From: a virus
Lineage: Duplodnaviria > Caudoviricetes
Length of the DNA: 64,000 bases
Reading direction: 5' to 3' (one strand)
Virus record (IMG/VR): IMGVR_UViG_2832928787_000001
Span: 1-64,000 of that record
The notes beneath the pieces were generated by a model. The model worked only from the letters and a program-made list of their open reading frames with translations, did no database searches and was not told where the DNA came from. Made by a program: the position numbers and the translations under genes. Positions 1 to 64,000 of the stretch are shown piece after piece. The number at the start of each line of letters is the position of its first letter. Within the stretch, counting starts at the first letter, position 1.

Positions 1-1377
1 ATGACCGACGACACTCTCAGAGTTCCTCCTTACTCCAGCAAAGCAGAGCGCGTGCTTCTCAGCGGACTACTACAGCTTGCTGTTCTTCCTGATGCCGATT
101 TGATCGCCGCCGACATTCAGCAGCTCTTGGTGGGCGAGGAAGCCTTCTATCTCGCCCCGCATCGGCTGATTTACAGAGTGATTTCCAGCCTCCGCTCGCC
201 ACTGCAGGTCGACGCGCAGCAGGTGGCCGAACGACTAGAGGAACAAGGGTTGCTCGACGCTGCTGGCGGCATGGAGGCTGTCGCTAGCCTGTCCCATATG
301 TCCCCGACCAGCCAAGAAGTACGGGATGCGGCCGTCGTTGTTTCTAACAAGGCTGCGCTGCGCCGTTGGATCATCACAGCATCCGAGATCCAGGATATTT
401 GCTACAACGCGGGAACCAACTCGGCGGCAGCGCTAGATCGGTTGAATGCATTGGCTTTTTCTCATCATGCTGGCGCCAGTAACGCGTCGGTCACTATTGA
501 CCAAGCACTTGGTGCAATGACCGAGCAGATAGATAGGCTGTACGCTACCCCTGAGTCTGAGGAGCCTTTGCTCGGTTTACCAACCGGCTTCGTCGACATC
601 GATAACGTGACCTCCGGGCTGCTCCCGGGCGATCTGATCGTCATTGCTGGTAGGCCCTCCATGGGGAAAACAGCGCTGGCACTCAATATCGGGCTGAATG
701 TCGCAACCAATACGGGCTTACCAGTTGGCATCATTTCGTTGACGACGACAACCTCCACAGTGACCCAGCAGCTGCTCTGTGCCGCCGGCCGGATGGATGG
801 CCATAATTTGGCCACTGGCAAGTTTACCGACGAGGATTGGAAGCGGTTTTCCAACGGGTTGACTACGTTGGCAAAGACCCACATTGTCATCGATGATTCA
901 CCGGCAATGACGGTGAGCGCCGTTTGCCGCTCTGCTCGCCAGATGGCGTCCAAGCACGGTGGCAAGCTCGGCCTGCTGATCATCAATTTCTTGCAGATGA
1001 TTTCTGGTGACGGCCGCGGTAAAACCCGTTCAGAAGAGCTGTCTGATGCAACGCGCGCAATCAAACAGTTAGCGAGAGAGCTTAAGACCCCCATCATTCT
1101 TGAATCCGCCCTGAATCGCTACGTTGAGATGCGCCAAAACAAACGCCCGATTTTGTCTGATTTACGTGAGTCCGGATCCATCGAGAACGATGCTGACCTG
1201 GTGTTATTTACGTACCGTGATGAAATCTATAACCCTGACAGCCCTGACCGCGGCACTGTGGAGATCATTATCGGAAAACATCGCGGTGAGCCATCCCGCC
1301 CACTTAGACTGGCGTTCATCCCACAATTTTACCTCTTAGAAAATTCAATAATTTCATATTGGGATATTGACGCTTAA
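1..1377 (+). CDS. dnaB: DnaB-like replicative helicase paralogue with degenerate catalytic motifs
   Basis: N-term LRVPPYS, Walker A GRPSMGKT, SDLRESGSIENDAD and IYNPDS are DnaB-like; FSLEM, IDYLQ and SQLNR read ISLTT, INFLQ and SALNR. Confidence 0.9.
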   Translation: MTDDTLRVPPYSSKAERVLLSGLLQLAVLPDADLIAADIQQLLVGEEAFYLAPHRLIYRVISSLRSPLQVDAQQVAERLEEQGLLDAAGGMEAVASLSHMSPTSQEVRDAAVVVSNKAALRRWIITASEIQDICYNAGTNSAAALDRLNALAFSHHAGASNASVTIDQALGAMTEQIDRLYATPESEEPLLGLPTGFVDIDNVTSGLLPGDLIVIAGRPSMGKTALALNIGLNVATNTGLPVGIISLTTTTSTVTQQLLCAAGRMDGHNLATGKFTDEDWKRFSNGLTTLAKTHIVIDDSPAMTVSAVCRSARQMASKHGGKLGLLIINFLQMISGDGRGKTRSEELSDATRAIKQLARELKTPIILESALNRYVEMRQNKRPILSDLRESGSIENDADLVLFTYRDEIYNPDSPDRGTVEIIIGKHRGEPSRPLRLAFIPQFYLLENSIISYWDIDA

Positions 1378-1535
1378 TCAGATACAGTTCGGGAAAGAAG
1401 GGGGCCGGTTGTTGCGGCATGGTGGCGATGGTGGGCTAACCAGTCATGTCAAGCATCAGATTGAACAGAATACCAATCCTGATTGACCACAGTGATCAGA
1501 TTCATGGTCATCGCCAATCAACCGGCCGAGGCTGA

Positions 1536-2033
1536 TCAGTCGGCAATGAGGCGATCAGCCCGCACCACTGCCTGACACGCACTCAGTTGCCTGACGGCGG
1601 TATCGGCATCGGCTGCGAGGGCGACAAGATCATCAGCAACCGCCGGCTGAATGTCGGCTCTCGCGGCACCATCACTGCCGCCGGCGCCGACGCCAGTTGC
1701 GGACAGGCTGCAACTGCCGGAGACGACGGGGACTGACAAGCGGACAGTGCCAGCACGCAGCTGAGCGCGAAGACGATCGGTTTCCAGTTGGGCATTGCGT
1801 TCGTTCTCCTGATATTTGGCATCGATAGTGGCCAGCGCCTGGGCGTGCTGCTGTTCGGCGGCACGGGCGGACCGCTCCTGCGCCAGCAGTTTGGTGTTGA
1901 GCCGGGCGCGGTCGGCATCCCATTCGGCCTGCATACCGGCAGCGCCTCGGCTGTGGCCGTGCCACCAGATGCCAGCCAGCAACGTGAGGACGGCCAACGC
2001 GCCGGCGGCGTAGCGATAGAGCGCGGGCATCAT
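1536..2033 (-). CDS. Rz-like inner-membrane spanin
   Basis: N-terminal TM, coiled coil, LRAGTVRLSV motif; follows the endolysin. Confidence 0.85.
   Translation of the reverse strand: MMPALYRYAAGALAVLTLLAGIWWHGHSRGAAGMQAEWDADRARLNTKLLAQERSARAAEQQHAQALATIDAKYQENERNAQLETDRLRAQLRAGTVRLSVPVVSGSCSLSATGVGAGGSDGAARADIQPAVADDLVALAADADTAVRQLSACQAVVRADRLIAD
1583..1795 (-). CDS. Rz1-like outer-membrane spanin lipoprotein embedded in Rz
   Basis: MPNWK...LALSAC lipobox, Pro-rich, in an alternative frame inside Rz. Confidence 0.8.
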   Translation of the reverse strand: MPNWKPIVFALSCVLALSACQSPSSPAVAACPQLASAPAAVMVPREPTFSRRLLMILSPSQPMPIPPSGN

Positions 2034-2527
2034 GCGACCTGCCCTCCGGCGGCAATGTAGGCGGCCTGCAGTGTGGTCAACGAGTGTTCATGCTGGCCGT
2101 AGCCGGCACCGGGCAACGATGCCCAGATGTTGCGGCACTTGCTGATCGCGGATTCCAGCCGGCCGGCCTTGATGTCGTCGAGGGCGCGGCGTTCGCGGAT
2201 CTGTTGCAGCGCAATGCGGTCCTGGTTGACCGGGGAAAAATTCGCCAGGCCGAGCTGGCGGCGGTAGGCATCGTAGTAGCGCATCAGCAACTGGTAGCGG
2301 CCAGCGGCCGTGCTCTTGATGCCGAGTTTCGGCAGGGCGATCAGTTGCCGGGGGTGGTCTGCATAGCTGCGGAACAGCAGCGGTGCGGCCGGTGTGCTGC
2401 CAACGATGACGTTGTAGCCGTCGTCGCTAGCTGCCAGCAGGGCCGGGCCCAGTTCGCTGCGGGCCAGCATGTCGAGGAAGGCGGTCACGTTGGTACCGCC
2501 GGCATCCTGTGCGCTGATTCTTGCCAT
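2030..2527 (-). CDS. Endolysin, lambda R-like lytic transglycosylase
   Basis: AFLDMLARSE, STAAGRYQ, FSPVNQD and WASLPGAGYGQ motifs. Confidence 0.93.
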   Translation of the reverse strand: MARISAQDAGGTNVTAFLDMLARSELGPALLAASDDGYNVIVGSTPAAPLLFRSYADHPRQLIALPKLGIKSTAAGRYQLLMRYYDAYRRQLGLANFSPVNQDRIALQQIRERRALDDIKAGRLESAISKCRNIWASLPGAGYGQHEHSLTTLQAAYIAAGGQVA

Positions 2528-2591
2528 GGTGTGTTCTTTCAGAATGAGAGAAGCCCCGCGCAGCGGGGCTTCGGGAGATCAGGGGTAGCGG

Positions 2592-3086
2592 TTACTGTTC
2601 GCTGTCGCCGGCGTCGCGCTGGCCACCCAATCTGACGAACAGCAGCCGCTTGATCCAGCCGACGTCTTTCAGCACCGCCATCGCAGCGTCGGCGACCGGG
2701 ATCAGCAGCACGCCACACACCATGCCGGCGAAGCCGACGCCGCCCGGACCGAGTGCCCAGAATTCCGATGCCGCCACGCCGCCGAAGTACGAGCCGCTGG
2801 CCGACACGGCCAGCAGCACGCCCTTTTCCGGGCGGGAGCGGCCGCGCAGGTTCAGCAGCAGAAACAGCGAACCGACGAAGGCGCCGCTTGCGGCCGAGAT
2901 GTGGACCGGTGGCACCGCGCCAGTCGCTGCCTTGCCGGCAACGGCAGCGACGGCCTGGGCCGACAGGCCGGCCAGCGCTGCTGACAACCCGGCAACGATC
3001 AGGTTGCGGAATACCAGCAGGGTGATGAGGCCGGCAGCGATAGCTGCCAGAAACTGCCAGCTTCGGCGGCGGAGTGTTTGTGTCAC
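2592..3086 (-). CDS. Putative holin (multi-TM)
   Basis: Several hydrophobic helices directly upstream of the endolysin; GTG start preceded by GGAAGG. Confidence 0.65.
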   Translation of the reverse strand: MTQTLRRRSWQFLAAIAAGLITLLVFRNLIVAGLSAALAGLSAQAVAAVAGKAATGAVPPVHISAASGAFVGSLFLLLNLRGRSRPEKGVLLAVSASGSYFGGVAASEFWALGPGGVGFAGMVCGVLLIPVADAAMAVLKDVGWIKRLLFVRLGGQRDAGDSEQ

Positions 3087-3154
3087 GGGTGAGCCTTCCA
3101 TAGAAAAGGCCGCACGAATGCGGCCGGTTTGCCCCAGAGCCCCTTTGGTAGCGC

Positions 3155-4204
3155 TTACGGCGCGATCACCTTCAGCGGTTTTTCCGCCTTCTTTTTCTTG
3201 CCCTTCTTGGCACGGGACTTTTTCAGTGTTTCCTTGCTGACACCCAGCTCAGCGCTGGTCGACCAGCCGCCGGCGCTGTAGTCGTGGGTCACGCTCTCGA
3301 TCGGATACAGACCATCGACGCCCGACTTGATGCCGCTCACCCGTACCTGGCGTTCGGCGACCAGATCGGCGCGACCCGGGAGGGTCAGCGACAGGGTGAT
3401 GGTCGAGCGGTTGCCCCGATCCAGCGCCCCCTTGGCGGTCGCGGCCGCCCTGCCCTTCGCCGGCACCGGGTGGCGGACGACCCGCACCGGGCCGTCCGGG
3501 TTGGATTTGTCCGGAACCAAGACCGCGAGGGTCTTGCCGGTCTTCGGGTCGTGGGTTTTGGTTTTGACGCCGCCCGAGGCATTGCGGTCGCTCGCGCTCC
3601 AGCGCCAGCTTTTGATGTCCTTCCGGGTCAGCACGATGACCGGCAATGTCTTGCCGCTGGCGCTTTTCGCCTGTCCGCCACGCGGCAGCACCAGCAGCTT
3701 GCCGCCCTTGACCGATGCGGTCGCGTCGTACTGGCGCGCGATGCGGGTGATGAAGTGCAGATCGCTCTCGTTCATCTGGTCGAGGCGGTCGATGGCGGCT
3801 TTAACCTGGCACACCGGTGTCAGCTTGTTGCGGGACGCGACGGTACGCACCACCTGATCCAGCGTGGTGTTTTCCCAGGAATGCTTGCGGGCCGTTTTCA
3901 GACCACCTGACATGTCGGCAGGCCGGCCCCGGATAACGATCTGCTGTGGCGGGCTGCTGCTTTCGACCTCGTCGACCTTGTACTTGCCGATCCGGCTCAG
4001 CCCGGTTTCGCGATAGCCGAGGCTGACGTCAATCGTCACTCCACGACGCGGCAGCGTGATAGCGCCATCGCGGTCATCGAGCGTGACTTCGACTTCATCG
4101 CTCTCGACGCCAGCCTTGTCGGTCACTTTCATATTGATCAGTCGGTCGCGAAACTGGGCGGTGGCGTCCTTGCCGTCGGCGAGGATCTGGAAATCTGGGC
4201 GCAT
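3155..4204 (-). CDS. P2 GpD-like late control / baseplate hub protein
   Basis: MRPDFQILADGKD, LDDRDG, QMNESDLHFITRIA. Confidence 0.88.
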   Translation of the reverse strand: MRPDFQILADGKDATAQFRDRLINMKVTDKAGVESDEVEVTLDDRDGAITLPRRGVTIDVSLGYRETGLSRIGKYKVDEVESSSPPQQIVIRGRPADMSGGLKTARKHSWENTTLDQVVRTVASRNKLTPVCQVKAAIDRLDQMNESDLHFITRIARQYDATASVKGGKLLVLPRGGQAKSASGKTLPVIVLTRKDIKSWRWSASDRNASGGVKTKTHDPKTGKTLAVLVPDKSNPDGPVRVVRHPVPAKGRAAATAKGALDRGNRSTITLSLTLPGRADLVAERQVRVSGIKSGVDGLYPIESVTHDYSAGGWSTSAELGVSKETLKKSRAKKGKKKKAEKPLKVIAP

Positions 4205-4270
4205 CAATCGATCCTTCTAGAGATGTTCTAGCAGCAGTGTTATGATGAATGCATTTAAACTACTTTTACG

Positions 4271-4831
4271 ATGACCATGCCTAGCGCCATTGACAATTTC
4301 GAATATGCTATCAAGGACGCAGAAGAACTCCTGGCTCACTTCGATTCAATCAATTGCAATCCTCCTCCAGCCAATGCGGAAGTTTTAAAAAGAGCTGGAC
4401 TTGTAATGGCTCTCACAGCATGGGAGACCTATGTTGAAGACCGCGTAGTCGAAGACATGAACAAAAAACTAAGCGCAGTAAGTGGCAGCTATGTTGGAAA
4501 TTTTGTATTCAAGCGGCTACAGCAAGAGCTCAAGCAATTTCATAACCCCTCATCCGAAAAAACAAAAAAACTATTCGTTGATTACCTTGATTTGGATATT
4601 ACCACTGGATGGGCCTGGGCAAATTACACCCCCGAAAAAGCAAAAACAACCTTGAACAGCTTAATATCAAAACGTGGCGATGCCGTTCACCGCTCAAAGC
4701 AACCAAGCAACGATCAACCTGCGGCGCATCTGATAAAAAGGGATGAGCTCGAAAAAGCCATCAGATTCATAAAAGATCTTGCCAAAGCATCGGATAGCTT
4801 TCTCGACAAACATCTCTATCTATCTCGATAG
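4271..4831 (+). CDS. HEPN-domain protein (RiboL-PSP-HEPN-like), antisense moron
   Basis: LVMALTAWETYVED helix and RGDAVH (RxxxxH); AT-richer than flanks; upstream TGnTATGAT. Confidence 0.75.
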   Translation: MTMPSAIDNFEYAIKDAEELLAHFDSINCNPPPANAEVLKRAGLVMALTAWETYVEDRVVEDMNKKLSAVSGSYVGNFVFKRLQQELKQFHNPSSEKTKKLFVDYLDLDITTGWAWANYTPEKAKTTLNSLISKRGDAVHRSKQPSNDQPAAHLIKRDELEKAIRFIKDLAKASDSFLDKHLYLSR

Positions 4832-4838
4832 GCTCCCC

Positions 4839-5045
4839 TCACTCCCACAATGTCACCACCTCCCGCGTCGGCGCCGGCAGATCCGGCAGCTCGATCACCA
4901 CTCCGCCACGGTACGGCTGGCGCTCGGCCGCCAGCCCCCGGTTCGCTTCCAGCACCATGGCGACACAGCCATTCAGGTGCCCGTAGTGCGCTTGGCACAA
5001 TGTGTCGAGGATGTCGCCGTCACAGGTTCTGATAGTCGTCGCCAT
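4839..5045 (-). CDS. P2 GpX-like tail protein
   Basis: GDILDTLC..HYG, VLEANRGLA, IELPDL, C-terminal LWE. Confidence 0.9.
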   Translation of the reverse strand: MATTIRTCDGDILDTLCQAHYGHLNGCVAMVLEANRGLAAERQPYRGGVVIELPDLPAPTREVVTLWE

Positions 5046-5847
5046 ACAGTCCGAACTCCAGGGTGAACGATTGTTTGCGCGGCGCACCGTCCCTGAAGAA
5101 ATGGCTCTGCTCTTCGTCGATGCTGTTCAGGTACCACCGGCCCAGCAGTTCGCCGTAGCCGGTGGTCAGGGTGACCGGCTCCAGCCGGTCGCCGATGGCA
5201 CGCAGTGCGTTGAGGTGGCCACTGCCGTGCGCCGCCAGGAAGACGGCGCCGCTCAGGGTCAGGGTGTTGCCGCCACGGCTGACCGCCTGCAGTGCCTGCG
5301 TACGCTGCAGCCGTTCCTGCGCCGGGTTGTTGAATTTGTTCGATCGGCGCAACTGGTCGAATGCAGCCTGGCCGAGGGCAAACCGAAACAGCTGCCCCTT
5401 CTCGCCGGCGATCTCCAGCTGGAACGACGATGCCGGCGCATCGTTAAACTTCAGCCCGGCAGCAGACAGGGCGCTGCGCGCCAGGTTCTGTGCCGACAGC
5501 CCACCGGCGAGATTGCCCAGCGAGCCGCCAATGGCACGTTTCAGCATGCCGCTGGCGGCGCCGAGCCGGGCACCGGCCTCCTGCAGCACCTGGGCGCCGG
5601 CAGCGGACAGGTCCTTGCTTGCCAGATCAATGATGCCGGCCGCTCGCGAGACGGCCTGGCCGACAGGCCCCTTCAGCATCGGCGCAGCGCTGGTCAGCAG
5701 GCCGGCCGCTTTCTGTGTCAGCGCAGCAGCGCTGTCGGCCTGGCTGACGGCGCTGGCAAGATCGCGCACCGCGCCCGGCAACCGGGCGACGCCAGCCGCC
5801 TGCGCGGCGGCATTGGCGGCCAGATTGAGCATCGGCAGGTATTCCAT
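5020..5847 (-). CDS. P2 GpU-like tail protein with Ala-rich N-terminal extension
   Basis: C-terminal LTTGYGELLGRW...GAPRKQSFTLEF; lies between TMP and gpX. Confidence 0.82.
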   Translation of the reverse strand: MEYLPMLNLAANAAAQAAGVARLPGAVRDLASAVSQADSAAALTQKAAGLLTSAAPMLKGPVGQAVSRAAGIIDLASKDLSAAGAQVLQEAGARLGAASGMLKRAIGGSLGNLAGGLSAQNLARSALSAAGLKFNDAPASSFQLEIAGEKGQLFRFALGQAAFDQLRRSNKFNNPAQERLQRTQALQAVSRGGNTLTLSGAVFLAAHGSGHLNALRAIGDRLEPVTLTTGYGELLGRWYLNSIDEEQSHFFRDGAPRKQSFTLEFGLYGDDYQNL

Positions 5848-5864
5848 GAGATTCCTTTTGTAGA

Positions 5865-8372
5865 TCAGCCCACCGGGTCGAACATCGCCGAGCGGCCGGC
5901 CTGTTGCTGCCAGCCATCGAAGATCCGCTTCAGGTACGGCGCTAGGCTGGCGGCCACCTGGGCCGGGTCCTTGACGTCGCCCTTGACCGTGATCTGGATG
6001 ACGGGCTTGAAAACAAATTGCTGCGTCTTGCTCACCGGCGCACCGCTGCTAGCGGGGCGGGACGCCGGCAATCCGGCGGCTGTCGCCGCCACTGTCGTCG
6101 GCGCGACAGGTGGCACCGCGCGGGCGGGCGCAACCAGTTTCGGCGGGACGACAACGGCCGGCACAGGGCGGACTCCAGCAACAGGTATCGTTTCGGCCAC
6201 CACGGTCCGGCCGCCGATCGCATTACCAAGCCGTGGCCCGCCGGCCGGCGCCTTGTGCTCGGCCGTGGCGATTTTTTCGCCTACCGTACTGCCGAGTTTG
6301 CTACCAGCAAACGTGCCGATGGCCCCACCCAGTACGCCACCGATAGCCATGCCGATCGGCCCGGCAAGCGTGCCGGCAATGGCACCGAGTTTGGCGCCCG
6401 CGAGGCCGCCGGCCAGCGAACCGGCCGCACTGCCGTAGCCGGCCCCCTTCTCCTTACCAGTCCTGGCGTTCGCATAGGTGTCGTAGACCTGATAGGCCGC
6501 CGTGCCGGCCGCCAGAATGCCGCCGGCGTTGCGGCCGAGGAAGCCACCAGCCCGGCCGAGCGCACTGCCGAGACGGCCAAAGCGCCCAGCCCGGCCGGCA
6601 CGCGCCCCGGGCTTGCCCTTGCCGCCCGCGTCCGGACCGTCCCCGCCCGAGATGCCGCCCCCCGGCCAGTTGGTGACGAACACCCGCTGCGCACCGGCGG
6701 CACTCCCCGGACCTTTCCCGTCAACGCCAGGAATAGACAATCCGCCACGGCCGGGCTTGTCCGTCGGCAGCTTCAATCCGAACCGTTCCATGGCTTTACC
6801 GGCGACCCATTGCGTACCGCCTGTCACGATTTTCTTGCCAGACCAGGCCAGCGTGCCCAGCCCCCCCGCGACGGCAGCAAGTCCCAGCCACGGCTTGTCC
6901 TGCATCAGCGAACTTCCCAGATGCAAGGCACCGGCGGCCAGATCCGCAGCGGCATCGGTAACGGGCCGGATCGCGTCACCAAGCGATATCATGGCGCCGC
7001 TGAATTCACTGGCAGCCATTTCCCACTTGCGGTTCGAGGTCTGATCGCGCGCCGATTTGTCCTTGGCGAGTTTGGCACCACCATCGGTCGCCTTGATTTT
7101 GTCCAGATCGGACTGGATCTGGTCGGCGTACTTGATCTGCGCAAGCGCGGCGGAACGTGCCTGCATGTCAGAAATGACCTCCCCCAGACCCGCCGCCTGC
7201 ATATAGGCCGAAAGCGCCTCCTCTTCGGCTTTCTTGTCACCCTGGCTATTTTTGACCTTGGCTTTCAGCGCTTCGATCTTCTTTGCGCGGGTTTTGTCGC
7301 CTTTGGTGGCCAGGTGTTCTGCCAGCCGGATAAAGGCTGCAATCGGCCCATCACCATGGGCGCGCATGGTTTGTTCCATGGAGCCCTGCAGATCAATGCC
7401 GGCATCAGCGAATTTCTTGTTGCTCTCCGGAGAAATGATCTTGCTGAGCAGGTTCTTCAGGTTGTTGGCAGCACTGTCGGCATTCCCGGTCAGCTTGATC
7501 TGCGCTTGCAGGCTGGCCGCCAGGTAACGTGCAGCCTCCTGTCCTTTCATCCCCATGCCACCGACGGTCGCCATCAGTTCCGGCAGGAACTTGGCCATCT
7601 TGTCCGACTCGAAGGCACCAAGGTCGCCGGCTACGGCGATCTCGCCCATGACCTTGCGCATTTCGGACTGTTTGACACCGTTTTCCTTGAATGCGTAGAT
7701 CAGTTGGGCCGCGTCACCCGCATCCATTTTCTGACCGACGGTCAACTCGCCAAGCAGATCGCCGTAACCCGTCGCCTCTTTCCAATCCATCCCCTGAGTA
7801 ACCAGGCCATTGACTGAGCGTGCCAGTTCGGACTGGTTGACTTTCTGGCGCGCAGCCGCAGCACGGACCAGACGGTCCAGTTCCTGCTCTTCTCCTTGCC
7901 CCGCAATACCGCCCTTGATGGCAATGTCGCGAATTTCCGACTGATAGTCCCCGCTGGCCTTGGTCGGCATGGCAGCCATGCCAAGGCCGGTAACGGCCGT
8001 GCGCCCGAGCTTGGCGCCTTCCTGCATGTTGCCGATGCCAGCGGTCTGCCACTGGATACCTTTGACGGTGCGCCCCAGCTTCGCGTAGCTGCGGTCGAGT
8101 GCCCCCACGTCAATGCCGGCTTTTTTCAGTGCAGCATTGTGCTGATCGATCTGTCGACGCAAGCTGTCGACACCCTTGCCGCCGGACTTGAATGTCTCGC
8201 TGTATTCGCGCTGCAACTGCTGGGTGCGGCCGATCAGGGCCTGCAGGCCGCGCGCGTCCTCGGCCTTGGCCTTGAGGCCGCTAATCAGGCCCGTGGTTTT
8301 GCCAACTGCAGCACCCAGAGTGGACGACACCGCGCCACCGATTAAAATACCAAGTGCAATGTCCTTGGACAC
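5865..8372 (-). CDS. Tape measure protein
   Basis: Long Ala/Gly-rich ORF with AANNLKNLLSKI and glycine-zipper segment; GTG start after GGAG. Confidence 0.88.
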   Translation of the reverse strand: MSKDIALGILIGGAVSSTLGAAVGKTTGLISGLKAKAEDARGLQALIGRTQQLQREYSETFKSGGKGVDSLRRQIDQHNAALKKAGIDVGALDRSYAKLGRTVKGIQWQTAGIGNMQEGAKLGRTAVTGLGMAAMPTKASGDYQSEIRDIAIKGGIAGQGEEQELDRLVRAAAARQKVNQSELARSVNGLVTQGMDWKEATGYGDLLGELTVGQKMDAGDAAQLIYAFKENGVKQSEMRKVMGEIAVAGDLGAFESDKMAKFLPELMATVGGMGMKGQEAARYLAASLQAQIKLTGNADSAANNLKNLLSKIISPESNKKFADAGIDLQGSMEQTMRAHGDGPIAAFIRLAEHLATKGDKTRAKKIEALKAKVKNSQGDKKAEEEALSAYMQAAGLGEVISDMQARSAALAQIKYADQIQSDLDKIKATDGGAKLAKDKSARDQTSNRKWEMAASEFSGAMISLGDAIRPVTDAAADLAAGALHLGSSLMQDKPWLGLAAVAGGLGTLAWSGKKIVTGGTQWVAGKAMERFGLKLPTDKPGRGGLSIPGVDGKGPGSAAGAQRVFVTNWPGGGISGGDGPDAGGKGKPGARAGRAGRFGRLGSALGRAGGFLGRNAGGILAAGTAAYQVYDTYANARTGKEKGAGYGSAAGSLAGGLAGAKLGAIAGTLAGPIGMAIGGVLGGAIGTFAGSKLGSTVGEKIATAEHKAPAGGPRLGNAIGGRTVVAETIPVAGVRPVPAVVVPPKLVAPARAVPPVAPTTVAATAAGLPASRPASSGAPVSKTQQFVFKPVIQITVKGDVKDPAQVAASLAPYLKRIFDGWQQQAGRSAMFDPVG

Positions 8373-8384
8373 AGGAAATCTCCG

Positions 8385-8588
8385 ATGACTGCAGATAAAT
8401 GGTTTGACCTGACAGGCTGGCTCGCCATTGCCCTGATGGCGGGCATTGGCGCCGTGCACGCAGGGATGACAGGTGGCTGGCAAGCCGGCCACCTGATGTA
8501 TGGTGCAATGGCCGGCATACTGGTTTTCGGCCTACCGCTGGTCGTTCTGGCGCTGGTGGTGAGCTGGCTGTGGTCACGCCATCGCTAA
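8385..8588 (+). CDS. Small 2-TM membrane protein (antisense moron)
   Basis: 67-aa hydrophobic ORF filling the gap between tail chaperone and TMP. Confidence 0.6.
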   Translation: MTADKWFDLTGWLAIALMAGIGAVHAGMTGGWQAGHLMYGAMAGILVFGLPLVVLALVVSWLWSRHR

Positions 8589-8716
8589 CCGTCGTTCGTC
8601 AGCCACTCCAGCACCTCGCTGACCGGTACGGCACGGATTTCCGACCGCGGCCAGCCATGATCTCGCATCAACCTACGGGACAACTTCCACCACTGCGTTA
8701 CCGGCAGGATCGTCAT
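8585..8716 (-). CDS. GpE'-like tail chaperone extension (alternative frame)
   Basis: Hand translation MTILPVTQWWKLSRRLMRDHGWPRSEIRAVPVSEVLEWLTNDG; WP.SEI..P.SE..EW pattern of P2 GpE'. Confidence 0.7.
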   Translation of the reverse strand: MTILPVTQWWKLSRRLMRDHGWPRSEIRAVPVSEVLEWLTNDG

Positions 8717-8957
8717 CGGCCAGAAGCCGAAGATAGGCTTTCTGCATGCGTTCCAGGTCGCGGATCGTCAACCGTCTCAGGTCATCAGGTGCGCATTCGC
8801 ACAACAGGGAGAACATCCGCAACTCACGCTCGCCGGCATCTTTCGCCAGCTTTTCGCTGTCAAGCTGGTCGCCCACCGTCGGCTCGCGCATGTACAGCGT
8901 GTCGGTCCTGATGCCGTTGATTTCGATCGGGCTGGACAGGGTGATTCTCAGTTTCAT
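8673..8957 (-). CDS. Tail assembly chaperone (GpE/gp41-like)
   Basis: MREPTVGD motif; follows the tail tube gene. Confidence 0.85.
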   Translation of the reverse strand: MKLRITLSSPIEINGIRTDTLYMREPTVGDQLDSEKLAKDAGERELRMFSLLCECAPDDLRRLTIRDLERMQKAYLRLLADDDPAGNAVVEVVP

Positions 8958-9025
8958 GTTGACTCCATCAGGAATGCGTACAGCCCGCGGCGCGGGCTGT
9001 ACGTGGTTGGGGGAAATGCGTGGGG

Positions 9026-9529
9026 TTACAGGCCGATGGCAGCGCGTTCGGCGGCCAGTTCGTCGGTGCCGTCGATGATGCGGGTGCTGTTGACCGGGTC
9101 GATCTCGTAGACCACTACCGGGCCGACTTCGAGTTTGTAATAGCTGAGTGTCGCGGTGTATTTGGTCTCCGATTTGTCTCCCGGTTTCCAGCTCCCCATG
9201 TCGACCTCGGTCAGCAGCCCGCGCCAGGTGACGATGACGGCGACAACGGTCCCCTTCTGGTCGCGCATCGATCCGTGGAATCGCCCGTTGAATTGCGTAC
9301 CGTCGCCGATGCCGAAGAAGGACAGCGCCTCACGGTCGATGCCGCTCAGGGTGAAGCCCCCTTCGAGCTTTTCCAGACCGACCGGCATATCGATCTCGGC
9401 ATCCATGCCGCCGGCGCGATAAGCCTCCGTTTTCCGCTTGAGCTTCGGCAGCTGGATTTCCATGACCTTGGCGGCATAGCCGCGGCCATCGACGAACAGG
9501 TTCAGGTTAGTGAGGGTTTGCGGAATCAT
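9026..9529 (-). CDS. Major tail tube protein (P2 FII-like)
   Basis: NLFVDG, LPKL, YRAGGMD, YYKL, EID motifs. Confidence 0.92.
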   Translation of the reverse strand: MIPQTLTNLNLFVDGRGYAAKVMEIQLPKLKRKTEAYRAGGMDAEIDMPVGLEKLEGGFTLSGIDREALSFFGIGDGTQFNGRFHGSMRDQKGTVVAVIVTWRGLLTEVDMGSWKPGDKSETKYTATLSYYKLEVGPVVVYEIDPVNSTRIIDGTDELAAERAAIGL

Positions 9530-9538
9530 GGTCAGTCC

Positions 9539-10705
9539 TTATTCGCCGAGCACTTCGGTGATCCACTGGTTGGTCACCTCGACACGGAAGTTGGGGTTTT
9601 CAGCCGGCGGCACATCGGTGAAGCGGATGTTCCAGTACACGCGGCCCTCTTCCAGCTGGCTGGCGGTGTTCAGTTCCGGGTCAGGGAAACACTCGAAATT
9701 GATGACGGCGCCTGCACGTCGCAGATCACGCATGAACGCATTCAGGCCGTCAGTCACGTCCCGCACATAGGTTTTGGTGATGCCGCGGTCGACCGCCCAT
9801 TGGTGGCCGGCGAGGATCGCATCCATCACCATGTCGGTGGTGCGCACGCGGGTGACAAACGACCATTTCGGATCAGCCGACAGCGTGCGGTTACCCCACA
9901 GTCGGAAGCCGCCCTCGCGGATGATGGTGGTGACGTGGGCTTCGTTCAGCAGGTTGGCGCGGCAGGTCGCATCGCCGTACAGGTATTCGATCGGGCGCCC
10001 GGTGCCGATCACCTCGCTCAGTTCGCGGTTGGACGGACTGGCCCAGAATCCAACCTCGGCATCGGTTCGGGCGAACAGACCAGCGACGGCAGCCGAGGCC
10101 GGCACGTCGACCTCGGCATTGCTGGTGGTGTCCCACACCCGCACGCCGGGATCGACCAGGTACAGCCGTTTGCTGCCGAAATTTTTGGCATAGGCAATGG
10201 CGACATCGTCGTCCGTGTTCGGCCCGTCGATGATCGAGATGGCGCGCAACTTGTCGGCAATAACCTGACTCGATGCGGCCACCGCCTGAATCGAGCTGTG
10301 GCCCGGGCTGACCAGCAGCCGCGGGGCCAGATTCAGCAGCGATTTGGCATCCAGATGTGCCTGCATGCCGGTACGCGCGCCGCTGGCAGCAATGCCGCCG
10401 ATGATGGCGCTGGTCTGCGCTGCCGTGTCGGCCGCCTTCGCCACGCCGACCACCGAAACCGCCGCAGAGGATTGGGCAAAAATGCCTTTCAGCGCGCGGT
10501 AGATGGCACTGTCGTTGCCAAACGCAGCGGCACCCTCACGCAGCGTGGTGATTTTGACCGGCTTGTTCGGCTGGGCGAGGTCAGGGCCGGGGGTATAGGT
10601 GTCAGTCAGGCCAATGATCGACGACGACGGCAGCGCAATGGTGCGCGAGCCGGTATCGACCAGGGTAACGGTCACACCATGGTAAAAACTGCCGTTTCCG
10701 GGCAT
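9539..10705 (-). CDS. Tail sheath protein (P2 FI-like)
   Basis: FYHGVTV start, WASPSN, ANLLNE, GFRLWGNRT, VPPAE. Confidence 0.93.
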   Translation of the reverse strand: MPGNGSFYHGVTVTLVDTGSRTIALPSSSIIGLTDTYTPGPDLAQPNKPVKITTLREGAAAFGNDSAIYRALKGIFAQSSAAVSVVGVAKAADTAAQTSAIIGGIAASGARTGMQAHLDAKSLLNLAPRLLVSPGHSSIQAVAASSQVIADKLRAISIIDGPNTDDDVAIAYAKNFGSKRLYLVDPGVRVWDTTSNAEVDVPASAAVAGLFARTDAEVGFWASPSNRELSEVIGTGRPIEYLYGDATCRANLLNEAHVTTIIREGGFRLWGNRTLSADPKWSFVTRVRTTDMVMDAILAGHQWAVDRGITKTYVRDVTDGLNAFMRDLRRAGAVINFECFPDPELNTASQLEEGRVYWNIRFTDVPPAENPNFRVEVTNQWITEVLGE

Positions 10706-10764
10706 GGAATTCTCCGATGGAAAGAAAAACCCCGCACACGGCGGGGATGGATTCAGGACAACAG

Positions 10765-11184
10765 TCAGGCCGCCGGGTGCGGATCGCCACCGAACGCAGC
10801 CGGGCCGAATGCACGTACCGCGGCTGCATACAGCGCGGCACACCAGGCCGGCATGCCGGCTGCGCGCAACATGTCGTGGAACAGCGCCACGGTCGCGGCC
10901 CGGGTCACCGGCACATCGGCGGCGAACTGGCACAGCGCGTCATGCACCAGGCTCGGATAGAAGGTCGGCGGCCGGCCGTCGATGCCGGGCGGACCATCCG
11001 GCGTCCCGAGCCACAGACCGCCCGGCACACGCCAGGCGGGGCTGCAGCCGTCCCAGGCGTAACCGGCCGGAATGGTCAGCGCGCCGTCGCCAATCCGCAG
11101 CCACTCGTTGCAAAAGCAAATCCCCGCGAGGTGCGGGGATTTGAGGGTGTAGGCCGTATCGAGCCGATAGCGCCAGGTCACCAC
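10765..11184 (-). CDS. DUF1353-like phage protein
   Basis: GYAWDGCS and SLVHDALCQ motifs. Confidence 0.65.
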   Translation of the reverse strand: MVTWRYRLDTAYTLKSPHLAGICFCNEWLRIGDGALTIPAGYAWDGCSPAWRVPGGLWLGTPDGPPGIDGRPPTFYPSLVHDALCQFAADVPVTRAATVALFHDMLRAAGMPAWCAALYAAAVRAFGPAAFGGDPHPAA

Positions 11185-11747
11185 GTCACCTCCTGCACCT
11201 GATCCAGCGTCCCGGCGGCCGCAATGCGGTCCTCGGCGGCCTGGCGGCGGCCGATCAGCGCACCGGACGCCAGCGCATAGGCAGCGGCCTTGGCCTGCAC
11301 CCGCTCGGCCAGCACGGCCACGGTCAGCCCGCGTGCACCGGCAATCGCCGACAGCAGCGGCGTGTCGGCCCCGGCATCGTGCGCCAGCGCCTCAGCCTCG
11401 CGCACCTGCTGCGCCCAGCTGGTGACCTCGCCGTCCGGATAGCTGGCGGCCAGCGCGGCCAGTGCTGCGCTGCATGCGGCATTGATGCGTGCCAGTGCCG
11501 CCTGTCGAGCCGCATCGAGCAGCGCGTCGTCATCCGGCGCCAGCGCGAGCTGACCGAGGTACTCGGTATCGGCCATCGCGCAGGCCGGAATTTCCGGCGG
11601 CCGGCCGGCCGGGGTCACGGCGACAAAATAGCCGTCGGCACGGTAGTCGGTCGGCACCGTCCAGACATCAACGGTGGCCGGGGTGGCGAGATGCGGCAGG
11701 GGCAGCAGGGTCTCGCCGAGGATCAGGGTATGGTTTTCAATTTTCAT
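11178..11747 (-). CDS. Tail fibre assembly/chaperone-like protein
   Basis: YPDGEVTSWAQQ..EA and TPLLSAIA motifs; downstream of the fibre gene. Confidence 0.65.
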   Translation of the reverse strand: MKIENHTLILGETLLPLPHLATPATVDVWTVPTDYRADGYFVAVTPAGRPPEIPACAMADTEYLGQLALAPDDDALLDAARQAALARINAACSAALAALAASYPDGEVTSWAQQVREAEALAHDAGADTPLLSAIAGARGLTVAVLAERVQAKAAAYALASGALIGRRQAAEDRIAAAGTLDQVQEVTW

Positions 11748-11749
11748 GA

Positions 11750-14296
11750 TTACACCTTTGCGAGGCGGGTGCCGGCGAGCCCCGTCACCATCGATTCAGG
11801 GTCGGTGATGCTGAGGTAGAACAGGCCATCACCCGCGCCGCCGCGGGCATGGCCACCGTGATAGGCGATGCAGCCGGAATTTTGGTAGAAGAGGTCTCCA
11901 GAGCTGCCGTTGGCAGCCAGCTCGTCTCCGGTAGCTGGTAAAAAACAGATCGACAGGTCATGGAGGGCACCACTGTCGATTGAGAATGTGGCTGGATAGG
12001 TTCCACTGCGTGGTGCGGTCTGACCGGTAGTCTGATAGGTTTTGTTACCGTTTCTGTCCCAGACCATGTATCTGGAATTCGCGTCGGTCCGAAGGCCGTC
12101 GACTATCTGCCAGATGTTGCCCCACAGGCCCACGATGCCACGCCAAGTTGCCTGTGCCACGAGAGAATTATCGACTGCCTGTGTGGCCATTTCGTTGACG
12201 CAACCTTGACCGATCAGGGATTGGCTGTCAGCGCCCCCCATTTCGATCAGAGCCAGCAACTGGATCGCCGCAAGCTGGTAGATATTCCACAGACCAAATC
12301 CGGTTACACCTCCTGTGTTACGTGCTACGGCCATGGCCTTCAGGGTCAGGAAGGCGATGGCCACCGCCGGCGCCACGCCAGCGACCGAGCCGAGCTTGGT
12401 ACCGCGGTCGCCAGTGCCCTGATACTTGCCGACCCAGAACTGCGCGACCGGCGCCCCATCGACCATGAATGCCGGGTGCAGCGTGTAACCGGGCAGCGGC
12501 TGGTCCGAAATCGACCAGAATCGACGCCCTGCATACGGCCCGGCCGCCAGTGTGCCCGCCTTCACATAGAACGCCGGGATGCGGACCATCGCCTGCCCGT
12601 CGATCGTCACGTCGCTGACGGCGCCATAGATCGGGTGCGTATTAAAAAACGACGCATCCGTGACCCGGTCATTGCCGTTCTCGTCGATCCGCCGCCAGGT
12701 CCCGGCTCCGCCGCCGGTCTGGGCCAGCACGATGCCGATCACGTTGGCAAATTGCGCCTTGGTAGTCACGCGCACCTCATTCGACCAGTCCGACCAGCCC
12801 TTGGCTGCCCCCTGGTGGCGCACGCGCAGGAAATAGCTGTTCTGTCCGGGCTGCAGTTTGCCGGCCGGCACCACAACCGACGTTTTGTTGACGGTATCGG
12901 TCCCGCTGTCCCAGACCGGCGCCGCATAGCTGCCGGCCGCACTGCGGATCTGCCACTGGCTCGCCGCATGGGTGTCGGTCGCGCCCGACACGGCGAACGG
13001 GCTCGATGCCAGCGTCGGCTGTTCGGGGATGTCGACCGCGTTCATGGCCGGGCCGGTCAGCGTCGGCGTGGCGACGTAGACGAACGACGCGGCGGTGGTG
13101 AACGCGCTGGCGGCCGACCAGTCCGACCACAGGCCGGCCACGTCACGTACACGGGCGCGCACCTGATAGGTTTTACCGACTGCCAGCACGCCGGCCGGCA
13201 GCGGGTAGGACAGCCCGGCTGGCAGTTCGCCGGCGTCGTGCAGCACCGCCGCAAAATCCGCCGTCGCCGACACCTGGAACTGCACCGCCGCCTGGGCATT
13301 TCCGGCCGGGCTGCTGTAGCCGGCAAGCGCCAGCGTCGGCCGCTCCATGATGCTGGTGGCAGCAGCAGCTGGCACGCTGAGGGTTGGGGTATTGGGGCGC
13401 TGGGCCGGGTTGATGAACCCGCCGAGGCCGGTCGGCGCACCGAGCGCGACCAGATGGTGAATCGTCATCGGCTCGCCGGTGATGTCGAGGCGCAGCGCGC
13501 CATCGCCACGCATCGGCAGCATGTATTCGTAGTCGGCAAATCCAGCCGGCACGCCATCGCCCTGGCGGCGCACCGACCAGCCGCACTCGCGCCAGGCCGT
13601 CTGGTACGCATCGCGGTAGTAGAGCCGCGCCTCGCCGGCATTCAGCGTGCGGCGCAGCACGACGGCACCGCCGTCGAGGTCGGTGCCGATATTGACTGGG
13701 CGGCTCAGGTAGAGGTCGCCGACGGCGGCCACCGCGTTTGCGGCACCGCGCACGTCGAGGCTCGACCGCGACAGGGTCGCGCCGGCCGTCCAGTCGCGGC
13801 CGAGATTCGCGCTCAGGCGCAGGCGGGTCGCCGACAGGATGGCCGATACCCGGACCAGCGCCACGGCGTCGCCATCGGCGAGCACATAGTCGTCGCCGAC
13901 GCGCAGCCCGGCGGTGCTGGCCACATCGAGCGAGTCGTCACCATTGACACCACCGGTCACCGGGACCGGCGCGAGGTCGATCAGCGTATAGCCGGGGGTG
14001 AACAACTCGAATGCGACGCGGTTGCCGCGATACAGCCAGTCGAGACTGACCGCGCGCTGGACAGCCACGCTGCTGGTCGCCTCGACGCCCGACACGCGCG
14101 CATCGAGCTCGCCGACGCGGGTGTCCGTGCTGTCGCTCAGCGACGCCAGGGTGGCATTCAGATAGGCGTCGTTGTCGAGCAGCGCCTGATGGGTCGGATT
14201 CCAGGTATCCGGGTGGGCGACGCTGCTGGTGGTCAGCGCCGGCAGCGAGGTCGTCAGCGCCGGGGCGTCGGACGGGGTCAGCGTGGTCTGGGTCAT
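11750..14296 (-). CDS. Tail fibre/receptor-binding protein with Fn3-like repeats and C-terminal C-type-lectin (Mtd/FGE-like) domain
   Basis: Two YQVRARVR..WSDWS repeats; WRGIVGLWGNIWQIVDG and GG...GLFYL...GTRL. Confidence 0.75.
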   Translation of the reverse strand: MTQTTLTPSDAPALTTSLPALTTSSVAHPDTWNPTHQALLDNDAYLNATLASLSDSTDTRVGELDARVSGVEATSSVAVQRAVSLDWLYRGNRVAFELFTPGYTLIDLAPVPVTGGVNGDDSLDVASTAGLRVGDDYVLADGDAVALVRVSAILSATRLRLSANLGRDWTAGATLSRSSLDVRGAANAVAAVGDLYLSRPVNIGTDLDGGAVVLRRTLNAGEARLYYRDAYQTAWRECGWSVRRQGDGVPAGFADYEYMLPMRGDGALRLDITGEPMTIHHLVALGAPTGLGGFINPAQRPNTPTLSVPAAAATSIMERPTLALAGYSSPAGNAQAAVQFQVSATADFAAVLHDAGELPAGLSYPLPAGVLAVGKTYQVRARVRDVAGLWSDWSAASAFTTAASFVYVATPTLTGPAMNAVDIPEQPTLASSPFAVSGATDTHAASQWQIRSAAGSYAAPVWDSGTDTVNKTSVVVPAGKLQPGQNSYFLRVRHQGAAKGWSDWSNEVRVTTKAQFANVIGIVLAQTGGGAGTWRRIDENGNDRVTDASFFNTHPIYGAVSDVTIDGQAMVRIPAFYVKAGTLAAGPYAGRRFWSISDQPLPGYTLHPAFMVDGAPVAQFWVGKYQGTGDRGTKLGSVAGVAPAVAIAFLTLKAMAVARNTGGVTGFGLWNIYQLAAIQLLALIEMGGADSQSLIGQGCVNEMATQAVDNSLVAQATWRGIVGLWGNIWQIVDGLRTDANSRYMVWDRNGNKTYQTTGQTAPRSGTYPATFSIDSGALHDLSICFLPATGDELAANGSSGDLFYQNSGCIAYHGGHARGGAGDGLFYLSITDPESMVTGLAGTRLAKV

Positions 14297-14304
14297 GGTG
14301 CCTC

Positions 14305-14667
14305 TCAGTATTCAAAAACGAGTTCGACCTCGAACTCGGTGTCGGGCTCGAACGATTTGGGGGCCAGCACGCGGCGGCCCATCAGCGTGCCGTCGGCGGT
14401 GAACACGCCGACCTCGCGCAGTGTGTTGCCGCCGGCCGCCTCGCCGGTCAGGACGCCGGACGCGATCAGCGTCGGGCCGTCGACCTGTGTCGTGACCGGT
14501 ACGCGCACGAACTCGTCGCCGAGCGCGACATCAGTTTCCGGTGCATACGGTCGGTCGCTGCGGCCGAATGCCATGAATGCCACCGGGGAAATGGTTCCAC
14601 CGCTGGCCGCAGCCTGCGCGACCTGGTGCCGGTACGTGTGCGAAACAGCGATAGCCTGTTGAGCCAT
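14305..14667 (-). CDS. Tail-collar/fibre N-terminal-like protein
   Basis: MAFG, LREVGVFTADGTL, PKSFE. Confidence 0.65.
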   Translation of the reverse strand: MAQQAIAVSHTYRHQVAQAAASGGTISPVAFMAFGRSDRPYAPETDVALGDEFVRVPVTTQVDGPTLIASGVLTGEAAGGNTLREVGVFTADGTLMGRRVLAPKSFEPDTEFEVELVFEY

Positions 14668-15779
14668 CAGATGGCCTCCGTGATAGTGATGCCATTACGG
14701 CGAATGGTCAGGGTGCCGGTGAACCACAGCCCCGGCTGGCCGGTCTCACCGCCGAGCAGCCACGTGCCGTTGAGCCGTGGCGCCGCGATGCGGTCCAGTG
14801 TGGCGTCGCCCAGCGAGCGGCCACTGGCGAGCGTCCAGCCGTCGCCGAGCGTGGATTCGGACAGTCGGGCGCGGCCGTTGAGCCGGGCGAACCTGCCGCC
14901 GAGCGTGACCGTGCGTGTGCGCGACCCGCCGAGGCTGGAGCGAATACGCTGGCGCAGGCGGGTGCGCAGCGACATCGCGCCGGCATTGAGCGGCCGGCCG
15001 GTCGGTGTGCGTCCGTGCAGGCGGCGGCCGTCGAGCGGCCAGCCGGCCAGCATCAGCGGGGCGTCGTCGCCATCGAGCAGCCAGCAGCCGTCGAGCGTCG
15101 TGCGGTTGTGCGCACTCAGACGCCGGCAGCGGTCGAGGCGGGTATGCACGCGGCCGCGATAGCCGGTCAGGCGGATGCGAGCGTCGAATGCCAGCCGGAC
15201 CGCTGTGATCAGGGCGACCAGCCGCGACCGCACCGGCGCATAACGCGCGGCGGTGGCGCGGATGCGGCGCTGCTGCTCGCGCGTCCACTCGCCATCGGCG
15301 ACGTTGAGGCGGATCGAGTAGTCGGCCCAGTGCGCCAGCGCCCGGCGTCTCAGCGTCGGCCCCGCCCCGTCGGGCGGATCAAGCGTCAGCGTGCCGTCGG
15401 TCAGCCAACTGCCGTCCAGCATGCGACCGCCGGCGGCCAGCCAGTCGGCCTGCCACTGGTGCTGCTCGATCAGGTCCAGCACCGGGTAGCCGATGGTCGC
15501 CAGTGCGGTTTTGACCGACCACACGGTGCCTTTGCGCCGATGCAGCAGGATGCTGGTGCGCACCATGTCGCGCTGTACCGGCTCAGGCCAGTGATCGTCC
15601 CATTCGTCGACGGACAGCGCCCAGGCCAGCCACGGCAGCAGCGGGGCCGGACACAGGTCCGCGCTCCACAGTGTGGCGATCGGACCGGGGTCCACGTCGA
15701 GGGCCGCGGCATCCGCCAGCGCCGACTCCAGCACCGTACGATTCGGCGGCAGCAGGCCGGACAGCGCGCGTTCAGTCAT
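14667..15779 (-). CDS. P2 GpI-like tail protein with LDG-W repeat extension
   Basis: LLPPNRT, LLPWLAWALSVDEW, HRRKGT; repeated LDGxWxLDG. Confidence 0.85.
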   Translation of the reverse strand: MTERALSGLLPPNRTVLESALADAAALDVDPGPIATLWSADLCPAPLLPWLAWALSVDEWDDHWPEPVQRDMVRTSILLHRRKGTVWSVKTALATIGYPVLDLIEQHQWQADWLAAGGRMLDGSWLTDGTLTLDPPDGAGPTLRRRALAHWADYSIRLNVADGEWTREQQRRIRATAARYAPVRSRLVALITAVRLAFDARIRLTGYRGRVHTRLDRCRRLSAHNRTTLDGCWLLDGDDAPLMLAGWPLDGRRLHGRTPTGRPLNAGAMSLRTRLRQRIRSSLGGSRTRTVTLGGRFARLNGRARLSESTLGDGWTLASGRSLGDATLDRIAAPRLNGTWLLGGETGQPGLWFTGTLTIRRNGITITEAI

Positions 15780-16665
15780 CGTGCTGCTCCACCCGGACCG
15801 TCACCGCCGTGCAGTACGCGGCCTCGGTACGGTCCAGGTCGATAGTGGCTGTTGGCAAGAGCAGATCCACCCGGCTGACACCGGGCTGGTGCAGCGCCGC
15901 ATACAACGCCGACGTCGTGATCGACCGGCCCAGCGTGCGCCCATAGTCCTGCTCGGCGCGTACATAGCGCCACACTGCACGTTCGGCTTCCTCGCGGACC
16001 ACAGAGGCGGTCGGCCCGTCCTCAACATGCAAAACCGCCTCGACCGCGAACCGTACAATGCTGGCAGCCTGTACGCGAACATCATCGTTCAGGGGCCGGC
16101 GCTCGTCGGCCGACAGGTAGTCGCCCACAGTAGCCAGCAGCGCAGCATCGGCCTCGCCCTCTCCGGTGGTCGACAGCACGGTTACCCGCACCACCCCCGG
16201 TTCCGGCCGGTCGACCCAGGCATCGCGTACGCGTCCTGATGCAGACAGGGCATGAAATCGGTAGGCATCGCGCGGGCCGGCTGCAGCCATGCCCTCTGGC
16301 GCCATCTGAGTGCGGTAGCGCAGGCGGTCATCCAATTCGGAAACCGCCTCGACCGGTGGATCAGCCTCCGGGTCGGCGGGGGTCACCAGCAGACGCTGGG
16401 TGCCGAGCAGAGCTGACAAATGGTCAAGGTCTCTGCCATTGGCGTAGGCGAGCATGACGGATCGGGCCGCATCATTGACCCGGGCGCGATACATCATTTC
16501 GTCGTAGGCCGACAGTTCAAGCAACTTAACCACCGGGTCAGATTCGAGCGCAGCGCTCCAATCCGGATACAGGCGCTGGAATCGCGTCAGTTTGCCCGCA
16601 TAGATGGACTCGTAATCGAGTGCCTCCAGCACGTCGGGTGGAGGCAGTTTGGTTAAATCGATCAT
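15772..16665 (-). CDS. Baseplate J
   Basis: IDLTKLPPPDVLE, LESDPVVKLLE, AGPRDAY.FHA, RPLND. Confidence 0.93.
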   Translation of the reverse strand: MIDLTKLPPPDVLEALDYESIYAGKLTRFQRLYPDWSAALESDPVVKLLELSAYDEMMYRARVNDAARSVMLAYANGRDLDHLSALLGTQRLLVTPADPEADPPVEAVSELDDRLRYRTQMAPEGMAAAGPRDAYRFHALSASGRVRDAWVDRPEPGVVRVTVLSTTGEGEADAALLATVGDYLSADERRPLNDDVRVQAASIVRFAVEAVLHVEDGPTASVVREEAERAVWRYVRAEQDYGRTLGRSITTSALYAALHQPGVSRVDLLLPTATIDLDRTEAAYCTAVTVRVEQHDD

Positions 16666-16994
16666 GCAGTCAGCTCCAGAATCAATGCCTCGCCCTGGTA
16701 TTCACCGGCCAGTCGCAGGCTGATGCAGCCATCGACGACAGCCGCGATGGTCACCTGCTGCAGCCTCAGCCGTGGTTCCCAACGGCCGATGACGCGAGCA
16801 CATTCGGCCTGGGCTGCAGAGATCCAGCCGGCAGTAACCGGCTGGTCGACCATGCGCGGCAGTCGGCTACCGTATTCAGGGCGCATCCGTCGCGAGCCCA
16901 GCGGGGTGGTCAGGATGTCGGTGATGGACTGGCGCAGATGGTCGATGCCGCTGACCAACCGACCGGTATCACGGCGCATGCCGGTCAGCGCCAT
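16662..16994 (-). CDS. Baseplate W (gp25-like)
   Basis: HLRQSITDILTTPLGSR.MRPEYGS, WEPR. Confidence 0.93.
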   Translation of the reverse strand: MALTGMRRDTGRLVSGIDHLRQSITDILTTPLGSRRMRPEYGSRLPRMVDQPVTAGWISAAQAECARVIGRWEPRLRLQQVTIAAVVDGCISLRLAGEYQGEALILELTA

Positions 16995-16996
16995 GG

Positions 16997-17203
16997 TTAG
17001 ACCTCGGCGGTCGGTTCAGCCGGGACAGCGTTCGGCGGCTGGCGCTCGAATTCGCTGTTCTGACTCAGGAAAGCGATCAGCGCCGGGTCGCTGGCCTCGA
17101 TGCGGCTGCGCTCGACGGCGAAGGTGCGGCCGTCGGTCAGCACCAGCGTGCGCGAGCGGTAGGCCAGGTCGCGGAACACAGCGGGGGTGTCGGGTCTTGC
17201 CAT
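16997..17203 (-). CDS. Small hypothetical tail-region protein
   Basis: FRDLAYRSRTLVL ORF with GGAG RBS between gpV and gpW. Confidence 0.6.
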   Translation of the reverse strand: MARPDTPAVFRDLAYRSRTLVLTDGRTFAVERSRIEASDPALIAFLSQNSEFERQPPNAVPAEPTAEV

Positions 17204-17246
17204 GGAAATCTCCAAAGAATGAACCCCGCGCGAGGCGGGGTTCCGG

Positions 17247-17867
17247 TTACTGTGCGGCGCTGGTCGGGGCGCCGTCGCCCTGTTCGATGTGGTGATGCTG
17301 CTGCAGGCTGATGCCGCCGGCGGTGACGTCGCCGCTGGCATTGACGTCGCCAGCAAAGGTCGCCGATCCGCCGCCCGCGGCACCCTGGGACAGGGCGCCG
17401 CCGATTTTCAGGTTGCCGGTAATCTCTGCCTCCGGCGTGTCGAGCAGCACCCGGGCGGATTTCACCGTCACGCTGTCGGCCGCATTGATGGTGGCGGTTT
17501 TGCAGCCATCGAGCAGCGCGGCGCCGGCCGCATGGTCGTACTCGATCACGGCACCGTCCGGCATCAGCCAGCTGACCACGTCCGGCCGGTCGTCGCTGCC
17601 GAGCGCATCGGTGTAGAAACCGACCAGCGCAAAGCCCTGCGCCGGCTCACCGGACGGGCACAGCAGAATCGCCTGTTCGCCGACGCTCGGTGGCCGCCAG
17701 TGCCGGACCTTGCCGGCCGCCAGCGCCAGCCACGGCACCCAGCCAGAAGTCCATCCGTCGCCATCGCCGACCCGTACCCGGGGCGGTTTCAGCTGCACCG
17801 CCTCGACGCTGCCAGGCTGGATCAGCCCGGACAGCATGCGGTCCATTTCGGACAGTGCGTAGCTCAT
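17247..17867 (-). CDS. Baseplate spike V
   Basis: WRPPSVGEQ, DGAVIEYD, C-terminal ISLQQHHH. Confidence 0.92.
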   Translation of the reverse strand: MSYALSEMDRMLSGLIQPGSVEAVQLKPPRVRVGDGDGWTSGWVPWLALAAGKVRHWRPPSVGEQAILLCPSGEPAQGFALVGFYTDALGSDDRPDVVSWLMPDGAVIEYDHAAGAALLDGCKTATINAADSVTVKSARVLLDTPEAEITGNLKIGGALSQGAAGGGSATFAGDVNASGDVTAGGISLQQHHHIEQGDGAPTSAAQ

Positions 17868-18352
17868 GGCGCAGGCACCTGATCGCCGTTGACGTTCCAG
17901 CTCACCGCCCGCGGTACGACGGCCGGCACGGTGATGTCATCCGCTTCGCCGACATGAATTTCATGGGTCCATGCGATCATCCAGACGCTGTATCCCTCCA
18001 GCGCAGCCTTGAAGCCGTCCGGGCCGATGTCGCCAAGTTTTGCCGGACCGACCGGCTGGTCCCAGGTCTGGAAGTGGATGCGGGCGGCGAGCGCTGCCGC
18101 CATGGCCGGCAGCAGGCGGTCGCAATCCACCTCGTTCGGGTCCATCACCAGCCGCGCCTCGAAGCGCGCGAGCAGCGCCAGCTGGCTGTTGCCGGGCGGT
18201 GCATCGTCGTCGAAGCCGCTGAGTTCCAGCGCCAGCATCGGCAGCGATACCCGCTCGCCATCATCCAGTTGCGGGTAGAAACGGACATCGATGTCCGGCA
18301 GCATGGCTGCCAGTTGCGTTTCGATCGCGGTGTGCAGGTCGTCAATAATCAT
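17864..18352 (-). CDS. Tail terminator/completion-like protein
   Basis: Position between neck and baseplate genes; RFEARL and YSVWMIAW. Confidence 0.6.
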   Translation of the reverse strand: MIIDDLHTAIETQLAAMLPDIDVRFYPQLDDGERVSLPMLALELSGFDDDAPPGNSQLALLARFEARLVMDPNEVDCDRLLPAMAAALAARIHFQTWDQPVGPAKLGDIGPDGFKAALEGYSVWMIAWTHEIHVGEADDITVPAVVPRAVSWNVNGDQVPAP

Positions 18353-18900
18353 CGTGCGCGCCCCAGCATTTTTTCGACTTCGTAGTTGAGTTCCTGCCGC
18401 ATCAGTTCCTGCAGGCGGCCGGGGATCTGGTCGACGATCTGGTTGAAAGCGTCATTGGCGGCCGCTTCGATTTCGATCTTTTCCCGCTGGAACGGCAGTC
18501 TTTTCCGGGTTGTCCGGCTGTAGAGTTTTCCTTTGAACTTCGGGTTAATCGTCGGCACAAAGGCCCCCGGGAAATAAAAGTCCTTGACCCAATAGCCGCC
18601 CGCATCTTTCCTGGGCTTTGCCAGCGTGTCGGCGTTGATCGCATCAATACCAAACCAGACTTTGACAGCCGGGCCACCGCCTTCACCGTTGCGCCAGTTT
18701 TTGTTGTACAGCCTGATGCGGTGAATGATGACCTTGCGCCGGATGTCATGATCGCGCAGCCGTCTGAGCAGGTGCGTACGCACCCACAACGCGGTCTTGC
18801 GCACAGCACGCCGGGTCGCGGCCAGCAGCGCGGCGGGGGTCAGGCGCCGGCTCAGCAAGCCGAACGCGGCATCGTCAAAGTCGATCTTGACGTCGATCAT
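18349..18900 (-). CDS. Tail completion protein (gpZ-like)
   Basis: Basic ORF, RRAVRKTA.W, FPGAF, RLP, QELNY. Confidence 0.6.
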   Translation of the reverse strand: MIDVKIDFDDAAFGLLSRRLTPAALLAATRRAVRKTALWVRTHLLRRLRDHDIRRKVIIHRIRLYNKNWRNGEGGGPAVKVWFGIDAINADTLAKPRKDAGGYWVKDFYFPGAFVPTINPKFKGKLYSRTTRKRLPFQREKIEIEAAANDAFNQIVDQIPGRLQELMRQELNYEVEKMLGRAR

Positions 18901-19208
18901 CGCGTTTCCCTCTTCGGCCGGCGCAGCACCAGCACCGTATCCCCGGTGCCGTCCGGCTCGATATTGACCACCACGAATTCCCCCTCGCCCGGCACTTCAA
19001 CCAGCATGTCCCTGGCCACGCTGACTGCGTCCGCATCGCGGACAGTCAGCATCGGCTCTCGGAGGCTGGTGTTCAGCCTGCCCATCTGCGGTTGCAGCCA
19101 CGGTGCGGCGAACATGCCGCGCACCGGGCGGCCGTCGATCCGGACCGCATCGCCGAGCCGGTTGAAGATTTCCCGGTCCATGCGGTCGCTCAGTGCGCGG
19201 AAGTCCAT
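18897..19208 (-). CDS. Head-tail joining protein (gpFII-like)
   Basis: GMFAAPW, EPDGTG; follows the capsid gene. Confidence 0.7.
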   Translation of the reverse strand: MDFRALSDRMDREIFNRLGDAVRIDGRPVRGMFAAPWLQPQMGRLNTSLREPMLTVRDADAVSVARDMLVEVPGEGEFVVVNIEPDGTGDTVLVLRRPKRETR

Positions 19209-19209
19209 A

Positions 19210-20205
19210 TCAGGCTTTCAGTTCGATGCAGGCACGCGGGCGCGTGCACAGGTTCAACGGGTTGGACTGGCCTTCCAGTTCCACGCCCTTGCCGTGCCGC
19301 ATGATTTCCTGGCTGGAGTAGTACGGCAGGCCGTTGGTGTTGACGGTGTCCATGTAGTCGCCCGGGGCAAATCGGGTGATGAACAGGTCGGCAACCCCTT
19401 CCGGGTAGGCGATGGCACGGTCGTCGGGGATAAAGGACTTGTCACCGACCTTGCCGCGATAGCGCTCGAACACGCAGCCGCCGAACTCGATGGCTTCGCG
19501 CGGTTCGCCACGCAGGGCGGCAGCCAGTTCGCTGTTCAGATAGGTGGCCTCGAACGACGGCAGTGCCAGCAGCCTGGCCCAGAAGGTCTTGCCGCACTCG
19601 ACCCGCACACCGGTAAAGGTTGCCGCGCCAAGCGCGTCCTCGATCGCTTCCTGCAGTTCCAGGCACTTGCTGCGCAGGTGGGTGTCGTCCTTGCCCAGCT
19701 CAAAGTCGATGACGGTTTTTTTCAGGCCGAACGTCTGGTACAGGTCGAGCAGCACGCTGCTGCCGTCGGCATCGAGGATCAGGCCGCGCAGCGCGCCGAT
19801 GCGGTGGTATTCGATCGTGGCATCGAGCTGACGGCGGAATTTCGCCAGCCGCTTGTTGACCACGGTCTGCACCGACTCCAGTTCGGTTTCGCTGCCGAAG
19901 GCACGCAGGCCCTGAATTTCGTCGGCCATGATGGTGGCGGTCTGCGGCAGGTGGATGGTGTTGAACGGGATCATCTGCCGGCGGGTTCCGCCGACCACGA
20001 CGCCGGCGCTGCCACGCTGCCCGGCCGGGACCAGCACCAGGCTGTCGTTGTCCTTTTCGATCTGCACCGTGGTGGTGGTAATGCCCTCTTCCTCGAATAC
20101 GCCGAGGGCGGACAGGCGGCCGGGCTGGTGCGGCTGCTCGTTGATGGCGGCGGTCAGGCTGGACAGCGAGAACGCGTCGTCGTTGAAAATGTCGATGCTG
20201 GGCAT
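19210..20205 (-). CDS. Major capsid protein (lambda gpE family)
   Basis: FSLSSLTAAIN, ADEIQGLRAFG, TIEYHRIGALRG, QSNPL.LCTRP. Confidence 0.92.
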   Translation of the reverse strand: MPSIDIFNDDAFSLSSLTAAINEQPHQPGRLSALGVFEEEGITTTTVQIEKDNDSLVLVPAGQRGSAGVVVGGTRRQMIPFNTIHLPQTATIMADEIQGLRAFGSETELESVQTVVNKRLAKFRRQLDATIEYHRIGALRGLILDADGSSVLLDLYQTFGLKKTVIDFELGKDDTHLRSKCLELQEAIEDALGAATFTGVRVECGKTFWARLLALPSFEATYLNSELAAALRGEPREAIEFGGCVFERYRGKVGDKSFIPDDRAIAYPEGVADLFITRFAPGDYMDTVNTNGLPYYSSQEIMRHGKGVELEGQSNPLNLCTRPRACIELKA

Positions 20206-20268
20206 GACGGACTCCGGAAAGAAAAAGCCCCGCACGCGGGCGGGGCTGGATGATCGGTGTAGCGGGAA

Positions 20269-20616
20269 TCAGCGCACGACGATGAGGTGCACCATCAAGG
20301 CAGCCTGCGCTGCGGCATCGAGGCCGGTCAGCAAGCCGCCGTGAACGGCGGCGAGGCGGGTCACGGCAGTGACCGGGGCATCAACGCTGCGTTCCGGTTG
20401 CGGTGCCCACAACACGGCGGCAGCCGGCAGCGGGTCATGACCTTCGACCGGCGCGACCGGGTACGGCAGGAAGTGTTTTGCGGTCGGGTCGTAGGCCAGC
20501 AACTGGCCAGCCGGCAGCGCCGGACCGGCCGCCAGGGTGACGGTATCGGTGGAAAGATGGTCGTCAACCGACACGACGAATTCGGCGGCGCGCGCCGCCT
20601 GGGTCAAAATGGTCAT
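20269..20616 (-). CDS. Head decoration protein (gpD-like)
   Basis: LPAGQLL, AAAVL, C-terminal IVVR; between protease and capsid. Confidence 0.75.
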   Translation of the reverse strand: MTILTQAARAAEFVVSVDDHLSTDTVTLAAGPALPAGQLLAYDPTAKHFLPYPVAPVEGHDPLPAAAVLWAPQPERSVDAPVTAVTRLAAVHGGLLTGLDAAAQAALMVHLIVVR

Positions 20617-21764
20617 CACTGCCCTTTCCGGGGTTGGTGCCGTGCCGTGGCCTGGGCGGCCTTGCGACTGGCGTAAATCGATTTCGGGTTCAGCCCGTTG
20701 CCGGGCGTGCGCCGCTCGTCTTCGGGCGGCAGGCTGTTGTCGATGTCGGCACCGTCCAGTGCCAGCAACTTGTTGAACAGCGAGCTGCGAACGGCGTCCT
20801 GATCGAGCCCGGCGCGGATGTAGCCATCGGCCAGATCGGGCAGTTTTGCCACGACGCACAGATCGCGCACGGCGACGGCCTGGTCGACGTGCTGGCGAAT
20901 CGTCGCCTCATCGGCCAGCGCGCTTTGCTGGACGATGAAGTCGGTCAGCGCCGACAGGCCGGCACTGTTGCACAGCGTGGCGGCCAGTTTTGCCAGCGCG
21001 ACCGTGTCGGCCGATGCAGGGGGCTGTGCCGGTGGCGTGCTGGCAGCCGGGGCTGGCGCGGGTGCAGGCGGGGTGACGGCCACCGCCGACAGCAGTGCCG
21101 CCGGCGCGTTCTGCATCCGGGCCAGCCGCGTGTGCTGGCTGGCGCTGGCGAGGATCTGCACCGTGTCGGCGATCACGTCCGCCAGCCCCAGTGCCACCGA
21201 TTCCTGTGCGGTCAGCCAGGTGGTGTCGTCCATCATCCGGACCAGATCGGCTTCCTTGAGCTGCGGCGCCTTGTCGAGGTAGCAGCGCAGCAGGCTGGCC
21301 CGTACCTTGTCCATCATGTCGGCGGTTTCACGCAGCTCATCAGCCTCGCCGCAGGTCCAGGCCCACGGGTTGTGGATCATCAGCATGGTGTTGGCCGGCA
21401 TGATGACCTGGTGGGCGCCGACGGCGATCACGCTGGCAATGCTGGCGGCCACGCCGTCAATGCGGGCGGTGACCCGGTTGCCAAGCCGCTTGAGCGTGTT
21501 GTGGATGGCGATGCCCTCGAACACGTCGCCACCGAGGCTGTTGATGCAGACGGTGATCGGCGACACGCCGTCGTCGATCGCCTGCAGTTCGCGCAGGAAA
21601 TGCACGGCGCGGATGCCGTAGTAACCGATGTCGTCATACAGATAGATGTCGATACCGGTGGTTTTGCCGCCGGCGTCGGCCGCGGCGCGGATTTCGTACC
21701 AGCGTCCGTCGCCGTCGGCCTGCGGCGGCGGTCCGCCGGCGCTGGCAAGAATGCGGTGTGTCAT
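20616..21764 (-). CDS. ClpP-type prohead protease fused to scaffold
   Basis: INSLGGDVFEG, AASIASVI, MIHNPW, TWLTAQE. Confidence 0.92.
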   Translation of the reverse strand: MTHRILASAGGPPPQADGDGRWYEIRAAADAGGKTTGIDIYLYDDIGYYGIRAVHFLRELQAIDDGVSPITVCINSLGGDVFEGIAIHNTLKRLGNRVTARIDGVAASIASVIAVGAHQVIMPANTMLMIHNPWAWTCGEADELRETADMMDKVRASLLRCYLDKAPQLKEADLVRMMDDTTWLTAQESVALGLADVIADTVQILASASQHTRLARMQNAPAALLSAVAVTPPAPAPAPAASTPPAQPPASADTVALAKLAATLCNSAGLSALTDFIVQQSALADEATIRQHVDQAVAVRDLCVVAKLPDLADGYIRAGLDQDAVRSSLFNKLLALDGADIDNSLPPEDERRTPGNGLNPKSIYASRKAAQATARHQPRKGQ

Positions 21765-23248
21765 GGTGTTTCCTTGCGATTGTCTTCGATGATTTCGCCC
21801 TGGTCGTCCCGCAGGCGGCTGTCACTGTCGAGGCTCAGGCCCTTGGCATCCGCACGGGCGTTGTCAGCCATCATTTCGTTCTCGGTCAGTTCCGGGTCAT
21901 CGCCCTGGCTGAGGATGACCGACGAGCGCGACCGGAACCCGGCGCGCACTTCCAGCTTCTTCGCCTGTACGTCCTGCACCGGGTGCAGGTAGGCCCAGCC
22001 CTGCGGCACCCAGCGCGTGCGCAGGTACGGGCGCGGCGCAGTGGCAAAGCCCGGCAGGCTGATGACGCCAGCCAGCACGGCGGTCCGGGTCCAGGCATTG
22101 CGAACCGGCCGGCACAGTTGGTGCACGAACACGCTGAACTGGCGCTGCTCGATCCGGCGCCGGAATTCGTTCAGCACCACGCGGATCACGCGGTCATTTA
22201 CGCCGCGCAGGTCGCCGGTCAGGATCTCGTAGGGCAGACCGAAGCCGACAGCGATCGCCTGCAGTTGCTGGCGCATGAAGTCGGGGTAGTTGTTGCCACC
22301 ATCCGGTGGATCGCTGAACTCGATTTCTTCCCCGGGCAACAGTTCCTGCATGGTGCCTGGCTCCAGTCCGACCATCGGCGCGAAGCCGGCAGCCGGCTGG
22401 GATGGCTGGCCCGGATCAACAAGCGGTCCGGACGCCTCCGGCGCCGGCTTCTTGATAAAGCCGGCGAACAGGTTGGCGACCTCTTGCCGGTAGGCCACGG
22501 CATCATCGAATGAATCCAGCGTGCGCAGCCGCAGCAGCACCGGCGCCAGACTGGTAATGCCGCGCAGCTGGCCCGGCCGGGTCGGCTCATACACATGGAT
22601 GACCTGGCTGGCCGGTACCCGCTGCAGGGCATTGAAGTCGCCGCCGATGCTGCGTTCGCCTGGGTGGCTGCTGTACATCCAGTACGCAACGCGTTGTCCG
22701 CCGGGGTCGAACTCGATGCCCTGGCGGATGCGGTTGCCGTTCTGGGCCAGGCCGTTTTTTTCGGCCGGGACGAATTCGCTTTCCAGCACCTGCAGTTGCA
22801 GCGGCACGGCCAGGCCTTCGCTGAGGGACCGCATCCGCAGGCGGACGAAACATTCGCCACTCTCGTACACGGCACGCGCCACCAGCGCCTGCTGGCCATA
22901 GAAATCCAGCACGCCGTCGGCGTCCGATTCGGCGCTCCAGTCGTCCCACAGTTCCTGCAGCGCCACCCGGACGCCGGCTTCCGGGTGGCGGGACTTGGGC
23001 ATGATGCCGCTGCCGATGGTGTTGGACACCAGTCGGTCGACGCCGCCAAACGCATACGGGTCGTTGCGGGTCGCGTCACGGGCCCGGTTGCGCAGGGTGG
23101 CGATGCTGCCGGCACTGATCGCCGCCGGTCCGGCCGACGACGATTTCCAGTCATGGGCACGCTGGCGGTGGCCGGCACCGTCGTAGCTGTTCTTCAGCCG
23201 GGTCGGCAGCAGGAAACCGGCCCGGCTGAGGGTGGTAAATCCGGCCAT
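21761..23248 (-). CDS. Portal protein (lambda family)
   Basis: LRNRARD..RND, RPGQLRG, LTGDL.GVN, start of a P.QD motif. Confidence 0.92.
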   Translation of the reverse strand: MAGFTTLSRAGFLLPTRLKNSYDGAGHRQRAHDWKSSSAGPAAISAGSIATLRNRARDATRNDPYAFGGVDRLVSNTIGSGIMPKSRHPEAGVRVALQELWDDWSAESDADGVLDFYGQQALVARAVYESGECFVRLRMRSLSEGLAVPLQLQVLESEFVPAEKNGLAQNGNRIRQGIEFDPGGQRVAYWMYSSHPGERSIGGDFNALQRVPASQVIHVYEPTRPGQLRGITSLAPVLLRLRTLDSFDDAVAYRQEVANLFAGFIKKPAPEASGPLVDPGQPSQPAAGFAPMVGLEPGTMQELLPGEEIEFSDPPDGGNNYPDFMRQQLQAIAVGFGLPYEILTGDLRGVNDRVIRVVLNEFRRRIEQRQFSVFVHQLCRPVRNAWTRTAVLAGVISLPGFATAPRPYLRTRWVPQGWAYLHPVQDVQAKKLEVRAGFRSRSSVILSQGDDPELTENEMMADNARADAKGLSLDSDSRLRDDQGEIIEDNRKETP

Positions 23249-23472
23249 CAGATCCCCCTGCCGCTACGGAACAGCCGGATCTGGCGCGAGCGCCCCGGCT
23301 GCTGGCCGGCTTCGGCCTGGATGCTCTGCCGCAGTTTCAGCAGGTCATTCATGTTGGCCGACTCGTAACGGACGGTCCGGTCGGAAAAACGCACCTCGGT
23401 GACCCGTTCGCCGTTGGCAAGGTTCAGCAGCGCCGCGTCAATGGCAGTCAGGTCGGCAGCGATGAAGGCCAT
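23248..23472 (-). CDS. gpW-like head-tail adaptor
   Basis: 74 aa, GERVTEVRFSDRTVRY; between terL and portal. Confidence 0.75.
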   Translation of the reverse strand: MAFIAADLTAIDAALLNLANGERVTEVRFSDRTVRYESANMNDLLKLRQSIQAEAGQQPGRSRQIRLFRSGRGI

Positions 23473-23473
23473 G

Positions 23474-25423
23474 CTATCTCCGGTTCAGGTAGCCGCTACG
23501 GGTCAGCCGTCGCGGTGCAGGGTGAGAAACGACAGACCCCGCCGGGGCGGGGTCTGGTCTTGCGGGGGTGGCCGGTGCTGGCTGGCCGGGAGGCTGGCTG
23601 TCGAATAGGCCGGTCTGGGCGTACTGGAGCTGCAACTTCTCCCAGTCGGCTGGCTGGAACTTCGCCAGGCCGAGGTAGTGCGCCATGCTCAGGTTGTAAA
23701 CGGCCAGGTCGAAGGCTTCGTTACGCGCCGCCTTCGGTTTGACCCATTCGGTTTTTTTGTAGCCTTTCACAAAGCGGACAATCTTCCGCTCCACCGTCAG
23801 TTGCTCGAAGTAGTCTTCCGGCAGGTCACGGGAGAAGTGGATGGCGCCCGGCCCGTCGAGCAGCCGGTAGCGGTTGGTCAGCCAGTCCTTGGCGGTGTCG
23901 GTACCGATCATCCACAGTTCGCAGCCGTTCTTTTCCGTCTGCCCACGCCAGTTGATGTCGACTTTGCTGGCACGCTGGGCCAGCACCGGCTTCCCCGGTT
24001 TGCTCGCCCCCTTGATGGCCAGGACGTTGCGCCAGCGTCGCAGCCGGCAGAACTGATACACCTCCTGCGCGTGGTGACCACCAGAGTCAATGGCCGTGGC
24101 CTTGATGGTCATGGTGCGGCCGCTCGGGTGGGTAAACTCGGCCAGCAACTGCTCGTCGAGGGCGTCCCATGTCGCCTGTTCGGCCGGGTCGCCCATCAGG
24201 ACGCGGTGGTCGATAACCCAGCTTTCCAGCCCGATCCCCCAGCCCATGACCTTCAGTTCCAGCCGGTTGTCCTGGGTGTCAACGGCAGCCGTCAGCACCA
24301 GCACGCCCGACGGAATGCTGCGCAGCGCGTAGTCCTCGGCGCGGTCCTGCAGCTCTTTGGCCTTGGTTCGCTCCTGGGTGTTGTCCCAGACTTTCGCCAG
24401 CCGGGTGTTGTAGAACACCTGCATCGGCTCCGGGTTGCCGGCCTTCAGGGCGACCATGGCTTCCTCATGCTGCGTCAGCAGTTCGGTCCACGACAGCCAG
24501 CCGAGCGGCATGTACATGGCGTCGATGTGGAACGAGATGGTCTGCCCGTCGCCCTTGGCAGTTGCCCGCCATTCGCCGGACTCCAGCATCCGGGTTTTAT
24601 GGTGCTCGGCAAACAGGCCGCCGCATGCGGAACAGGCGCAGATGACGGACTGGCCATCCACCGACCAGCGCAGTTGCGTGATCTCCAGCACCTGCATTTC
24701 CCCGCAGTGCGGGCACGGCACGAAGTAGCGGCGTTGATCGCCCTTGTCGTGCAGCTCCTTGATCAGGCTCGCCCCGTCGATGGTTGGCGAGCTGGAGTAG
24801 TAGATTTTCCCGTTGTGGCCGAACGTCGTCGCCCGGTTCTCGAACATCTTGATCGGATCGCCCTCGCCATTGAGGTTGCGTTCCCATCGGTCAATCTCGT
24901 CGCCGTACAGATAGCGGGCGGCGATTTCCGCCAGGTTGGCGGCGCTGCCGGCGGTGGTGATGTACAGCGATCCGCCGGCGTATTCCTTGGTGTCAATCGT
25001 GTTCTTGCTGTCGCGGCTGCGCGGTGCGGCCACCTTGCCCTGCAGCACCGGCACGGCGTCGATGGTCTTGCTGATGCGGCCGGACAGGCGCTTCGCCAGG
25101 TTCAGGCTGGGTTCCAGCGCCAGGATATTGCCCGGCGCCATGTGGATCAGCGCTCCCATCCAGTTCAGGAACACCTGAGTCTTGAGCATCTGCGATGCGC
25201 CCATCACCACCACGCGTCGGCAGGGGTGACTGGGGGACAGGCAGCGCATGACCTCCCGTGCGTAGGGTGTGCGATCGGTCCGGTATTTGCCCGGCTCAGC
25301 AGCACCGACATCGGTCGGGATGCGCTGGTATTCGTCAGCCCATTCGTCCACCCACAGGGCCGGGTCCGGGGTCAGGCCCGCAGAGAAGCCGTCCCGGTAG
25401 GCGGTAAATCCGCTGGCGTACAT
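23474..25423 (-). CDS. Terminase large subunit (lambda GpA family)
   Basis: ASQMLKT, YGDEID, SSPT, GDQRRYFVPCPHCG, AIDSGG, RNEAFD. Confidence 0.95.
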   Translation of the reverse strand: MYASGFTAYRDGFSAGLTPDPALWVDEWADEYQRIPTDVGAAEPGKYRTDRTPYAREVMRCLSPSHPCRRVVVMGASQMLKTQVFLNWMGALIHMAPGNILALEPSLNLAKRLSGRISKTIDAVPVLQGKVAAPRSRDSKNTIDTKEYAGGSLYITTAGSAANLAEIAARYLYGDEIDRWERNLNGEGDPIKMFENRATTFGHNGKIYYSSSPTIDGASLIKELHDKGDQRRYFVPCPHCGEMQVLEITQLRWSVDGQSVICACSACGGLFAEHHKTRMLESGEWRATAKGDGQTISFHIDAMYMPLGWLSWTELLTQHEEAMVALKAGNPEPMQVFYNTRLAKVWDNTQERTKAKELQDRAEDYALRSIPSGVLVLTAAVDTQDNRLELKVMGWGIGLESWVIDHRVLMGDPAEQATWDALDEQLLAEFTHPSGRTMTIKATAIDSGGHHAQEVYQFCRLRRWRNVLAIKGASKPGKPVLAQRASKVDINWRGQTEKNGCELWMIGTDTAKDWLTNRYRLLDGPGAIHFSRDLPEDYFEQLTVERKIVRFVKGYKKTEWVKPKAARNEAFDLAVYNLSMAHYLGLAKFQPADWEKLQLQYAQTGLFDSQPPGQPAPATPARPDPAPAGSVVSHPAPRRLTRSGYLNRR

Positions 25424-25988
25424 GGTCGGGGGTCACTTTCTTCAGGTCGTCGGCGCCAATCCGGGCCATGTCATTCAGCGACTGGCGCAGTCTGGCGGTC
25501 AGCACCTGTTCGAGTTCCCACGGATCGGTGATCGCCGCCAGGTCGCTGGAGATCTGTCGTGGCAGCCCCAGCAGGGTGTCGCGCAGCAGCCGCGAATAGC
25601 GGTAGGCCGCGTCATGGACACCCTGCCGGTCAACCGTCATCGCCTCGGCCTTGTCGGCCTCAATCCTGGCGAGCCGGGCCAGGTGCTTTTCTTTCTCGGC
25701 ACGGTTGTGGTGGAAGTCGTTTTCGTTCCCGTTCCCGCCACTGCTCGATGTACCGGGGTTGAGGCTCCCGTAGACATCGCGCTGAATCCGGTGCTGCTCA
25801 TGGCGCTTCTGCACGCCTGCCTTGGCCGGGTCGGCGGTCTTGCCGATCCGGGACAGCGTGGCATCCACATCCACCCGCTTGCCGTCCGGCGCCAGCACCA
25901 GCCGCCCACTGGTCAGCAGCTTGGTCACATAGCTGGGTGACCAGCCCTGACTGGCGGCAAAGCCGGATTTGCTGAGGTATTGGGCCAT
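25335..25988 (-). CDS. Terminase small subunit-like protein
   Basis: N-terminal wHTH-like SKSGFA..GWSPSYVTKL..GRLV; overlaps the terL start. Confidence 0.75.
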   Translation of the reverse strand: MAQYLSKSGFAASQGWSPSYVTKLLTSGRLVLAPDGKRVDVDATLSRIGKTADPAKAGVQKRHEQHRIQRDVYGSLNPGTSSSGGNGNENDFHHNRAEKEKHLARLARIEADKAEAMTVDRQGVHDAAYRYSRLLRDTLLGLPRQISSDLAAITDPWELEQVLTARLRQSLNDMARIGADDLKKVTPDHVRQRIYRLPGRLLCGPDPGPGPVGGRMG

Positions 25989-25993
25989 GGCTC

Positions 25994-26036
25994 TTTCACC
26001 GGATTTGACTGGATTTCACTGGAGTGAAATTTCACT
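25994..26036. repeat. Three 10-bp tandem repeats plus a 14-bp palindrome (candidate terminase-binding site)
   Basis: tttcaccgga/tttgactgga/tttcactgga followed by agtgaaatttcact, just upstream of terS. Confidence 0.55.
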
Positions 26037-26223
26037 AACTTCCAGACCCAGCCGCTAGAAAAAAATCGCGCGTCCCCAGCCGCGTAAGTGGGACAAGGGG
26101 GTCAGGGTCCCCGGCCGATCCGGCGAGCCGGGGCAGGCATGGTGCCGTAACCCCCTGCATTTGCTGGGGATTCCGTGGCTTCGACCCTACTGGCCCCGCC
26201 GTCTGACGTAACGTGCGGCCACG

Positions 26224-26252
26224 AAAAAGCCCGACCTGCAAGGGTCGGGCTT
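26224..26252 (-). terminator. Intrinsic terminator ahead of the late operon (tR'-like)
   Basis: aagcccgacc-N-ggtcgggctt hairpin with U-run on the minus strand. Confidence 0.65.
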
Positions 26253-26319
26253 CGTCTGGACGCAGCTTCTTTAAGCTAGCGGATTCATGGTACTTCAGCG
26301 CAAAGTCAACGTCAACATT

Positions 26320-26784
26320 TCACGCTGCGAATCGTATTTCACCCGCGCCGCGCCGCTTGGCATACCAGCGGACCCGCAGCACATCGACATTGGCAGGCCC
26401 CACATCCAGCGCCGCCTGCAGTGCCATGTGGACCTTGCCGACCCGGTATTCAAACGTGCGGCGCGAGATACCGAGCGCCCTCGCCTTGTCTTCCGGTCTA
26501 CCGCCTCGCTCGTAACGCTCGCGCACCACATCGCGCAATTCATCCGGCAGGCAGGACACGGCCTGGTCGATGTCGATCATCAGGTCCGACGGGCTGTCGC
26601 GCAGCCGGACCGCATGGTCGATTTCGATATGGTCAGTCAGCAGCAGGCTGGACACCCCACTACCACCACCATGCCAGCCCTGGGCGGTTGACCAGCGAGC
26701 CCACTTTTCCAGCAGCCGGTCGATCCAGGGCACCATCTTGCCGGGGCGAACCCCGACCACGTCGATCACTTGCTTCATCATCAA
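26320..26784 (-). CDS. Q-like late antiterminator / sigma region-4-like regulator
   Basis: LLEKWARW, IDQAV..LP, HTH KARALGISRRTF; upstream of late genes; start uncertain. Confidence 0.7.
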   Translation of the reverse strand: MMMKQVIDVVGVRPGKMVPWIDRLLEKWARWSTAQGWHGGGSGVSSLLLTDHIEIDHAVRLRDSPSDLMIDIDQAVSCLPDELRDVVRERYERGGRPEDKARALGISRRTFEYRVGKVHMALQAALDVGPANVDVLRVRWYAKRRGAGEIRFAA

Positions 26785-26847
26785 TCCCCTGATGAATCTG
26801 CCCCTGTGATCCCCTTCGGCCAGTCAATGCCAGCCGTTTTATTGTCT

Positions 26848-27128
26848 TGTGATGTAACTCTTCCAGTTTGTGATGCAAATAACCGGAATGTGATGTTCAG
26901 TGTGATGTAGAGAATCTAATAACCATGCGGGTTTGTGATGCATGTGACGCAATTTCCGGCATTGCTCGCGCATGGGGAAAAAACTGAAGAGGGAGAGGGA
27001 GAACCTGTTTCGTTGCGCACACATGCGCGCGGGAGGGCCGAATTTGCATAACATGCATCACAAACCCCCGTGGATACTGAATCGCGAGCATCACACGCTG
27101 CATCACATTTGCGATGCTGAGCATCACA
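26848..27128. repeat. Convergent TGTGATG/CATCACA iterons (candidate replication origin)
   Basis: TGTGATG at 26848, 26869, 26889, 26901, 26934; CATCACA at 27056, 27089, 27101, 27122. Confidence 0.7.
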
Positions 27129-28839
27129 AACCCTCCTTTTTGGAGACGACACCGGCATCCCGATACGTCTCCCAGCCCTCAACATCCCAGCCAGCATTCA
27201 GCGCAGCAGCTGAAAACCCCATGATGTGACGGCCAAACCAGTCCTGTTTCGGTTCACCCGGATCAGGACGCTGCTCGCGAGGGGTATAGATGGCTTCTTG
27301 CCCGGAGAGGTTTGCGCAGCGCCAGCGCTCGGTTGCGCTGCGCAAGCGGCCCGACAGCATATTCAGAAACTTCCGTTTGGGCAAAATCGTTTTCTCCCGG
27401 CCGCGTTGGCACCATTCGCAATACAGCCCATATAGATGCCAACCCCGGCATGGCATGAACGGCACGCCGAGCGCACCCCGCTCCCACTCATCAATGAACG
27501 CTTCCCAGCCGCTCATACCGAGCCGGATCAGCCGCATGCGTGCCTCGGTGTCCAATGGCTTGGTATGCGGCGTGAACGGCAGCACGGCGTTTTCTGCCGC
27601 GCCAGGCGCGCAATCCGGCAGAGCGAGAGGCAGGGAGAGAAGAAACGCATAGAACGCCGTCACCCCGCCCGCAGCCAATTCGACCTCGACAGCTTTCTGG
27701 TCGGCCTCCGGCAGCTTGCTGTCAGGCCAGATCACCATGAACCGCCGGTCGCTCGATTCGACGTGCGCCGGCATGTACAGGTTCGACAGCATGACGAAAT
27801 TCGCGTGGTTGACCTCCTCCCAGGCATCGACGAATTTGCGCTCGACCACCTGCGTTTTGCCGGTCACCAGGTGCTTGAGCTTGCCGGCCTGCTTATACTT
27901 CTCGGTGTTGTTGCTGATTTCCTCGCCGAGCAGGAACAGCTTGCGCGACCGCCAGCCGGAAAAGCTGCCATCCAGCTGGTCCTGGCCAATCGTGGTCGCA
28001 TACTCGCCATACAGCGGCTTGATGCATTCCTCGAAAAACAGCGACTTGCCCGAGCCATGCACGTCCGAGTGCATCAGCACGCAGGTCGCCATTTTGGCGC
28101 CCGGATGCTGAAGCGGGTACGCCAGCCAGCACATCAGCCACATCCAGACCATTGGGTCGTTGTTGCACAGATGCAGCGACAGCCGGATTATCGCGGCGCA
28201 GTCCGGGAACGCGTCGACCAGATCTGTCGCCCACCGGGCATCGGGCGGGAGGGTGTCGGGGAACACAGCCTGCAGCGGCAGACCCCGGAACTGGTTGATG
28301 TGCGTGTCGGGGTCCACCCGCTGTGTCGGGTCAAACACCAGATTACGCTTGGCGATGATTTTGCGCTGCGGGCTGTTCACCCACAGCTTGAACAGCTCGC
28401 CCATCGCGATCTTGGCTGCCGAGCTGGGGATGACCTCATCCAGCACCGCATCCCACAGCGTGTCGGAGCCATCGAGATACACATAGCGCTCGACCAGCGT
28501 CTGGAACGTCTGGTCATTCTGCACCCGGCGCTGCTCGGCATCGCGGCGGGCCAGTGCAATGTCGGCCGGCAGTGCCGTGCGGCGGTCCTTGTGCGACTTC
28601 CATTCCTCGGCCAGCGGCTTGCCCACCAGCGCCACAAACGCCGGCCACGACATGTCCTGTTGCTGCTGGGTATCGAACACCCGCGTCTTGCCGTGGATCT
28701 GCACATAGCGACCGACCGCCTGCTTGACGTCGATGGGTTCGCTGGTCAGCAGCCCCATGATCTTGCCGTCGCTGGCAATCCCGGTCGCCGCCTCGAATGC
28801 GGCCAGTTGCGGGTCCAGGGCGTTTTGCTCACTCATCAT
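27124..28839 (-). CDS. SF3/D5-like helicase (DUF5906-type) replication protein
   Basis: WLAYPLQHPGAK, Walker A HGSGKS, LGEE, LKHLVTG, SDRRF. Confidence 0.85.
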   Translation of the reverse strand: MMSEQNALDPQLAAFEAATGIASDGKIMGLLTSEPIDVKQAVGRYVQIHGKTRVFDTQQQQDMSWPAFVALVGKPLAEEWKSHKDRRTALPADIALARRDAEQRRVQNDQTFQTLVERYVYLDGSDTLWDAVLDEVIPSSAAKIAMGELFKLWVNSPQRKIIAKRNLVFDPTQRVDPDTHINQFRGLPLQAVFPDTLPPDARWATDLVDAFPDCAAIIRLSLHLCNNDPMVWMWLMCWLAYPLQHPGAKMATCVLMHSDVHGSGKSLFFEECIKPLYGEYATTIGQDQLDGSFSGWRSRKLFLLGEEISNNTEKYKQAGKLKHLVTGKTQVVERKFVDAWEEVNHANFVMLSNLYMPAHVESSDRRFMVIWPDSKLPEADQKAVEVELAAGGVTAFYAFLLSLPLALPDCAPGAAENAVLPFTPHTKPLDTEARMRLIRLGMSGWEAFIDEWERGALGVPFMPCRGWHLYGLYCEWCQRGREKTILPKRKFLNMLSGRLRSATERWRCANLSGQEAIYTPREQRPDPGEPKQDWFGRHIMGFSAAALNAGWDVEGWETYRDAGVVSKKEGL

Positions 28840-29326
28840 TACCCCCTCGCAGTTGCTCCATCATCGCCGCCAGCTGCGGCGACTCCCTGCCCTGCCAGAT
28901 GCCCTGGCCGAACAGCGCCATCCGCTCGCGCTGACGCGCCAATGCCGCAGGAAAATCCCCGACACGAACCGGCGACAGCCCGAGCGGTACCGCCTCGCCG
29001 CCCAGCAGGGTCATTTCGTCCACCTGCACCCCGGACAGCCGCCAGACGGTATTGGCCCGCCCGGCCGTCAGCAGCGCTGCCGAGACAGCAGCGCCCCGGC
29101 CCACGAGTTCCGATTCATCGACAACCAGCACATCGAGCCCAGCCACGAAGTCGAGATTAGTCAGGGTCAGATCAAGATCATCCAGCACCACAATCCGGGC
29201 CAGATCCGGCCGGGCGAACAGCCCGTCACCGGCCTTCCAGCGCCCGACACCGACCACCAGCAACCACAAGACTTCGCGGGCTCGCCGGCGGGCGAATACA
29301 GCATTTCCATAGGCGGGACGCTTCAT
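28829..29326 (-). CDS. Hypothetical phage protein
   Basis: Overlaps its neighbours; FVAGLDVLVVD. Confidence 0.6.
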   Translation of the reverse strand: MKRPAYGNAVFARRRAREVLWLLVVGVGRWKAGDGLFARPDLARIVVLDDLDLTLTNLDFVAGLDVLVVDESELVGRGAAVSAALLTAGRANTVWRLSGVQVDEMTLLGGEAVPLGLSPVRVGDFPAALARQRERMALFGQGIWQGRESPQLAAMMEQLRGGNDE

Positions 29327-29535
29327 GTCCGTTTCCTGTTCATTGCATTCCGCACCAGAGCCCGAATCCGCAACCGCTTGATCCACAGCAGCGTGTTCGG
29401 CATCTTGTCCCGCTCACGCTGCAGCTCCGCTTCGCGGGCCCGCCGGCACAGCACGGCGGCAGCATGTCGCTGCTGCGCTGCTTCCCGGCATGCGACCCGG
29501 TCAAATGTCGGATCTCTGTAGCTTTCATTCATCAC
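29323..29535 (-). CDS. Small hypothetical phage protein
   Basis: 4-bp overlap with the downstream ORF. Confidence 0.45.
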   Translation of the reverse strand: MMNESYRDPTFDRVACREAAQQRHAAAVLCRRAREAELQRERDKMPNTLLWIKRLRIRALVRNAMNRKRT

Positions 29536-29588
29536 CGTCAGCCCTCAATATTTGCAGCTCGACCTGCCAGAACCCCGAAGGAGGCCCC

Positions 29589-30104
29589 ATGGACATCGGA
29601 TCAATCAGTGCAGCCCTTGCTGGCATCAAAGGAACTGTTGAACTCACCTCGGCCGCTATCGCGGTACGCGACAATGCGAAGATCGCCGACGCGCTCAAGG
29701 GTCTGAATGACCGGATCATCGAGCTCCAGAACGTCTGCATTCAGGCTCAAGAGGAATACTCGGCGGCAAAAGAGCAAGTGACTGCGCTCAAAGACGAGCG
29801 TCGCGAGCTGCAGGCTAAAATCGCTGAGCTTTCCCAGCAGGCGGATGACCGTGCGCATTACCAGATTCATCAGCTTTCCGACGGTGCATTCGTTTATGCA
29901 TTCCAGCACGCTGCAGATAACGGAACACCCATGCACTACCTTTGCCAGCCCTGCATGGACAACAGAGGTCAGAAAGCGATACTCCAGCGCGTGCCAGACG
30001 GCACGCACCTGCGTTGCCCGGAATGTCACAATCACTACCTGACCGGCAAACGACTGACCCTGACGCGAGCAGTCGCTCGCAGCCCCTATCTGGGCCGACG
30101 CTAA
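29589..30104 (+). CDS. Coiled-coil plus Zn-ribbon protein (antisense moron)
   Basis: GGAGG RBS; heptad coiled coil; CQPC and CPEC. Confidence 0.75.
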   Translation: MDIGSISAALAGIKGTVELTSAAIAVRDNAKIADALKGLNDRIIELQNVCIQAQEEYSAAKEQVTALKDERRELQAKIAELSQQADDRAHYQIHQLSDGAFVYAFQHAADNGTPMHYLCQPCMDNRGQKAILQRVPDGTHLRCPECHNHYLTGKRLTLTRAVARSPYLGRR

Positions 30105-30219
30105 GCCGGCATGAGCTTGCAGAAGGGGCTGCAATACCTGGCGAGAGGCAAACGGCCGATCAGCCGTCGTAAACAATCGCCGGGATGCCCAGCGCTGAAT
30201 GGCATTGAAGAGTTCCATT

Positions 30220-30375
30220 TCACGTCCCTTTCTGGGGTTTGCTGACTTCTTTCAAAATTCGCCGCATCTCGGCCAGGATCGCCCTGCCCTCGCTGCGCTT
30301 GTCCGGCGCGATCGGCAAATGCCGGATACGCCACTGCAGCGCTCGCCAGTCGTATCGATCGATGACCGGCGGCAT
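30220..30375 (-). CDS. Small hypothetical protein (51 aa)
   Basis: Hand translation MPPVIDRYDWRALQW...; fills the operon gap. Confidence 0.4.
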   Translation of the reverse strand: MPPVIDRYDWRALQWRIRHLPIAPDKRSEGRAILAEMRRILKEVSKPQKGT

Positions 30376-30380
30376 GGCCG

Positions 30381-30848
30381 TCAGTCCGGCTCGCGCATCG
30401 CATCGACCCGCTGCACCAGCTGATGCAACCGGGTTTCCGCCTGATGGACCACCACACGGAAATGATCCATTTCCGAACTGGTAATCCGCCCATCGGCCAG
30501 CATTTCGTGCAGCGCCTCGCCAACATCGCCCTGCCCCTGCCAGACCAGCGCAACCAGCTCCAGCACCGCCATGTCCGAGACCTCGACATCACGTTCCAAG
30601 CGCACGCAGACGTGCCCCTGACTGCGCGCCAGTGCATGCAGGATGCGCAGGTCTCCGGTGAACGACATCAGCTTGTCGGCCTCGACCAGCGTCAGGTGGT
30701 GGCTGTCTTTTTTCTGGTCGACCTTGCTGCACAGCACAGCCGGCGACATGGACCCGCCCGCCCGGGTGACGAAGCGCGGCGCCAGCGCATTTGCGCCCCC
30801 AGGGTGGTCATGGACGGTGGCATAAGCGGCATCAATTACGCTCATCAC
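30381..30848 (-). CDS. CII-like phage regulatory protein
   Basis: VHDHPGGANALA, HHLTL.EA, ADGRIT..E. Confidence 0.8.
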   Translation of the reverse strand: MMSVIDAAYATVHDHPGGANALAPRFVTRAGGSMSPAVLCSKVDQKKDSHHLTLVEADKLMSFTGDLRILHALARSQGHVCVRLERDVEVSDMAVLELVALVWQGQGDVGEALHEMLADGRITSSEMDHFRVVVHQAETRLHQLVQRVDAMREPD

Positions 30849-31137
30849 GGCCCCCTGAAGTCACAGGGTCACCACCGCATTCAGGCGACACCGGTTCAAG
30901 CAACGTATCGATTGCCTGAAGGCCGCGGGGTGGTTGATAACCTTGGCTGATCGCCACCAGTGCCACAGCCGCAACCGAAGAAGGCAGCGGTCGATACACC
31001 TCAAGCGGCGGAATAGCCGAGTGCCCTGCTGCCGATGACAACCGCTTGATCCAGACAGCCCCGTCCTTGAACTCGACCAGCCAGGTCGAGTCCGGGCGGG
31101 CACCCTCTTTCGTGTTCCTGCCGATTACGCTCATCAC
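30832..31137 (-). CDS. Hypothetical protein
   Basis: 101-aa ORF sharing its first five codons with the cII-like gene. Confidence 0.45.
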   Translation of the reverse strand: MMSVIGRNTKEGARPDSTWLVEFKDGAVWIKRLSSAAGHSAIPPLEVYRPLPSSVAAVALVAISQGYQPPRGLQAIDTLLEPVSPECGGDPVTSGGRDERN

Positions 31138-31252
31138 GGGGCCTCATAGACGTGTCATCACGCCAGCGGTGATGACATAGTTGTAAAAAGACCGAACGGA
31201 ACACGTCCGGCAAAAACTCCACGGGGGCAAAACGATCGTGGAGAGGGGGAGG

Positions 31253-31480
31253 TCAGCGACCAGCAGGGTTTCCGGGTTGCAACGATGGGTTGCCTTCATC
31301 GGCTTGGCACTGAAGACCTACCCATGCGGCCCAAGCATCTGGACGCAAGCGGACAATCCGCCCGACGGCCGAGTCCGGTATGTCGTCAGGCCATCCGTGA
31401 ACGCTGGGCGGCTTGATACCAATGGCCCTGGCTGTTCTAGATGGCCCTCCAAAATAAGAGAGGACAAATTGCTTTTTCAT
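31253..31480 (-). CDS. cro: Cro-like repressor
   Basis: YFGGPSRTARAIGIKPPSVHGW; divergent from cI; TATAAT just upstream of the ATG (leaderless). Confidence 0.85.
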   Translation of the reverse strand: MKKQFVLSYFGGPSRTARAIGIKPPSVHGWPDDIPDSAVGRIVRLRPDAWAAWVGLQCQADEGNPSLQPGNPAGR

Positions 31481-31486
31481 GAGGCA

Positions 31487-31551
31487 ATTATAGGCACACC
31501 TACTAGCCACGCACAAGGTATACCTATCGAACAGCCTGTTAGGCTCACCTA
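31487..31551. promoter_or_regulatory. OR region: three TAGG-N4-CCTA operators and PR
   Basis: taggcacaccta 31491, aaggtataccta 31515, taggctcaccta 31540; minus-strand ttgtgc-18-tataat. Confidence 0.8.
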
Positions 31552-31552
31552 C

Positions 31553-32257
31553 ATGACATTGGCTGAACGGGTTACCCTCGCACTGCACGAGGAAGGAAAA
31601 TCACAGACCGAGTTGGCGAAGGCCATCGGAGTACGGCCGCCATCAGTAAACGACTGGGTTTCCGGAAAGACCAAGACCATCAAGGGCGAGAATCTGCTGC
31701 GTGCCGCCAGCTACCTGCGCGTGCGGCCAGAGTGGTTATCCATGGGCCGGGGGCCAATGCGCCAGGAAGACCTGGGCACCCCCATCACAACCCCACTTCG
31801 CCCAGTAAAGTTGATCGACTCTGACGACGAACTGGATGACGGTGCATTTGCCGTGCCCAGGTACACATTGAAGGCCAGCGCAGGAAACGGCGCACCAGTA
31901 TTGGAAATCGACCAGAAAGGCCAATCCAACTACTGCCGGTACAACTGGGCAAACCGAAACGGCTTTCGTAGAGAAGACCTGTTCAGCATCGTCACAATTG
32001 GCGACAGCATGGAGCCGACCATCCCAGATGGCGCCAGCCTCATCGTGCATAAGAGTCAGGACATCGTGAATGGGAAGGTCCACGTCATTTGTCGCGGTGA
32101 CGAGTGTTTCGTGAAGCGCTTGTTCAAGCAGATGGATGGCTCGGTACTGATCAAGTCTGACAACCAGGCCAACTACAAAGACTCTGTTGCCAGACCTGAC
32201 GACGCTGACCCCCTATACGTTGTCGGTCACGTGGTGTCCGTCAGCTTCAACCTGTAG
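31553..32257 (+). CDS. cI: CI repressor (XRE HTH plus S24 peptidase)
   Basis: SQTELAKAIGV HTH, ASAG cleavage site, GDSMEP Ser and VKRL Lys. Confidence 0.93.
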   Translation: MTLAERVTLALHEEGKSQTELAKAIGVRPPSVNDWVSGKTKTIKGENLLRAASYLRVRPEWLSMGRGPMRQEDLGTPITTPLRPVKLIDSDDELDDGAFAVPRYTLKASAGNGAPVLEIDQKGQSNYCRYNWANRNGFRREDLFSIVTIGDSMEPTIPDGASLIVHKSQDIVNGKVHVICRGDECFVKRLFKQMDGSVLIKSDNQANYKDSVARPDDADPLYVVGHVVSVSFNL

Positions 32258-32274
32258 CCAACGCCCTCCCCACA

Positions 32275-32299
32275 AGAGCCCTGTTCACACAGGGCTTTT
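32275..32299 (+). terminator. cI terminator
   Basis: agccctgt-tcac-acagggct followed by T-run. Confidence 0.75.
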
Positions 32300-32337
32300 C
32301 TCATACCAGATTCCAGCAATTCTCCCCAAAGGCAAAT

Positions 32338-32388
32338 TAGGTTCACCTTCAAGTTTCGCTTGACCGGAACAGTAGGCGTGCCTATATT
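32338..32388 (+). promoter_or_regulatory. OL/PL-like promoter with two operators
   Basis: TTGACC(32360)-17-TATATT(32383); operators taggttcacctt 32338 and taggcgtgccta 32373. Confidence 0.8.
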
Positions 32389-32394
32389 TCACCT

Positions 32395-32707
32395 AACGCC
32401 ACGGCAACACACCGCCGACCGATCTCAGGAGCCCCCACGTGGGACCAGACAATTGAGCAGGATACGGATCGATAGCAGGCGGAGAGCGCCTGTCGTAGAC
32501 GGGGTCCCGCCGGCGCCCGAGAAGCCGAGCAAAACCCGCCGAGAGCAACAAGGCGGGCAGTCGGGGGACGAAGCGCACAGATGGCGCCGAGGACGAGCCC
32601 GACAATCGCCGCCCCGTGGCGAGTAACGGGAAAAGGAACGGCCTCGCAAGAGGCCGGTCACCAAAGCAGGCACACGCTGCATGCCATGCCCGCTTTGGCG
32701 ACATTTT
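32395..32707 (+). ncRNA. Candidate structured PL leader RNA (contains repeat copy A, 32535-32702)
   Basis: No credible ORF; successive hairpins, GCAA tetraloop and two possible pseudoknots. Confidence 0.55.
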
Positions 32708-32708
32708 C

Positions 32709-33500
32709 CTATTTGACTTGCGTCGCCAGTACGGCAACGACTTCTTGAGCTGCGCGCCTTTGTTCTGTGGTCAGGCGCCCGCAGTACAGATCGACATTGC
32801 CCTTGTCGCTGTCGTTCACCTTCGGATTGCCGGAGAACAGAATAAGCGCATACCAAGCGCAAGCTCTGACAGGGTTGTACGGAGCGCCCTGGGCACCAGT
32901 TGCAAGACTGTAAGCCGTATTTCGCTGCGCCTGGTAGTCACCGCCCTTGGCTTTTTTCTCCAGTGCCGCGAATGCTTCGGCACCATCGGCCAGTCGCTTC
33001 TTTTCTGCCTCGTCCGCTTCTTGCTCTGATTCAAGTACGGACATATCCGAAACCGGAATGAATTTCTCACCCTCAGGCGAAGAGCACAAAACAGCGCAAG
33101 AAGATTTTGATGTATAAATACCGGGCTTGAATCCGCCCCCCATATCAAAAGTGCAGACATGGCCGCTGGCCGTTCTCATGGCGTCGCCGGTTGTCGGGTC
33201 TCCTTTGACTTTCAACTCGACAGCGACCCCCTTATTCCAGCCATAGTCCGGCGTTTTTGGTAAAGCCGGGCCGGATTCAGCTTTGATGTATTCCAGATCA
33301 TTGGCACCGCTCGCAATATGGCGGCATTCTTTGGCAAATATCTGCAACGCTTTTTCCGCCGGATCGCCCATGGCAGAAAATGATTCACTTTTTTGATATG
33401 GCAAATCGGCGGATTTACTGCATCCAAGTAACGATGCCGCAACAAGAGAAACAGGAAGCAACCATTGCACACGTGTCTTCAGAGATATTTCTTTAGCCAT
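32709..33500 (-). CDS. Lipoprotein with C-terminal Sel1-like segment (moron)
   Basis: LLGC lipobox; GDYQAQRNTAY...ACAWY; own tttaca-16-TGaTAAAAT-type promoter. Confidence 0.75.
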   Translation of the reverse strand: MAKEISLKTRVQWLLPVSLVAASLLGCSKSADLPYQKSESFSAMGDPAEKALQIFAKECRHIASGANDLEYIKAESGPALPKTPDYGWNKGVAVELKVKGDPTTGDAMRTASGHVCTFDMGGGFKPGIYTSKSSCAVLCSSPEGEKFIPVSDMSVLESEQEADEAEKKRLADGAEAFAALEKKAKGGDYQAQRNTAYSLATGAQGAPYNPVRACAWYALILFSGNPKVNDSDKGNVDLYCGRLTTEQRRAAQEVVAVLATQVK

Positions 33501-33575
33501 GATTTCCCCAGGATGAGATAGCCTTCAGGCCATCATTTTATCACATCGGCATATCATGTAAAAACTGAGCGAATT

Positions 33576-33733
33576 CCCGCCGAGAGCAACAAGGCGGGCA
33601 GTCGGGGACGAAGCGCACCGAAGGCGCCAAGGACGAGCCCGACAATCGCCGCCCCGTGGCGAGTAACGGGAAGAGGAACGGCCTCGCAAGAGGCCGGTCA
33701 CCAAAGCTGAATCAGGTGGCTTTGGTGATACAC
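33576..33733 (+). repeat. Structured repeat copy B
   Basis: Near-identical to 32535-32667, then hairpin tcaccaaagc/gctttggtga. Confidence 0.95.
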
Positions 33734-33814
33734 AATGAAACACCTGCCCCTGCCCGGTTTGGCAGGACAGTCAAATCAGGCCAAAATGCCGTCATCATTC
33801 TTAGGAGACGCGGC

Positions 33815-34774
33815 ATGGCCCGGCACAGCAAGAACAGCGACAGTGCAATCTGGATCGGCGTATTTATCCTGGTCGTGGCCCCCATCGCCTTTTTCATCTG
33901 GCTTTATCAGCAGATCGGTGCATGGGGCATCATTGGCGTCGTAGGCATACTGGCGGCCCTCATTGCGACCGGATTCGCCGCTCACTTCTACAAGGAGAAA
34001 ACCGAAGCGGAAGCGCGGACGCAGCGCATCCAGCGTGACCTAGCCGAGATTGAACAGAAGCTGATCGAGGCCCGCCGACTGGGCACAGCACCATCTCCGC
34101 GTGCCATCCCTGAACAGCCCACGCTCAGCGACTTCGAGTGGGTCGGGGGCGGAGAAGCGGTCTCAGCCAACCTGCGGCTCCAGTATAAGGATGCGGCCGG
34201 CAACGTCACTGAGCGCACAGTTGAGGTCAAAGCCTTCACCGAACACCCGGCCGGCGGCATAGAAGCATTCTGCCACCTGCGCCAAAGCCGCCGCTCGTTC
34301 TACTACCACCGCATGCAGAAGGTCGTAGACCTGGACAGCGGCGAGGTCATCCACGAGCCGTGGGCCTGGCTGGATGCTCGCCGCAGGGCATCACCCGATT
34401 TCGCCCTGTCGGAAAACTTGTCCGCCATCTGGCCGGAACTGGAAGTGCTGGTCTATGTCTGCCGGGCAGACGGCCGCATGATGGCGCCTGAACGGGCGCT
34501 GGTTGTCAGCTATATGCAAAAGCGGAAACCTGAGCTATCAACCGTCTCCGTGGCAAAACTGGAAAAGGTACTGAAGGACGACGTAGCAAACCTGAGCCCC
34601 GCGCAATTCAAGCACTGTGTCGCCCAGTGCCGGCAACTGGATGAAGAAGTCCGGTCAGACCTGGTCAGCACGGCGGTAGCAGTTGTTGCGACACAAAGCA
34701 GTGTTGCCGAGGCAGAGGATGTGGCACTGGATTATCTGCATGAAAAATTGCTGGATCATGCTGAGCAGCCATAA
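33815..34774 (+). CDS. 2TM-WYL-TerB-like protein
   Basis: AGGAG RBS; two TM; YKD..GNVTERTV...AFCHLR..RRSF (WYL-like); LVYVCRADG...ER (TerB-like). Confidence 0.7.
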   Translation: MARHSKNSDSAIWIGVFILVVAPIAFFIWLYQQIGAWGIIGVVGILAALIATGFAAHFYKEKTEAEARTQRIQRDLAEIEQKLIEARRLGTAPSPRAIPEQPTLSDFEWVGGGEAVSANLRLQYKDAAGNVTERTVEVKAFTEHPAGGIEAFCHLRQSRRSFYYHRMQKVVDLDSGEVIHEPWAWLDARRRASPDFALSENLSAIWPELEVLVYVCRADGRMMAPERALVVSYMQKRKPELSTVSVAKLEKVLKDDVANLSPAQFKHCVAQCRQLDEEVRSDLVSTAVAVVATQSSVAEAEDVALDYLHEKLLDHAEQP

Positions 34775-34806
34775 ATCGCCCGAGGAACAGAACAAGCCCC
34801 GCTGCA

Positions 34807-34944
34807 GGCAGTCGGGGGACGAAGCGCACAGAAGGCGCCGAGGAAGAGCCCGACAATCGTCGGCCCCTGGCGAGTAACGGGCAAAGGAACGGCCTCGCAA
34901 GAGGCCGGTCACCAAAGCTGAACCAGGTGGCTTTGGTGATACAC
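34807..34944 (+). repeat. Structured repeat copy C
   Basis: Homologous to copies A and B from ggcagtcggggg to gctttggtgatacac. Confidence 0.95.
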
Positions 34945-35080
34945 TTAGCATTTTATTGGTAGACTTGCTCGCACCCAACAGTTTGCTAAATGGCAGCTTG
35001 TACAAAAAAATCAGGCAGGTTTGGGTCAGCAACAGCCCGTTGTGACCGGCTGCTACCGACCCGAAAGCAGACAGTCAAAT

Positions 35081-35141
35081 TGTTAACACCTGAGTTACGC
35101 CGCACCAAAAAGTGGCATCGGTTTTGAATGAATTGTTAGAT
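35081..35141 (-). mobile_element. Integron attC site 1
   Basis: Minus strand ATCTAAC aattc ATTCAA...GCGTAAC tcaggt GTTAACA; resembles aadA-type attC as recalled. Confidence 0.85.
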
Positions 35142-35930
35142 CACACCGAGCAGCCGTAGCACGCCTGCCCCTGCCAGCACAAAGCCGAGAAGCCCATATA
35201 ACCAATGCTCCTTCACAAGCTCCACGATGACAGAAGGATGAAAATGAATTCGATCTTGCCAAGGCGCCTGAATTGCGAGCGTACGGCTATGAGCACGGCC
35301 CGCGAGGTTGGCCATGACATCAACCTTTCGCAGAGTTGATTGATGCAGCTTTACAAACTCCCGGCTATCCCACGCCGCAGCTTCCGCTTTACCTGAGAGG
35401 AAATCTTGGTGGGTAATTTGGTTGAACTTCATGATCGACTCAAGCCGCGGATGGCCAGCGTAGCGAACACCGTAAATTGAGATCAAAACCCTAGATAGAT
35501 CCAGTTTCTTCTCGTCCTTGGTTTCATACGGAGCTCCACCTAGTACACGATGCCTATGCTCCAGCGCTTGGAACCCATAATTAATGTCTCTCATGCTCCA
35601 GTGCAGCCACGTACAATGCGTGTGGGTGGCTGCGAAGGCAAAAAACTCGTCAAGCATCTCGCGCTCAAGGCGATCATAGTGGCTTTCAATGTCCGCGAGA
35701 TCGACCTTCTGAATCTCCGCAATCTTGTGAATCGAGAAAGACCTAGTCTGACCAGAATCCAGCTGCCGGGCGGCGATGCTCGTGATGCGAGGGGTTCGGC
35801 CATCGACGCGATCGTAGAAGCTCTCGCATGAGTAGTGAATCACCAAGCAGTAATGGGCGTTCTTGAAGAGAACGTCGAGGGCTTCTGACGCCTTCTTTCT
35901 CTGCTTGTAGAGATCGAGGTATTTTCCCAT
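35136..35930 (-). CDS. Cassette gene: RNase H/3'-5' exonuclease-like protein with C-terminal TM
   Basis: IHYSCESF, ITSIA, EREMLDEFF, YGFQAL, LDLS; TAA stop lies inside R''; fold call tentative. Confidence 0.6.
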   Translation of the reverse strand: MGKYLDLYKQRKKASEALDVLFKNAHYCLVIHYSCESFYDRVDGRTPRITSIAARQLDSGQTRSFSIHKIAEIQKVDLADIESHYDRLEREMLDEFFAFAATHTHCTWLHWSMRDINYGFQALEHRHRVLGGAPYETKDEKKLDLSRVLISIYGVRYAGHPRLESIMKFNQITHQDFLSGKAEAAAWDSREFVKLHQSTLRKVDVMANLAGRAHSRTLAIQAPWQDRIHFHPSVIVELVKEHWLYGLLGFVLAGAGVLRLLGVI

Positions 35931-35935
35931 GTGTG

Positions 35936-35992
35936 ATCTAACGTTTGAGTTCAACGGACGCAAAGGTGGCCCGCTGGAACGAATGGTTATGT
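35936..35992 (-). mobile_element. Integron attC site 2
   Basis: Minus strand ACATAAC cattc GTTCCAGC...GTTGAAC tcaaac GTTAGAT. Confidence 0.88.
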
Positions 35993-36631
35993 ACCAAAAA
36001 ACTTTCCACCCAACGCAAAAGCGCCGGCCATGAGCACTGCGACGGCAGCCAGAACGCTCCATAGCTGAGTGAGTCTCAAACCACCGACTAGCTCCGCCAA
36101 CGTAAGCTCTGCAGGCCCCTTGGGCAGAGTTGATGTCTTCTTATCCGCAAGCATTTTTTGCTTCCAACTCGCAAGCACACCGTTGAACTCAGTCGTGCTG
36201 AGCGCAGCAGCTTCTGGTTTAACCCACTGTACATACCAATCATTGCCGGGTTCAAGCAATCCTTCGCTCTTTAGACCACTCTCTACGATGACCATTAACG
36301 GGTGGTTTCGGCTATAGGCCATGGCTGCCTCAATTTGGTTCCATGGCGTTGGTAGTTTTATATTAGAAAGTGACACCTCTTTCGAGCCACCGCGTTTCTC
36401 GATGCCGGAAGAAAAATACATACGTTCAAGGGCAATCACAACTGTGCCTGAGCACTCATCTAGAAGGTCGGACACGGTTTTAAGCGGTGCACCAGAACCA
36501 AACGTGTTTCTTCCAACAGTATAAGGAATCAACCCCTCGCTTCGAAGTCTGTCTTCAACTGCGCGGACGAAGGCTTCCTGCGAGTCTGTAGCTGTGCCAC
36601 CCACGCTAACAAAAACATTCAATTCATTCAT
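35987..36631 (-). CDS. Cassette gene: TIR-like domain protein with C-terminal TM
   Basis: NVFVS, ECSGTVVIAL, TPWNQIEAAMA (Glu), PLMVIVE; TAA stop inside R''. Confidence 0.7.
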   Translation of the reverse strand: MNELNVFVSVGGTATDSQEAFVRAVEDRLRSEGLIPYTVGRNTFGSGAPLKTVSDLLDECSGTVVIALERMYFSSGIEKRGGSKEVSLSNIKLPTPWNQIEAAMAYSRNHPLMVIVESGLKSEGLLEPGNDWYVQWVKPEAAALSTTEFNGVLASWKQKMLADKKTSTLPKGPAELTLAELVGGLRLTQLWSVLAAVAVLMAGAFALGGKFFGT

Positions 36632-36664
36632 GACAGGTCGTTCCGATTCATTGAATTGATTTAT

Positions 36665-36724
36665 ACCTAACAAACAAGATAAGCCGACCGCCGAAGCCGG
36701 GTCGGCTTGAGCGCCGGGTTAGAC
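36665..36724 (-). mobile_element. Integron attC site 3
   Basis: Minus strand GTCTAAC ccggc GCTCAAGC cgacc...ggtcg GCTTATC ttgttt GTTAGGT. Confidence 0.9.
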
Positions 36725-36793
36725 ATCATAAGATGCGACGGCAGCTCTCAGCCACGATGTGCCTTCGGGTATGTATTTCTTAATGTTGCTCAT
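36719..36793 (-). pseudogene. 24-aa ORF of a mini, probably internally deleted, cassette
   Basis: MSNIKKYIPEGTSWLRAAVASYDV; starts after GTTAGAG (36809-36803) and stops in R'' of attC3. Confidence 0.5.
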
Positions 36794-36906
36794 GCTCAAA
36801 GTCTCTAACTAGCTTTAGAAGGCACGCAACCAGCATGTTCAGTTCGCCTAAGACTGTATGAATTTTGGGTCAGTAGGCAAATTAGCTGTTTCGGCGTTTC
36901 GGTGTT

Positions 36907-36918
36907 TAGGCAAACCTA
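36907..36918. promoter_or_regulatory. Distal CI-type operator
   Basis: taggcaaaccta is a perfect TAGG-N4-CCTA. Confidence 0.55.
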
Positions 36919-37086
36919 AAAATTATGACCCCAGCTTTTGATGACGAATTTAGATCAATGTCTGAATGGCCACCATTGGCCGATAGCCGCCCCCGCTACC
37001 AAAACAGCCAAAGCCTCATCACACTTGCGTTTTATTGACATAGGCATAGCCAATTTATCACGACAAACACCAATCGACTACCCCCC

Positions 37087-37111
37087 GCCCAGCCCTGTGC
37101 TGGGCTTTTTT
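37087..37111 (+). terminator. Intrinsic terminator before the early-left genes
   Basis: gcccagc-cctgt-gctgggc plus T6. Confidence 0.75.
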
Positions 37112-37132
37112 CGCCTCCAAGGAGCACTGAAC

Positions 37133-37501
37133 ATGCGCATCGCAACTGAACAACTGGCCGACATCCGTGGCGGCCTGATGGTCGAGGAACTGACCGAGTC
37201 CCTGGCTGAAGTCGTCAACGCCGTCATCACCACCGGCAAGAAGGGCGCCGTGCAACTGAAGCTGGACATCAACCCCGCCAGCAAGGGCGACGCCGTGGTG
37301 ACGGTGACTGACGAGATCAAGAAGACCGTACCGCAGGAGAAGCGCACCGGCACGCTGATGTTCGCCACGCCGTCCGGCTCGCTCCAGCGGCAGGACCCGC
37401 GTCAGACCGATCTGCCCCTGGTCTCGACATCGGCCACGATGCCGACGCTGCAGTCCACTCCCACCGAATCCCCGTCGCTGCGCGTCGTCGGCGGCAACTG
37501 A
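37133..37501 (+). CDS. Conserved phage protein upstream of DUF2303 (YfdP-like)
   Basis: AAGGAG RBS; TGKKG..LKL.I.P and FATPSGSL.R.DPRQ. Confidence 0.75.
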   Translation: MRIATEQLADIRGGLMVEELTESLAEVVNAVITTGKKGAVQLKLDINPASKGDAVVTVTDEIKKTVPQEKRTGTLMFATPSGSLQRQDPRQTDLPLVSTSATMPTLQSTPTESPSLRVVGGN

Positions 37502-37528
37502 TTTCCCCACCCAACCGAAAGCCCCCCC

Positions 37529-38374
37529 ATGAACACCGAAAAGAACATTGTCGAATCGGCCATTCAGGCCGCAAGCAAGCCGTTTCTGATGGACATCAGC
37601 GGCACCCCGGTTCTGCTGATGCCCGATTGCAATGGTGGCTGGTCGCGCCAGGAACTGGACAAATACCGTACCGAGCCGCTGCGCAAGACTGGCGCAGTGG
37701 TCCTGCATCAGCTCGACAGCCTGCTGGCCTTCATCAAGGAGCACAAGGAATCCGGTACCCAACTGTTCGTCGATGCCGACTATGCGCAGGGCCGTGCGTC
37801 GTTCAAGGCCGTGCTCAACGGCCATACCGGCCCCCAGCCTGACTTCGGCGACTTCACGGCGCTGTACACCCCGATGAAGACGGTCGACTGGTCGAACTGG
37901 CTGGAAAGCAACGGCAAGAAGATGGACCAGGAAGAATTCGCCCGCTTCCTGCAGGACAACATTGCCAACATCGTCAGTCAGGATCCGGCCAATAGCAGCC
38001 GCCAGTACCCGGCCGCAGCCGACCTGCTGGAATTCGCCAGCAATCTGGAAATGACCAGCACCGTGCGCTTCCGCAGCAGCACCAAGGTGCAGAACGGCCA
38101 GGTGCAGTTTGAGTACGTCGAAGAGGGCGACAACAACACCAAAGGCCGTCTGCAGATGTTTGAGCGCTTCGGCCTCGGTCTGCAGCCGTTCGCAGGCGGT
38201 GACGCCTACTTCATCGAGGCGTTCCTGCGCTTCCGCATCGACCGCAACAGCGGTGAACTCAAGCTGTGGTACGACCTGAACCGCCCGGACAAGGCCCTGG
38301 AAAACGCCACAGAAAAGATGATCGAGCGCATCAAGGTCGAATCGGGCGTGCCGGTCTATTTCGGCAAGGCGTGA
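37529..38374 (+). CDS. DUF2303 / YfdQ-family protein
   Basis: AVLNGH, QEEFARFLQDN, LKLWYDL.RP, PVYFG. Confidence 0.82.
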   Translation: MNTEKNIVESAIQAASKPFLMDISGTPVLLMPDCNGGWSRQELDKYRTEPLRKTGAVVLHQLDSLLAFIKEHKESGTQLFVDADYAQGRASFKAVLNGHTGPQPDFGDFTALYTPMKTVDWSNWLESNGKKMDQEEFARFLQDNIANIVSQDPANSSRQYPAAADLLEFASNLEMTSTVRFRSSTKVQNGQVQFEYVEEGDNNTKGRLQMFERFGLGLQPFAGGDAYFIEAFLRFRIDRNSGELKLWYDLNRPDKALENATEKMIERIKVESGVPVYFGKA

Positions 38375-38575
38375 CAGTGTCCCCGCTGAAACTCACCTTC
38401 CTGTCCACCTGCGCCGGATTCGGCTTCGCCACTGGCGCAATCGCGGCGGTGGGCTGGGTCAAGGTTGCAGCCGATCTTTTCTCATAACCCCAGCCCGGCC
38501 CCGGCCGGGCCTACCGGATAGCCGCCCCACAGCTGCTACCCCGTGGGCCATGCCCCAACCACCAGGAGACCCATC

Positions 38576-38704
38576 ATGACCATGGAAGTGGTCGACATGA
38601 CCGACGACGCCATCAACGAGCTGCGCGCCAGCGGCTGGATCATCAAGGCCCCGTTCTTCCGCGACGGGCAGGCCGTATTTCTGGTTATCAAACTGCCGGC
38701 TTAG
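38576..38704 (+). CDS. Small hypothetical protein (42 aa)
   Basis: AGGAG RBS; MTMEVVDMTDDAINELRASGW... Confidence 0.45.
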   Translation: MTMEVVDMTDDAINELRASGWIIKAPFFRDGQAVFLVIKLPA

Positions 38705-38720
38705 CCGCGTCTCCCATGCT

Positions 38721-38804
38721 CATGAGCAGCACCAAAGCACGACATGAGCAGGTCATGAGCGGCACATGAGCGGCACATGAGCATGAAATGAGCACCCCAT
38801 GAGC
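38721..38804 (+). repeat. CATGAGC direct repeats in 11-bp phase (centromere/operator-like)
   Basis: Copies at 38721, 38743, 38754, 38765, 38776, 38787 (AATGAGC) and 38798. Confidence 0.85.
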
Positions 38805-39167
38805 AACCCTGACACCTGGCAACAGCAGGTCGCCGGGCAGTTGCGCCAGCTCGCGGCGGAACAGGCTGGCCCGAGCAAGGCTGCCCGGTTCCGGGCGCTG
38901 TTCCCTGACATCGAGGACGCCATGCGCCGTGGCTGTAGCCAGCGCGAGCTGATCGCCACCCTGGCCGGCAGCGGACTGACGATGACCCTGGACGAGCTGC
39001 GCAACGCCCTGTACCGCGAACGCAAACGACGGAAAGCGAGGCCGCCCGATGCGGCAACACATCCCCCGCCGCGACTGGCGCCACCGCCGGCCACCCCGGC
39101 TGCACCGGGTGCACCACCCGGCAGCTTTGACTGGCAACGCCACCGCGACAAGAAACCCAACTGGTAA
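38799..39167 (+). CDS. StbA/TraK-like DNA-binding protein
   Basis: KAARFRALFPDIE.A...G.S...I..L...GL...L..ALYR.R. Confidence 0.65.
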   Translation: MSNPDTWQQQVAGQLRQLAAEQAGPSKAARFRALFPDIEDAMRRGCSQRELIATLAGSGLTMTLDELRNALYRERKRRKARPPDAATHPPPRLAPPPATPAAPGAPPGSFDWQRHRDKKPNW

Positions 39168-39186
39168 CCCCGAGGACCACCCCACC

Positions 39187-39933
39187 ATGAACAAAACCGT
39201 CCACATGGTCATGAACGGCAAAGGCGGCTGCGGCAAGAGCCTGATCGCCAGCCTGCTGGCGCAGATCCTGGCCGCACAAACGCCGGACCTGCTGTGCGTC
39301 GACGTCGACCCGACCAACCGCACCCTGAGCCGCTTTGCCGCGCTGAACGTGCACGGGCTCGAACTGCTGGATGCCACCCGCCAGATCAACCCGCGCCAGT
39401 TCGACACCCTGGTCGAATGGCTGCTCGACCACTCCGGCGATGCCGTCATCGACAACGGCGCCAGCGGCTTCGTGCCTCTGCTGGCCTATCTGTCCCGCTC
39501 CGGTGTGCTTGAGCTGCTGCGCGAACATGGCGTCGACGTGCTGCTGCATGTGCCGATCATCGGTGGCGAGTCGCTGGACGACACCGCCAACGGCTTTACC
39601 GCCCTGATGGAAGAGACCGACGCCGATGCCGTGGTGTGGCTGAACCCGTTCTTTGGCCCGGTCGAGCGCGCCGGCAAGCGCTTCGTCGACAGCCCGATCT
39701 ATACCGACGTCGCCCACCGAGTGCGCTGTGTGGTCAACCTGCAGGACTGGGACCGGGCCACCTACGGCCAGGACCTGGCCGACATGCGTGCCGCCGGGCT
39801 GACCTTTGCCGAGGCGCTGGCGCCGAACAGCACGCTGGGCGCTATGCCCCGCCATCGCCTGCACAAGGTATGGAACGACATCGCCGGCCAGTTGGCCGGC
39901 ATCCGGCTGAATCATCAGGGAGCAGCAGCATGA
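39187..39933 (+). CDS. TraL/StbB-like deviant Walker A ATPase
   Basis: GKGGCGKS, DVDPTN, VIDNGASGFVPL, VWLNPFFG. Confidence 0.8.
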   Translation: MNKTVHMVMNGKGGCGKSLIASLLAQILAAQTPDLLCVDVDPTNRTLSRFAALNVHGLELLDATRQINPRQFDTLVEWLLDHSGDAVIDNGASGFVPLLAYLSRSGVLELLREHGVDVLLHVPIIGGESLDDTANGFTALMEETDADAVVWLNPFFGPVERAGKRFVDSPIYTDVAHRVRCVVNLQDWDRATYGQDLADMRAAGLTFAEALAPNSTLGAMPRHRLHKVWNDIAGQLAGIRLNHQGAAA

Positions 39934-40223
39934 GCCATCTCGAAATCCACAGCAGCCACGAACTGCCCGCAGCCGAATGCAAGATCGTCGCCGACATCGG
40001 CCTGGCGCTGATTGCGATGCATGAAGCCGGCGTGGACAAACCGGGCGAGCTGCCACGGCCTGCCGACGTCGCCCGGCAATTGATCGGCGCGCTGGCCGCC
40101 TGCAAGCCTGACAGCAAGATCGACGACATCTACAAGGACCTGATCATCGCCATCACGGCGTTGATGCTGGGGGATGGCGGCATCATCCAGACGCCGGCCC
40201 CGCCCACGCAGTCCATGCACTGA
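39930..40223 (+). CDS. Hypothetical protein coupled to the ATPase gene
   Basis: ATGA overlap; followed by a terminator at 40225-40247. Confidence 0.55.
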   Translation: MSHLEIHSSHELPAAECKIVADIGLALIAMHEAGVDKPGELPRPADVARQLIGALAACKPDSKIDDIYKDLIIAITALMLGDGGIIQTPAPPTQSMH

Positions 40224-40463
40224 CGCCGCCGACAGCGGCTTTTTTTTACGCGGATGCATAATGCACATTCCACCGATTACCCCGCGACTGAGCGTGCCAC
40301 GTCGCCCAGCCTGCCGCCGGCTTATGCCCCACAGCCCGTCGCCAGCGGCAGAACTGGCAAAGGACATGACCACCTGGGCGCTGCGCGGCTTCGCCGGCGC
40401 CAGCGGCGTGTTCACCTTCCTGTTCCTGCTCGACTTCCTCTATTCCCTTATTGGACATTGACC

Positions 40464-41123
40464 ATGAGTGCCCTGATTTTTGACACCGAAACCACCGGCC
40501 TGCGCGAACCGCAGGTCATCGAGGCCGCCTGGCTGCGCATCACCAGCCTGACACCGCTGGCCACTGGCGACGCCTACGAGCAGCGCTTCCGCCCGAACAA
40601 ACCGATCGACTTCGGTGCCATGGCCACCCACCACATCACCGACGAGGATCTGGCCAACTGCCAGCCGTCGAACAGCTTCCGCCTGCCGGACGGCGTGCAG
40701 TACCTGATCGGCCACAACATCGACTACGACTGGGGCGTTATCGGCCAGCCGGACGTACGCCGCATCGACACCCTGGTACTGAGCCGTCTGCTGTGGCCCG
40801 AGGCCGACTCGCACAAACAGACCGCGCTGCTGTACATGCTCGACCGGCCGTTCGCCCGACAGCACGCCCCTGCAGCGCACAGCGCCGCCGCTGACGTGTT
40901 CATGCTGGCGCATCTGCTAACCCACATCCTGGACCGCCTCGGCAATCCGACGACGCTCGACGAGCTGTGGCGCCACTCCGAAGCCGCCCGCCTGCCGCGC
41001 ACCATGACCTTCGGCAAGCACAAGGGCGAGCTGCTCGGCGATGTGCCGGTCGACTACCGGCGCTGGCTGCTGGGTCAGCCCGATCTGGACCCGTATCTGC
41101 GCCGGGCGCTGGAAGCGCTGTAG
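40464..41123 (+). CDS. DEDDh 3'-5' exonuclease (ExoX-like)
   Basis: FDTETTG, GHNIDYD, HSAAADV, FGKHKG. Confidence 0.9.
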   Translation: MSALIFDTETTGLREPQVIEAAWLRITSLTPLATGDAYEQRFRPNKPIDFGAMATHHITDEDLANCQPSNSFRLPDGVQYLIGHNIDYDWGVIGQPDVRRIDTLVLSRLLWPEADSHKQTALLYMLDRPFARQHAPAAHSAAADVFMLAHLLTHILDRLGNPTTLDELWRHSEAARLPRTMTFGKHKGELLGDVPVDYRRWLLGQPDLDPYLRRALEAL

Positions 41124-41184
41124 GCCGCAAACCATTGACATGACAAACCGCCCGGCTGGGCGGTTTCGCCTTTCTGGAGTCACC

Positions 41185-41448
41185 ATGCCCACCATGTTCT
41201 ATCGCGTCGGCCAGCGCGCCGAGTGCCATTCATTCACCCCGCTGGTCGACGATGCCGCCACCGACCTGGCCGAGCAAGCTGCCGCCGACTACTGGCAGCG
41301 TACCAGCATCGCCAACAGCCGCAGGCCACTGCACATTTCCCTGTTCGACGAGCGCGGTCAGCTCTACGGCACATTCAGCGTCGCCGTCGAGCAACCGCCG
41401 ATCTACCGCGCCACGCCGACCACGGCCATGCAGCGAGCTGCTGCATGA
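41185..41448 (+). CDS. Hypothetical phage protein
   Basis: GGAG RBS; AAADYW motif. Confidence 0.55.
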   Translation: MPTMFYRVGQRAECHSFTPLVDDAATDLAEQAAADYWQRTSIANSRRPLHISLFDERGQLYGTFSVAVEQPPIYRATPTTAMQRAAA

Positions 41449-41618
41449 TCCTGACCGCTGACCAGGTCCGCCCCGGACCGCACTGGGTGCGGTTGAGCCC
41501 TGCGTCAGGGTGGGTGCTGATGGTCATAGAAAACCCATCAGCATTGCTGTACGGGCTGGCTGGCGCCGATTTCTGCCCAATCGCGATGCCTACTGACGCC
41601 AATGGAGATTTGCAATGA
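41445..41618 (+). CDS. Small hypothetical protein
   Basis: ATGA overlaps at both ends. Confidence 0.45.
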   Translation: MILTADQVRPGPHWVRLSPASGWVLMVIENPSALLYGLAGADFCPIAMPTDANGDLQ

Positions 41619-41956
41619 CTGATCCTGCAGACCTTGCCGGCTGCCAGTTCGGCCGGCTGACTGTATCCGGTCCGTCAGATGTCAGGATATTCCGCGGGCG
41701 CACCGTTCTCTGCCGGTGTCGCTGCGGCGGTTCTATCTGCGTCCGTCCCGGTGACCTGCGCAAAGGAAAGGTGAAGTCCTGCGGCTGCTACCGGCGCGAG
41801 CTGGCGCTTGCAGCGCTTCAGCGGGCGAACCAGCCCGAGGCCAGGTCAAGGCAACTGGTCTCGGCCAACAGGACGCGGCATCGAAAACAGATTTTGGCGC
41901 TGGGGTCCGTTACCACCACCCGCCAATACATCGACGGTCAACCTGCCCCGCTATGA
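41615..41956 (+). CDS. N-terminal domain typical of HNH/AP2 homing endonucleases, nuclease part absent
   Basis: DLAGCQFGRLTV, CRCRCG, KSCGC. Confidence 0.6.
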   Translation: MTDPADLAGCQFGRLTVSGPSDVRIFRGRTVLCRCRCGGSICVRPGDLRKGKVKSCGCYRRELALAALQRANQPEARSRQLVSANRTRHRKQILALGSVTTTRQYIDGQPAPL

Positions 41957-42075
41957 GCGGGGCGATTCATTTCCACACGATGCGGACAAAAGCAGCCAGC
42001 ATGACGGCACGTTCGACGTCGCTCAGGAACCGATCGACTGAGCCACGCTGGTGACTGTTATCGACCAATTTCGGA

Positions 42076-42138
42076 CATTAACATAGAAGGTAAGCGGACT
42101 GCCGCTTGCTGCAGATTCGCTTGACTAAAAGGTTCGGT
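42076..42138 (-). mobile_element. Integron attC-like site 4
   Basis: Minus strand ACCGAAC ctttt AGTCAAGC...GCTTACC ttctat GTTAATG. Confidence 0.7.
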
Positions 42139-42261
42139 CTCTCGCTCCGAATGGCTGTTCAATAGAATATAAAAAATTGCCTGCCATTTAGACGGAAAAG
42201 CGCCGAATGGAACCAAAAAATATAGCTTTGGAGCGTCTGTTTGACGGATTTTTAGCCACTT

Positions 42262-42660
42262 TCATTTGATTCTCCGCTGCTTCAGCAGCTTGTCAATTTC
42301 ATTGATGGCGTTTTTTTCTTCTATCTGAAAGGAGTTGGGCTCAATAGTCGCCTTCAATGATTGAAATCCGAGAAAAATAGAGGCGACACCCAAGATAAAA
42401 GATGTAAGGTCGGCTTGGCCATTGAAGGCCGCCCAACCTGCTGCAGCGCAAAACAAGACCAGGCTGAGACCGTAAATTGGTTTTAACTGTTTAACTTTCC
42501 GAGACTGCTCGAGGCGAATGTTTTCTTGCCTGAAAGGCCGTTCTTGCAATAATTCTTCACTTGAACAGTGAACTAACAGCCTGTGCTGGTTTTGCGAATT
42601 ATCGTTGACATTAAAATCGCCCTGGATATTTATTTGTCCATCATTGTTGAAATCGCGCAA
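42262..42660 (-). CDS. 2-TM membrane protein in a decayed cassette
   Basis: TTG start after GAGGAGG; AT-rich; flanked by GTTAGCA and GGCTAAA. Confidence 0.65.
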   Translation of the reverse strand: MRDFNNDGQINIQGDFNVNDNSQNQHRLLVHCSSEELLQERPFRQENIRLEQSRKVKQLKPIYGLSLVLFCAAAGWAAFNGQADLTSFILGVASIFLGFQSLKATIEPNSFQIEEKNAINEIDKLLKQRRIK

Positions 42661-43046
42661 TCGTGGCCTCCTCAGTCACGGATAAAGTGAATTTGCTTCA
42701 TGCTAACGGCTATCGACCAGTTAGGCCATATCCCCTTACATCACCTCGTGGTTATGTGTGCAAAGAGTATTTGCGGCGAACGTTCAGCGTTTCCGACCTC
42801 CGCCTATTCGACGGTACCGTTGATCCAAACCTGTCGTTTTTTTGGTGGGTGTTCGAGCATGTACTCAACAGCAACCATCAAATACCCACAGTTGACATTA
42901 GCATAACCACTCTACCACAACAAATTCCCAGCTTTCCACCCCGAACCCGCCCCCGATGGCGGGTTCGTCGTTTTCGACACCCCGCTGACACCCGGCACGC
43001 TCCCGGCGTGAGGTTGGGTACCGGCTGAACATATGGAGGTCATTGC

Positions 43047-44612
43047 ATGGACCGCGATCAATTCCTGCTCGACATCAGCCATGAGCTGTTAATCGACAAT
43101 TTCGCCGGCGGTGGCGGGGCCAGCACCGGCATCGAGCAGGCAACAGGCAGGTCCGTCGACATTGCCATTAACCACGATCCCGAGACGGTGGCGATGCACG
43201 CCGCCAATCACCCGCAGACGCACCATTATTGCGAGGACGTGTATCACGTCGACCCGCGTACAGCGACGCAGGGGCGCCCGGTCGGATTGGTCTGGCTGTC
43301 TCCGGACTGCAAGCATCACTCGAAAGCAAAGGGCGGCAAGCCGCGCGAGAAGAAAATTCGTGGCCTTGCCTGGGTGGGCGTGAAATGGGCTGGCCAAACC
43401 CGTGCCCGGGTACTGATGTTGGAGAACGTCGAGGAATTCCAGGACTGGGGGCCGCTGGTTGCAAAGCGCGATGTCGCCACTGGCCGTGTGCTGACCATCG
43501 ACGGTCGCGTGGCCGCCGTCGGCGAGCGCATTCCGGTCGAGCAACAGCACCTGGTGCCGGACCCGCGCCGGCGCGGGCAACACTTCCGGCAGTTTGTTGC
43601 CGCCCTGCGCCAGCTTGGCTACGCGGTTGAGTGGCGTGAATTGCGCGCATGTGACTACGGCGCCCCGACCACACGCAAACGCCTGTTCCTGATTGCGCGG
43701 TGCGATAGCCGCCCCATCGTCTGGCCTGCGCCGACACATGGAGATCCGAAGGCGATCGGATTCAAGCGTCGCCAGCTCAAGCCATGGCGCACTGCTGGCG
43801 AGTGCATTGACTGGTCGATCCACTGCCCGAGCATTTTCGAGCGCGACCGGCCGCTGGCCGATGCCACGCTGCGCCGGATCGCCCGTGGCATCGTGCGCTA
43901 CGTCCTGCAGACCGGCGAGCCGTACATCGTGAAGTCCTCGCAGAACAGCACCGGGCATGGCCTTGGTGAGCCACTGCACACGGCAATGGCCGGGGCGACA
44001 CGGTTCGGACTGGTCGAGCCATTCCTGACCGAGCATGCACTTGCCTGCGCCATGCTGATCAAGCACTACGGTGGCAACTACACCGGGCACGGGTCTGATC
44101 TGGCAGAACCGATCCACACGATAACTGCCTCGGATCACCACTCGCTGGTGACGTCGCATCTGCTCAAGCTGCGACACCACAGTGACGGCCAGCCTGCCAC
44201 CGAGCCGATCGACGTTATCGCCGCTGGCGGGCAGCACTTCGGCGAGGTGCGGGCATTCCTGGTCAAGTACTACGGCAACGAGCGTGACGGCGTCAGTCTG
44301 TTCTCGCCGATGCACACCCTGCCGACGCGCGACCGCATGGGGCTGGTCACCGTCCAGATTAACGGCGAGCCCTACGCGATCGCCGACATCGGCATGCGCA
44401 TGCTGGAACCGCACGAGCTGTATGCCGCCCAGGGATTTCCGCGCTGGTACCGGCATGCACTGACCATCGACGGACGACGTCTGCCGAAATACGCCCAGGT
44501 CCGCATGTGCGGTAACAGTGTCAGCCCGGTCATGCCGAAAGCGCTGGTCAGAGCCAACCTGCCCGAACTGACCATGATCGGGCGGAAACAACGAGAGGAG
44601 CTTGCAGCATGA
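43047..44612 (+). CDS. DNA (cytosine-5) methyltransferase
   Basis: FAGGGG, SPDCKHHS, ENVEEF, RKRLF, CGNSV. Confidence 0.93.
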   Translation: MDRDQFLLDISHELLIDNFAGGGGASTGIEQATGRSVDIAINHDPETVAMHAANHPQTHHYCEDVYHVDPRTATQGRPVGLVWLSPDCKHHSKAKGGKPREKKIRGLAWVGVKWAGQTRARVLMLENVEEFQDWGPLVAKRDVATGRVLTIDGRVAAVGERIPVEQQHLVPDPRRRGQHFRQFVAALRQLGYAVEWRELRACDYGAPTTRKRLFLIARCDSRPIVWPAPTHGDPKAIGFKRRQLKPWRTAGECIDWSIHCPSIFERDRPLADATLRRIARGIVRYVLQTGEPYIVKSSQNSTGHGLGEPLHTAMAGATRFGLVEPFLTEHALACAMLIKHYGGNYTGHGSDLAEPIHTITASDHHSLVTSHLLKLRHHSDGQPATEPIDVIAAGGQHFGEVRAFLVKYYGNERDGVSLFSPMHTLPTRDRMGLVTVQINGEPYAIADIGMRMLEPHELYAAQGFPRWYRHALTIDGRRLPKYAQVRMCGNSVSPVMPKALVRANLPELTMIGRKQREELAA

Positions 44613-44648
44613 GCCATCGAGCGATGGCTGCAGCAACCAATTCCGGGA

Positions 44649-44963
44649 TCATTGATTGGTGATTGCCGCCAGCCGCTCTGTAATCAGCTCATAAACCTGC
44701 TTGCGCTTGCGTGGATTTTTAATCTCCGTGCAGCACGCATTCAAAATATCAACGGCCTGGGCTGCCGTGATAACACCAGAATTGACTTCACGCCTTAGTT
44801 TCCGCTCATAGATATAGCCAAGTTCATTATATGAGCCACATTGGCCGCATGAAACCAGCAGCCGATCCCGCTTGCCGCCTGGATTTTTATCCTCATAGCG
44901 ATACCGGGAATTGATTTTTTTGATGCCATCGAATACTTCAATGTCTTCTTGGGTAATAGGCAT
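44649..44963 (-). CDS. AT-rich antisense moron, hypothetical
   Basis: 104 aa with CGQCG; low GC. Confidence 0.55.
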   Translation of the reverse strand: MPITQEDIEVFDGIKKINSRYRYEDKNPGGKRDRLLVSCGQCGSYNELGYIYERKLRREVNSGVITAAQAVDILNACCTEIKNPRKRKQVYELITERLAAITNQ

Positions 44964-45330
44964 AAAAACCCCTATTGGTTTCTGTGTTTTCAATACAAAA
45001 CCATCATAGGCAGGTGGCAAGGGGGGCCGTCAAATCCTGGCAAAAATTTGTTGCCGAATTCACCACTAACCGAGAAATGCACCACATGACCCAATGCCAC
45101 GACTACGGCCACTACCACCAGATAGTGGACAGGAGCGCTCACGATGAATGGAAACAGGCCAACCCCGGCACGCCTCTGGCGGCTGATCCGCACGCTGGCG
45201 CACTGGCAGGCGAGGATGCACCGCCGGCTGGTGGTGATACCGGCGATCAGGGCGAGGCATAGCCATGACCCGCGATGAACACTCAACGAACCTCCCCACC
45301 CCGGGCGGTTCTGCATTTCAGGAGACAGGA

Positions 45331-46098
45331 ATGGATGACTATCTGACCCGCGTGGCCGAGGCGGTGCGAGATGCAACGCTGGCCTGCGCATGGCAAATCG
45401 GCGACAACGGGCCGCTGCGCAGCGCCGTCAAACTGCCGAAGATCATCGCCAGCGTGCCGAGGCCGGAGCCGGTGGCCGCTTGGGCCGCCGGCACAGCCGC
45501 TATCGAATTCGCACTAGAAGATGCGACCGGCGAAGGTATGGCTTTCCTAAGGTGCTGGCTGTACGGCGACTTCGATGTCATCCGCAACGAATGGCCCGAG
45601 GCGCCTGAATCCGTTTACATCGGTGCTGATCCGTTACACCCGGAAACTGTCGCTATGCTCGCCGCTGCACCCGAGGAGCCGCAGCCTGTTCTGGACCGTC
45701 CGGCATCCATCGGCGGAACCACATTCGGGGTCGGCATTCCCGTGCGCACACTGGTCGCAGCAGCTCAACGACGATATGAGGCCGAACAAACTCCGGCATC
45801 TCTGGCCGACCGTCAGGCGCTGATTGACGCGCTCCGACACCCCGTTGTGGATGCAGAACTCACCACGCTGCGCGAGCAGAACGCTGCTCTCAAACAGGAT
45901 GCGGCCAGATACCACGCGCTTCGTGCAGAACTGATCCGTGCCGCTGGACCCGTTGATGAGCGTGGAGAAATCGAAAAAGCCATAAAGGAGGTCATGCGCA
46001 AAGCATATGCGGAGCGTGGAGATCCTATGCCGACTGCGGCTGAATTCGACACCGCCATCGACATTTCCATCGCCAGCGCGGAAGGCGGTGCAGCATGA
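45331..46098 (+). CDS. Hypothetical phage early protein
   Basis: AGGAG RBS; AFLRCWLYGDF..IR.EWPE and DAARY..LR. Confidence 0.6.
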   Translation: MDDYLTRVAEAVRDATLACAWQIGDNGPLRSAVKLPKIIASVPRPEPVAAWAAGTAAIEFALEDATGEGMAFLRCWLYGDFDVIRNEWPEAPESVYIGADPLHPETVAMLAAAPEEPQPVLDRPASIGGTTFGVGIPVRTLVAAAQRRYEAEQTPASLADRQALIDALRHPVVDAELTTLREQNAALKQDAARYHALRAELIRAAGPVDERGEIEKAIKEVMRKAYAERGDPMPTAAEFDTAIDISIASAEGGAA

Positions 46099-46454
46099 GC
46101 GCCGCAGCGAAGTATTGGGCTGGAGCCATAGCCAGTGACGCGGCGGTCTTCGGCGCGTTTTACCTGTGGCAGTTCGAGTCGAGCAAAGGCGCCAGCAACG
46201 TGTTCACCTTTCTCATGTGGGCGGTTATTGCGCATCGGATCTTTATGAGTTTCGTTGGCAATCGGACACACTTCGAGAGGCTGCCACGGCCGAATGGCTT
46301 CGGGACGTACCATTGGGTTTCTGAGTTCGCCATCATCTGCTGCATGGCCTGGGCCGGCATGTTTTGGTGCGCGGGGTTCTACACGTTCGCGACGCTGGCC
46401 ATTGAGGGCGCTCGCAACCGCGAGCTGCGCGACAGCAAGGCGGGTTCGGCATGA
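46095..46454 (+). CDS. Membrane protein
   Basis: Several hydrophobic segments; ATGA overlap. Confidence 0.55.
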   Translation: MSAAAKYWAGAIASDAAVFGAFYLWQFESSKGASNVFTFLMWAVIAHRIFMSFVGNRTHFERLPRPNGFGTYHWVSEFAIICCMAWAGMFWCAGFYTFATLAIEGARNRELRDSKAGSA

Positions 46455-46587
46455 CCTCATCTTCAACAGAGTCACCGAAGCGAGGATACGCGGAGAAGGG
46501 TTTTTAAATCAGGCCCATAAGGTTGAACAATAAACACCAGAATACGCAGATTGCCTACCACCGGAGAACTTGCATTAAGAGGCCAAC

Positions 46588-46839
46588 ATGACAACCGACG
46601 AAATCGTGCCATTTGACGAGCTGGCAACAGTTTCCGGCTACAAACGACCGCGCTGCATAAGAGACTGGCTGGACGCCAACAGAATCCGCTACCTGCAGAA
46701 CGCCAGCGGCAGACCAATTGTTGCCCGGTCCACGTTTATGCAAGCACTGGGTGTCAAACCAATCACCATTGACCCCACGCCGTTACGCGGAATCAATACC
46801 GCCAACCTTGACCATCTCCACGCGCAGAAAAGAAAATGA
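46588..46839 (+). CDS. Excisionase (DUF4224-like)
   Basis: ELATVSGYKR...WL..N.I...GRPIV; overlaps the integrase start. Confidence 0.75.
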   Translation: MTTDEIVPFDELATVSGYKRPRCIRDWLDANRIRYLQNASGRPIVARSTFMQALGVKPITIDPTPLRGINTANLDHLHAQKRK

Positions 46840-47924
46840 CTCGCCCCAGAAAGAAAAATCGCGATCTCCCACCGCGCATGTACCTGAAGCATGGCGCCTA
46901 TTACTACGTCACCCCAGCAAAGAAATGGATACGTCTATCCAGCAATCTAGAGGAGGCCAAGAGAAAGTGGGTCGAACTGGAAGCGCCATGCATGATGCCG
47001 TCGCAAGGCATGCTGGCGTTATTAAATCGCTATTCTGTCGAGGTGCTGGCAAATAAATCCCCCAAGACCAGACAATTGCAGGAACCGCAAATGAAGCCAC
47101 TTGAAGCTGCGTTTGGCGATATGCGACCGGATGAAGTTAGACCGGTACACATTGCCCAATATCTCGATTACAGAGCAAGCAAAGACGCCCCGGTCGCGGG
47201 AAACCGGGAAAAGCAGTTACTGTCTCACGTTTTCACCATGGCAATGCGCTGAGGTATCGTAGACACCAATCCGTGCAAAGGCGTAACCCGGAACAAGGAA
47301 GTGCCGCGCACCCGATATGTCTCCGACCAGGAACTGGGCGACTTTATACAGTTCGCAAGAGACCTGAAAGTGGGGATGCTGAAAATCCGGGTCGATGATG
47401 ACGGGAATGTACTGATGCCACAGCGAACGGCGAAGCGCTATACACGGCCACTTGCAAGTGGGCAGGTGGTTTCCAGCGTGCTGGACATTGCCTATCACAC
47501 TGCCCAGCGCCGCCAGGATGTCCTGGCGCTTACTCTCGATGACATCACTGATGCAGGCATACTGTTCCGGCAGCGGAAAACGCAGGATACCGCGCCGGTC
47601 AAAGTCCTGGTCAGCTGGAAGCCGGGCTTGCGCGAGGCCGTCAGGGTCGCCATGACCCTACCCCGCCGAGCCGGGTTCCTGTTCGAGACCCGCGGGCATC
47701 CCTATACCGACGACGGGTTCAGTTCCCTGTTCCAGCGAATCATGCGCACCTGGGGTTTACTGGGCCATGAGCGGTTCACGGTTCACGATCTGCGCGCCAA
47801 GGGCGCAACCGACCTACTCGATCAGGGGGCTCAGGCAATAGACACTACGGGGCACGCCTCGGACAGCATCCTGAGGAGGGTCTATGACCGGCGCAGAACG
47901 CGCCGAGGGACGGCTGTGAAGTGA
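46836..47924 (+). pseudogene. int: Tyrosine integrase interrupted by one in-frame TGA (47250-47252)
   Basis: AMR*GIVDTNPC reads through in frame to TAQR, HDLRAK, GH and VYDR. Confidence 0.88.
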
Positions 47925-47974
47925 CATATATTAGACAACAGTGTCTATTATCACGTCCAAATCAAGCAAAAGAA

Positions 47975-48000
47975 AATGGCTTGCAGTGATGCAAGCCATT
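47975..48000. terminator. Hairpin terminator downstream of the tRNA 3' end
   Basis: aatggcttgca-gtga-tgcaagccatt with U-rich tail on the minus strand. Confidence 0.7.
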
Positions 48001-48008
48001 GATATTAC

Positions 48009-48055
<47 letters not shown>

Positions 48056-48263
48056 CTAAGCGGCGCACGTAGCCGCCTGATTTCAATAGCAAAATCGCGC
48101 TCGGATTGTGCCATTCCTGCACGAGACTGCAACCACCTGCACTACGCCTGCACCCGCTGCGGCACAAATCCGGCACAGTGTGCCGCGACCCTCTACGCCC
48201 ATCGCTCGCAATGAGCGCTCGCCCGGGCTAATGTGCTTCTGATAGCCCTGATCAGAGGTTTCC

Positions 48264-48476
48264 ATGGAAAATTACCCCCCTGTACTTTCCCAATTCGAAG
48301 TTCAAGCCAAGATGCTGGACTTTGCTGAAGACTCATCCAACCTCGAAGATGCCATTGCTATGCTCGCAGGCTGGATTGAGATGGCGGAACCTCGTCTGCA
48401 GCAGCACGACATTGCGGCCCTGATCTGCATCGGTGGAACGCTGTATCGCGAAAGCCGACGTCGGCGTCTCACGTGA
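48264..48476 (+). CDS. Small helical protein, paralogue 1
   Basis: QFE.QA..LD.AED...EDAIA.LA.WI...IGGTLYR shared with 49051. Confidence 0.75.
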   Translation: MENYPPVLSQFEVQAKMLDFAEDSSNLEDAIAMLAGWIEMAEPRLQQHDIAALICIGGTLYRESRRRRLT

Positions 48477-48613
48477 TCTCGTACCGCTCAGCAGACAACA
48501 CCTTTTGTCGCTCGCGTCAGCGTCTCCCAGTAGCTAATCTTTCTCTATGCGGCACCGCCTCAAGAACACTGGCCGGCGGGACCAATGGCGCCAACAAAGG
48601 GGAAGCGGCCACC

Positions 48614-49006
48614 ATGTACCGTGTCTTTTTGCGTAATCCGGACCAACAAGTCGTCCCGAGCTCAGTCACCATCACAAAAGATGCATCTGCCGCAGCCCAA
48701 GCATTTGCGGCGCTCATAGAGCGTACTGACTTCGATGGCAAACCGTTCTCTGCTGTCTTGAACTGCAACCGAACCCAGCTCGCTCACCACCGCTTTCATC
48801 ATCGACCGGGGCAAGAGCACTACTGGCGCGGCCGTCTGGATGAAATCAAGTGGCCTAAGACGGGGCACCCGAGGGTGCTAGAGGGCGGGAAGCGCATATC
48901 CGTCTATCTGGATGTCCCCAGCCATCAGCATGCGGTGGCGCTAGGTGGTGGCAACGCCAGCGAGGGAATCCGATTGGCCTTGGCCGCTATCGGTCGTAAG
49001 AGCTGA
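48614..49006 (+). CDS. Protein with C-terminal ribbon-helix-helix-like domain
   Basis: GGKRISVYLD...ALGGGNASEGIRLAL. Confidence 0.6.
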   Translation: MYRVFLRNPDQQVVPSSVTITKDASAAAQAFAALIERTDFDGKPFSAVLNCNRTQLAHHRFHHRPGQEHYWRGRLDEIKWPKTGHPRVLEGGKRISVYLDVPSHQHAVALGGGNASEGIRLALAAIGRKS

Positions 49007-49050
49007 AGGAGCCGCGCAGCTTCTCCCCCGATGGACTTGGAGAAACAAAC

Positions 49051-49314
49051 ATGAATGACCGGCATCCCATCATCGAGCAATTTGAGGCTCAGGCAGAGCT
49101 GCTGGATATGGCGGAGGACGAATCTGCCATTGAGGACGCCATTGCAGTCCTGGCAAGTTGGATTGATGTAACAGCGGAGCGCCTGTCAGATAATGACCTT
49201 GCTACTCTGGTGCACATCGGTGGAACCTTGTACCGGCAAGGCTTGCATGATCGCATTAATAAGTTGCTGCAGGATCAGCGCTCCCTGCCGCCCGAAGATA
49301 GCCCAATCTGGTGA
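49051..49314 (+). CDS. Small helical protein, paralogue 2
   Basis: Clear similarity to 48264-48476; GGAG RBS. Confidence 0.75.
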   Translation: MNDRHPIIEQFEAQAELLDMAEDESAIEDAIAVLASWIDVTAERLSDNDLATLVHIGGTLYRQGLHDRINKLLQDQRSLPPEDSPIW

Positions 49315-49391
49315 ACTCGCAAAGCCAGAAACTGGGTGCTGCCCCCCCCTTCTGAACGGTCCGGCGGGTCTGCATAGAGAGGGCATCAGCA

Positions 49392-49640
49392 TTATGGTGT
49401 GACGGCTTGTTGCAGCCCTGCCCGCTCCACGACACAGACCACATACTGTCGCACCAGAACCAGATAGCGCTCGACCAGATCATCCGGGTTATCGCTGGTC
49501 GGGCGCTCAATCTGTGACGCCGGCGTCACCAGATTGGCCGGCAGCGATGGTCGCATTGGCATCGTCGACGGCGGACTGGATGCGGCGCAGGCGCTCAGCA
49601 TCAAAACGGCAATCGGCAGGCAAGGGATTCTGCATCGCAT
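49392..49640 (-). CDS. o-spanin lipoprotein
   Basis: MLSAC lipobox, Pro-rich, overlaps the i-spanin; start uncertain. Confidence 0.7.
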   Translation of the reverse strand: MRCRIPCLPIAVLMLSACAASSPPSTMPMRPSLPANLVTPASQIERPTSDNPDDLVERYLVLVRQYVVCVVERAGLQQAVTP

Positions 49641-49902
49641 AGGTACGGTACTCCGTGGTGTGCCGGGTGGCGTTGGTGTTGATCTGGTCGACGCGTTGCT
49701 GGATGTCGCCGGCGATGGAGTTCAGGCGGTTGGACTCGGTGCGGAAGTCGGCCAGGGCCTGACGGGCGTCGGCCAGCGCCCTGTCCTGAACGGCGCGCTC
49801 GGCCTGCAGGTCGCGGGTGTGCCAGCCGTGCCACCAGACGCCGGCCAGCAGCGCAAGGACAGCCAGCGCGCCGGCAATCCATCGGATCAGTGCATCAGAC
49901 AT
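49507..49902 (-). CDS. i-spanin
   Basis: N-terminal TM, coiled coil, PLPADC. Confidence 0.75.
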   Translation of the reverse strand: MSDALIRWIAGALAVLALLAGVWWHGWHTRDLQAERAVQDRALADARQALADFRTESNRLNSIAGDIQQRVDQINTNATRHTTEYRTYAMQNPLPADCRFDAERLRRIQSAVDDANATIAAGQSGDAGVTD

Positions 49903-50360
49903 AGTTCCCTCTCCGCCTCACGGCGTGCAGTCAGGCCGGGCAGCACCTGGCCGCCGGCACGATTCCAGCGCAGCAGCTCGTTGCAGCCGCCGACAGTGTC
50001 ACCGCCGTTCAGCCGGCGCAGCAGGGTCGAACGCTGGTATGCGCCCGGCCCGACGTTGTAGACGAACGACGCCAGCGCCGCCCGGCGGGTATCCGGCATC
50101 GGTACCCGCGCACTGCGGTCGACCACGGCCAGCGCCTGACCCAGCTCGCCGGCCAGCAGCCGGTCGCATTCAACCTGCGATTTGCGCTGACCGATTCGCA
50201 CACCGGCCGTGCTGCCGTAGCAGATCGTCGGGATGCCGACCGGATCGAGATAGGCCGTGGGGCGCAGGCCCTCAAAATAGCCGGTCAGCGGCACGGCAAT
50301 CGCCAGCGCGCCGCCGGCGACGGCAGCCGCAATACGTGCTTTCAGGGCGGGCGGCATCAT
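49887..50360 (-). CDS. SAR-type endolysin (GH24 lysozyme)
   Basis: Ala/Gly N-terminal anchor, EG...YLDPVGIPTICYG, GLTARR..E. Confidence 0.93.
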   Translation of the reverse strand: MMPPALKARIAAAVAGGALAIAVPLTGYFEGLRPTAYLDPVGIPTICYGSTAGVRIGQRKSQVECDRLLAGELGQALAVVDRSARVPMPDTRRAALASFVYNVGPGAYQRSTLLRRLNGGDTVGGCNELLRWNRAGGQVLPGLTARREAERELCLMH

Positions 50361-50575
50361 GTCGCGTCCCCCGGAACGTCCGTTTCATCGCTGCCGTCTC
50401 TCCATGCCCGGTACTCGCGCCAGTAGCGCGGCACCAACAGGCCGACCTGCAGGCCGATGTAGATGAACGTGGCGATCGATACCCACTCGGCCAGGCTCAG
50501 GCCGGCCAGGGATGCGGTAGTGACAGCGACCGGCGGCGCCGCCTTGATGGCCTCGGCCATGATTTCCTTGCTCAT
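50357..50575 (-). CDS. Holin (T7-like, small)
   Basis: KAAPPVAV...GLSL.EWV.IAT..YI.LQ. Confidence 0.8.
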   Translation of the reverse strand: MSKEIMAEAIKAAPPVAVTTASLAGLSLAEWVSIATFIYIGLQVGLLVPRYWREYRAWRDGSDETDVPGDAT

Positions 50576-50688
50576 ACAGTCCCCTCGGACGTGAAAAAGC
50601 CCGCACGCGGCGGGCAAACAAAAAGGCCCGCTTTGTGCGGGCCTGAAGAAGTAATCCGCTCAAGGCGGGTTATGTGCTTGAGAAATAA

Positions 50689-50904
50689 TTACTCCGAAAT
50701 AGGTATTACGCTTGGCACATTCGCCCACGCTCTTGGAGGACGAGCGACAAGGTCAGTTTGCTCGACCACCACGCGTGCGCCACGCACATCCAGAGAGGCG
50801 CAGAGCACAGGCTTGATGAATTCGTCAAATTTCACTTCGCGGAGAAAGACCAACTCGGCGCCTGACTCGGCATGCAACACATGATCACCTTCTTTCAACC
50901 CCAT
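50689..50904 (-). CDS. Small hypothetical moron
   Basis: GAGGAGG RBS, 71 aa. Confidence 0.5.
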   Translation of the reverse strand: MGLKEGDHVLHAESGAELVFLREVKFDEFIKPVLCASLDVRGARVVVEQTDLVARPPRAWANVPSVIPISE

Positions 50905-51136
50905 AGCGTGCCTCCTCTCGGTTGGAGATCTAATCTTGGCATAAGCCGGCAGGCCTTTCGGCCCCTACGCGCTAGAAACAACAGCCGCTGGTCAGCCCGC
51001 GCTGAGGGCACATGAAGAGGCCCCGATCTGCATCACAAACCGGGGCCACTTGACCTCGCTCCGGCCCATGCGGTGGGGTCACAGTGAATTTAGATAGCAA
51101 CCCGGCGTGGCTCAAGTGGAACTGACAAGCGGCCCG

Positions 51137-51598
51137 TTACTCGGTGATGATCGGTGACATCGGCCAGTCGATGGCCTGCGGGAACCCCGCCTGCAATGGC
51201 ACGTCGCGCAGCGCCTGGCGGTAGGCGCGCACTGCGGCCAGCCCCTCGGCGCCGATCGGGTAGTCCGGCATCAGCAGATAGTCAGTAGCGGCGATCAGTG
51301 CGTCGCGCTGCATGCGCACGACCCGAGCCGCCGCCGCATCGCGGGCCTCCATCTCTGCCACCTCGGCCGAGGCATGCTCTTCAGCGGTCAGCACACCCAG
51401 TACGCCCGGGATGTCGGTATCCGCATCGTCATCGCAGGTGCCGTAGAACATCGGGACGTTAGTGGGGTACTGCGATTCGAGAGCAAACCGGAATTGCAGG
51501 CCAGAAATAGCCGGATGATCCGGGCCGTTTCGGGCCGGGGCCTTCGTCACAGGGATGCGAGTAATGTAATCGACAGCGGTATACCTGATGTATTTCAT
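51137..51598 (-). CDS. Tail fibre assembly chaperone
   Basis: RD.LI..TDY..MPDYP, YRQALRDVP.Q.GFP..I.WP. Confidence 0.85.
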   Translation of the reverse strand: MKYIRYTAVDYITRIPVTKAPARNGPDHPAISGLQFRFALESQYPTNVPMFYGTCDDDADTDIPGVLGVLTAEEHASAEVAEMEARDAAAARVVRMQRDALIAATDYLLMPDYPIGAEGLAAVRAYRQALRDVPLQAGFPQAIDWPMSPIITE

Positions 51599-51602
51599 GA
51601 TT

Positions 51603-53438
51603 TTATCCGATCTTTACGCGACGAATCGGGCGAACCAATCTAGAATCTGTCGTGGATGTAAAATCAATCGCACGGCCCGTATCCATACCAATGTAGCGCA
51701 CGTTGTTCGCACCCGAGATTGAAGTCGATTCAAAATATCCACTATTTGCTGTTGAAAGAGCCTCTGATCCCCCATTTTTAAACGCGGCTGCCGCTGTTTG
51801 GGCAGGCGACGTCGCAGTGTACCCGACCCCCTCAGGAATAGAGTACGGATTGGATCCCGAGCCACCCAATACATAATTGACGGATGTTGATGGTTTCAAA
51901 TTTCTATACAGGATTTCCATTTCATACACGGCCCCCAGATACCAATCATCAAATCCGTTAATGATCGCATCTAGGCAGTATTTTGCAGCGGGCCAGGCAG
52001 ACGTCGCCATCGCCAATGTATTGGCAAGCCCATCGACCCAGTCAGTCGGTCCCTGCGTCGCAGTGGTCGCATATTGCCGCGTTACCTCCGCCATTTTCGG
52101 CGCCACGATCAGCGCATAGGTGTCCGCCCCAATTTTGATCCGCCCAAAATAATACCCGCCCCCAAACGGGGTTCCGGGCGCGCTAGGGACCGCCGACACG
52201 GCAATCACCCGCGTCGTGGGGGTGCTCTGCCCGCCTCGTGCATCGACAGCCACCACATTGACCGTGGCCGACGTATCGACACTGGCTGCAGGCACACTGA
52301 ACGTGACCTGCTCGCCAGAGGCGATGCCAGATGTTTTACTGAACACCAGCGCCAGCGCCCCACTTTGCGAGATGGAATAGGTGACTGCATCACCGTCAGA
52401 GTCCGTCGACCCGGAAGCCACCAGCACGTTGCCGGTTGATCCCTGCATGACCGTGTCGGCCACGGTGACGATCGGCGTGGTCGGCGGTTGATTGTTGCTG
52501 ACAGTGATCGACTTCGTCACCGGCTTGCCACGGTTGCCGGCGTTGTCGATAGCCACCACGGTCACGGCATATACAGCCCCCACGGCGCCGGTCGGCGTGA
52601 CTGACCGCGTGGCGCTGCCGCTGGTGGCTGGCGTCGTCGATTTGCTGCCGTCAGGCAGGGTCCACTCGAACGACGCAATCGACCCGCCGGCCAGCAGGCT
52701 GATCGCACTGGCGGTCAGCGTCATGGCAACGCCTGCCGATCCGGTGGACGCTCCGGTGACGGTCGGTGTGCCGACAACGACCGGCACATCCTGACCACCG
52801 GTGGTATCACCGGATGCGCTGGTCAGCACGAACGCATTGAGTGACGCAGAGTAGACCATGCTGCAGATCGAGCCGGCGGCAATAGCGCCCGCAAGCAGCG
52901 GTTGGTGACGGATGGAAATCAGCGGGCGCTCGACCAAGGAGTCGATTTTGATCGTGGCAGCACCGGTATTGCCTGCAGCCGCGCGCCACCGCAGCGGCAT
53001 GCCGTCGATCAGCGTGGTGATGGCCGGCAGGTAGGTCACGGTATAGGCGGTGCCGCCGCCCGCGGCAGAGGCAAACGATGCTGCGGCACGCTGCACATCG
53101 GATTGCGTCAGCCCCCACTGGACCCACGCCGCCGGGCTCGTTGAGGGGCGTGCCCCGGTATTGGCTACCATCGCCATCCAGGTGCGATCAGACTCCTGAA
53201 CGGTGGCATATTGCGGATAGTCTTCAGTAGCAGACCACTCCGGCGTTCCACGCTGAACCAGATAGCGAATCGCCTCATCCTGGCGCTTCACCAGCCCATT
53301 GGTAAACTCCAGCGGCGGAAATCCTCCGTTCAGATCGAACGTGATGCCCCACCCGCGCGGGATGTCAGGAAACTCAACCACCTCGCCGGCCAATGCTCGT
53401 TCTGCAAAAATCACTTCGTCAGGGCGCGGATAAATCAT
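51603..53438 (-). CDS. Tail fibre with Ig-like repeats and DUF1566-like tip
   Basis: GTPEWSATEDY, NQPP..P Ig-like unit, GTPFGGGYY.G, DWYL...E, VRPIRR. Confidence 0.75.
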   Translation of the reverse strand: MIYPRPDEVIFAERALAGEVVEFPDIPRGWGITFDLNGGFPPLEFTNGLVKRQDEAIRYLVQRGTPEWSATEDYPQYATVQESDRTWMAMVANTGARPSTSPAAWVQWGLTQSDVQRAAASFASAAGGGTAYTVTYLPAITTLIDGMPLRWRAAAGNTGAATIKIDSLVERPLISIRHQPLLAGAIAAGSICSMVYSASLNAFVLTSASGDTTGGQDVPVVVGTPTVTGASTGSAGVAMTLTASAISLLAGGSIASFEWTLPDGSKSTTPATSGSATRSVTPTGAVGAVYAVTVVAIDNAGNRGKPVTKSITVSNNQPPTTPIVTVADTVMQGSTGNVLVASGSTDSDGDAVTYSISQSGALALVFSKTSGIASGEQVTFSVPAASVDTSATVNVVAVDARGGQSTPTTRVIAVSAVPSAPGTPFGGGYYFGRIKIGADTYALIVAPKMAEVTRQYATTATQGPTDWVDGLANTLAMATSAWPAAKYCLDAIINGFDDWYLGAVYEMEILYRNLKPSTSVNYVLGGSGSNPYSIPEGVGYTATSPAQTAAAAFKNGGSEALSTANSGYFESTSISGANNVRYIGMDTGRAIDFTSTTDSRLVRPIRRVKIG

Positions 53439-54088
53439 AGCAACCTCGCAAACTTTCCTTTGTTGAATCCCATTGCACCAGGCGCACCGTAAAACCCGAA
53501 CGCCTGGGTAGGAACCGAGTGGTAATAAGAGATACCGACGCCGGCAGGCCTGGGCAGAATATCCAGTGTTTTTAATGCATACCGCGTGAATTCGCTCACG
53601 CTATCGGATCGAATCATGACCGACAGGCTCATATCGTATTGGTCAAATACGGTGCTGTTTTCGTCGAAAATGAATTCCAGAGCATCGGAAATGTCATCTA
53701 CGGTGCCAACCTGATAATTTCGGGCAATGCGGCATTTGATCAGAAACCGATAATCCTCATCTGACAGCGTGACCGATTCTGTCGTGGGGTCTCCATTCCG
53801 GTACCACATCCCACCAAATGCTGCGCGCCAGCGAAACGGGCCGGCACCGTGCGCACCGCGAAATCCGAATAGTCCGCGCGGCGCCAGCCCCTGCAGTACG
53901 CGGGATTGCCCAACGTGCTTGCCGCACAAGTCCAAGTTCACGCCCCTGGCCACGTCGATGTTCAACGCATCTGGCAGCGATGCCATCCCATCCCATGTCG
54001 CGCCGAGCTGATCCGACAACAGTTTGGCCGTAGCCGCCGCACGCGGCTTGCCTTGGTACTGCCAGATCAACAGCTTGTCGTAGCTCAT
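53435..54088 (-). CDS. DUF2612 baseplate protein
   Basis: LLIWQY.GKPRA, G.NLD.CGKHVG, LPRPAGV. Confidence 0.85.
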   Translation of the reverse strand: MSYDKLLIWQYQGKPRAAATAKLLSDQLGATWDGMASLPDALNIDVARGVNLDLCGKHVGQSRVLQGLAPRGLFGFRGAHGAGPFRWRAAFGGMWYRNGDPTTESVTLSDEDYRFLIKCRIARNYQVGTVDDISDALEFIFDENSTVFDQYDMSLSVMIRSDSVSEFTRYALKTLDILPRPAGVGISYYHSVPTQAFGFYGAPGAMGFNKGKFARLL

Positions 54089-55229
54089 TTGGTCACCACC
54101 TGAATATCGGCCACGGCAAACCGGGCCAACTCGCGCACGCCAATGACGATGTTGTCACCAGTCAGCGAGTCGCTGCGGCGGCCGATGCGCAGATCCGAGA
54201 CCCAGAAGCCGGGCACGGTATTGATCGGGCTGTACAGGCGCGTCAGCAGCACGTCCTCGCCGATCCCGAACGGCTCATCCGCCATCGCCGCCTTAATGGA
54301 CTCGGCATCAACAGCGGTGAACCCAACCTTCCGCGTCACCTCAATGTATGCCGCGCATTCGATGATGTCCGGCCGGTCAAACCGCATCAGCCGGTTGCGG
54401 CCACGTGCATCCGGAACGGCCACAGAGACGTCGCCCATCAGCCCGGTGCCCCTGTTTTCCGTTCGAAGATCACCCGGGCAATCGCATCGTCCATGCCGCC
54501 ATCCACGATCACGTTCAACGAATGGCCGGGCACGCCATCAGCGTCCGTCTCGTTGCCGGTGTTTTCGAGAACGATCACCTGCCGGACATCGGCCAGTTCT
54601 CCTATCGCAGACTCAATCCCCTCGGCACTGTTCTGCGCCGTGCGGGCACGGGCGCGAAAGAATCGCGCACGCAGGTCCGGATCCGTTTCCTCTTCAGTGC
54701 CGACCTCGGCCGCGGCCGAGGTGGTGGCGCCGGACCAGCCGAGGGTGATGGTCTCGACAGTCAGGGACGTATCCGCCGGCACGGCAAATGCACCCAGTAG
54801 CTCACTGCGGAAATCGGCCCGCGCCGAACCATCGGCGCCCAGCACCACATCGGCGACCAGTCGCCAGCGAGCCTGGTTCCCGTCCGAGACAATGGCCCCG
54901 GCCGGCAGAATGGCACGCGCGGTGCCGGTCAGGATCACGCTGCGCAGGTAGCTGTAGCGGGCCCCGCGTCTCGTCAGTGCCGCGTAGGCCGCTCGTTGCT
55001 CCAGCCATGCGCCAGAGGCAGTATCCGGGTCCAGCGCCCGATAGATGGTCTCGCCCAGTTCCTCCATGTCGGCCAGCGCCTGGGAGAGCAGGCCGATCAT
55101 CTGCCCATCAGGGCTGTCCGGGTCGGTATTGATGTCGCTGCCGTAGATGGAGCGAAACCCAGCATCCAGCCCGGCGATGATCTCGTTGAGCCTCACCACG
55201 ACGTAGCCCTGGCTCGTCAGTTGCCCCAT
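54085..55229 (-). pseudogene. Baseplate J/gp47 gene split by a 1-base deletion at a G4 run (54449-54452)
   Basis: Adding one G joins 54438-55229 and 54085-54438 into ...KTGGTGLMGDV... Confidence 0.8.
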
Positions 55230-55280
55230 GTCATGCTCCAACAAAAAACCCGCCGTGGCGGGCGGGTTGCGTTTGTGCGG

Positions 55281-55634
55281 TTAGCGATCGACGTCCACGG
55301 TTGACTCGCCGCCGTAGACGTCGCGCAGCGTGGTCACGATCCGCAATTTTCGGGTGGCTGTGTCCTGCTCCATCTCGAACGACGTGATTTCGGCCACGCC
55401 CTCGGTTTTCAGGATCTGCCGTTTGATGTCGCGCTCGACCTGAGTCAGATCAGCGGGGCGTTCCATGTCGCCCAGCCACGGCAGGCCGTGATCAAGGTCC
55501 AGGAACCAGTCCATCATGAACGACAGCAGCCGGGTCCGGACCCGCTGCGCTACCGATTCCGATGTGCCGGCATAGCTGGCCCGGCCCTGGCCGAATGTCC
55601 AGTCGTTGTCGGCATCGACTCGTCGCACTCTCAT
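55281..55634 (-). CDS. gp25-like baseplate protein
   Basis: D.DNDWTFG.G, WFLD...GLPW. Confidence 0.8.
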   Translation of the reverse strand: MRVRRVDADNDWTFGQGRASYAGTSESVAQRVRTRLLSFMMDWFLDLDHGLPWLGDMERPADLTQVERDIKRQILKTEGVAEITSFEMEQDTATRKLRIVTTLRDVYGGESTVDVDR

Positions 55635-56344
55635 GCCGGCCCTCCCGTATTCCCGCCGCCGGGCTGCACGCCGCTGTGGACGTGGTTGTCCAGCACTACC
55701 CCATTCGACGACAACGTCCCACCGGATTGCTCGAACGAGCCGGACACCTTGGTGCCAGCACCGCCACCGGTGCCGCTCATGCCGGCCATGTAGGTGAACA
55801 GTTTCTCGAAAAACACCGGGCATTTCACTGTCAGGTCAGTACCGTCCATGGTGATGTGACCGGCGTCGTTAATCTTGATAAATGCCGCCCCGTCCAGCGT
55901 GCGGATGCTGACGCCGTCCATCTCGAAATTCGGGATGGCGTTCGGCCGGGAGCTGATCCCCGGGATGAACGAGGCATCGGAGTAGTCGTGCAGCCGGTAA
56001 TCCATCGGCGGCCCTGACTGGCCGGACTGGTGCCAGCCGTCGATGCACCGTTCGTTGAAAATGATCTGCCCCTCGTCGCCCGGCTTGACCGGGAACGTGA
56101 TGACGAACCCGCCAGCACGCGGGAACTGCACCGGCACGTCCACCAGTGGCGGCAACGGGGCAGCCGAGCCGCCGGTCAGCACCTGGTCAACCATGACCTG
56201 CACGGTCGCCGTCGGCCCGTCGGGGTCGAACGACACCACCCTACCCGGCAATGCTGTGTGCACGCGCAGGAGCGCGGCATCAATGGCCGCATCAGCAGCA
56301 CCCTCGGCGGATGGGTTGTCCCAGTTGTATGCGCCACTGCTCAT
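55631..56344 (-). CDS. Gp138-family spike protein
   Basis: DVPVQFPR.GG, PGDE, ERCID.W, H.H.GV. Confidence 0.88.
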   Translation of the reverse strand: MSSGAYNWDNPSAEGAADAAIDAALLRVHTALPGRVVSFDPDGPTATVQVMVDQVLTGGSAAPLPPLVDVPVQFPRAGGFVITFPVKPGDEGQIIFNERCIDGWHQSGQSGPPMDYRLHDYSDASFIPGISSRPNAIPNFEMDGVSIRTLDGAAFIKINDAGHITMDGTDLTVKCPVFFEKLFTYMAGMSGTGGGAGTKVSGSFEQSGGTLSSNGVVLDNHVHSGVQPGGGNTGGPA

Positions 56345-57180
56345 TTTTTTGCCTCCGCCTTCTCGACCTTCTCGAACTTGCCGCCGACCACGACCAGTTT
56401 GCTGGTCCAGTCGCCCCCCATAATGTCGCCACTCGAACGCAGGTTGACGATCTTGTAGTCACCATCGAAATAGTCGAGGATCGACCGCACGGTCACCATC
56501 CCGCCCACGCGCAGTGCGGGGTTCAGAAGGCACGCCAGTTCCAGGCCGTTGTCGGTGGCCTCGGGCGCGCCGATCATGCCGGTTTCCTGCGACAGGAGTA
56601 CCGACTCGCCGGGCAATACCCGGCCAGCTGGCAGCATGATCAGCTCACCATCCTGCACCGACCAGTCGGCGCCGTTGTTGGTGGCCACCTTCGAGAGCAC
56701 ATCCCGGGTGTTGCCCACCAGCACCTTGCCGCGCGGGAGCGCGCGTGTGACCGGCACGTCGATGTCACCCTTGCTGGTTCTGGTCATGGTCTTGGCCAGC
56801 TCGCCGACGATCTGGGTATCCGTCGCGCCGGCCTTCAGCGTGGTTGCCACCCTGGCCGTCTGGTAGTCAATGTCGCCGTCGCCGCACTCCAGGTCGATGA
56901 TGAAATCCAGCCCCTCCCGTTTCACCCTCGGTTTGATGATGTCGCCGGAGAATATCGTCCGCAGCTCGCTGTATCCGACTGCCAGCCGAGCTCGGTCGTA
57001 CTGCCCGGTCAGGATCTGGTGCATATGGTCCCGGTTCAGGTTCCACACCCGGATCCGGCCCGGGTTCGGCTTGGCATCGATCGATTTCTGAAACTCGAAC
57101 GCCACCCGCAGATTGCTGATGGCGATCCCTGACGTGGCATTGCCGATCTCCAGCCGCAGCTGGCGCCCGAATTGCCTCAT
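56341..57180 (-). CDS. Baseplate hub protein
   Basis: VWNLN, GDGD, WSVQDG, TGMIG.P, LLNP. Confidence 0.8.
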   Translation of the reverse strand: MRQFGRQLRLEIGNATSGIAISNLRVAFEFQKSIDAKPNPGRIRVWNLNRDHMHQILTGQYDRARLAVGYSELRTIFSGDIIKPRVKREGLDFIIDLECGDGDIDYQTARVATTLKAGATDTQIVGELAKTMTRTSKGDIDVPVTRALPRGKVLVGNTRDVLSKVATNNGADWSVQDGELIMLPAGRVLPGESVLLSQETGMIGAPEATDNGLELACLLNPALRVGGMVTVRSILDYFDGDYKIVNLRSSGDIMGGDWTSKLVVVGGKFEKVEKAEAKK

Positions 57181-57494
57181 AGGTTGACCTCCGATTTCTC
57201 GCCGATGTACAGCAGGCAGCGGCTGCCGAGGTCGTTGCCGCCGGTCGGGTCCAGCCCGACGCCGCTTTCGTCGACCAGCAGGAAGAAATAGTCGACCTGC
57301 ACCCGCCAGAGGATGGGTACGCCCACCATCAGCGCCTGGCCCTGAGCGATCCACCGTGCATCGGTCTCGTCGTAGACGTCGATGGCCCAGTGGTCGCCAA
57401 TAGAGTTGTAGCGGATGGTCAGCTGCAGCGACCGGCCGGCAATCTCGACGGTCATGCCCTGCAACGGACTGGAATCTACGGGTAGCTGTCGCAT
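57177..57494 (-). CDS. Baseplate plug-like protein
   Basis: LTIRYN...W.ID, DLG.RC.LY. Confidence 0.7.
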   Translation of the reverse strand: MRQLPVDSSPLQGMTVEIAGRSLQLTIRYNSIGDHWAIDVYDETDARWIAQGQALMVGVPILWRVQVDYFFLLVDESGVGLDPTGGNDLGSRCLLYIGEKSEVNL

Positions 57495-57703
57495 GGCGGG
57501 TCCATGAAAAAACCCGCTGGGTAGCGGGTTGAAATGTGATCGGCCCGCGCTCGCGGGATGACAAAGCTCGCGCAGGATGCCGGTATGGGCCGAGAAAGCC
57601 TGTACAAAGCACTCACGCCTGGCGCCAACCTGCACGCCACGCCAGTGCATTGAGCTGTAACGAAAAGCCCGCCTATGTGGCGGGCTTTTGCGTTTCCAAG
57701 CTG

Positions 57704-58114
57704 TTACTTTGTGCTTTCCATCAACTGATGCAGTTCTCGGCGGAATGCTAGGGGATTGTCAATGCTCGGAACTGGAGCCGCTGGGTTGCCGGCGCCGCCG
57801 ATCACCAAGGTTCCGAAACCGAGCATGCGCCCGAAAATTCCTTGATCAACTTGTACGCTCTCAACCTTTTCCAGCTTCAGTTCGATTGTTCGGCGACTGA
57901 TGAATCCGAACTTCGCGATGACGCGCTTGTTCGTGATAGCCAGCTCGGTCGTCAAAACGCGGACAACGGCGATTGCCAACGGGATGATTCCGATAAAGAA
58001 GACGAACAGCAGGATCACCCCCGAGATGATGAGGGCGATCTGAGAGAGCCACGACACCTTGGCGCGGTAGACTACTTGCTCTCCCGGCATCAGGTTGCTG
58101 TCGATATATGACAT
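57704..58114 (-). CDS. Bacterial PH-domain membrane protein (moron)
   Basis: ELAITNKRVI.K.G, VESV.V.Q..GR..G.G; followed by a terminator at 57663-57689. Confidence 0.85.
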   Translation of the reverse strand: MSYIDSNLMPGEQVVYRAKVSWLSQIALIISGVILLFVFFIGIIPLAIAVVRVLTTELAITNKRVIAKFGFISRRTIELKLEKVESVQVDQGIFGRMLGFGTLVIGGAGNPAAPVPSIDNPLAFRRELHQLMESTK

Positions 58115-58174
58115 TGACGGTTCCTTATCGGTAAAAATACATGATCATAATATCTTACACGATCAACGGCCTTC

Positions 58175-58960
58175 TCACTTCCCCCTAATCCATCCGTCAA
58201 TGACCTTGATTACAGACCGGTTTCCGCTGGCATCTTTGGCCTGAACCTTCCCTTTTTGGGCCTTGGTGGCTGACTGTGCCGCCGCCCGCCCCGACTTCTT
58301 CGCCCCGCTGACAGGGTTGTGAACGCCAGCGATGGTCTCGGTGTCGACGATCATCACCTCGCGCGCTGCGATGTTGAATTCTGCAGACCCGTCCCGTGTC
58401 TGGCTTACAGACACAGACGTGACCATCATGTTCTGGTACAGCCGCAGCCCGGTTTCGATCTCAATGGTCTCTCCGGATCGCTGTGCCGCTGTCAGCGCGT
58501 CGTACACCTGCTGAACCCGGTCTGCTGCTGCGCTCGACGGGCTCTCCGCCGCCCCCAGGGCGGCGAAGTTGGGCAGCCATGGGGCCAGCGCACGGGCGGT
58601 TGTGGTGGCTGTCGATATTGCGGTTTGCGCCGTAGCCGCGAACGAGCTCAGCTCACGCTGCATGCGCACCACCGTTTGCGGCGTCCGCATTGGCAAGGCC
58701 ATCAGCGGCCGGATTTTGTCCAGGAAGTTCATTCCACGGATGCCGGGCGTCGCAGTGCTCGTCGGCCGTGTCGTCTGGCGCTCGTAATCCACCATCACAC
58801 CTGTAATGGTGACGGTTTTCGGCTCCAGCACGGCATGGTCAGCGATCTGTGCGCCGGACTCGACCGGATTCTCTGTGACCCGCAGGTCGGACTGGTGGCC
58901 CTCGGATACCACGGCATCCAGCTCCACCGTTCCGATCCTGCGATTGATCACTCTGGCCAT
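58175..58960 (-). CDS. Dit-like baseplate protein
   Basis: E.H...VTENPVESGA.IADHA, TGLRLY.NM. Confidence 0.8.
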   Translation of the reverse strand: MARVINRRIGTVELDAVVSEGHQSDLRVTENPVESGAQIADHAVLEPKTVTITGVMVDYERQTTRPTSTATPGIRGMNFLDKIRPLMALPMRTPQTVVRMQRELSSFAATAQTAISTATTTARALAPWLPNFAALGAAESPSSAAADRVQQVYDALTAAQRSGETIEIETGLRLYQNMMVTSVSVSQTRDGSAEFNIAAREVMIVDTETIAGVHNPVSGAKKSGRAAAQSATKAQKGKVQAKDASGNRSVIKVIDGWIRGK

Positions 58961-58969
58961 AACCACCTC

Positions 58970-60685
58970 TCAATATTTGACCGCACCGCCAGCGTTCCGC
59001 GTTGCCACCTGCTGTTGACGGCGCAGCTCGTTGGCAGCGGTCTTGCCGGCCTTCTCCGGGTCTGACGTGACAATGGTCATCTTCACGTCCTGGTTCACAT
59101 TCCCGCCCTGCCCGCCGCCAAACTGGGCGGCACGAGGGGAGGCGCCCGGGTTTGTCGACTGCGGACGGGCGGCATTCTGCGCGCCGGCCACTGCGCCCGG
59201 TGTTGCCGAGGCTGTCACGGCCACCTTTTGAGCCACTTCGATGGTCTTGCCATTGAGCAGGCCCAGAGACTGGCCTATCGACGTGAAGAAACCGATCACC
59301 TTCTGGACGCCGGCAGCGATGGCGCCGACCGTCTGGTCCCATAGGGCCGTGACACGGTTGAATGCACCTTCGAAGCTGCCGGAAATTAAATCGCCGATGA
59401 CCCCGAAAATAGATGAAAGGATGCTCGTCAGTGGAGCAAAAATCTCTGCGATCGCGGCAATGACAGCCGCCGCCCCTGACTCGATGGTTTGCCATGCGGC
59501 GCTCGCAACGGCCGAGACAAGCGCGAATAACTGATCAAAGATGGCAGCCAGCGCTTCAGCCGTTTTGGCGCCAACATCCCCTAGCATTTCCCAATTGCCC
59601 GTCAGTAGGGCGAAAATCCCGCGAACTCCTTGCCACAGGAAGGACAGGAACGCGCCAAACACGATCAGGGCACCAACAACAAACGTGGTGACGGCCTCCC
59701 CATTTTTAGCCCACCATTCGACCATCCACTGGCCGAGCTGAACGAGGGCGTCCTTCATGGCGACCATGCCGTCGACCATGGGATCCCATATCCCCAGTGC
59801 AATCTTCTTGAGATGTTCGAACCAGGCCTCCACCATCGGGATAGCCTCGACAAACGGCTTCCAGAAATCACCCAACAGACTCTCGCCGCCCTCCATGTAA
59901 ACCATGAAGTCGTCGACCAACAGGATTACGGCTGCAATAGCAGCAGCGATCCAGGTCAACGGGTTCATCAGCAAGGCCAGGCCTTGAGCCGCTGCAGCCA
60001 TGACCATCTGCCTTTTGAGGAAGATGAAACCTGCAGCAAGAAGCCCGAGCGCCACCTTCCACCCAGTGGTGTGGTCGATGACCTTGGCGATAAAACTGAC
60101 GGTGTTACCGATGGCACCGCCGATCCGACCAATCACGTCTTTCAGTTTCGTCAGCGTCCCCTCGATCAGCGCCCGATTGGCGTCGTACCACTCGCTGATT
60201 TTGCTGACGATGGCGCCCAGATACGGCAGTACGGTCAGGATCGCCTGCCGTCGGATGTCATGGAACACGCCGGTGATCTGCTCGCCGGCCTCGGTCAGCC
60301 GGGTTTTGGCCTCCTCAACGGCGCTGCGCGCAGACTTGCCCGCCTCCTCGTCCAGATCCTCAACATTGCTGATGGCATCGTCAATGAACGACGACAGGCC
60401 GCTGGCCAGAACAGCGATTCCGGCGCCGACGCCGCTCAGCGCCGCCATCCACATGCCAAACGACGCCATGATCGATCCGGTACCGCGGCCCACATCAGAT
60501 GCAGCCTGATTCACCGCACCCGCAGTGCTGGCGCCAGTAGCACCGGCAGCCTTGGCCTGATCGGCAATGGCCTTTACTGCGTCATCGGCGGCGCTGGTCA
60601 CATGGGTCAGTGCCGCAGTCGCCGCCTGAGCCCCGGCCGTGTCAGCCAGGAACCCAAGTTTCCACAGGAATTCGTCGAGGATCAT
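58970..60685 (-). CDS. Tape measure protein
   Basis: DEFL.KLGF start, DDF..YM.GGES..G.FW, Trp/Phe periodicity. Confidence 0.82.
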   Translation of the reverse strand: MILDEFLWKLGFLADTAGAQAATAALTHVTSAADDAVKAIADQAKAAGATGASTAGAVNQAASDVGRGTGSIMASFGMWMAALSGVGAGIAVLASGLSSFIDDAISNVEDLDEEAGKSARSAVEEAKTRLTEAGEQITGVFHDIRRQAILTVLPYLGAIVSKISEWYDANRALIEGTLTKLKDVIGRIGGAIGNTVSFIAKVIDHTTGWKVALGLLAAGFIFLKRQMVMAAAAQGLALLMNPLTWIAAAIAAVILLVDDFMVYMEGGESLLGDFWKPFVEAIPMVEAWFEHLKKIALGIWDPMVDGMVAMKDALVQLGQWMVEWWAKNGEAVTTFVVGALIVFGAFLSFLWQGVRGIFALLTGNWEMLGDVGAKTAEALAAIFDQLFALVSAVASAAWQTIESGAAAVIAAIAEIFAPLTSILSSIFGVIGDLISGSFEGAFNRVTALWDQTVGAIAAGVQKVIGFFTSIGQSLGLLNGKTIEVAQKVAVTASATPGAVAGAQNAARPQSTNPGASPRAAQFGGGQGGNVNQDVKMTIVTSDPEKAGKTAANELRRQQQVATRNAGGAVKY

Positions 60686-60917
60686 GGTGCGGGTCTTTCT
60701 TGCGCCCGACGCTGTGCCTCATCCCATTCAGCCATGGCGTCGTGGAAATCGAGCAGATCGGACAGGGTGTAGACGGTGCGCAGCTCGTGCAGGGTGCACA
60801 GGCGGCGCATCACGGGGGCGTACAGGAACCAGTCGACTACGGCGTCGGCGGCGTGACCAGCTGCGTCAGGTTCGGGAACAGCTGACCCAGCGCGGCCATG
60901 CCGCCGGCGAAAAAATC
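60682..60917 (-). CDS. Frameshift extension of the tail chaperone
   Basis: T TTT TTC slippery heptamer within 60909-60917; the -1 frame encodes VDWFL...TL.EL..VYTL.DL. Confidence 0.75.
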
Positions 60918-61262
60918 GCCGAACTGGTAGCTGGCGCCCTGCATCAGCAGCGGCATCATGTGACCGCGATGGGCGTTGAAATGCTCGTTCAGCTTGTCCT
61001 GCAGTCGGAACGGATTGCCCACGGCCGGTGCCACGTTGATGTGGCCGAACACCAGGTTCTCGATGTCGGTCACAGCCGGATCGCCGAGGTTGCTCAGAAT
61101 GGCGCCAATTGCGCGACTGGTGCCGGCCTTGTGGTCCTGCGACAGCTCGACCCCGTTCAGCAGCCGGCCCGCCTTCTTGAGGGCAGCCCACGCGGTTGCA
61201 GCATTGGCCGGCGTCATGACGTAGGTGACGTCGTCCAGGGTGATGCGCTTTTCGTTGTCCAT
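60837..61262 (-). CDS. Tail assembly chaperone
   Basis: Between tube and TMP genes; HF..H, FGDFF. Confidence 0.8.
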   Translation of the reverse strand: MDNEKRITLDDVTYVMTPANAATAWAALKKAGRLLNGVELSQDHKAGTSRAIGAILSNLGDPAVTDIENLVFGHINVAPAVGNPFRLQDKLNEHFNAHRGHMMPLLMQGASYQFGDFFAGGMAALGQLFPNLTQLVTPPTP

Positions 61263-61699
61263 CAGTTACCCCATCCCTTTTCCTGTTTGATGTCCCCGAC
61301 CTCGAACACGATGGTCCAGGTGTGTGCGTTGTGTCCCGCACCACGGGTGAACTCGGTCGGCGTGGTGAAAAACCCGCCGGTGCCGGTGGCCACGTCCTCG
61401 TTCAGCAGGTCGCGGATTTCCAGCGTGAACGGTGTGAACCCCTTGATCTGCGCCCGCTGCTGGCGCAACAGATCGGACAGGTGCTTGTTGTCCGGGCTGT
61501 GCTGCTTGATCTTCAAAGTCAGCACATGGGACTTGTCAGGATTGACGACGAACACGCCGGTGCCATTGGCGCCCATCGTGAACGCGCCGGCGTCCGTGAC
61601 GGCCTTGTACCCGATCACGTCGGAGCCATCGGCCCAGTCGCTGATCTCATGCCCATTGAGCAGGACGGATACCTGCCGCGGGTCAAATTTTGCTGCCAT
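61262..61699 (-). CDS. Tail tube protein (DUF3277-like)
   Basis: FDP..VSV, GA.G, Q.SPDN..L. Confidence 0.8.
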   Translation of the reverse strand: MAAKFDPRQVSVLLNGHEISDWADGSDVIGYKAVTDAGAFTMGANGTGVFVVNPDKSHVLTLKIKQHSPDNKHLSDLLRQQRAQIKGFTPFTLEIRDLLNEDVATGTGGFFTTPTEFTRGAGHNAHTWTIVFEVGDIKQEKGWGN

Positions 61700-61711
61700 G
61701 TGTGGGCCTCA

Positions 61712-63217
61712 TTAGCGGTCGAAGTTGACGATGATGTCGACACCGTGGATGGCGCCGGCCAGCTTGAGCGCTACCTGCAGCGGCGGGGCCTTACGCTTCT
61801 CGCGGTCGGAGGTCGACAGGTTGTCGACGGTGTCGGCCCAGACATAGAAGCCATCGTCGAGGCGATCGCCGGTCTCCAGCGTGCCGAACGGGTCGCCGTT
61901 CCAGACGCCGGGGGCGAACGCGCCGTTCTTGACGCCTTCACGAGCGACCTTCTTCACGGCGGCGATCAGCTTGGCGGTACCGGCATCAGTCAGCGGGATC
62001 TTGGTCGGGCTACGCTTCAGTACCGCAAACACTTCCTTCTGCACAGCGTCGACGAACCAGTCGAGGATATGAATTTCGTCGAAGAACCGGCCACCGACGA
62101 CTGTGCCCTCGGCCACCATCGCGGTGTCGTCGAAGTAGGTGTAGAAATTCAGCCCCAGCCGGGTGCACTTGTTCGCTTCGGTCAGCGTCAGGCTGTCGGC
62201 AGTGATGCCCGGCAAATCCTTGAACTTCATCGTCAGCGTGGAATTGTTGGCGGCAAAGTTGACCGACAGTGCGCGGGCCAGCCAGGACATGGCCGCGTAG
62301 TAGTCGTCCCGGTCGTACAGGGCGACGGTGCGGTACGCCTGCCGGTCGTAGAGCGCCTTGAACACGTTGCCCTGGACGAATTCGATATGGGACGCCTTCG
62401 AGGTCGTGTAGCCGAAGATCTTCTTGTCGGCCGCCTGAATCCAGCCGGATGCGGCTGCAATCTCGTCGTCATCGAGCTGGGCAGCCGGCACGGCGGCGTA
62501 CCAACCGGGATTCTTGTCCTGCAGGCGGGCGAACGCCTCCGGCAGAGTCTCGGCCGGGAGCGTCACCGCATTCGCGCCAGAGGTGATGTCGGCCTGTCCA
62601 GCCTCCAGCTTCAACATGCCGCCGAGGTAGGTGCCGGCGCCGGTGCTGTCGGTCGCGTAGCCGAGGCGGGTCGCGTCATCGGCGCCAGCCTGATCGGCCT
62701 CGATGATGAAGCGGTTGCCGACCGCGTCATGCCGGCACGACACTTTCTTGGCAGTGATCTTGGCATCAATGGCTGCGGCCACGCCCTGCAGGTCCACCGC
62801 GGCGGACAGGTCGAGGCCGGTCACGTCGTACTGGCTGCCGCCGATGGCCAGCGAGAACCGGCCATCCGTCACTGCCTTCAGCTCGGCCAGCGTATTGCTC
62901 AGCGGCGAGCCGGACAGAGCAGATTTCACGGCAGGAATGGTGCGACCAGTGCGTACCCAGCGAGCCACCATCATGGATTTCGGGCGCGGGGTCTGGGCGA
63001 AGAACGGCCGGGTGGCTCGCGCGGTTTCCGAGTTGGTGCCGAACGCGGCCTCGACATCGCTCTGTTCTGCGCAGTCGATATACAGCGTGGATGCGTCGCC
63101 GAACACATTGCCCGATTCGGGCGTGAACAGCGCCAGCGTACCGAAATCCCTGCGCGCGGATGAGCGCGGCTGGATATTCAGCTGGACATTCACGATCTGG
63201 CTGAGGGGGAGAGACAT
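61712..63217 (-). CDS. Tail sheath (DUF3383-like)
   Basis: FFAQ.P.P, T.KFK.L.G, FDE....DW, KIP.TD.G, AGAIH. Confidence 0.88.
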   Translation of the reverse strand: MSLPLSQIVNVQLNIQPRSSARRDFGTLALFTPESGNVFGDASTLYIDCAEQSDVEAAFGTNSETARATRPFFAQTPRPKSMMVARWVRTGRTIPAVKSALSGSPLSNTLAELKAVTDGRFSLAIGGSQYDVTGLDLSAAVDLQGVAAAIDAKITAKKVSCRHDAVGNRFIIEADQAGADDATRLGYATDSTGAGTYLGGMLKLEAGQADITSGANAVTLPAETLPEAFARLQDKNPGWYAAVPAAQLDDDEIAAASGWIQAADKKIFGYTTSKASHIEFVQGNVFKALYDRQAYRTVALYDRDDYYAAMSWLARALSVNFAANNSTLTMKFKDLPGITADSLTLTEANKCTRLGLNFYTYFDDTAMVAEGTVVGGRFFDEIHILDWFVDAVQKEVFAVLKRSPTKIPLTDAGTAKLIAAVKKVAREGVKNGAFAPGVWNGDPFGTLETGDRLDDGFYVWADTVDNLSTSDREKRKAPPLQVALKLAGAIHGVDIIVNFDR

Positions 63218-63218
63218 T

Positions 63219-63719
63219 TCAATGCTCCGTATGAACGATGACCTCCGCCTCAGCGATATGGCGTTGGTCGATTTCTACGATGTGATCGTGGTTGATAGTC
63301 AGGTCGATATTGGCTCGTTCCTCGATACCGGCACCGATGACGCCGGTCAGGTTGCGAACCGGGGTCATGCTCGGCACCGTGCAATGCAGCGAGCGGAGGC
63401 CGGCCATGCCAGCACTCGACTCCAGCAGCGCGCGCAGCTTCTGCATTAGTGCATAGGCGTTCGTGCCGAATGCCTGGACGCTGACCGTGCTCAGGCAGGC
63501 CTGCATGATCGTCTCGGTCTCGCGCGCACCGTCGAACACCCGCCGGGCCTGGCCGATCTCGACCGTGGTCACGATGCGAACAGTCACGAACGGCCCGTGC
63601 CGGTCTGCTGGCGCAGCCTGGTCGGCGGCACGTACCGATCCGTCAGGTAACGACAAAAGCCGAAGCAGCAGGCGCCGCAGGCCCGTCATGTCGAGTTGCG
63701 ATAGCGTTGTAGAACCCAT
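63219..63719 (-). CDS. Neck/tail terminator protein
   Basis: VSVQAFG.NA, RNLT, EERA..DL; upstream of the sheath gene. Confidence 0.7.
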   Translation of the reverse strand: MGSTTLSQLDMTGLRRLLLRLLSLPDGSVRAADQAAPADRHGPFVTVRIVTTVEIGQARRVFDGARETETIMQACLSTVSVQAFGTNAYALMQKLRALLESSAGMAGLRSLHCTVPSMTPVRNLTGVIGAGIEERANIDLTINHDHIVEIDQRHIAEAEVIVHTEH

Positions 63720-63999
63720 AGTCGGACCAGTCAGAACAGGCGGACACGCGCCAGCGCGCGCCCTGGTACAGCAGAAAATCGCCCACCGCGAGCGGACTGG
63801 GCGTTATGACCTTCTTGGCCGGCAAGTGCCGCTCGCCCTCGGGCAACAGCAGCAGGTCGTCGGGTTTGGTGGCATGCACGATGGCAACGAATGTCGCCGG
63901 GGTATATTCGTCGACCCATTCGCCATCGGCATCGAACGCGCCGCCGCGGATCTCGAAATCAACCTCCTGCGCCAGGTCCGGGTCATCGAAGATTTCAGA
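63643..63999 (-). CDS. Head closure protein (5' truncated by the window)
   Basis: Open frame to the edge; DL.LLPEGER, W.DYG. Confidence 0.7.
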   Translation of the reverse strand, partial: SEIFDDPDLAQEVDFEIRGGAFDADGEWVDEYTPATFVAIVHATKPDDLLLLPEGERHLPAKKVITPSPLAVGDFLLYQGARWRVSACSDWSDYGFYNAIATRHDGPAAPAASAFVVT

Positions 64000-64000
64000 G

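Follow-up and report, generated by a model that had tools for sequence, protein, structure and literature searches.

A putative leader RNA of no described family behind the early-left promoter of a lambda-like provirus and its possible role in antitermination

Directly behind the early-left promoter of a lambda-like provirus lies a segment of 313 nucleotides (32395-32707) that appears to be a conserved, folded leader RNA of no described family. The window, that is, the whole stretch of 64,000 nucleotides that was analysed, is contained in the 88.7-kb record of this provirus. As modelled here, the RNA would combine a sequence-conserved 5' domain with a hairpin-rich 3' domain of six helices and an end hairpin, possibly with a pseudoknot. 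The function that we prefer, which appears plausible if somewhat short of probable, is that of a cis-acting processive antiterminator that works like the put RNA of phage HK022 or canT of Tn916, without being a member of the put family.

The early-left promoter and the extent of the leader

The features that frame the leader, from the structural genes to the end of the first copy of its 3' domain, are arranged as follows.

Structural genes, terminase and primase, minus strand
30381-30848, minus strand: CII-like gene
31253-31588, minus strand: frame of a Cro-like gene
31554-32257 (about), plus strand: CI repressor gene, with HTH and S24 peptidase domains; its own terminator lies 3' of cI
32338-32384: left operators, TAGGTTCACCTT at 32338-32349 and TAGGCGTGCCTA at 32373-32384, the latter overlapping the -10 element
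32360-32388, plus strand: early-left (PL-type) promoter, TTGACC-17-TATATT, located 3' of cI and its terminator
32395-32514, plus strand: 5' domain of the leader, helices P0-P3, present only in the promoter-proximal copy
32515-32705, plus strand: 3' domain of the leader, copy 1, helices P4-P9 and the pseudoknot pairing

The TTGACC-17-TATATT element is the best sigma-70 match of the region. Palindromes of the operator type TAGGNNNNCCTA, which is matched eight times in the 64 kb when at most one mismatch is allowed, are found at three positions in the cro-cI gap (31491, 31515 and 31540) and at two positions at PL (32338 and 32373); because the palindrome type of the cro-cI gap recurs there, the promoter at 32360-32388 appears to be repressor-controlled and to occupy the PL slot. 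The same operator logic, with a different palindrome, is seen at the PL of a related phage contig, G001, and both the repressors and the operators differ among the three phages that bear the RNA, namely, the window phage (G000), G001 and the prophage of genome G286. One more palindrome of the operator type, the exact TAGGCAAACCTA at 36907-36918, is located 4.5 kb from PL, between the last accessory cassette and the terminator t1 that are described below, and is possibly a third repressor site. Two other features of these prophages can be mentioned here. The integrase gene of the window (46836-47924) may be broken: it is read as two ORFs, 46836-47252 and 47301-47924, which align with consecutive portions of phrog_1. 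In G286, an ORF of 346 residues is located between cI and PL (L019 1962-3002, minus strand); by eye, its product resembles ClpP/SDH-type serine proteases, and a PADLOC scan gave no hit.

The preliminary description of this locus, which was made from the sequence alone, depicted a large structured leader that follows an operator-overlapped promoter and contains no credible ORF, and this holds: the sole frames within 32395-32707 are one that opens with a TTG in the promoter and antisense frames that run into the next gene, and none is credible or conserved. A mini-ORF behind the AGGAG at 32429 was considered and ruled out, its GTG start not being kept in the relatives. No tRNA-like or tmRNA-like genes were detected by ARAGORN in the region 31000-38000. 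Comparison of the 64 kb with Rfam 15 yielded no matches at the gathering score, and within 32250-35150, a 17-bit microRNA model was the only match at E ≤ 10.

On the plus strand, the predicted fold of the 313 nt is more stable than expected from shuffled sequences (z = -4.0, with none of the 100 shuffles as good), compared with z = -2.4 on the minus strand. This stability resides in the 3' part (z = -4.6), the 5' 120 nt being unexceptional on their own (z = -0.3). The base composition of the leader is strongly skewed, with 9.3% U (4.8% in the core) versus 25-30% A, and in the aligned pairs, G-U cells outnumber A-C cells (9 versus 4). By these sequence measures, that is, the skew of A over U, the excess of G-U over A-C and the difference in fold stability between the strands, the plus strand is the RNA strand. 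We infer that the leader is transcribed from PL as drawn.

Relatives, conservation and predicted structure

In the collections that were searched, the RNA is rare: apart from the window phage, it is carried by the IMG/VR contig G001 (loci L004 and L005) and by the genome G286 (L019), the prophage of which is also represented in IMG/VR (L032). In a blastn search of the order sample, G286 was the single carrier among 401 genomes, and the same method yielded no further carrier among 9 genomes of the G286 family and 68 genomes of the G002 family. Neither the core nor the full RNA gave a match to phages, plasmids or 20,395 E. coli records in the distant mode of blastn; scans of viral contigs with DNA patterns and one protein recovered nothing beyond L004/L005 and L032; and there were no matches in scans of metagenome contigs or in a scan of genome contigs with a 23-mer. 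Parts of a 701-nt query are contained in 20 sequencing runs from 13 studies, there being no RNA runs among the 24 runs listed for this query, and variants of the RNA are present also on contigs, probably of DNA, from three coded isolates. A covariance model of the leader RNA, denoted R1, gave weak matches in 4 of the 68 genomes at E ≤ 0.01. The best of these (24.8 bits) is false because it sits inside a P-type ATPase gene, and the remaining ones score between 15.5 and 19.9 bits.

The conservation of the RNA has sharp bounds. Among the three phages, the identity of the 5' domain amounts to 0.93-0.95 and that of the 3' core to 0.80-0.98, whereas the flanks of 150 nt are at the level of the shuffled baseline of 0.58 (upstream, 0.57-0.65; downstream, 0.56-0.58). 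The homology begins ~7 nt past the -10 element, at the transcription start, and stops at the last hairpin. In G286, an insertion of ~430 nt (L019 about 1070-1490, read on the minus strand), flanked by a 15-bp inverted repeat, splits the 3' domain between the pseudoknot and P8; it carries, on the opposite strand, a short ORF whose product finishes with a hydrophobic peptide of 28 residues and looks like a type I toxin.

The G286 genome also encompasses a cas1/cas2-adjacent CRISPR array of 21 repeats of 29 nt (L026 1228-2460), which we take to be type I-E-like. Two of the 20 spacers in this array match the window phage: the protospacer of spacer 5 (32 of 32 nt) is at 32667-32698 on the plus strand, inside the end hairpin of copy 1 and with AAG immediately 5' of it (32664-32666), and that of spacer 8 (31 of 32 nt) is at 22403-22434, in the portal gene. 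Given these two matches, the G286 lineage has met a near-identical phage.

The structure of the leader was drawn by hand, with 11 helices and 60 pairs, and assessed in an alignment of five copies. Its elements have the following coordinates.

P0: 32402-05/32414-17
P1: 32439-46/32503-10
P2: 32452-56/32469-73
P3: 32475-81/32487-93
P4: 32511-14/32524-27
P5: 32535-40/32552-57
P6: 32560-65/32598-603, with the inner helix P6a at 32573-76/32584-87
P7: 32607-10/32618-21
Pseudoknot pairing: 32613-17/32626-30
P8, the GCAA hairpin: 32639-45/32650-56
P9, the end hairpin: 32657-67/32692-702

All the stems named in the preliminary description are present where it had placed them; the long-range pair that it proposed was confirmed as the 8 bp of P1 (32439-32446/32503-32510), and at the site of the proposed pseudoknot, both the hairpin and the loop pairing exist (32607-32630). 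A further long-range pairing, CCCCC with GGGGG, which appears in the single-sequence fold, was ruled out, G286 retaining the C run without the G run.

Standard pairs occupy 95.5% of the 242 cells of the aligned helices, versus 32-41% when the partners are slid by 1-3 columns. Compensatory double changes from G-C to A-U affect three pairs, one in P4 and two in P6, a number that is reached in 7 of 500 column shuffles. Covariation is thus seen in part of the structure, namely, P4 and P6, whereas the pseudoknot and P7 are kept with one-sided changes only. P1 is mismatched in two lineages, P8 is swapped in G286 for a different hairpin in the same spot, and the stem of P9 is maintained around four different loops. 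In the isolate variants, a U-G pair becomes C-G in P1 and a G-U pair becomes G-C in P3; in addition, one P2 pair is broken (32455 G>C), and 3 nt are inserted at the P1/P4 junction. The structure was derived from the same sequences and only three lineages are involved, so that the evidence from pairing and covariation is supportive rather than conclusive; the covariation is thin because it comes from three phage lineages and from variants that are known as difference lists only.

Repeated 3' domains, accessory cassettes and a conserved terminator

Direct repeats of the 3' ~170 nt of the leader, three copies in all (starting at 32515, 33562 and 34779), were overlooked in the preliminary description; the copies alternate with cassettes of accessory genes. 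Between copy 1 and the core early-left genes, the order is as follows.

32709-33562, minus strand: cassette 1, a lipoprotein-like gene (32709-33500, phrog_5882) convergent with the leader, with its own promoter, TTTACA-16-TAAAAT, at 33562-33535
33562-33735, plus strand: 3' domain copy 2, lacking the 5' domain, with 96% identity to copy 1 in a BLAST alignment of 133 nt
33759-34774, plus strand: cassette 2, a gene for a two-transmembrane protein (33803-34774), with a promoter-like site at 33759-33787
34779-34945, plus strand: 3' domain copy 3, with 94% identity to copy 1 in a BLAST alignment of 115 nt and with the P5 hairpin deleted
35136-36673, minus strand: cassette 3, two overlapping ORFs (35136-36062, phrog_8766; 35987-36673, no family)
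37087-37111, plus strand: terminator t1, GCCCAGC-CCTGT-GCTGGGC followed by a T run, 22 nt 5' of the first core early-left gene
37133-37501, plus strand: first core early-left gene, encoding a phrog_204 protein
Further core early-left genes, plus strand: DUF2303, ParA-like protein, RNase T-type exonuclease, HNH and DNA methylase

The 88.7-kb record contains three matches to the copy sequence, all on the plus strand and within 32515-34918; when the copies are compared with copy 2 without gaps over 130 nt, the identity is 84-93%. Copy 3 starts 5 nt past the stop codon of cassette 2. Because the 5' edges of the copies differ in register (33562 versus 34779) and copy 3 has lost P5, the most satisfactory explanation of the extra 3' copies seems to be that phages with the leader in common exchanged cassettes.

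The protein encoded in cassette 2 has two predicted membrane helices, a WYL-like stretch (PADLOC PDLC03787, E 8.7e-9) and a weak match to SLATT_1 that falls under the Pfam cut-off; judging from these features, it resembles an effector of defence or abortive infection. In G001, the gene for this protein, which is 92% identical, directly follows the single copy of the RNA.

When read on the minus strand, P8 together with a T-rich tail fits the pattern of an intrinsic terminator in all three copies (32639-32656, 33679-33696 and 34890-34907), and these minus-strand terminators may stop the transcripts of the convergent cassettes. Because P8 is terminator-like on the opposite strand in all copies, part of the conservation of the leader may serve the convergent genes. 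After P9, there is a short T run in copy 1 only, with nothing terminator-like behind the other copies or in G001; accordingly, the RNA does not obviously constitute a gene of its own.

The operon that the preliminary description had placed downstream of the leader does exist but starts only at 37133, the adjacent gene (32709-33500) being on the opposite strand. The distance from PL to 37133 is 4.7 kb, and the sole plus-strand gene within it is 33803-34774; it is because of the intervening accessory cassettes that the first plus-strand core gene starts so far from its promoter. The intrinsic terminators previously noted at 37087 and 40225 are real pattern matches. The first of these, the strong terminator t1, is common to all three carriers of the RNA (L005 9205 in G001; L033 14983-14963, minus strand, in G286), with a compensatory change from A-T to G-C in the stem and with the loop kept, and the terminators at 41944 and 42942 of the window recur in G286. 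Four relatives that share the phrog_204 and DUF2303 genes and lack the RNA (L007-L010) were also scanned for terminators, and in none of them did the scan pick up one on the plus strand immediately before the phrog_204 gene; L008 and L009 have a PL-like promoter within ~100 nt of that gene. The RNA is thus combined with a variable cassette zone and with t1 in 3 of 3 carriers versus 0 of 4 non-carriers, although this co-occurrence may reflect a single inheritance event. Just upstream of t1, a block of ~110 nt (36960-37085; L005 9095-9200) that includes a TTGACA and a weak -10 candidate is conserved between the window phage and G001 and not in G286; the block may represent a second promoter or, alternatively, encode a small RNA terminated at t1.

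Possible modes of action of the leader

To our knowledge, very few elements (put, EAR and canT) achieve processive antitermination by RNA alone. The preliminary description had suggested a put-like RNA, and the positional part of this suggestion stands: as in HK022, the leader starts at +1 of a repressor-controlled PL in a phage of lambda-like layout, no N-type gene is recognised and terminators are located downstream. That no N-like gene is evident, as noted originally, agrees with a scan of 30 ORFs, in which no PHROGs match was named as an N or Q antiterminator. Membership in the put family, in contrast, fails. For put, PMC9378689 describes an RNA of ~70 nt with two stem-loops that suppresses both intrinsic and Rho-dependent termination, putL being located just past PL, and an alignment of ten put sequences is included in the supplement of that article. 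The leader, with its 271-310 nt and 11 helices, is a much larger structure than the put RNA described there. Furthermore, the first 68-72 nt of the three RNAs contain no -10-like TAnnnT, whereas putL has a -10-like pause element, and the host of the leader is a betaproteobacterium-like lineage rather than E. coli. A covariance model of HK022 putL (L036 6225-6312, minus strand) and putR (7450-7540), denoted R2, with self-scores of 98-104 bits, gave no match at E ≤ 10 in the leader, L005 or L033 and a single 9.8-bit match elsewhere in the window; in the reciprocal search, R1 did not match HK022 22000-31000.

The system that is closest in logic is canT of Tn916, to which the leader can be likened by description only. 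According to PMC11658703, canT is a 452-nt region that yields a cis-acting, orientation-specific RNA and is paired with an insulating terminator, T1, which keeps the downstream genes silent until the proper promoter fires. The pair of PL-leader and t1 follows the same logic, in a different type of element and in a host from a different phylum. The comparison with conAn of pLS20, likewise by description only, is less close: as outlined in PMC8191782, this processive antitermination system of a mobile element reads through multiple terminators and is bipartite, whereas no partner protein was found for the leader.

The reasoning behind the antiterminator reading can be laid out as a sequence of events. 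We infer that read-through is caused by the leader itself: after induction, the emerging leader RNA would make the transcribing RNA polymerase termination-resistant in cis; the modified polymerase would then cross several kb of untranslated and partly antisense cassettes, pass t1 and the later conserved terminators, and thereby gain access to the genes for recombination, exonuclease, methylase and integrase. PL would be shut in the lysogen, where t1 would halt the transcripts that start at the cassettes' own promoters. Because copy 3 lies downstream of the cassette 2 promoter, this model needs the 5' domain or P5 to be essential; were the 3' domain active alone, lysogenic transcripts of cassette 2 would also pass t1. 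The following also speaks against the antiterminator: unlike HK022, the phage has no copy of the element in the rightward (PR) operon, and the 5' domain is not more stable than shuffled sequences. It is possible, too, that a small antiterminator protein went unrecognised, the scan having covered only 30 ORFs.

A more elaborate form of the antiterminator reading, which we put forward as speculative and on balance rather doubtful, is that the leader represents a new RNA-only antiterminator of ~300 nt, structurally unrelated to put, that together with t1 brackets a 'cassette bay' behind PL. Lysogen-expressed accessory genes would pile up in such a bay, each exchange leaving behind a copy of the 3' module, and these genes would neither leak into the lytic early genes nor block them after induction.

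Among the alternatives, the one that survives best, unlikely as it appears, is an early, possibly processed non-coding RNA with a different job, such as a trans regulator or decoy for host take-over, an anti-defence RNA or a regulator of the cassettes. In its favour, the RNA forms a conserved island, self-contained and with an end hairpin of its own, and the 3' domain, retained in additional copies, acts as a module in its own right; moreover, carrier genomes are under CRISPR pressure from the window phage. WYL domains bind nucleic acids in other systems, and the next gene in two of the phages encodes a WYL-like stretch, so that the RNA could, for example, be the ligand of the neighbouring WYL-type membrane protein. 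However, G286 carries the RNA without the WYL gene, the T run that follows P9 is confined to copy 1, and neither a target nor complementarity was identified.

Somewhat less probable still is a nut-like platform onto which an unrecognised phage or host protein would be loaded, with antitermination or another form of elongation control depending on that protein. The arguments from position and terminators apply here exactly as they do to the RNA-only antiterminator, and the 5' domain is conserved in sequence without a strong predicted structure, as a protein-binding site might be. The transcript from PL of phage lambda begins with a structured untranslated leader of a few hundred nucleotides, and in this respect, the locus resembles lambda nutL/N. 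N proteins are small and diverge quickly, and the scan for them covered only 30 ORFs. Nevertheless, the boxA-like motif GCTCTT is absent from the plus strand of all three RNAs, the GCAA hairpin is not kept in G286, no N-like gene follows the leader, no plus-strand ORF between PL and t1 is common to the three phages, and no PHROG match among the 30 ORFs is named antitermination protein.

About equally improbable is the absence of any dedicated RNA function, in which case the segment would be a linker for recombination that phages share and that borders the immunity module; its hairpins would serve the convergent accessory genes as terminators or insulators, and its copies would be scars of cassette exchange. 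This possibility accounts readily for the terminator-like character of P8 and its T-rich tail on the opposite strand in all three copies, for the location of copies 1 and 3, and of the 3' part in G286, next to the 3' ends of opposite-strand cassettes, for the 5' edges that differ between copies as random joints would, and for the damage that the P5 deletion inflicted on copy 3. It leaves unexplained, however, the retention of a 5' domain with 93-95% identity in three phages that differ in immunity, the compensatory changes in P4 and P6, neither of which is terminator-like on either strand, and the extreme skew of A over U; furthermore, the single copy in G001 has no convergent gene beside it.

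Finally, hardly any credence can be given to a CsrA/RsmA sponge or a self-cleaving ribozyme, the alternatives of the preliminary description, for which the GGA motifs and the complex fold could be cited: the nine GGA triplets are what shuffling yields (8.4 ± 2.0 in 1000 dinucleotide shuffles, 454 of which reach 9), which deprives the sponge of its sole basis, and no Rsm-type, ribozyme or other family was matched in Rfam at the gathering score, which leaves self-processing without support.

The locus bears on the question of how lambda-like phages that lack N read through their early terminators outside E. coli. It is also a compact test case, with a sharply bounded RNA and a conserved terminator 4.7 kb downstream, for which natural variants are at hand, including copies that consist of the 3' domain only, one without a hairpin, and compensatory changes. 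If the antiterminator reading is true, it suggests how accessory genes that are expressed in the lysogen could accumulate in a phage between the early promoter and the early genes, without mis-expression of either gene set.

Follow-up and report, generated by a model that had tools for sequence, protein, structure and literature searches.

The locus spans the border between the immunity region and the early-left operon of a lambdoid prophage. The sequence analysed, hereafter the window, is the first 64,000 nt of an 88,758-nt provirus record. The gene order is cro, operators, cI, a promoter with the same operator motif, and a leader, and the 3' part of the leader is present three times, alternating with accessory ("cargo") genes. 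In the list below, G001 is the closest relative of the window.

31253-31480, minus strand: cro-like gene, 75 aa (Pfam P22_Cro, E 5.7e-8)
31486-31552: OR region between cro and cI, with three TAGG-N4-CCTA-type operator-like sites at 31491, 31517 and 31540 (repeat search and reading of the sequence)
31554-32257, plus strand: cI repressor with HTH and S24 peptidase domains (Pfam HTH_3, Peptidase_S24; phrog_4)
32337-32388, plus strand: early-left promoter PL, TTGACC-17-TATATT at 32360-32388 (promoter scan 10/12)
32395-32513, plus strand: 5' domain of the leader, present once and better conserved among relatives than any other part
32514/32535-32705, plus strand: copy A, the native 3' domain of the leader, with helices H1-H6, the terminal stem having a long private loop and then a U-rich run
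32709-33500, minus strand: cargo 1, lipoprotein gene (signal peptide, LLGC lipobox; phrog_5882; GC about 51-53%), absent from G001
about 33562-33737, plus strand: copy B of the 3' domain, with clear homology from 33576 and weak homology back to ~33562
33815-34774, plus strand: cargo 2, 2-TM protein carrying a WYL domain; in G001 this gene comes first after the single leader
34776-34948, plus strand: copy C of the 3' domain, which begins at the TM gene's stop codon and is the most diverged of the three (92%)
35136-36631, minus strand: cargo 3, two genes, phrog_8766 (308 aa) and a 214-aa protein without a family (GC 48-53%)
36938-38374, plus strand: first conserved early-left genes (phrog_204, DUF2303/phrog_210)

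A cI start at 31238 was replaced by 31554; the Pfam domains span just residues 106-336 of the long open reading frame. PL carries two operator-like sites (32337-32348 and 32373-32384), and a 19-nt stretch there is 89% complementary to an OR site. Transcription of the leader would start near 32395. None of the copies contains a promoter-like site; the sites found are at 32360-32388, at 33759-33787, outside the copies, and at 33562-33535 on the minus strand, straddling the weak 5' fringe of copy B.

Three copies of the leader 3' domain

The initial annotation described three direct copies of a repeat and considered them part of a leader RNA. Repeat search, BLAST and a covariance model all confirm that the copies are real and on the plus strand, with slightly shifted bounds. 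They do not stand alone as units: each matches the 3' domain of the leader that begins just after the cI-operator-bearing promoter. Judged by sequence, the repeat corresponds to the 3' domain, some 150-190 nt with six helices, of a structured leader of ~310 nt. The repeat search returned a 130-nt family at 32564-32693 (84%), 33604-33733 (the reference) and 34815-34944 (93%), and an exact 32-nt repeat is shared by 32535-32566 and 33576-33607. When copy B was used as a BLAST query against the whole record, all three matches fell at the three copies, with 96% identity over 132 nt for copy A (E 5e-58) and 92% over 140 nt for copy C (E 2e-54); no further strong copy was found in the 88.7-kb provirus record. 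Identities among the copies range from 84 to 96%, and their covariance model scores (176-194 bits) are far above chance. The 5' ends of copies B and C lie within ~8 nt of one leader position (equivalent to 32514-32522 of copy A), and their 3' ends fall on the identical base.

All three copies fold more stably than shuffled sequences (z -4.2, -4.7 and -3.7 for A, B and C), as does the opposite strand (z -4.9). The module comprises 165 covariance-model positions in six helices, of which H5 and H6 form GC-rich hairpins in each copy. The differences between copies largely preserve structure, as had been suggested: H2-H6 are intact in all three, and H4 of copy C has a compensatory G-C for C-G change. 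In copy C, a 12-nt deletion removes the loop of the first hairpin, so that H1 is damaged. The terminal stem of copy A keeps its pairing except for one A.C mismatch, although its loop is longer and of different sequence. The covarying pseudoknot helix that had been proposed is not supported: none of its pairs is changed on both sides, and 117 of 500 shuffles have at least as high a percentage paired; a pairing of the H4 loop with a downstream ACGGG is possible on paper, without covariation.

The sequences compared came from the window's own record and three others. In the seven-sequence alignment, which was fitted to the model, 95.3% of cells pair, compared with 35-44% when the partners are slid, and 15 pairs are changed on both sides, compared with 1-2 when slid; these counts are inflated because the alignment is model-fitted, four of the seven copies are near-identical, and upstream parts of two rows are weakly aligned. 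The clear compensatory changes are those of G002, an otherwise unrelated leader-carrying prophage, in H2 and H5. Conserved G.U pairs in the module would become A.C on the opposite strand, and together with the pairing counts they favour an RNA on the plus strand. Searches against Rfam 15 gave no match at the gathering threshold in the window, and only chance-level matches (E 0.2-10) in three leader regions. The leader is an undescribed structured RNA family with no Rfam match, and its position suggests that it may control, in cis, whether the early-left transcript is elongated or terminated.

A different possibility is that the module travels with accessory genes as an insulator or terminator cassette, whose minus-strand form (two GC-rich hairpins and a pyrimidine/U-rich run) stops convergent transcription of minus-strand cargo before it can run antisense into PL and cI. 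A terminator scan flags the minus strand of all three copies (hairpins with a T-rich tail at 32656-32639, 33696-33679 and 34907-34890). The stop of the minus-strand lipoprotein gene is 4-7 nt from copy A, and copy C lies about 190 nt past the minus-strand two-gene block. The scan, however, returned 16 sites where 7.2 are expected, which makes any single match weak evidence; no gene converges on copy B, a C interrupts the T-rich tail, the tail is absent from a second type of leader (type 2) and weak in G002, and the G.U pairs favour the plus-strand RNA. We consider an insulator highly improbable.

Accessory genes and their variation among relatives

The cargo blocks have a GC content of 47-53%, compared with 60-65% for the backbone. 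The predicted contents were largely recovered: the lipoprotein has a signal peptide and lipobox and the TM protein has a WYL match, but TerB is not on the TM protein itself, being only a precomputed domain on a 36%-identical homologue, one of six found (one of the six is a 96% cluster). Promoters belonging to the cargo had also been proposed; the matches are consensus matches only, with four found against 3.1 expected in the region. The reading of an attC array after copy C was not borne out, since 34940-37000 contains no repeat family, and attC-like core-site pairs are at the level of shuffled sequence (two pairs against 0.67 +/- 1.16, with 55 of 200 shuffles reaching at least two). No recombinase is adjacent, as had been noted. 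The only PF00589 (tyrosine recombinase) matches in the record, at 47475-47891 and 88183-88659, are in prophage integrases, the nearer 12.5 kb away, and no phage single-strand-annealing recombinase was found among the ten early-left operon proteins scanned against PHROGs. The accessory genes between the copies probably serve defence. On the opposite strand, copies A and C may terminate transcription of the convergent cargo genes as a by-product.

The cargo varies among related phages, in line with the suggestion that the repeats bound variable genes. G001 is 94-97% identical to the window over 13.3 kb plus 1.2 kb, and this 95% relative has a clean single copy of the leader with the TM-WYL gene directly after it; it has neither the lipoprotein gene nor copy C. 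Its cargo after the TM gene is different and has no module; at the position of cargo 3 it has a low-GC, 666-aa NTPase-like gene. The lipoprotein block and the two-gene block show traits of morons: both have atypical GC, and in G001 the first is absent and the second replaced. G001 also has a different cI and different operators, both at OR and at the leader promoter, but the same leader, and the immunity swap between G001 and the window stops at 32383, that is, at the leader start.

In G002, the leader is followed by a 380-nt opposite-strand insert and then by a partial second copy (H5 and H6). A 20-nt inverted repeat brackets this duplication, whose boundary differs from that in the window, so the events are not all of one kind. 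The leader of the second prophage in the window's record (type 2) has in common with the window's leader just the 25 nt at the 5' end and the two final hairpins; G002 is 97% identical to this second prophage just downstream of the leader, yet has a window-type leader body. H5 and H6 are the parts retained in all leader types and in the partial copy of G002, while the 5' domain is 95% identical in G001 and about 95% in G002. Going by where these sequences switch from alike to unlike, the leader is a recombination border.

Only three leader-carrying IMG/VR records were found. Four exact 3'- or 5'-domain patterns recovered only G001, plus G002 with two of the patterns, and a search with the cII protein returned only G001. 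Two loci recovered with a terminal-hairpin pattern are chance matches in unrelated low-GC sequence, in which the covariance model finds nothing. BLAST of the module and of the full leader against 50,697 phage records gave nothing beyond one 34-nt chance match (E 0.3). Among metagenome contigs, the first pattern had no matches and the second had eight, all by chance (just the 21-nt pattern itself); among genome contigs, the pattern had no matches and the primase protein no relatives.

Contigs of all four public runs compared (X1, X2, X7 and X12) show varied flanks: in them the leader is joined to at least four different upstream sequences, with several different promoters, and to at least four different downstream sequences. 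A junction of 34776/34779 to 32514/32517, from the stop of the TM gene to the module, is present in two of the four runs (X2 and X7), and contigs of X1 and X12 have the lipoprotein with module sequence on both sides; these joints were called with sides of 32 and 42 letters and a likeness of 88%, may stem from other organisms or repeats, and come from a comparison without cover at, for example, 34927-35200 (X2, X7) and from 34321 onward (X12). The 5' domain has the highest summed contig depth in three of the four runs (X1, X2 and X7).

Probable recombination at a shared leader

We favour the explanation that accessory genes are stacked and lost when heteroimmune phages recombine at their leader copies, and we give it a probability of roughly 0.55. 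The leader would be transcribed from the cI-controlled early-left promoter of the lambdoid prophage and, being common to heteroimmune and otherwise unrelated prophages, would form a conserved "linker" where the immunity module meets the early-left operon. Leader copies, whether in co-infecting or co-resident phages or as direct repeats in one genome, would undergo homologous recombination and in this way insert, stack and delete accessory genes, with the exchange performed by host RecA or a phage recombinase rather than by a dedicated enzyme. Each accessory block would end up bounded by the leader 3' domain, and exchange between two copies would remove a block and yield a single-copy form like that of G001. 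Both the mechanism and its direction are inferred. Neither a circle nor a deletion within a population, the products of such exchange, appeared directly, and rare forms would not show up in contigs.

The extra copies might instead be neutral debris, left behind by illegitimate or unequal recombination that took place once or twice in this lineage, without function and without a role in later exchange. The single copy in the closest relative, the decay of copy C (its H1 loop deletion and 92% identity) and the occurrence of the leader in only three IMG/VR records would all fit such an origin, but G002 has an independent duplication, the TM-to-module junction recurs in other runs, and H2-H6 are intact in all three copies, with the compensatory change in H4 of copy C. 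The initial annotation had named a one-off duplication as grounds for rejecting its proposal, and the evidence on this is mixed: the single copy in G001 and the different junction in G002 agree with a one-off event, but the starts of B and C are only ~8 nt apart and the same junction is seen in two further runs. The regularity of the B and C boundaries, together with the recurring junction, is more than independent accidents would give; the regularity of B and C is compatible either with descent from one ancestral duplication or with a defined unit. We regard neutral debris as unlikely.

In the model of the initial annotation, a true cassette system, the 3' domain would be a self-contained functional unit, as RNA and as DNA, that provides portable homology for the capture of exclusion or defence genes and also renews antitermination or anti-polarity after inserts. 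Consistent with this, the 5' boundaries of B and C almost coincide and their 3' ends are identical, their helices are intact except for H1 of C, H5 and H6 are retained throughout, and the contigs contain both the recurring junction and the module-flanked lipoprotein. If the domain had both uses, selection would keep a copy after every cargo, but G001 works with one copy and has post-TM cargo without a module. Furthermore, the first 120-140 nt of the leader, its most conserved domain, are missing from B and C, the antitermination and any docking reaction are themselves putative, there is no second copy on the PR side, where two terminator-like hairpins come after cro, and the junction in G002 is different. 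We think a true cassette system distinctly unlikely. In a fuller version of the idea, the last hairpins of a widespread PL leader would be a portable module, acting as a homology arm for trade in defence genes without a dedicated recombinase and as an RNA unit that sustains early-left elongation, or insulates it from convergent cargo transcription, after inserts; such a self-renewing cassette system is very doubtful. The locus looks less like a dedicated new cassette machine than like ordinary recombination at a shared regulatory sequence.

The analogy drawn in the initial annotation, recombination at a conserved regulatory sequence as for PeSL (promoter-early stem-loop) cassettes, fits the presence/absence pattern. 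PeSL cassettes carry a strong sigma-70 promoter and a terminator, occur about 50 times per genome in lytic T4-type phages, and give rise to detectable mini-circles (Arbiol et al., 2010; PMC2839356). Both systems have conserved regulatory sequences of about 100-170 bp with stable stem-loops that flank non-essential variable genes, both have cases of a gene lying between two copies in one phage where a close relative has a single copy (here, the lipoprotein between A and B, compared with G001), and for both, homologous recombination between copies is invoked without a dedicated recombinase (PMC2839356). The unit described here differs from PeSL in having no promoter of its own, being a piece of one long PL leader RNA, and in occurring one to three times in one region of a temperate lambdoid prophage (three times in the window) rather than in hyperplastic regions.

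A second comparison is with the put RNAs of phage HK022 (putL and putR), which are a similar pair of about 70 nt with two stem-loops, downstream of PL and PR, that make RNA polymerase terminator-resistant without protein factors (PMC9378689). The leader resembles them in being a structured RNA just downstream of PL, with predicted action in cis, in a lambdoid phage in which PL is not directly followed by an obvious N-like gene. It differs in length (about 310 nt, compared with ~70 nt) and in having no PR-side copy, as judged with the covariance model on the minus strand of the window's PR operon. The PR operon of G001 alone gave a weak covariance-model match, on the wrong strand (E 0.013).

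The nutL/N antitermination site of lambda lies between PL and the first early-left gene, in a region that is conserved between heteroimmune phages and at which immunity swaps end; N-type nut sites consist of boxA and a short boxB hairpin, with an N-like gene. The leader occupies the same position and an immunity swap ends there, but its RNA is much larger, and the first genes encode the lipoprotein and the TM-WYL protein rather than a small arginine-rich protein. Boxes resembling the boxA consensus are absent from the leader, with two in the whole window against 1.7 expected. As in integrons, structured repeats alternate with unrelated cargo that is promoter-poor or self-promoted. Integron arrays lie next to an IntI integrase and attI, and their attC sites are imperfect palindromes with a conserved core site at either end; here there is no integron integrase, the PF00589 matches being confined to the integrases of the prophages at 47.5 kb and 88.2 kb, and the repeats share 84-96% of their sequence, unlike attC sites. 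Lambdoid immunity regions also carry morons or accessory genes, such as rexAB and sieB, that are low in GC and self-promoted, and in the window, too, low-GC accessory genes with a probable role in exclusion or defence lie beside cI and PL. Classical morons are not known to be flanked by repeated copies of a leader RNA domain.

If recombination at the shared leader is the correct explanation, the principle of PeSL, that conserved regulatory sequences are hot spots for safe swaps of accessory genes, would extend from lytic T4-type phages to temperate lambdoid prophages, and the swap site would here adjoin cI and PL, a place at which genes for exclusion and defence build up. The ~310-nt leader is a conserved structured RNA, without an Rfam family, that is common to heteroimmune phages, and if it affects the early-left transcript it could prove to be a new kind of control element for phage transcription. 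The leader was seen in runs from wetland, wastewater, digester, biofilm and soil.

The early-left leader and its three module copies

The immunity region of the window contains the following features:

30381-30848, minus strand: cII (family scans)
31253-31480, minus strand: cro (P22_Cro match)
31491, 31517 and 31540, no strand assigned: three operator-like palindromes (repeat search and sequence reading)
31554-32257, plus strand: cI, with HTH and S24 domains (family scan and translation)
32360-32388, plus strand: promoter, 10/12 match (promoter scan)

Because the spacer of the 32360-32388 promoter contains an OR-type operator motif (a 19-nt stretch, 89% complementary to the OR site), and because a further operator-like site lies nearby, at 32337, this is a repressor-controlled early-left promoter (PL). 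A GC-rich, non-coding stretch, the leader, extends 3' of PL from ~32395 to 32705, its final 170-190 nt being copy A of the repeated module; judging from the promoter only, the leader RNA would start near 32395. On the rightward side, two terminator-like hairpins with T runs (31190-31245, minus strand) occupy the gap between cro and the next PR-operon genes, immediately past cro, implying that rightward delayed-early expression needs readthrough; this stretch is 99% identical in G001, a related IMG/VR phage record. Despite the two hairpins, we found no leader-like element on the PR side of the window.

The initial annotation described three direct repeats; these are real and lie on the plus strand. 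A repeat search of the window identified a 130-nt family (32564-32693, 33604-33733 and 34815-34944) and an exact 32-nt repeat starting at 32535 and 33576, and a BLAST search with copy B through the full 88,758-nt IMG/VR provirus record that includes the window gave matches at exactly three places (copy A, 96%, E 5e-58; copy C, 92%, E 2e-54). A three-way alignment indicates that the first hairpin, H1, is common to A and B and was lost from C by a 12-nt deletion, that the homology of C begins at 34776, immediately 3' of the stop codon of the preceding gene, and that weak homology in B reaches back to ~33562. On the coordinates of A, the 5' starts of B and C are at most ~8 nt apart (32514-32522), and their 3' ends fall on the same base, just past the terminal hairpin. 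These near-identical boundaries fit one ancestral duplication propagated by recombination or, equally, a functionally defined unit.

Leaders in related phages

Exact-pattern scans of IMG/VR identified G001, a 23.5-kb record. Its replication and structural genes align with those of the window phage over 13.3 kb and a further 1.2 kb, at 94-97% identity. Its cI differs from that of the window, as do its operators, both at OR and at the leader promoter. The G001 leader is a single copy, 95% identical to that of the window, and is followed directly by an orthologue of the TM gene that separates copies B and C; the lipoprotein gene and copy C are both absent. Where the window has copy C and two minus-strand genes, after the TM gene, G001 has a gene of 38-45% GC (1872-3872 of stretch L006) whose 666-aa product is NTPase-like, its STAND/AAA matches being sub-threshold. 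Of the five internal sites that distinguish A from B, G001 agrees with A at three and with B at the other two, and its terminal loop is that of B, a mixed pattern that favours neither direction of change.

Near the leader, the 63-kb provirus G002 has only the leader itself in common with the first prophage. The 5' domain is ~95% identical to that of the window, and the 3' domain has diverged with compensatory changes. A 380-nt insert in the 3' domain, after H5, is bracketed by a 20-nt inverted repeat that is 95% complementary (11672-12091 of stretch L021). On its other strand it carries a hydrophobic ORF of 28 aa and, belonging to that ORF, a terminator-like hairpin; the ORF may be a small toxin-like gene in antisense orientation to the PL transcript. 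A partial second module copy, consisting of H5 and H6, lies 3' of the insert (covariance model, 42 bits). A second prophage in the window's record, beyond base 64000, is 97% identical to G002 and has its own cI, two terminators, promoter and "type 2" leader (13248-14432 of stretch L023, corresponding to 77248-78432 of the record, G000). Similarity of this leader (L023 ~14152-14432) to that of the window is confined to ~25 nt at the 5' end and the two final hairpins (35 bits); a 98-aa ORF that follows it is absent from G002. We found no further carriers of the leader or module in IMG/VR, JGI metagenome records, GTDB genomes or 50,697 phage records. Elsewhere in the window, 41615-41956 encodes a Cys-rich, basic 113-aa protein (phrog_374, with an HNH-endonuclease-like N-terminal part) whose DNA is 94.6% identical in the otherwise unrelated G002.

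Structure and possible roles of the leader RNA

Copies A, B and C each fold better than shuffled sequences (z -3.7 to -4.7), as do the full leader (z -3.9) and, in the same kind of comparison, the reverse strand of the module; the fold of the type 2 leader is not outstanding (z -1.0). Six helices were defined on an alignment and used to build a covariance model, with which seven matches were realigned. In the realigned set 95.3% of cells pair, versus 35-44% with slid partners, 15 pairs are changed on both sides, versus 1-2, and none of 500 shuffles reaches the observed values, although all of these figures are inflated, since the alignment is model-fitted, four of the seven rows are near-identical, and the upstream halves of two rows are weakly aligned. 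The changes that we trust are two G-C to A-U replacements in H2 of G002, the re-building of the 7-bp helix H5 in G002, a C-G to G-C change in H4 of copy C, and, in H6 of both the second G002 copy (G002b) and the type 2 leader, the replacement of G-C by G.U. A pseudoknot, for which covariation had been claimed, can be drawn; none of its pairs is changed on both sides, and its percentage paired is attained by 117 of 500 shuffles, which leaves the covariation unconfirmed. Conserved G.U pairs (e.g. in five of five rows in H4) would be A.C if read from the opposite strand and, together with the promoter, point to a plus-strand RNA. Relative to the window leader, G002 has indels of 1 and 2 nt, which argue against a conserved reading frame. 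None of the three leader regions matched an Rfam family, and the leader RNA family appears to be undescribed.

Lambda has nutL at the place corresponding to the leader, and HK022 has putL; by analogy, and solely from this position, a function for the leader can be inferred. By the features compared, the leader is not a nut site, there being no boxA-like sequence and no N-like first gene. By the same comparison it is not a put RNA: put of HK022 is described as 70 nt with two stems and a twin on the PR side, and the leader differs on each point (PMC9378689). A covariance model search identified no PR-side twin of the module. On the minus strand, H5 of every copy (32639-32656, 33679-33696 and 34890-34907) has a T/C-rich run behind it and was flagged as terminator-like in the scan, and A and C are positioned just beyond minus-strand genes. 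The module may thus have a second role as a minus-strand terminator of convergent transcription from the cargo.

Cargo and probable shuffling at the leader

The cargo between A and B is a lipoprotein gene with an LLGC lipobox (phrog_5882, function unknown). The gene between B and C encodes a membrane protein that has a WYL match and, near its N terminus, two hydrophobic stretches; it had been called TM-WYL-TerB, but TerB is on record solely for a homologue of 36% identity. Copy C is followed by two minus-strand genes of unknown function, and no attC-like array was found at this position, where one had been proposed. The first and third cargo blocks are 47-53% GC, versus 60-65% for the backbone.

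Twenty public sequencing runs from 13 studies contain part of 32250-35150, and contigs of four of these (X1, X2, X7 and X12) were compared with the window at 88% likeness; the best-matching run is possibly the window's own source.

Summed contig depth in three runs (sums over all contigs, not copy numbers)
X1: leader bins (32402-32704), 441-940; most cargo bins, 114-302
X2: leader bins (32402-32704), 470-662; most cargo bins, 52-190
X7: leader bins (32402-32704), 73-182; most cargo bins, 7-48

Loose contig ends in the four runs join at least four different upstream sequences at 32391-32400, one of them the G001 promoter (X2 and X12), and at least four different long continuations start at 32655-32667, within the terminal hairpin; behind one variant hairpin there is a T run. 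Bridging contigs connect A to the lipoprotein gene (X1, X2, X7 and X12), the lipoprotein gene start to B (X12), B to the TM gene (X2 and X7), and C to its downstream flank (X1). In two runs, a joint from 34776/34779 to 32514/32517 places an A-like, undeleted module after the TM stop codon; this is the copy-C junction in better condition. The sides of the joint are 32 and 42 letters, and joints below 95 likeness call for caution, since they may come from other organisms or repeats.

The leader is a conserved border sequence in a group of heteroimmune phages that differ to its left, in immunity, and to its right, in accessory genes. When such phages co-infect a cell or reside in it together, homologous recombination between their leaders is therefore to be expected, and the window's own record contains two co-resident prophages, each with a leader. 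Recombination of this kind has most likely shaped the array: an exchange between A and B would remove the lipoprotein block, giving the G001 arrangement, whereas the opposite event, in which a circle of module plus cargo integrates, would assemble the array. A study of the promoter-early stem-loops (PeSLs) of T4-type phages describes one phage of the RB49/phi1 pair with a gene flanked by two PeSL copies and a near-twin with one copy (PMC2839356), the same picture as the window and G001. To this extent the suggested PeSL analogy holds; the data do not establish a new, dedicated cassette system, and they fit shuffling by recombination at a regulatory RNA sequence that is conserved. The only tyrosine recombinases in the record are the two prophage integrases, and a scan of 10 early-left operon proteins against PHROGs recognised no single-strand-annealing protein. 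Two consecutive ORFs (46836-47252 and 47301-47924, both phrog_1) represent the first prophage's integrase, which may be split or frameshifted. The early-left region also contains a run of 11-nt periodic CATGAGC-type repeats (family D2, 38720-38829).

Follow-up and report, generated by a model that had tools for sequence, protein, structure and literature searches.

A three-cassette integron array without an integrase in the repressor-early gene gap of a Pseudomonas-phage-like prophage

The cassette array and its position in the prophage

The window, the whole stretch of 64,000 nucleotides that was analysed, comprises positions 1 to 64,000 of the 88,758-base IMG/VR record IMGVR_UViG_2832928787_000001, from a member of the Caudoviricetes. 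As read from the sequence, three attC sites on the minus strand bound three cassettes of 138, 729 and 855 bp, which make up a block of 1,722 bp (35087-36808, minus strand) with a G+C content of 51% as against 61-64% for the phage. Cassette 1 (36671..36808) consists of a 24-codon ORF (36793..36719) and attC1 (36724..36665, 60 nt, GTCTAAC...GTTAGGT). Cassette 2 (35942..36670) carries an ORF of 214 aa (36631..35987) and ends in attC2 (35992..35936, 57 nt, ACATAAC...GTTAGAT), and cassette 3 (35087..35941) carries an ORF of 264 aa (35930..35136) and ends in attC3 (35141..35081, 61 nt, ATCTAAC...GTTAACA), a site of the aadA2/aadB type. All of these features are on the minus strand and the attC sites are spaced 732 and 851 nt apart, start to start.

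With the attC core defined as an inverted R'' RYYYAAC and R' GTTRRRY separated by 40-200 nt, inverted outer cores of the form RYYYAAC...GTTRRRY are present in all three sites. The R'' of attC2, ACATAAC, is one position off the consensus and the same R'' is found in the real attC site of qnrVC1. The R' of attC3, GTTAACA, is two positions off; real sites with GTTAAAC exist, and this R' would be a hybrid with the insertion target. All three sites retain the extrahelical C of L'', and all three ORFs terminate with a TAA inside R'', which is the canonical orientation. When R' and R'' are compared cassette by cassette, they are exactly complementary in cassette 3 (GTTAGAT/ATCTAAC) and differ by one mismatch each in cassettes 1 and 2. 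At the four variable positions 10 of 12 match in this way, compared with 5 of 12 when the R' of each site is set against its own R'', a pattern that is typical of real cassettes. A sequence-only reading of this DNA had proposed three attC sites, gene stops within R'' and complementary cassette ends, and the minus strand bears this out.

[quoted passage not shown] Here three attC sites lie close together and no intI gene was found either in the window or elsewhere in the 88,758-base record, the best match to TIGR02249 scoring 19.1 bits against a cut-off of 265, as the earlier claim for the window had it. By this definition the array is a CALIN and not a complete integron.

Phage genes typed by PHROG flank the array on both sides. 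The landmark to its left is a CI-like repressor with HTH and S24 peptidase domains (31238..32257, plus strand), assigned from Pfam and synteny, while the first early genes, phrog_204 and DUF2303 (37133..38374, plus strand), lie to its right. Related viral contigs show primase, CI-like repressor, phrog_204 and DUF2303 in the same order, which, together with the flanking genes, upholds the earlier placement of the array inside a prophage. Between the repressor and phrog_204 this prophage has a gap of 4.9 kb, and three relatives have gaps of 0.3, 2.4 and 6.7 kb. The array thus sits in a hypervariable accessory gap of a temperate phage, bounded by the CI-like repressor and the first early gene. 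Just beside it there are three copies of a repeat of ~130-160 nt. A simple scan for sigma-70-like promoters found none in 34700-37300. Judged by the large terminase, the nearest cultured phages are those of P. aeruginosa, with 57-60% identity.

Comparison of the attC sites with those of known integrons

Two covariance models, both built for this analysis and distinct from that of IntegronFinder, were used to score the sites. R1 is based on 10 real attC sites, none of them from this record, and R2 is a broader model of 91 rows, 9 of which are reverse-strand duplicates. R1 gives attC1, attC2 and attC3 scores of 50.3, 28.6 and 35.0 bits, over their full length and at exactly the coordinates given above, and R2 gives 54.0, 41.8 and 29.5 bits, the full-length matches having E values from 1e-6 to 1e-15. 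True attC sites that were held out, those of cmlA5, arr-3 and blaSIM-1, score 42.9, 15.6 and 11.3 bits with R1, so that the three sites of the window score as real sites do or higher. In ~487 kb of related phage loci (70,401 and 416,576 bases) the best scores are 10.9 and 14.9 bits, with nothing at 15 bits or more. A further match in the window, at 10517-10571 (19.0 and 17.6 bits), was discarded as chance, being inside a long tail-module ORF of 64% G+C and not at a gene end. A search of Rfam gave nothing for the window or for the repeat region.

In a BLAST search of the region against plasmids, 4,595 records match at the ends of class 1 integron cassettes (best E 5e-7), and attC1 and attC3 are homologous to cassette ends of integrons carrying intI1. 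As sole query attC3 matched 2,950 plasmid records, and attC2 gave only chance matches (8 records, E 2 or worse). In pairwise comparison attC1 has 82% identity to an attC overlapping an ORF annotated as 'DUF1010' on plasmid pKPN5, attC2 has 81% to the attC 3' of a cassette-2 homologue in locus L144, and attC3 has 77% to the aadA2 attC. Judged by sequence, the three sites belong to the same family as the attC sites of aadA, aadB, catB and sat2 in class 1 and class 2 integrons. The identity to resistance cassettes of these classes (aadA1/2, aadB, catB3/8, aac(6')-IIa, sat2 and the 'DUF1010'-annotated cassette) is 72-82%, and the 60-nt plan of R'', 5-nt spacer, L'' with an extrahelical base, GC stem, L' and R' is common to both. 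Unlike those cassettes, the present ones carry non-resistance cargo and have more stem mismatches, and they are accompanied by no intI1, attI1 or 3' conserved segment.

The predicted folds of the bottom strand differ between the sites. That of attC1 has an energy of -13.4 kcal/mol (z -2.7), although its lowest-energy form leaves R'' and R' open, whereas attC2, with a stem weakened by two G-T pairs, folds at -4.6 kcal/mol (z +0.5) and attC3, in which 5 (R1) or 6 (R2) of 21 model pairs are broken, at -3.1 kcal/mol (z +0.9). Eight real attC sites fold at -14.0 to -35.3 kcal/mol, while attC2 and attC3 do no better than shuffled sequence. With the greater part of the hairpin stability gone from these two sites, the block gives the impression of being old and in part fixed; it is probably no longer freely shuffled, and it is doubtful that attC2 and attC3 are competent for recombination today.

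This weak folding, the lack of a BLAST match for attC2 on its own and the fact that a terminator-pattern scan also picks up attC1 would suit a reading in which the three sites are chance look-alikes, or plain terminator hairpins behind small genes. Such a reading is refuted by the full-length model matches, by the thousands of BLAST matches at real cassette ends, by gene-attC units that are conserved in other genomes and by the absence of comparable matches in related phage DNA, and it has to be considered highly improbable. What had been named as speaking against the array, that a covariance model finds no attC sites and that the genes occur elsewhere without such flanks, was not seen: the models match and the homologues carry attC flanks. 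The block is almost certainly a real CALIN inside a prophage. A hairpin behind attC3, at about 35059-35020, was also considered as a terminator; its T run is 13 nt off and no terminator is claimed.

The cassette genes

No similarity was found for the 78-nt unique part of cassette 1. The protein encoded by cassette 2 (214 aa) has an alpha/beta N-terminal domain and a C-terminal hydrophobic helix, with 1,091 homologues from several phyla that show 72-94% identity among the matches listed. Its structure model (pLDDT 57.5) is too poor for a fold search, and an Atlas score of 0.80-0.83 and the name of one UniRef entry provide a lead, and only a lead, to a TIR-like N-terminal domain. Matches to attC were found in 16 of 80 metagenome loci with cassette-2 homologues, all 34 of them on the strand of the gene. 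The attC sites that follow these homologues align with attC2, and attC2 is the cognate site of this gene family. A sample of 401 genomes gave one partial match to the cassette-2 gene and is uninformative.

For the protein encoded by cassette 3 (264 aa) a DEDD/RNase T-like exonuclease fold is predicted, again with a C-terminal hydrophobic helix. The model has a pLDDT of 83.6 and Foldseek relates it to the exonuclease domains of RNase T and PolB with E values of 7e-4 to 3e-3. There are 2,872 homologues from several phyla, with 51-93% identity among the matches listed, and the protein matches phrog_8766 with an E value of 9e-64. In the best 80 genome loci, 21 have attC matches, on the strand of the gene in 19, and in 11 the match begins no more than 60 nt after the gene. 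IntI scored above the cut-off in all five of the homologue genomes that were tested, and in two loci (L068 and L096) it is encoded inside the locus, upstream of the array. Since the family is also a PHROG and is found in Bacillota and cyanobacteria as well, it travels by routes besides integrons.

Neither cassettes 1 and 2 nor cassette 4, which lies in a neighbouring prophage and is described below, co-occur with cassette 3 in its best 80 loci, so that cassettes 1, 2 and 4 are units independent of it; for the same reason the idea that cassettes 2 and 3 form a gene pair was dropped. Searches of PADLOC, Pfam and NCBIfam gave no family match, defence or other, for cassettes 1-4. The genes of cassettes 2 and 3 may be candidates for single-gene defence or superinfection exclusion, and a defence-type function of the cargo is a tentative proposal that stands somewhat short of an even chance. 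Both families are very widespread and very conserved and have no known function, which makes them good candidates for functional tests.

Junctions, neighbouring cassettes and origin of the array

The upstream junction of the array (36803..36825, minus strand) reads TTCTAA on the phage side, followed by a spacer AGCTA and then G|TTAGAG, with the boundary being provisional. The putative crossover falls between G36809 and T36808, and the downstream end is at G35087|T35086. The bases after the upstream G|TT match the complement of the attC1 R'' at 6 of 7 positions. At the other end the array terminates precisely at the attC3 crossover base, and the bases downstream resemble no cassette. Joined across the two junctions, the uninterrupted target would putatively read ...AGCTAG|TTAACAATT... 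With G|TT at both ends and a stop at the attC3 crossover base, the array would fit insertion by IntI through recombination of an attC with a genome site. For such insertions a GWT consensus has been described, and SALINs and small CALINs have been proposed as their products (Loot et al, bioRxiv 10.1101/2022.09.11.507474, in the text available).

An empty site was sought by megablast of 31000-39000 against phages and by an exact-pattern scan with the right flank, neither of which found one. What five related viral contigs have in common with this DNA is limited to 37088-38546 and short stretches, and the flanks of the array match nothing in the loci examined except via the neighbouring repeat. 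As these searches revealed no empty site, neither the precise target nor the 5' boundary of cassette 1 is proven. Contigs of four metagenome runs cover the flanks and give the array little or no cover, which by itself proves nothing. In run X18 one contig joins 33799 to 37001 and another joins 36712 to 36992, which are hints only, and run X17 has the same two array junctions with no differences and probably represents the same strain.

A further cassette is found in a neighbouring prophage outside the window. Its site, attC4 (18630..18543 of locus L008), scores 18.1 bits with R1 and 29.6 bits with R2. The 293-aa ORF of this cassette 4 stops in the R'' GTATAAC, and the insert ends exactly at its attC. 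With one attC directly after the gene and no other att site or intI nearby, it is a SALIN by definition. The motif GTTATGC was considered as its 5' boundary and rejected, being phage backbone common to locus L010 and prophage A, and the junctions of the locus show no clean G|TT signature. Within the window there is a possible fifth, degenerate attC (42077..42138, minus strand; R2 18.4 bits, E 0.002-0.03) at the 3' end of a low-GC insert (about 42077-42867, with GC dipping to 0.47) just upstream of a methyltransferase gene. Its backbone breakpoint is the same as that of cassette 4 in the second prophage; upstream of the methyltransferase, three phages have different inserts at this breakpoint and no G|TT signature. 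The methyltransferase region is all that the sister prophage has in common with this prophage.

Entry at a secondary site mediated by IntI is the most likely origin of the array, and is modestly favoured on the evidence of its ends. An IntI encoded elsewhere in the host cell would have acted on an excised cassette circle or a multi-cassette circle, the attC of which would have recombined with a non-att site of the attG type (G|TT) in the resident prophage, and a single cassette would have entered the neighbouring prophage likewise. The phage would then have carried the cassette genes as morons and could move them between hosts, attC2 and attC3 losing most of their hairpin stability afterwards. 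For the reading as a whole, a genuine three-cassette CALIN that entered through IntI acting in trans at a non-att site, we estimate a probability of roughly 0.55.

The array could also be a fragment of a chromosomal integron of the host, captured by illegitimate or homologous recombination with no part played by IntI, as in ordinary moron exchange, the coincidence of its ends with attC cores then being fortuitous or secondary. The gap is indeed hypervariable among relatives, in metagenome contigs of related phages the stretch from about 34918 to 36977-37120 is occupied by different sequence, and the three repeat copies beside the array could drive exchange. The locus upstream of the methyltransferase, with its varied inserts at one breakpoint and no G|TT, also suits such exchange. 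However, the array ends at the attC3 crossover base and begins at a G|TT followed by the near-complement of the attC1 R'', no partial cassette or extra attC lies past either end, and the cassette of the second prophage likewise ends exactly at its attC. Capture of this kind is possible and would seem rather unlikely. That the locus is a dedicated landing platform, with the phage acting as an integrase-less integron platform and the repeat at 36825..36803 as a working attI-like site reused by a host IntI, is improbable. The sequence-only reading had described an attI-like opening here, and the motif CTTCTAA-agcta-GTTAGAG is present, the inverted repeat TCTAA-N6-TTAGA around G|TT having the layout of the attI1 simple site CCTAA-N7-TTAGG. 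A single contig of X18 that joins an attC1-like stretch of 32 nt to 36992 may further indicate another cassette at this place in a relative. Against this, the half TTAGAG of the repeat is part of cassette 1 and not of the phage, the sequence of the repeat shows no similarity to attI1, neither R1 nor R2 scores the junction stretch, and no related contig keeps the flank. Moreover, attI sites are integrase-specific. Of the earlier claim the motif and its layout stand, and a role as an attI-like site is putative and not supported in the form in which it was put.

The preferred reading, insertion by an IntI acting in trans, can be set beside published cases. Phage genomes have been reported to contain 17 CALINs and 3 integrons among 10,705 (Qi, Rajabal, Ghaly, Tetu and Gillings, 2023, Front Microbiol, PMC9892861), so the earlier remark that cassettes are rarely reported in phages was fair. 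CALINs in phages are therefore already published and the present array is a further example of that arrangement. As portrayed in the available text of that paper, the published phage CALINs are likewise attC clusters with cassettes and no integrase whose cargo is of unknown or accessory function. Compared with those, the array described here belongs to a Pseudomonas-phage-like prophage, where it is flanked by the repressor and the early genes, the structure of two of its three sites is eroded, and a second prophage has a single cassette of its own. The same text covers Vibrio anguillarum prophages, which are also temperate phages with host integron cassettes. In their case a piece of the sedentary chromosomal integron is located at the end of the prophage, and its presence is attributed to excision at attC sites within the host array. 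The present array, in contrast, is internal and far from the ends of the phage genome. The SALINs and small CALINs of Loot et al (bioRxiv 10.1101/2022.09.11.507474), as far as the available text goes, resemble this array in having cassettes outside integrons and no intI or transposon nearby, and G|TT fits their GWT. Their work concerns bacterial chromosomes, the word 'prophage' being absent from that text, whereas here the targets would be prophages and the insertion is deduced from its ends. Later domestication of inserted cassettes is also proposed there, and the eroded hairpins of attC2 and attC3 show how inserted cassettes turn into fixed phage morons.

The array is a clean and well-controlled example of cassettes with class 1-type attC sites reaching temperate phages of Pseudomonas-like hosts, and separate insertions in two prophages of one record point to an active integrase in some past host. 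Transduction and lysogeny provide a physical route by which cassettes can spread without a plasmid or transposon. It is a more speculative and fairly unlikely suggestion that in this lineage of temperate phages cassettes brought in by host IntI enzymes land repeatedly in the repressor-early gap and at the breakpoint that precedes the methyltransferase, with phages as integrase-less shuttles and the cargo as compact single-gene exclusion or defence modules that serve the prophage. If this were true, phages would sample the environmental cassette pool and transduce cassettes between hosts.

A three-cassette attC array and the state of its sites

Three ORFs are visible on the minus strand between 36825 and 35081, each stopping (TAA) within an RYYYAAC heptamer with a GTTRRRY heptamer 57-61 nt beyond it. 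The sites on this strand are attC1 (36724..36665, GTCTAAC...GTTAGGT), attC2 (35992..35936, ACATAAC...GTTAGAT) and attC3 (35141..35081, ATCTAAC...GTTAACA), with the same coordinates whether read by eye or with the covariance model R1. Assuming crossover between G and TT, cassettes 1, 2 and 3 are 138, 729 and 855 bp long, 1,722 bp in total. The first six bases of each complement its own R'', at 10/12 variable positions when compared cassette-wise as against 5/12 site-wise; this complementarity, already noted by eye, is expected if every cassette was once circular. The array has a G+C content of 51%, as against 61-64% for the phage DNA on its flanks.

All three sites were matched by the attC covariance models made here, at 28.6-54.0 bits as against 14.9 bits or less in related phage DNA. 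The first model, R1, comprises the ten 60-nt sites, with textbook pairing, of 15 attC sites collected from five real arrays, and was searched against the window and the five source-array loci together. It matched attC1 (50.3 bits), attC3 (35.0 bits) and attC2 (28.6 bits) at full length. Real sites held out of R1 scored 42.9 (cmlA5), 15.6 (arr-3) and 11.3 bits (blaSIM-1), and two more, dfrA1 and qnrVC1, were missed, so R1 is narrow. With filters off, the maximum between 30 and 40 kb apart from the three sites was 10.4 bits; in the negative control of related phage DNA the best R1 match reached 10.9 bits in 70,401 bases and 14.9 bits in 416,576 bases. The second model, R2, draws on 91 matches from arrays on chromosomes, in metagenomes and on plasmids (nine being reverse-strand duplicates and none from the present record), and gave 54.0, 41.8 and 29.5 bits for attC1, attC2 and attC3. 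An isolated match at 10517-10571 on the minus strand (R1 19.0, R2 17.6 bits) lies inside a long tail-module ORF in DNA of 64% G+C and was judged to be due to chance.

Searched by BLAST against 72,556 plasmids, the array region had matches in 4,595 records (lowest E 5e-7), all of them on attC1 and attC3; attC3 alone matched 2,950 records and attC2 alone gave eight matches, at chance level only. By annotation, the matches fall at the ends of aadB, aadA2, fosE, aadA12/15 and a 'DUF1010'-annotated cassette, the arrays concerned having intI1 at their head. In the class 1 integron of plasmid pKPN5 the ORF for a 'DUF1010 domain-containing protein' (2573-2818 of locus L003) spans the attC at 2761-2820; since it runs through the site, the annotated protein is, at least in part, a translation of attC.

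Folded as ssDNA, the bottom strands of eight real attC sites gave -14.0 to -35.3 kcal/mol (z -1.7 to -7.4). The bottom strand of attC1 folds at -13.4 kcal/mol, while attC2 (-4.6 kcal/mol) and attC3 (-3.1 kcal/mol) are equal to or worse than shuffled sequence. Two stem positions of attC2 are G-T and are paired in the homologue at locus L144, and 5/21 (R1) or 6/21 (R2) of the model pairs are broken in attC3. The sites are homologous to attC, and two of them have decayed.

Position within the prophage

The 88,758-base provirus record consists of two related prophages side by side, A (~1.4-50 kb) and B (~51-88.7 kb), each with its own structural module and methyltransferase and with only the methyltransferase region in common. 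The minus strand of prophage A carries genes for tail, tape-measure, protease, portal, terminase and primase proteins; its plus strand carries a CI-like repressor (31238-32257), the early genes (starting at 37133), a methyltransferase and a 207-aa integrase fragment (47301-47924). Prophage B encodes tail fibre, baseplate, sheath, YqaJ/RecT, a methyltransferase and the only full-length integrase (record 87421-88758). Among cultured phages, those closest by large terminase infect P. aeruginosa (57-60% identity).

That the array is carried inside a prophage, as first proposed, is borne out by phage genes on both sides and by landmarks kept in related viral contigs: the primase comes before the early genes in 4/5, and the CI-like repressor before phrog_204 and DUF2303 in 3/5. 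Repressor and phrog_204 are separated by 0.3 kb in L011, 2.4 kb in L012 and 6.7 kb in L010; in the present prophage the distance is 4.9 kb. Given this gene order and the varying size of the gap, the array therefore lies within the phage genome, in a variable accessory gap.

The gap also holds, left of the array, three plus-strand copies (32535-32693, 33576-33733 and 34785-34944) of a structured repeat of ~130-160 nt, 84-93% alike. Between the copies lie a lipoprotein gene on the minus strand (32709-33500) and a 2TM + WYL-like gene on the plus strand (33809-34774). The repeat includes a GGCCTC-GCAA-GAGGCC hairpin, and its terminal hairpin keeps its stem while the loop varies between copies. The repeat has no match in Rfam, its 33-nt core is present in one other viral contig, and metagenome-contig depth over it is several-fold above that of adjoining DNA; it may represent an unnamed small RNA or a recombination module. 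The product of the 33809-34774 gene, which adjoins the array, has two N-terminal membrane helices, a match to the WYL part of the defence-associated reverse-transcriptase model PADLOC RTasWYL-YodC (E 8.6e-9) and a sub-threshold match to SLATT_1, and is another defence-like moron of the gap.

The cassette genes in other genomes

Homologues of cassette genes 2 and 3 occur elsewhere with attC flanks; the sequence-only reading held that an array would be refuted by genes found elsewhere without these flanks together with a lack of hits from an attC covariance model. The cassette 3 product (264 aa) has 2,872 homologues, and attC matches were found at 21 of the best 80 of 400 genome loci, 19/21 on the strand of the gene and, at 11 loci, starting no more than 60 nt 3' of it. 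IntI was above the curated cut-off in 5/5 genomes tested with such homologues, and at L068 and L096 its coordinates fall within the cassette-3 locus, upstream of the array. The closest homologue (88% protein identity) is from a Lysobacterales MAG; the 111-nt site 3' of it is matched by attC3 at either end, the middle being absent from attC3. Cassettes 1, 2 and 4 accompany cassette 3 at none of these best 80 loci. For cassette 2 (214 aa; 1,091 homologues), attC matches were found in 16/80 metagenome loci, 34/34 matches being on the strand of the gene. As attC2 aligns with the site 3' of these homologues (81% identity to L144), it is cognate to this gene family, and this explains its weak score with the aadA-type model.

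The cassette 3 product (phrog_8766) was modelled confidently (pLDDT 83.6) and has a hydrophobic C-terminal helix. Foldseek relates the model to RNase T and to exonuclease domains from family B polymerases, but with E values of 7e-4 to 3e-3 and TM-scores of ~0.3-0.5 the resemblance is weak. The cassette 2 product has an alpha/beta domain and a C-terminal helix; a link to TIR is only a lead. Neither product matched the defence models. A predicted role of the cargo in defence or exclusion would be plausible, since phage defence systems are reportedly found among integron cassettes, according to two bioRxiv papers.

Further insertions and the origin of the array

Outside the window, cassette 4 (L008 18543-19728, record 82443-83628, minus strand; 5' boundary undefined) is located in prophage B, with recT on one side and the methyltransferase gene on the other. 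Its ORF (L008 19506..18625; 293 aa, 39% G+C) stops within GTATAAC, and the product has 126 homologues and no family match. The 88-nt attC4 (L008 18630..18543, minus strand) scores 18.1 (R1) and 29.6 bits (R2) and folds at -11.8 kcal/mol. The homologous spot of prophage A contains a low-GC insert (42077-42867, minus strand, G+C 0.47) that includes a 132-aa ORF (42660..42262); the insert itself ends in a weak attC-like site (42138..42077, minus strand, R2 18.4 bits). Some 185 nt of backbone are common to both prophages and L010, followed by one divergence point and three different inserts; accessory genes may have a second hot spot at this methyltransferase-upstream locus. GTTATGC, considered as the 5' end of cassette 4, lies inside that backbone and was rejected.

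The lack of intI in the window extends to the full record, in which no IntI was found, so any integrase must have acted in trans. We consider it somewhat probable (about 0.55) that the array entered in this way, IntI recombining an excised circle, by way of its attC, with a non-att site of the double-stranded prophage DNA. The array starts at G|TT and ends at the crossover base of attC3, as expected for the product of such an insertion, the bases 3' of it resemble no cassette, and cassette 4 likewise terminates exactly at its own attC. Insertion of attC into bacterial genomes, at a GWT motif, has been shown experimentally and proposed as the origin of SALINs and small CALINs (bioRxiv 10.1101/2022.09.11.507474). 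The main rival, that an array fragment was taken up by ordinary recombination, would suit a gap that is variable anyway, and seems rather unlikely. The repeat at the array head, taken by eye for an attI-like site, is spaced like the attI1 simple site. Cassette DNA makes up half of this repeat, which has no sequence similarity to attI1.

Clusters of attC sites without an integron integrase (CALINs) are already known from phages, and the present array is another of that kind. In a screen of 10,705 phage genomes, Qi et al (PMC9892861) counted 17 CALINs besides 3 integrons and one In0, and they showed recombination with attI1 for some phage attC sites. Particular to the present case are that the attC sites are of class 1 type, that the array lies in the interior of a Pseudomonas-like prophage, that the record has a second and perhaps a third insertion, and that the hairpins are visibly eroded.
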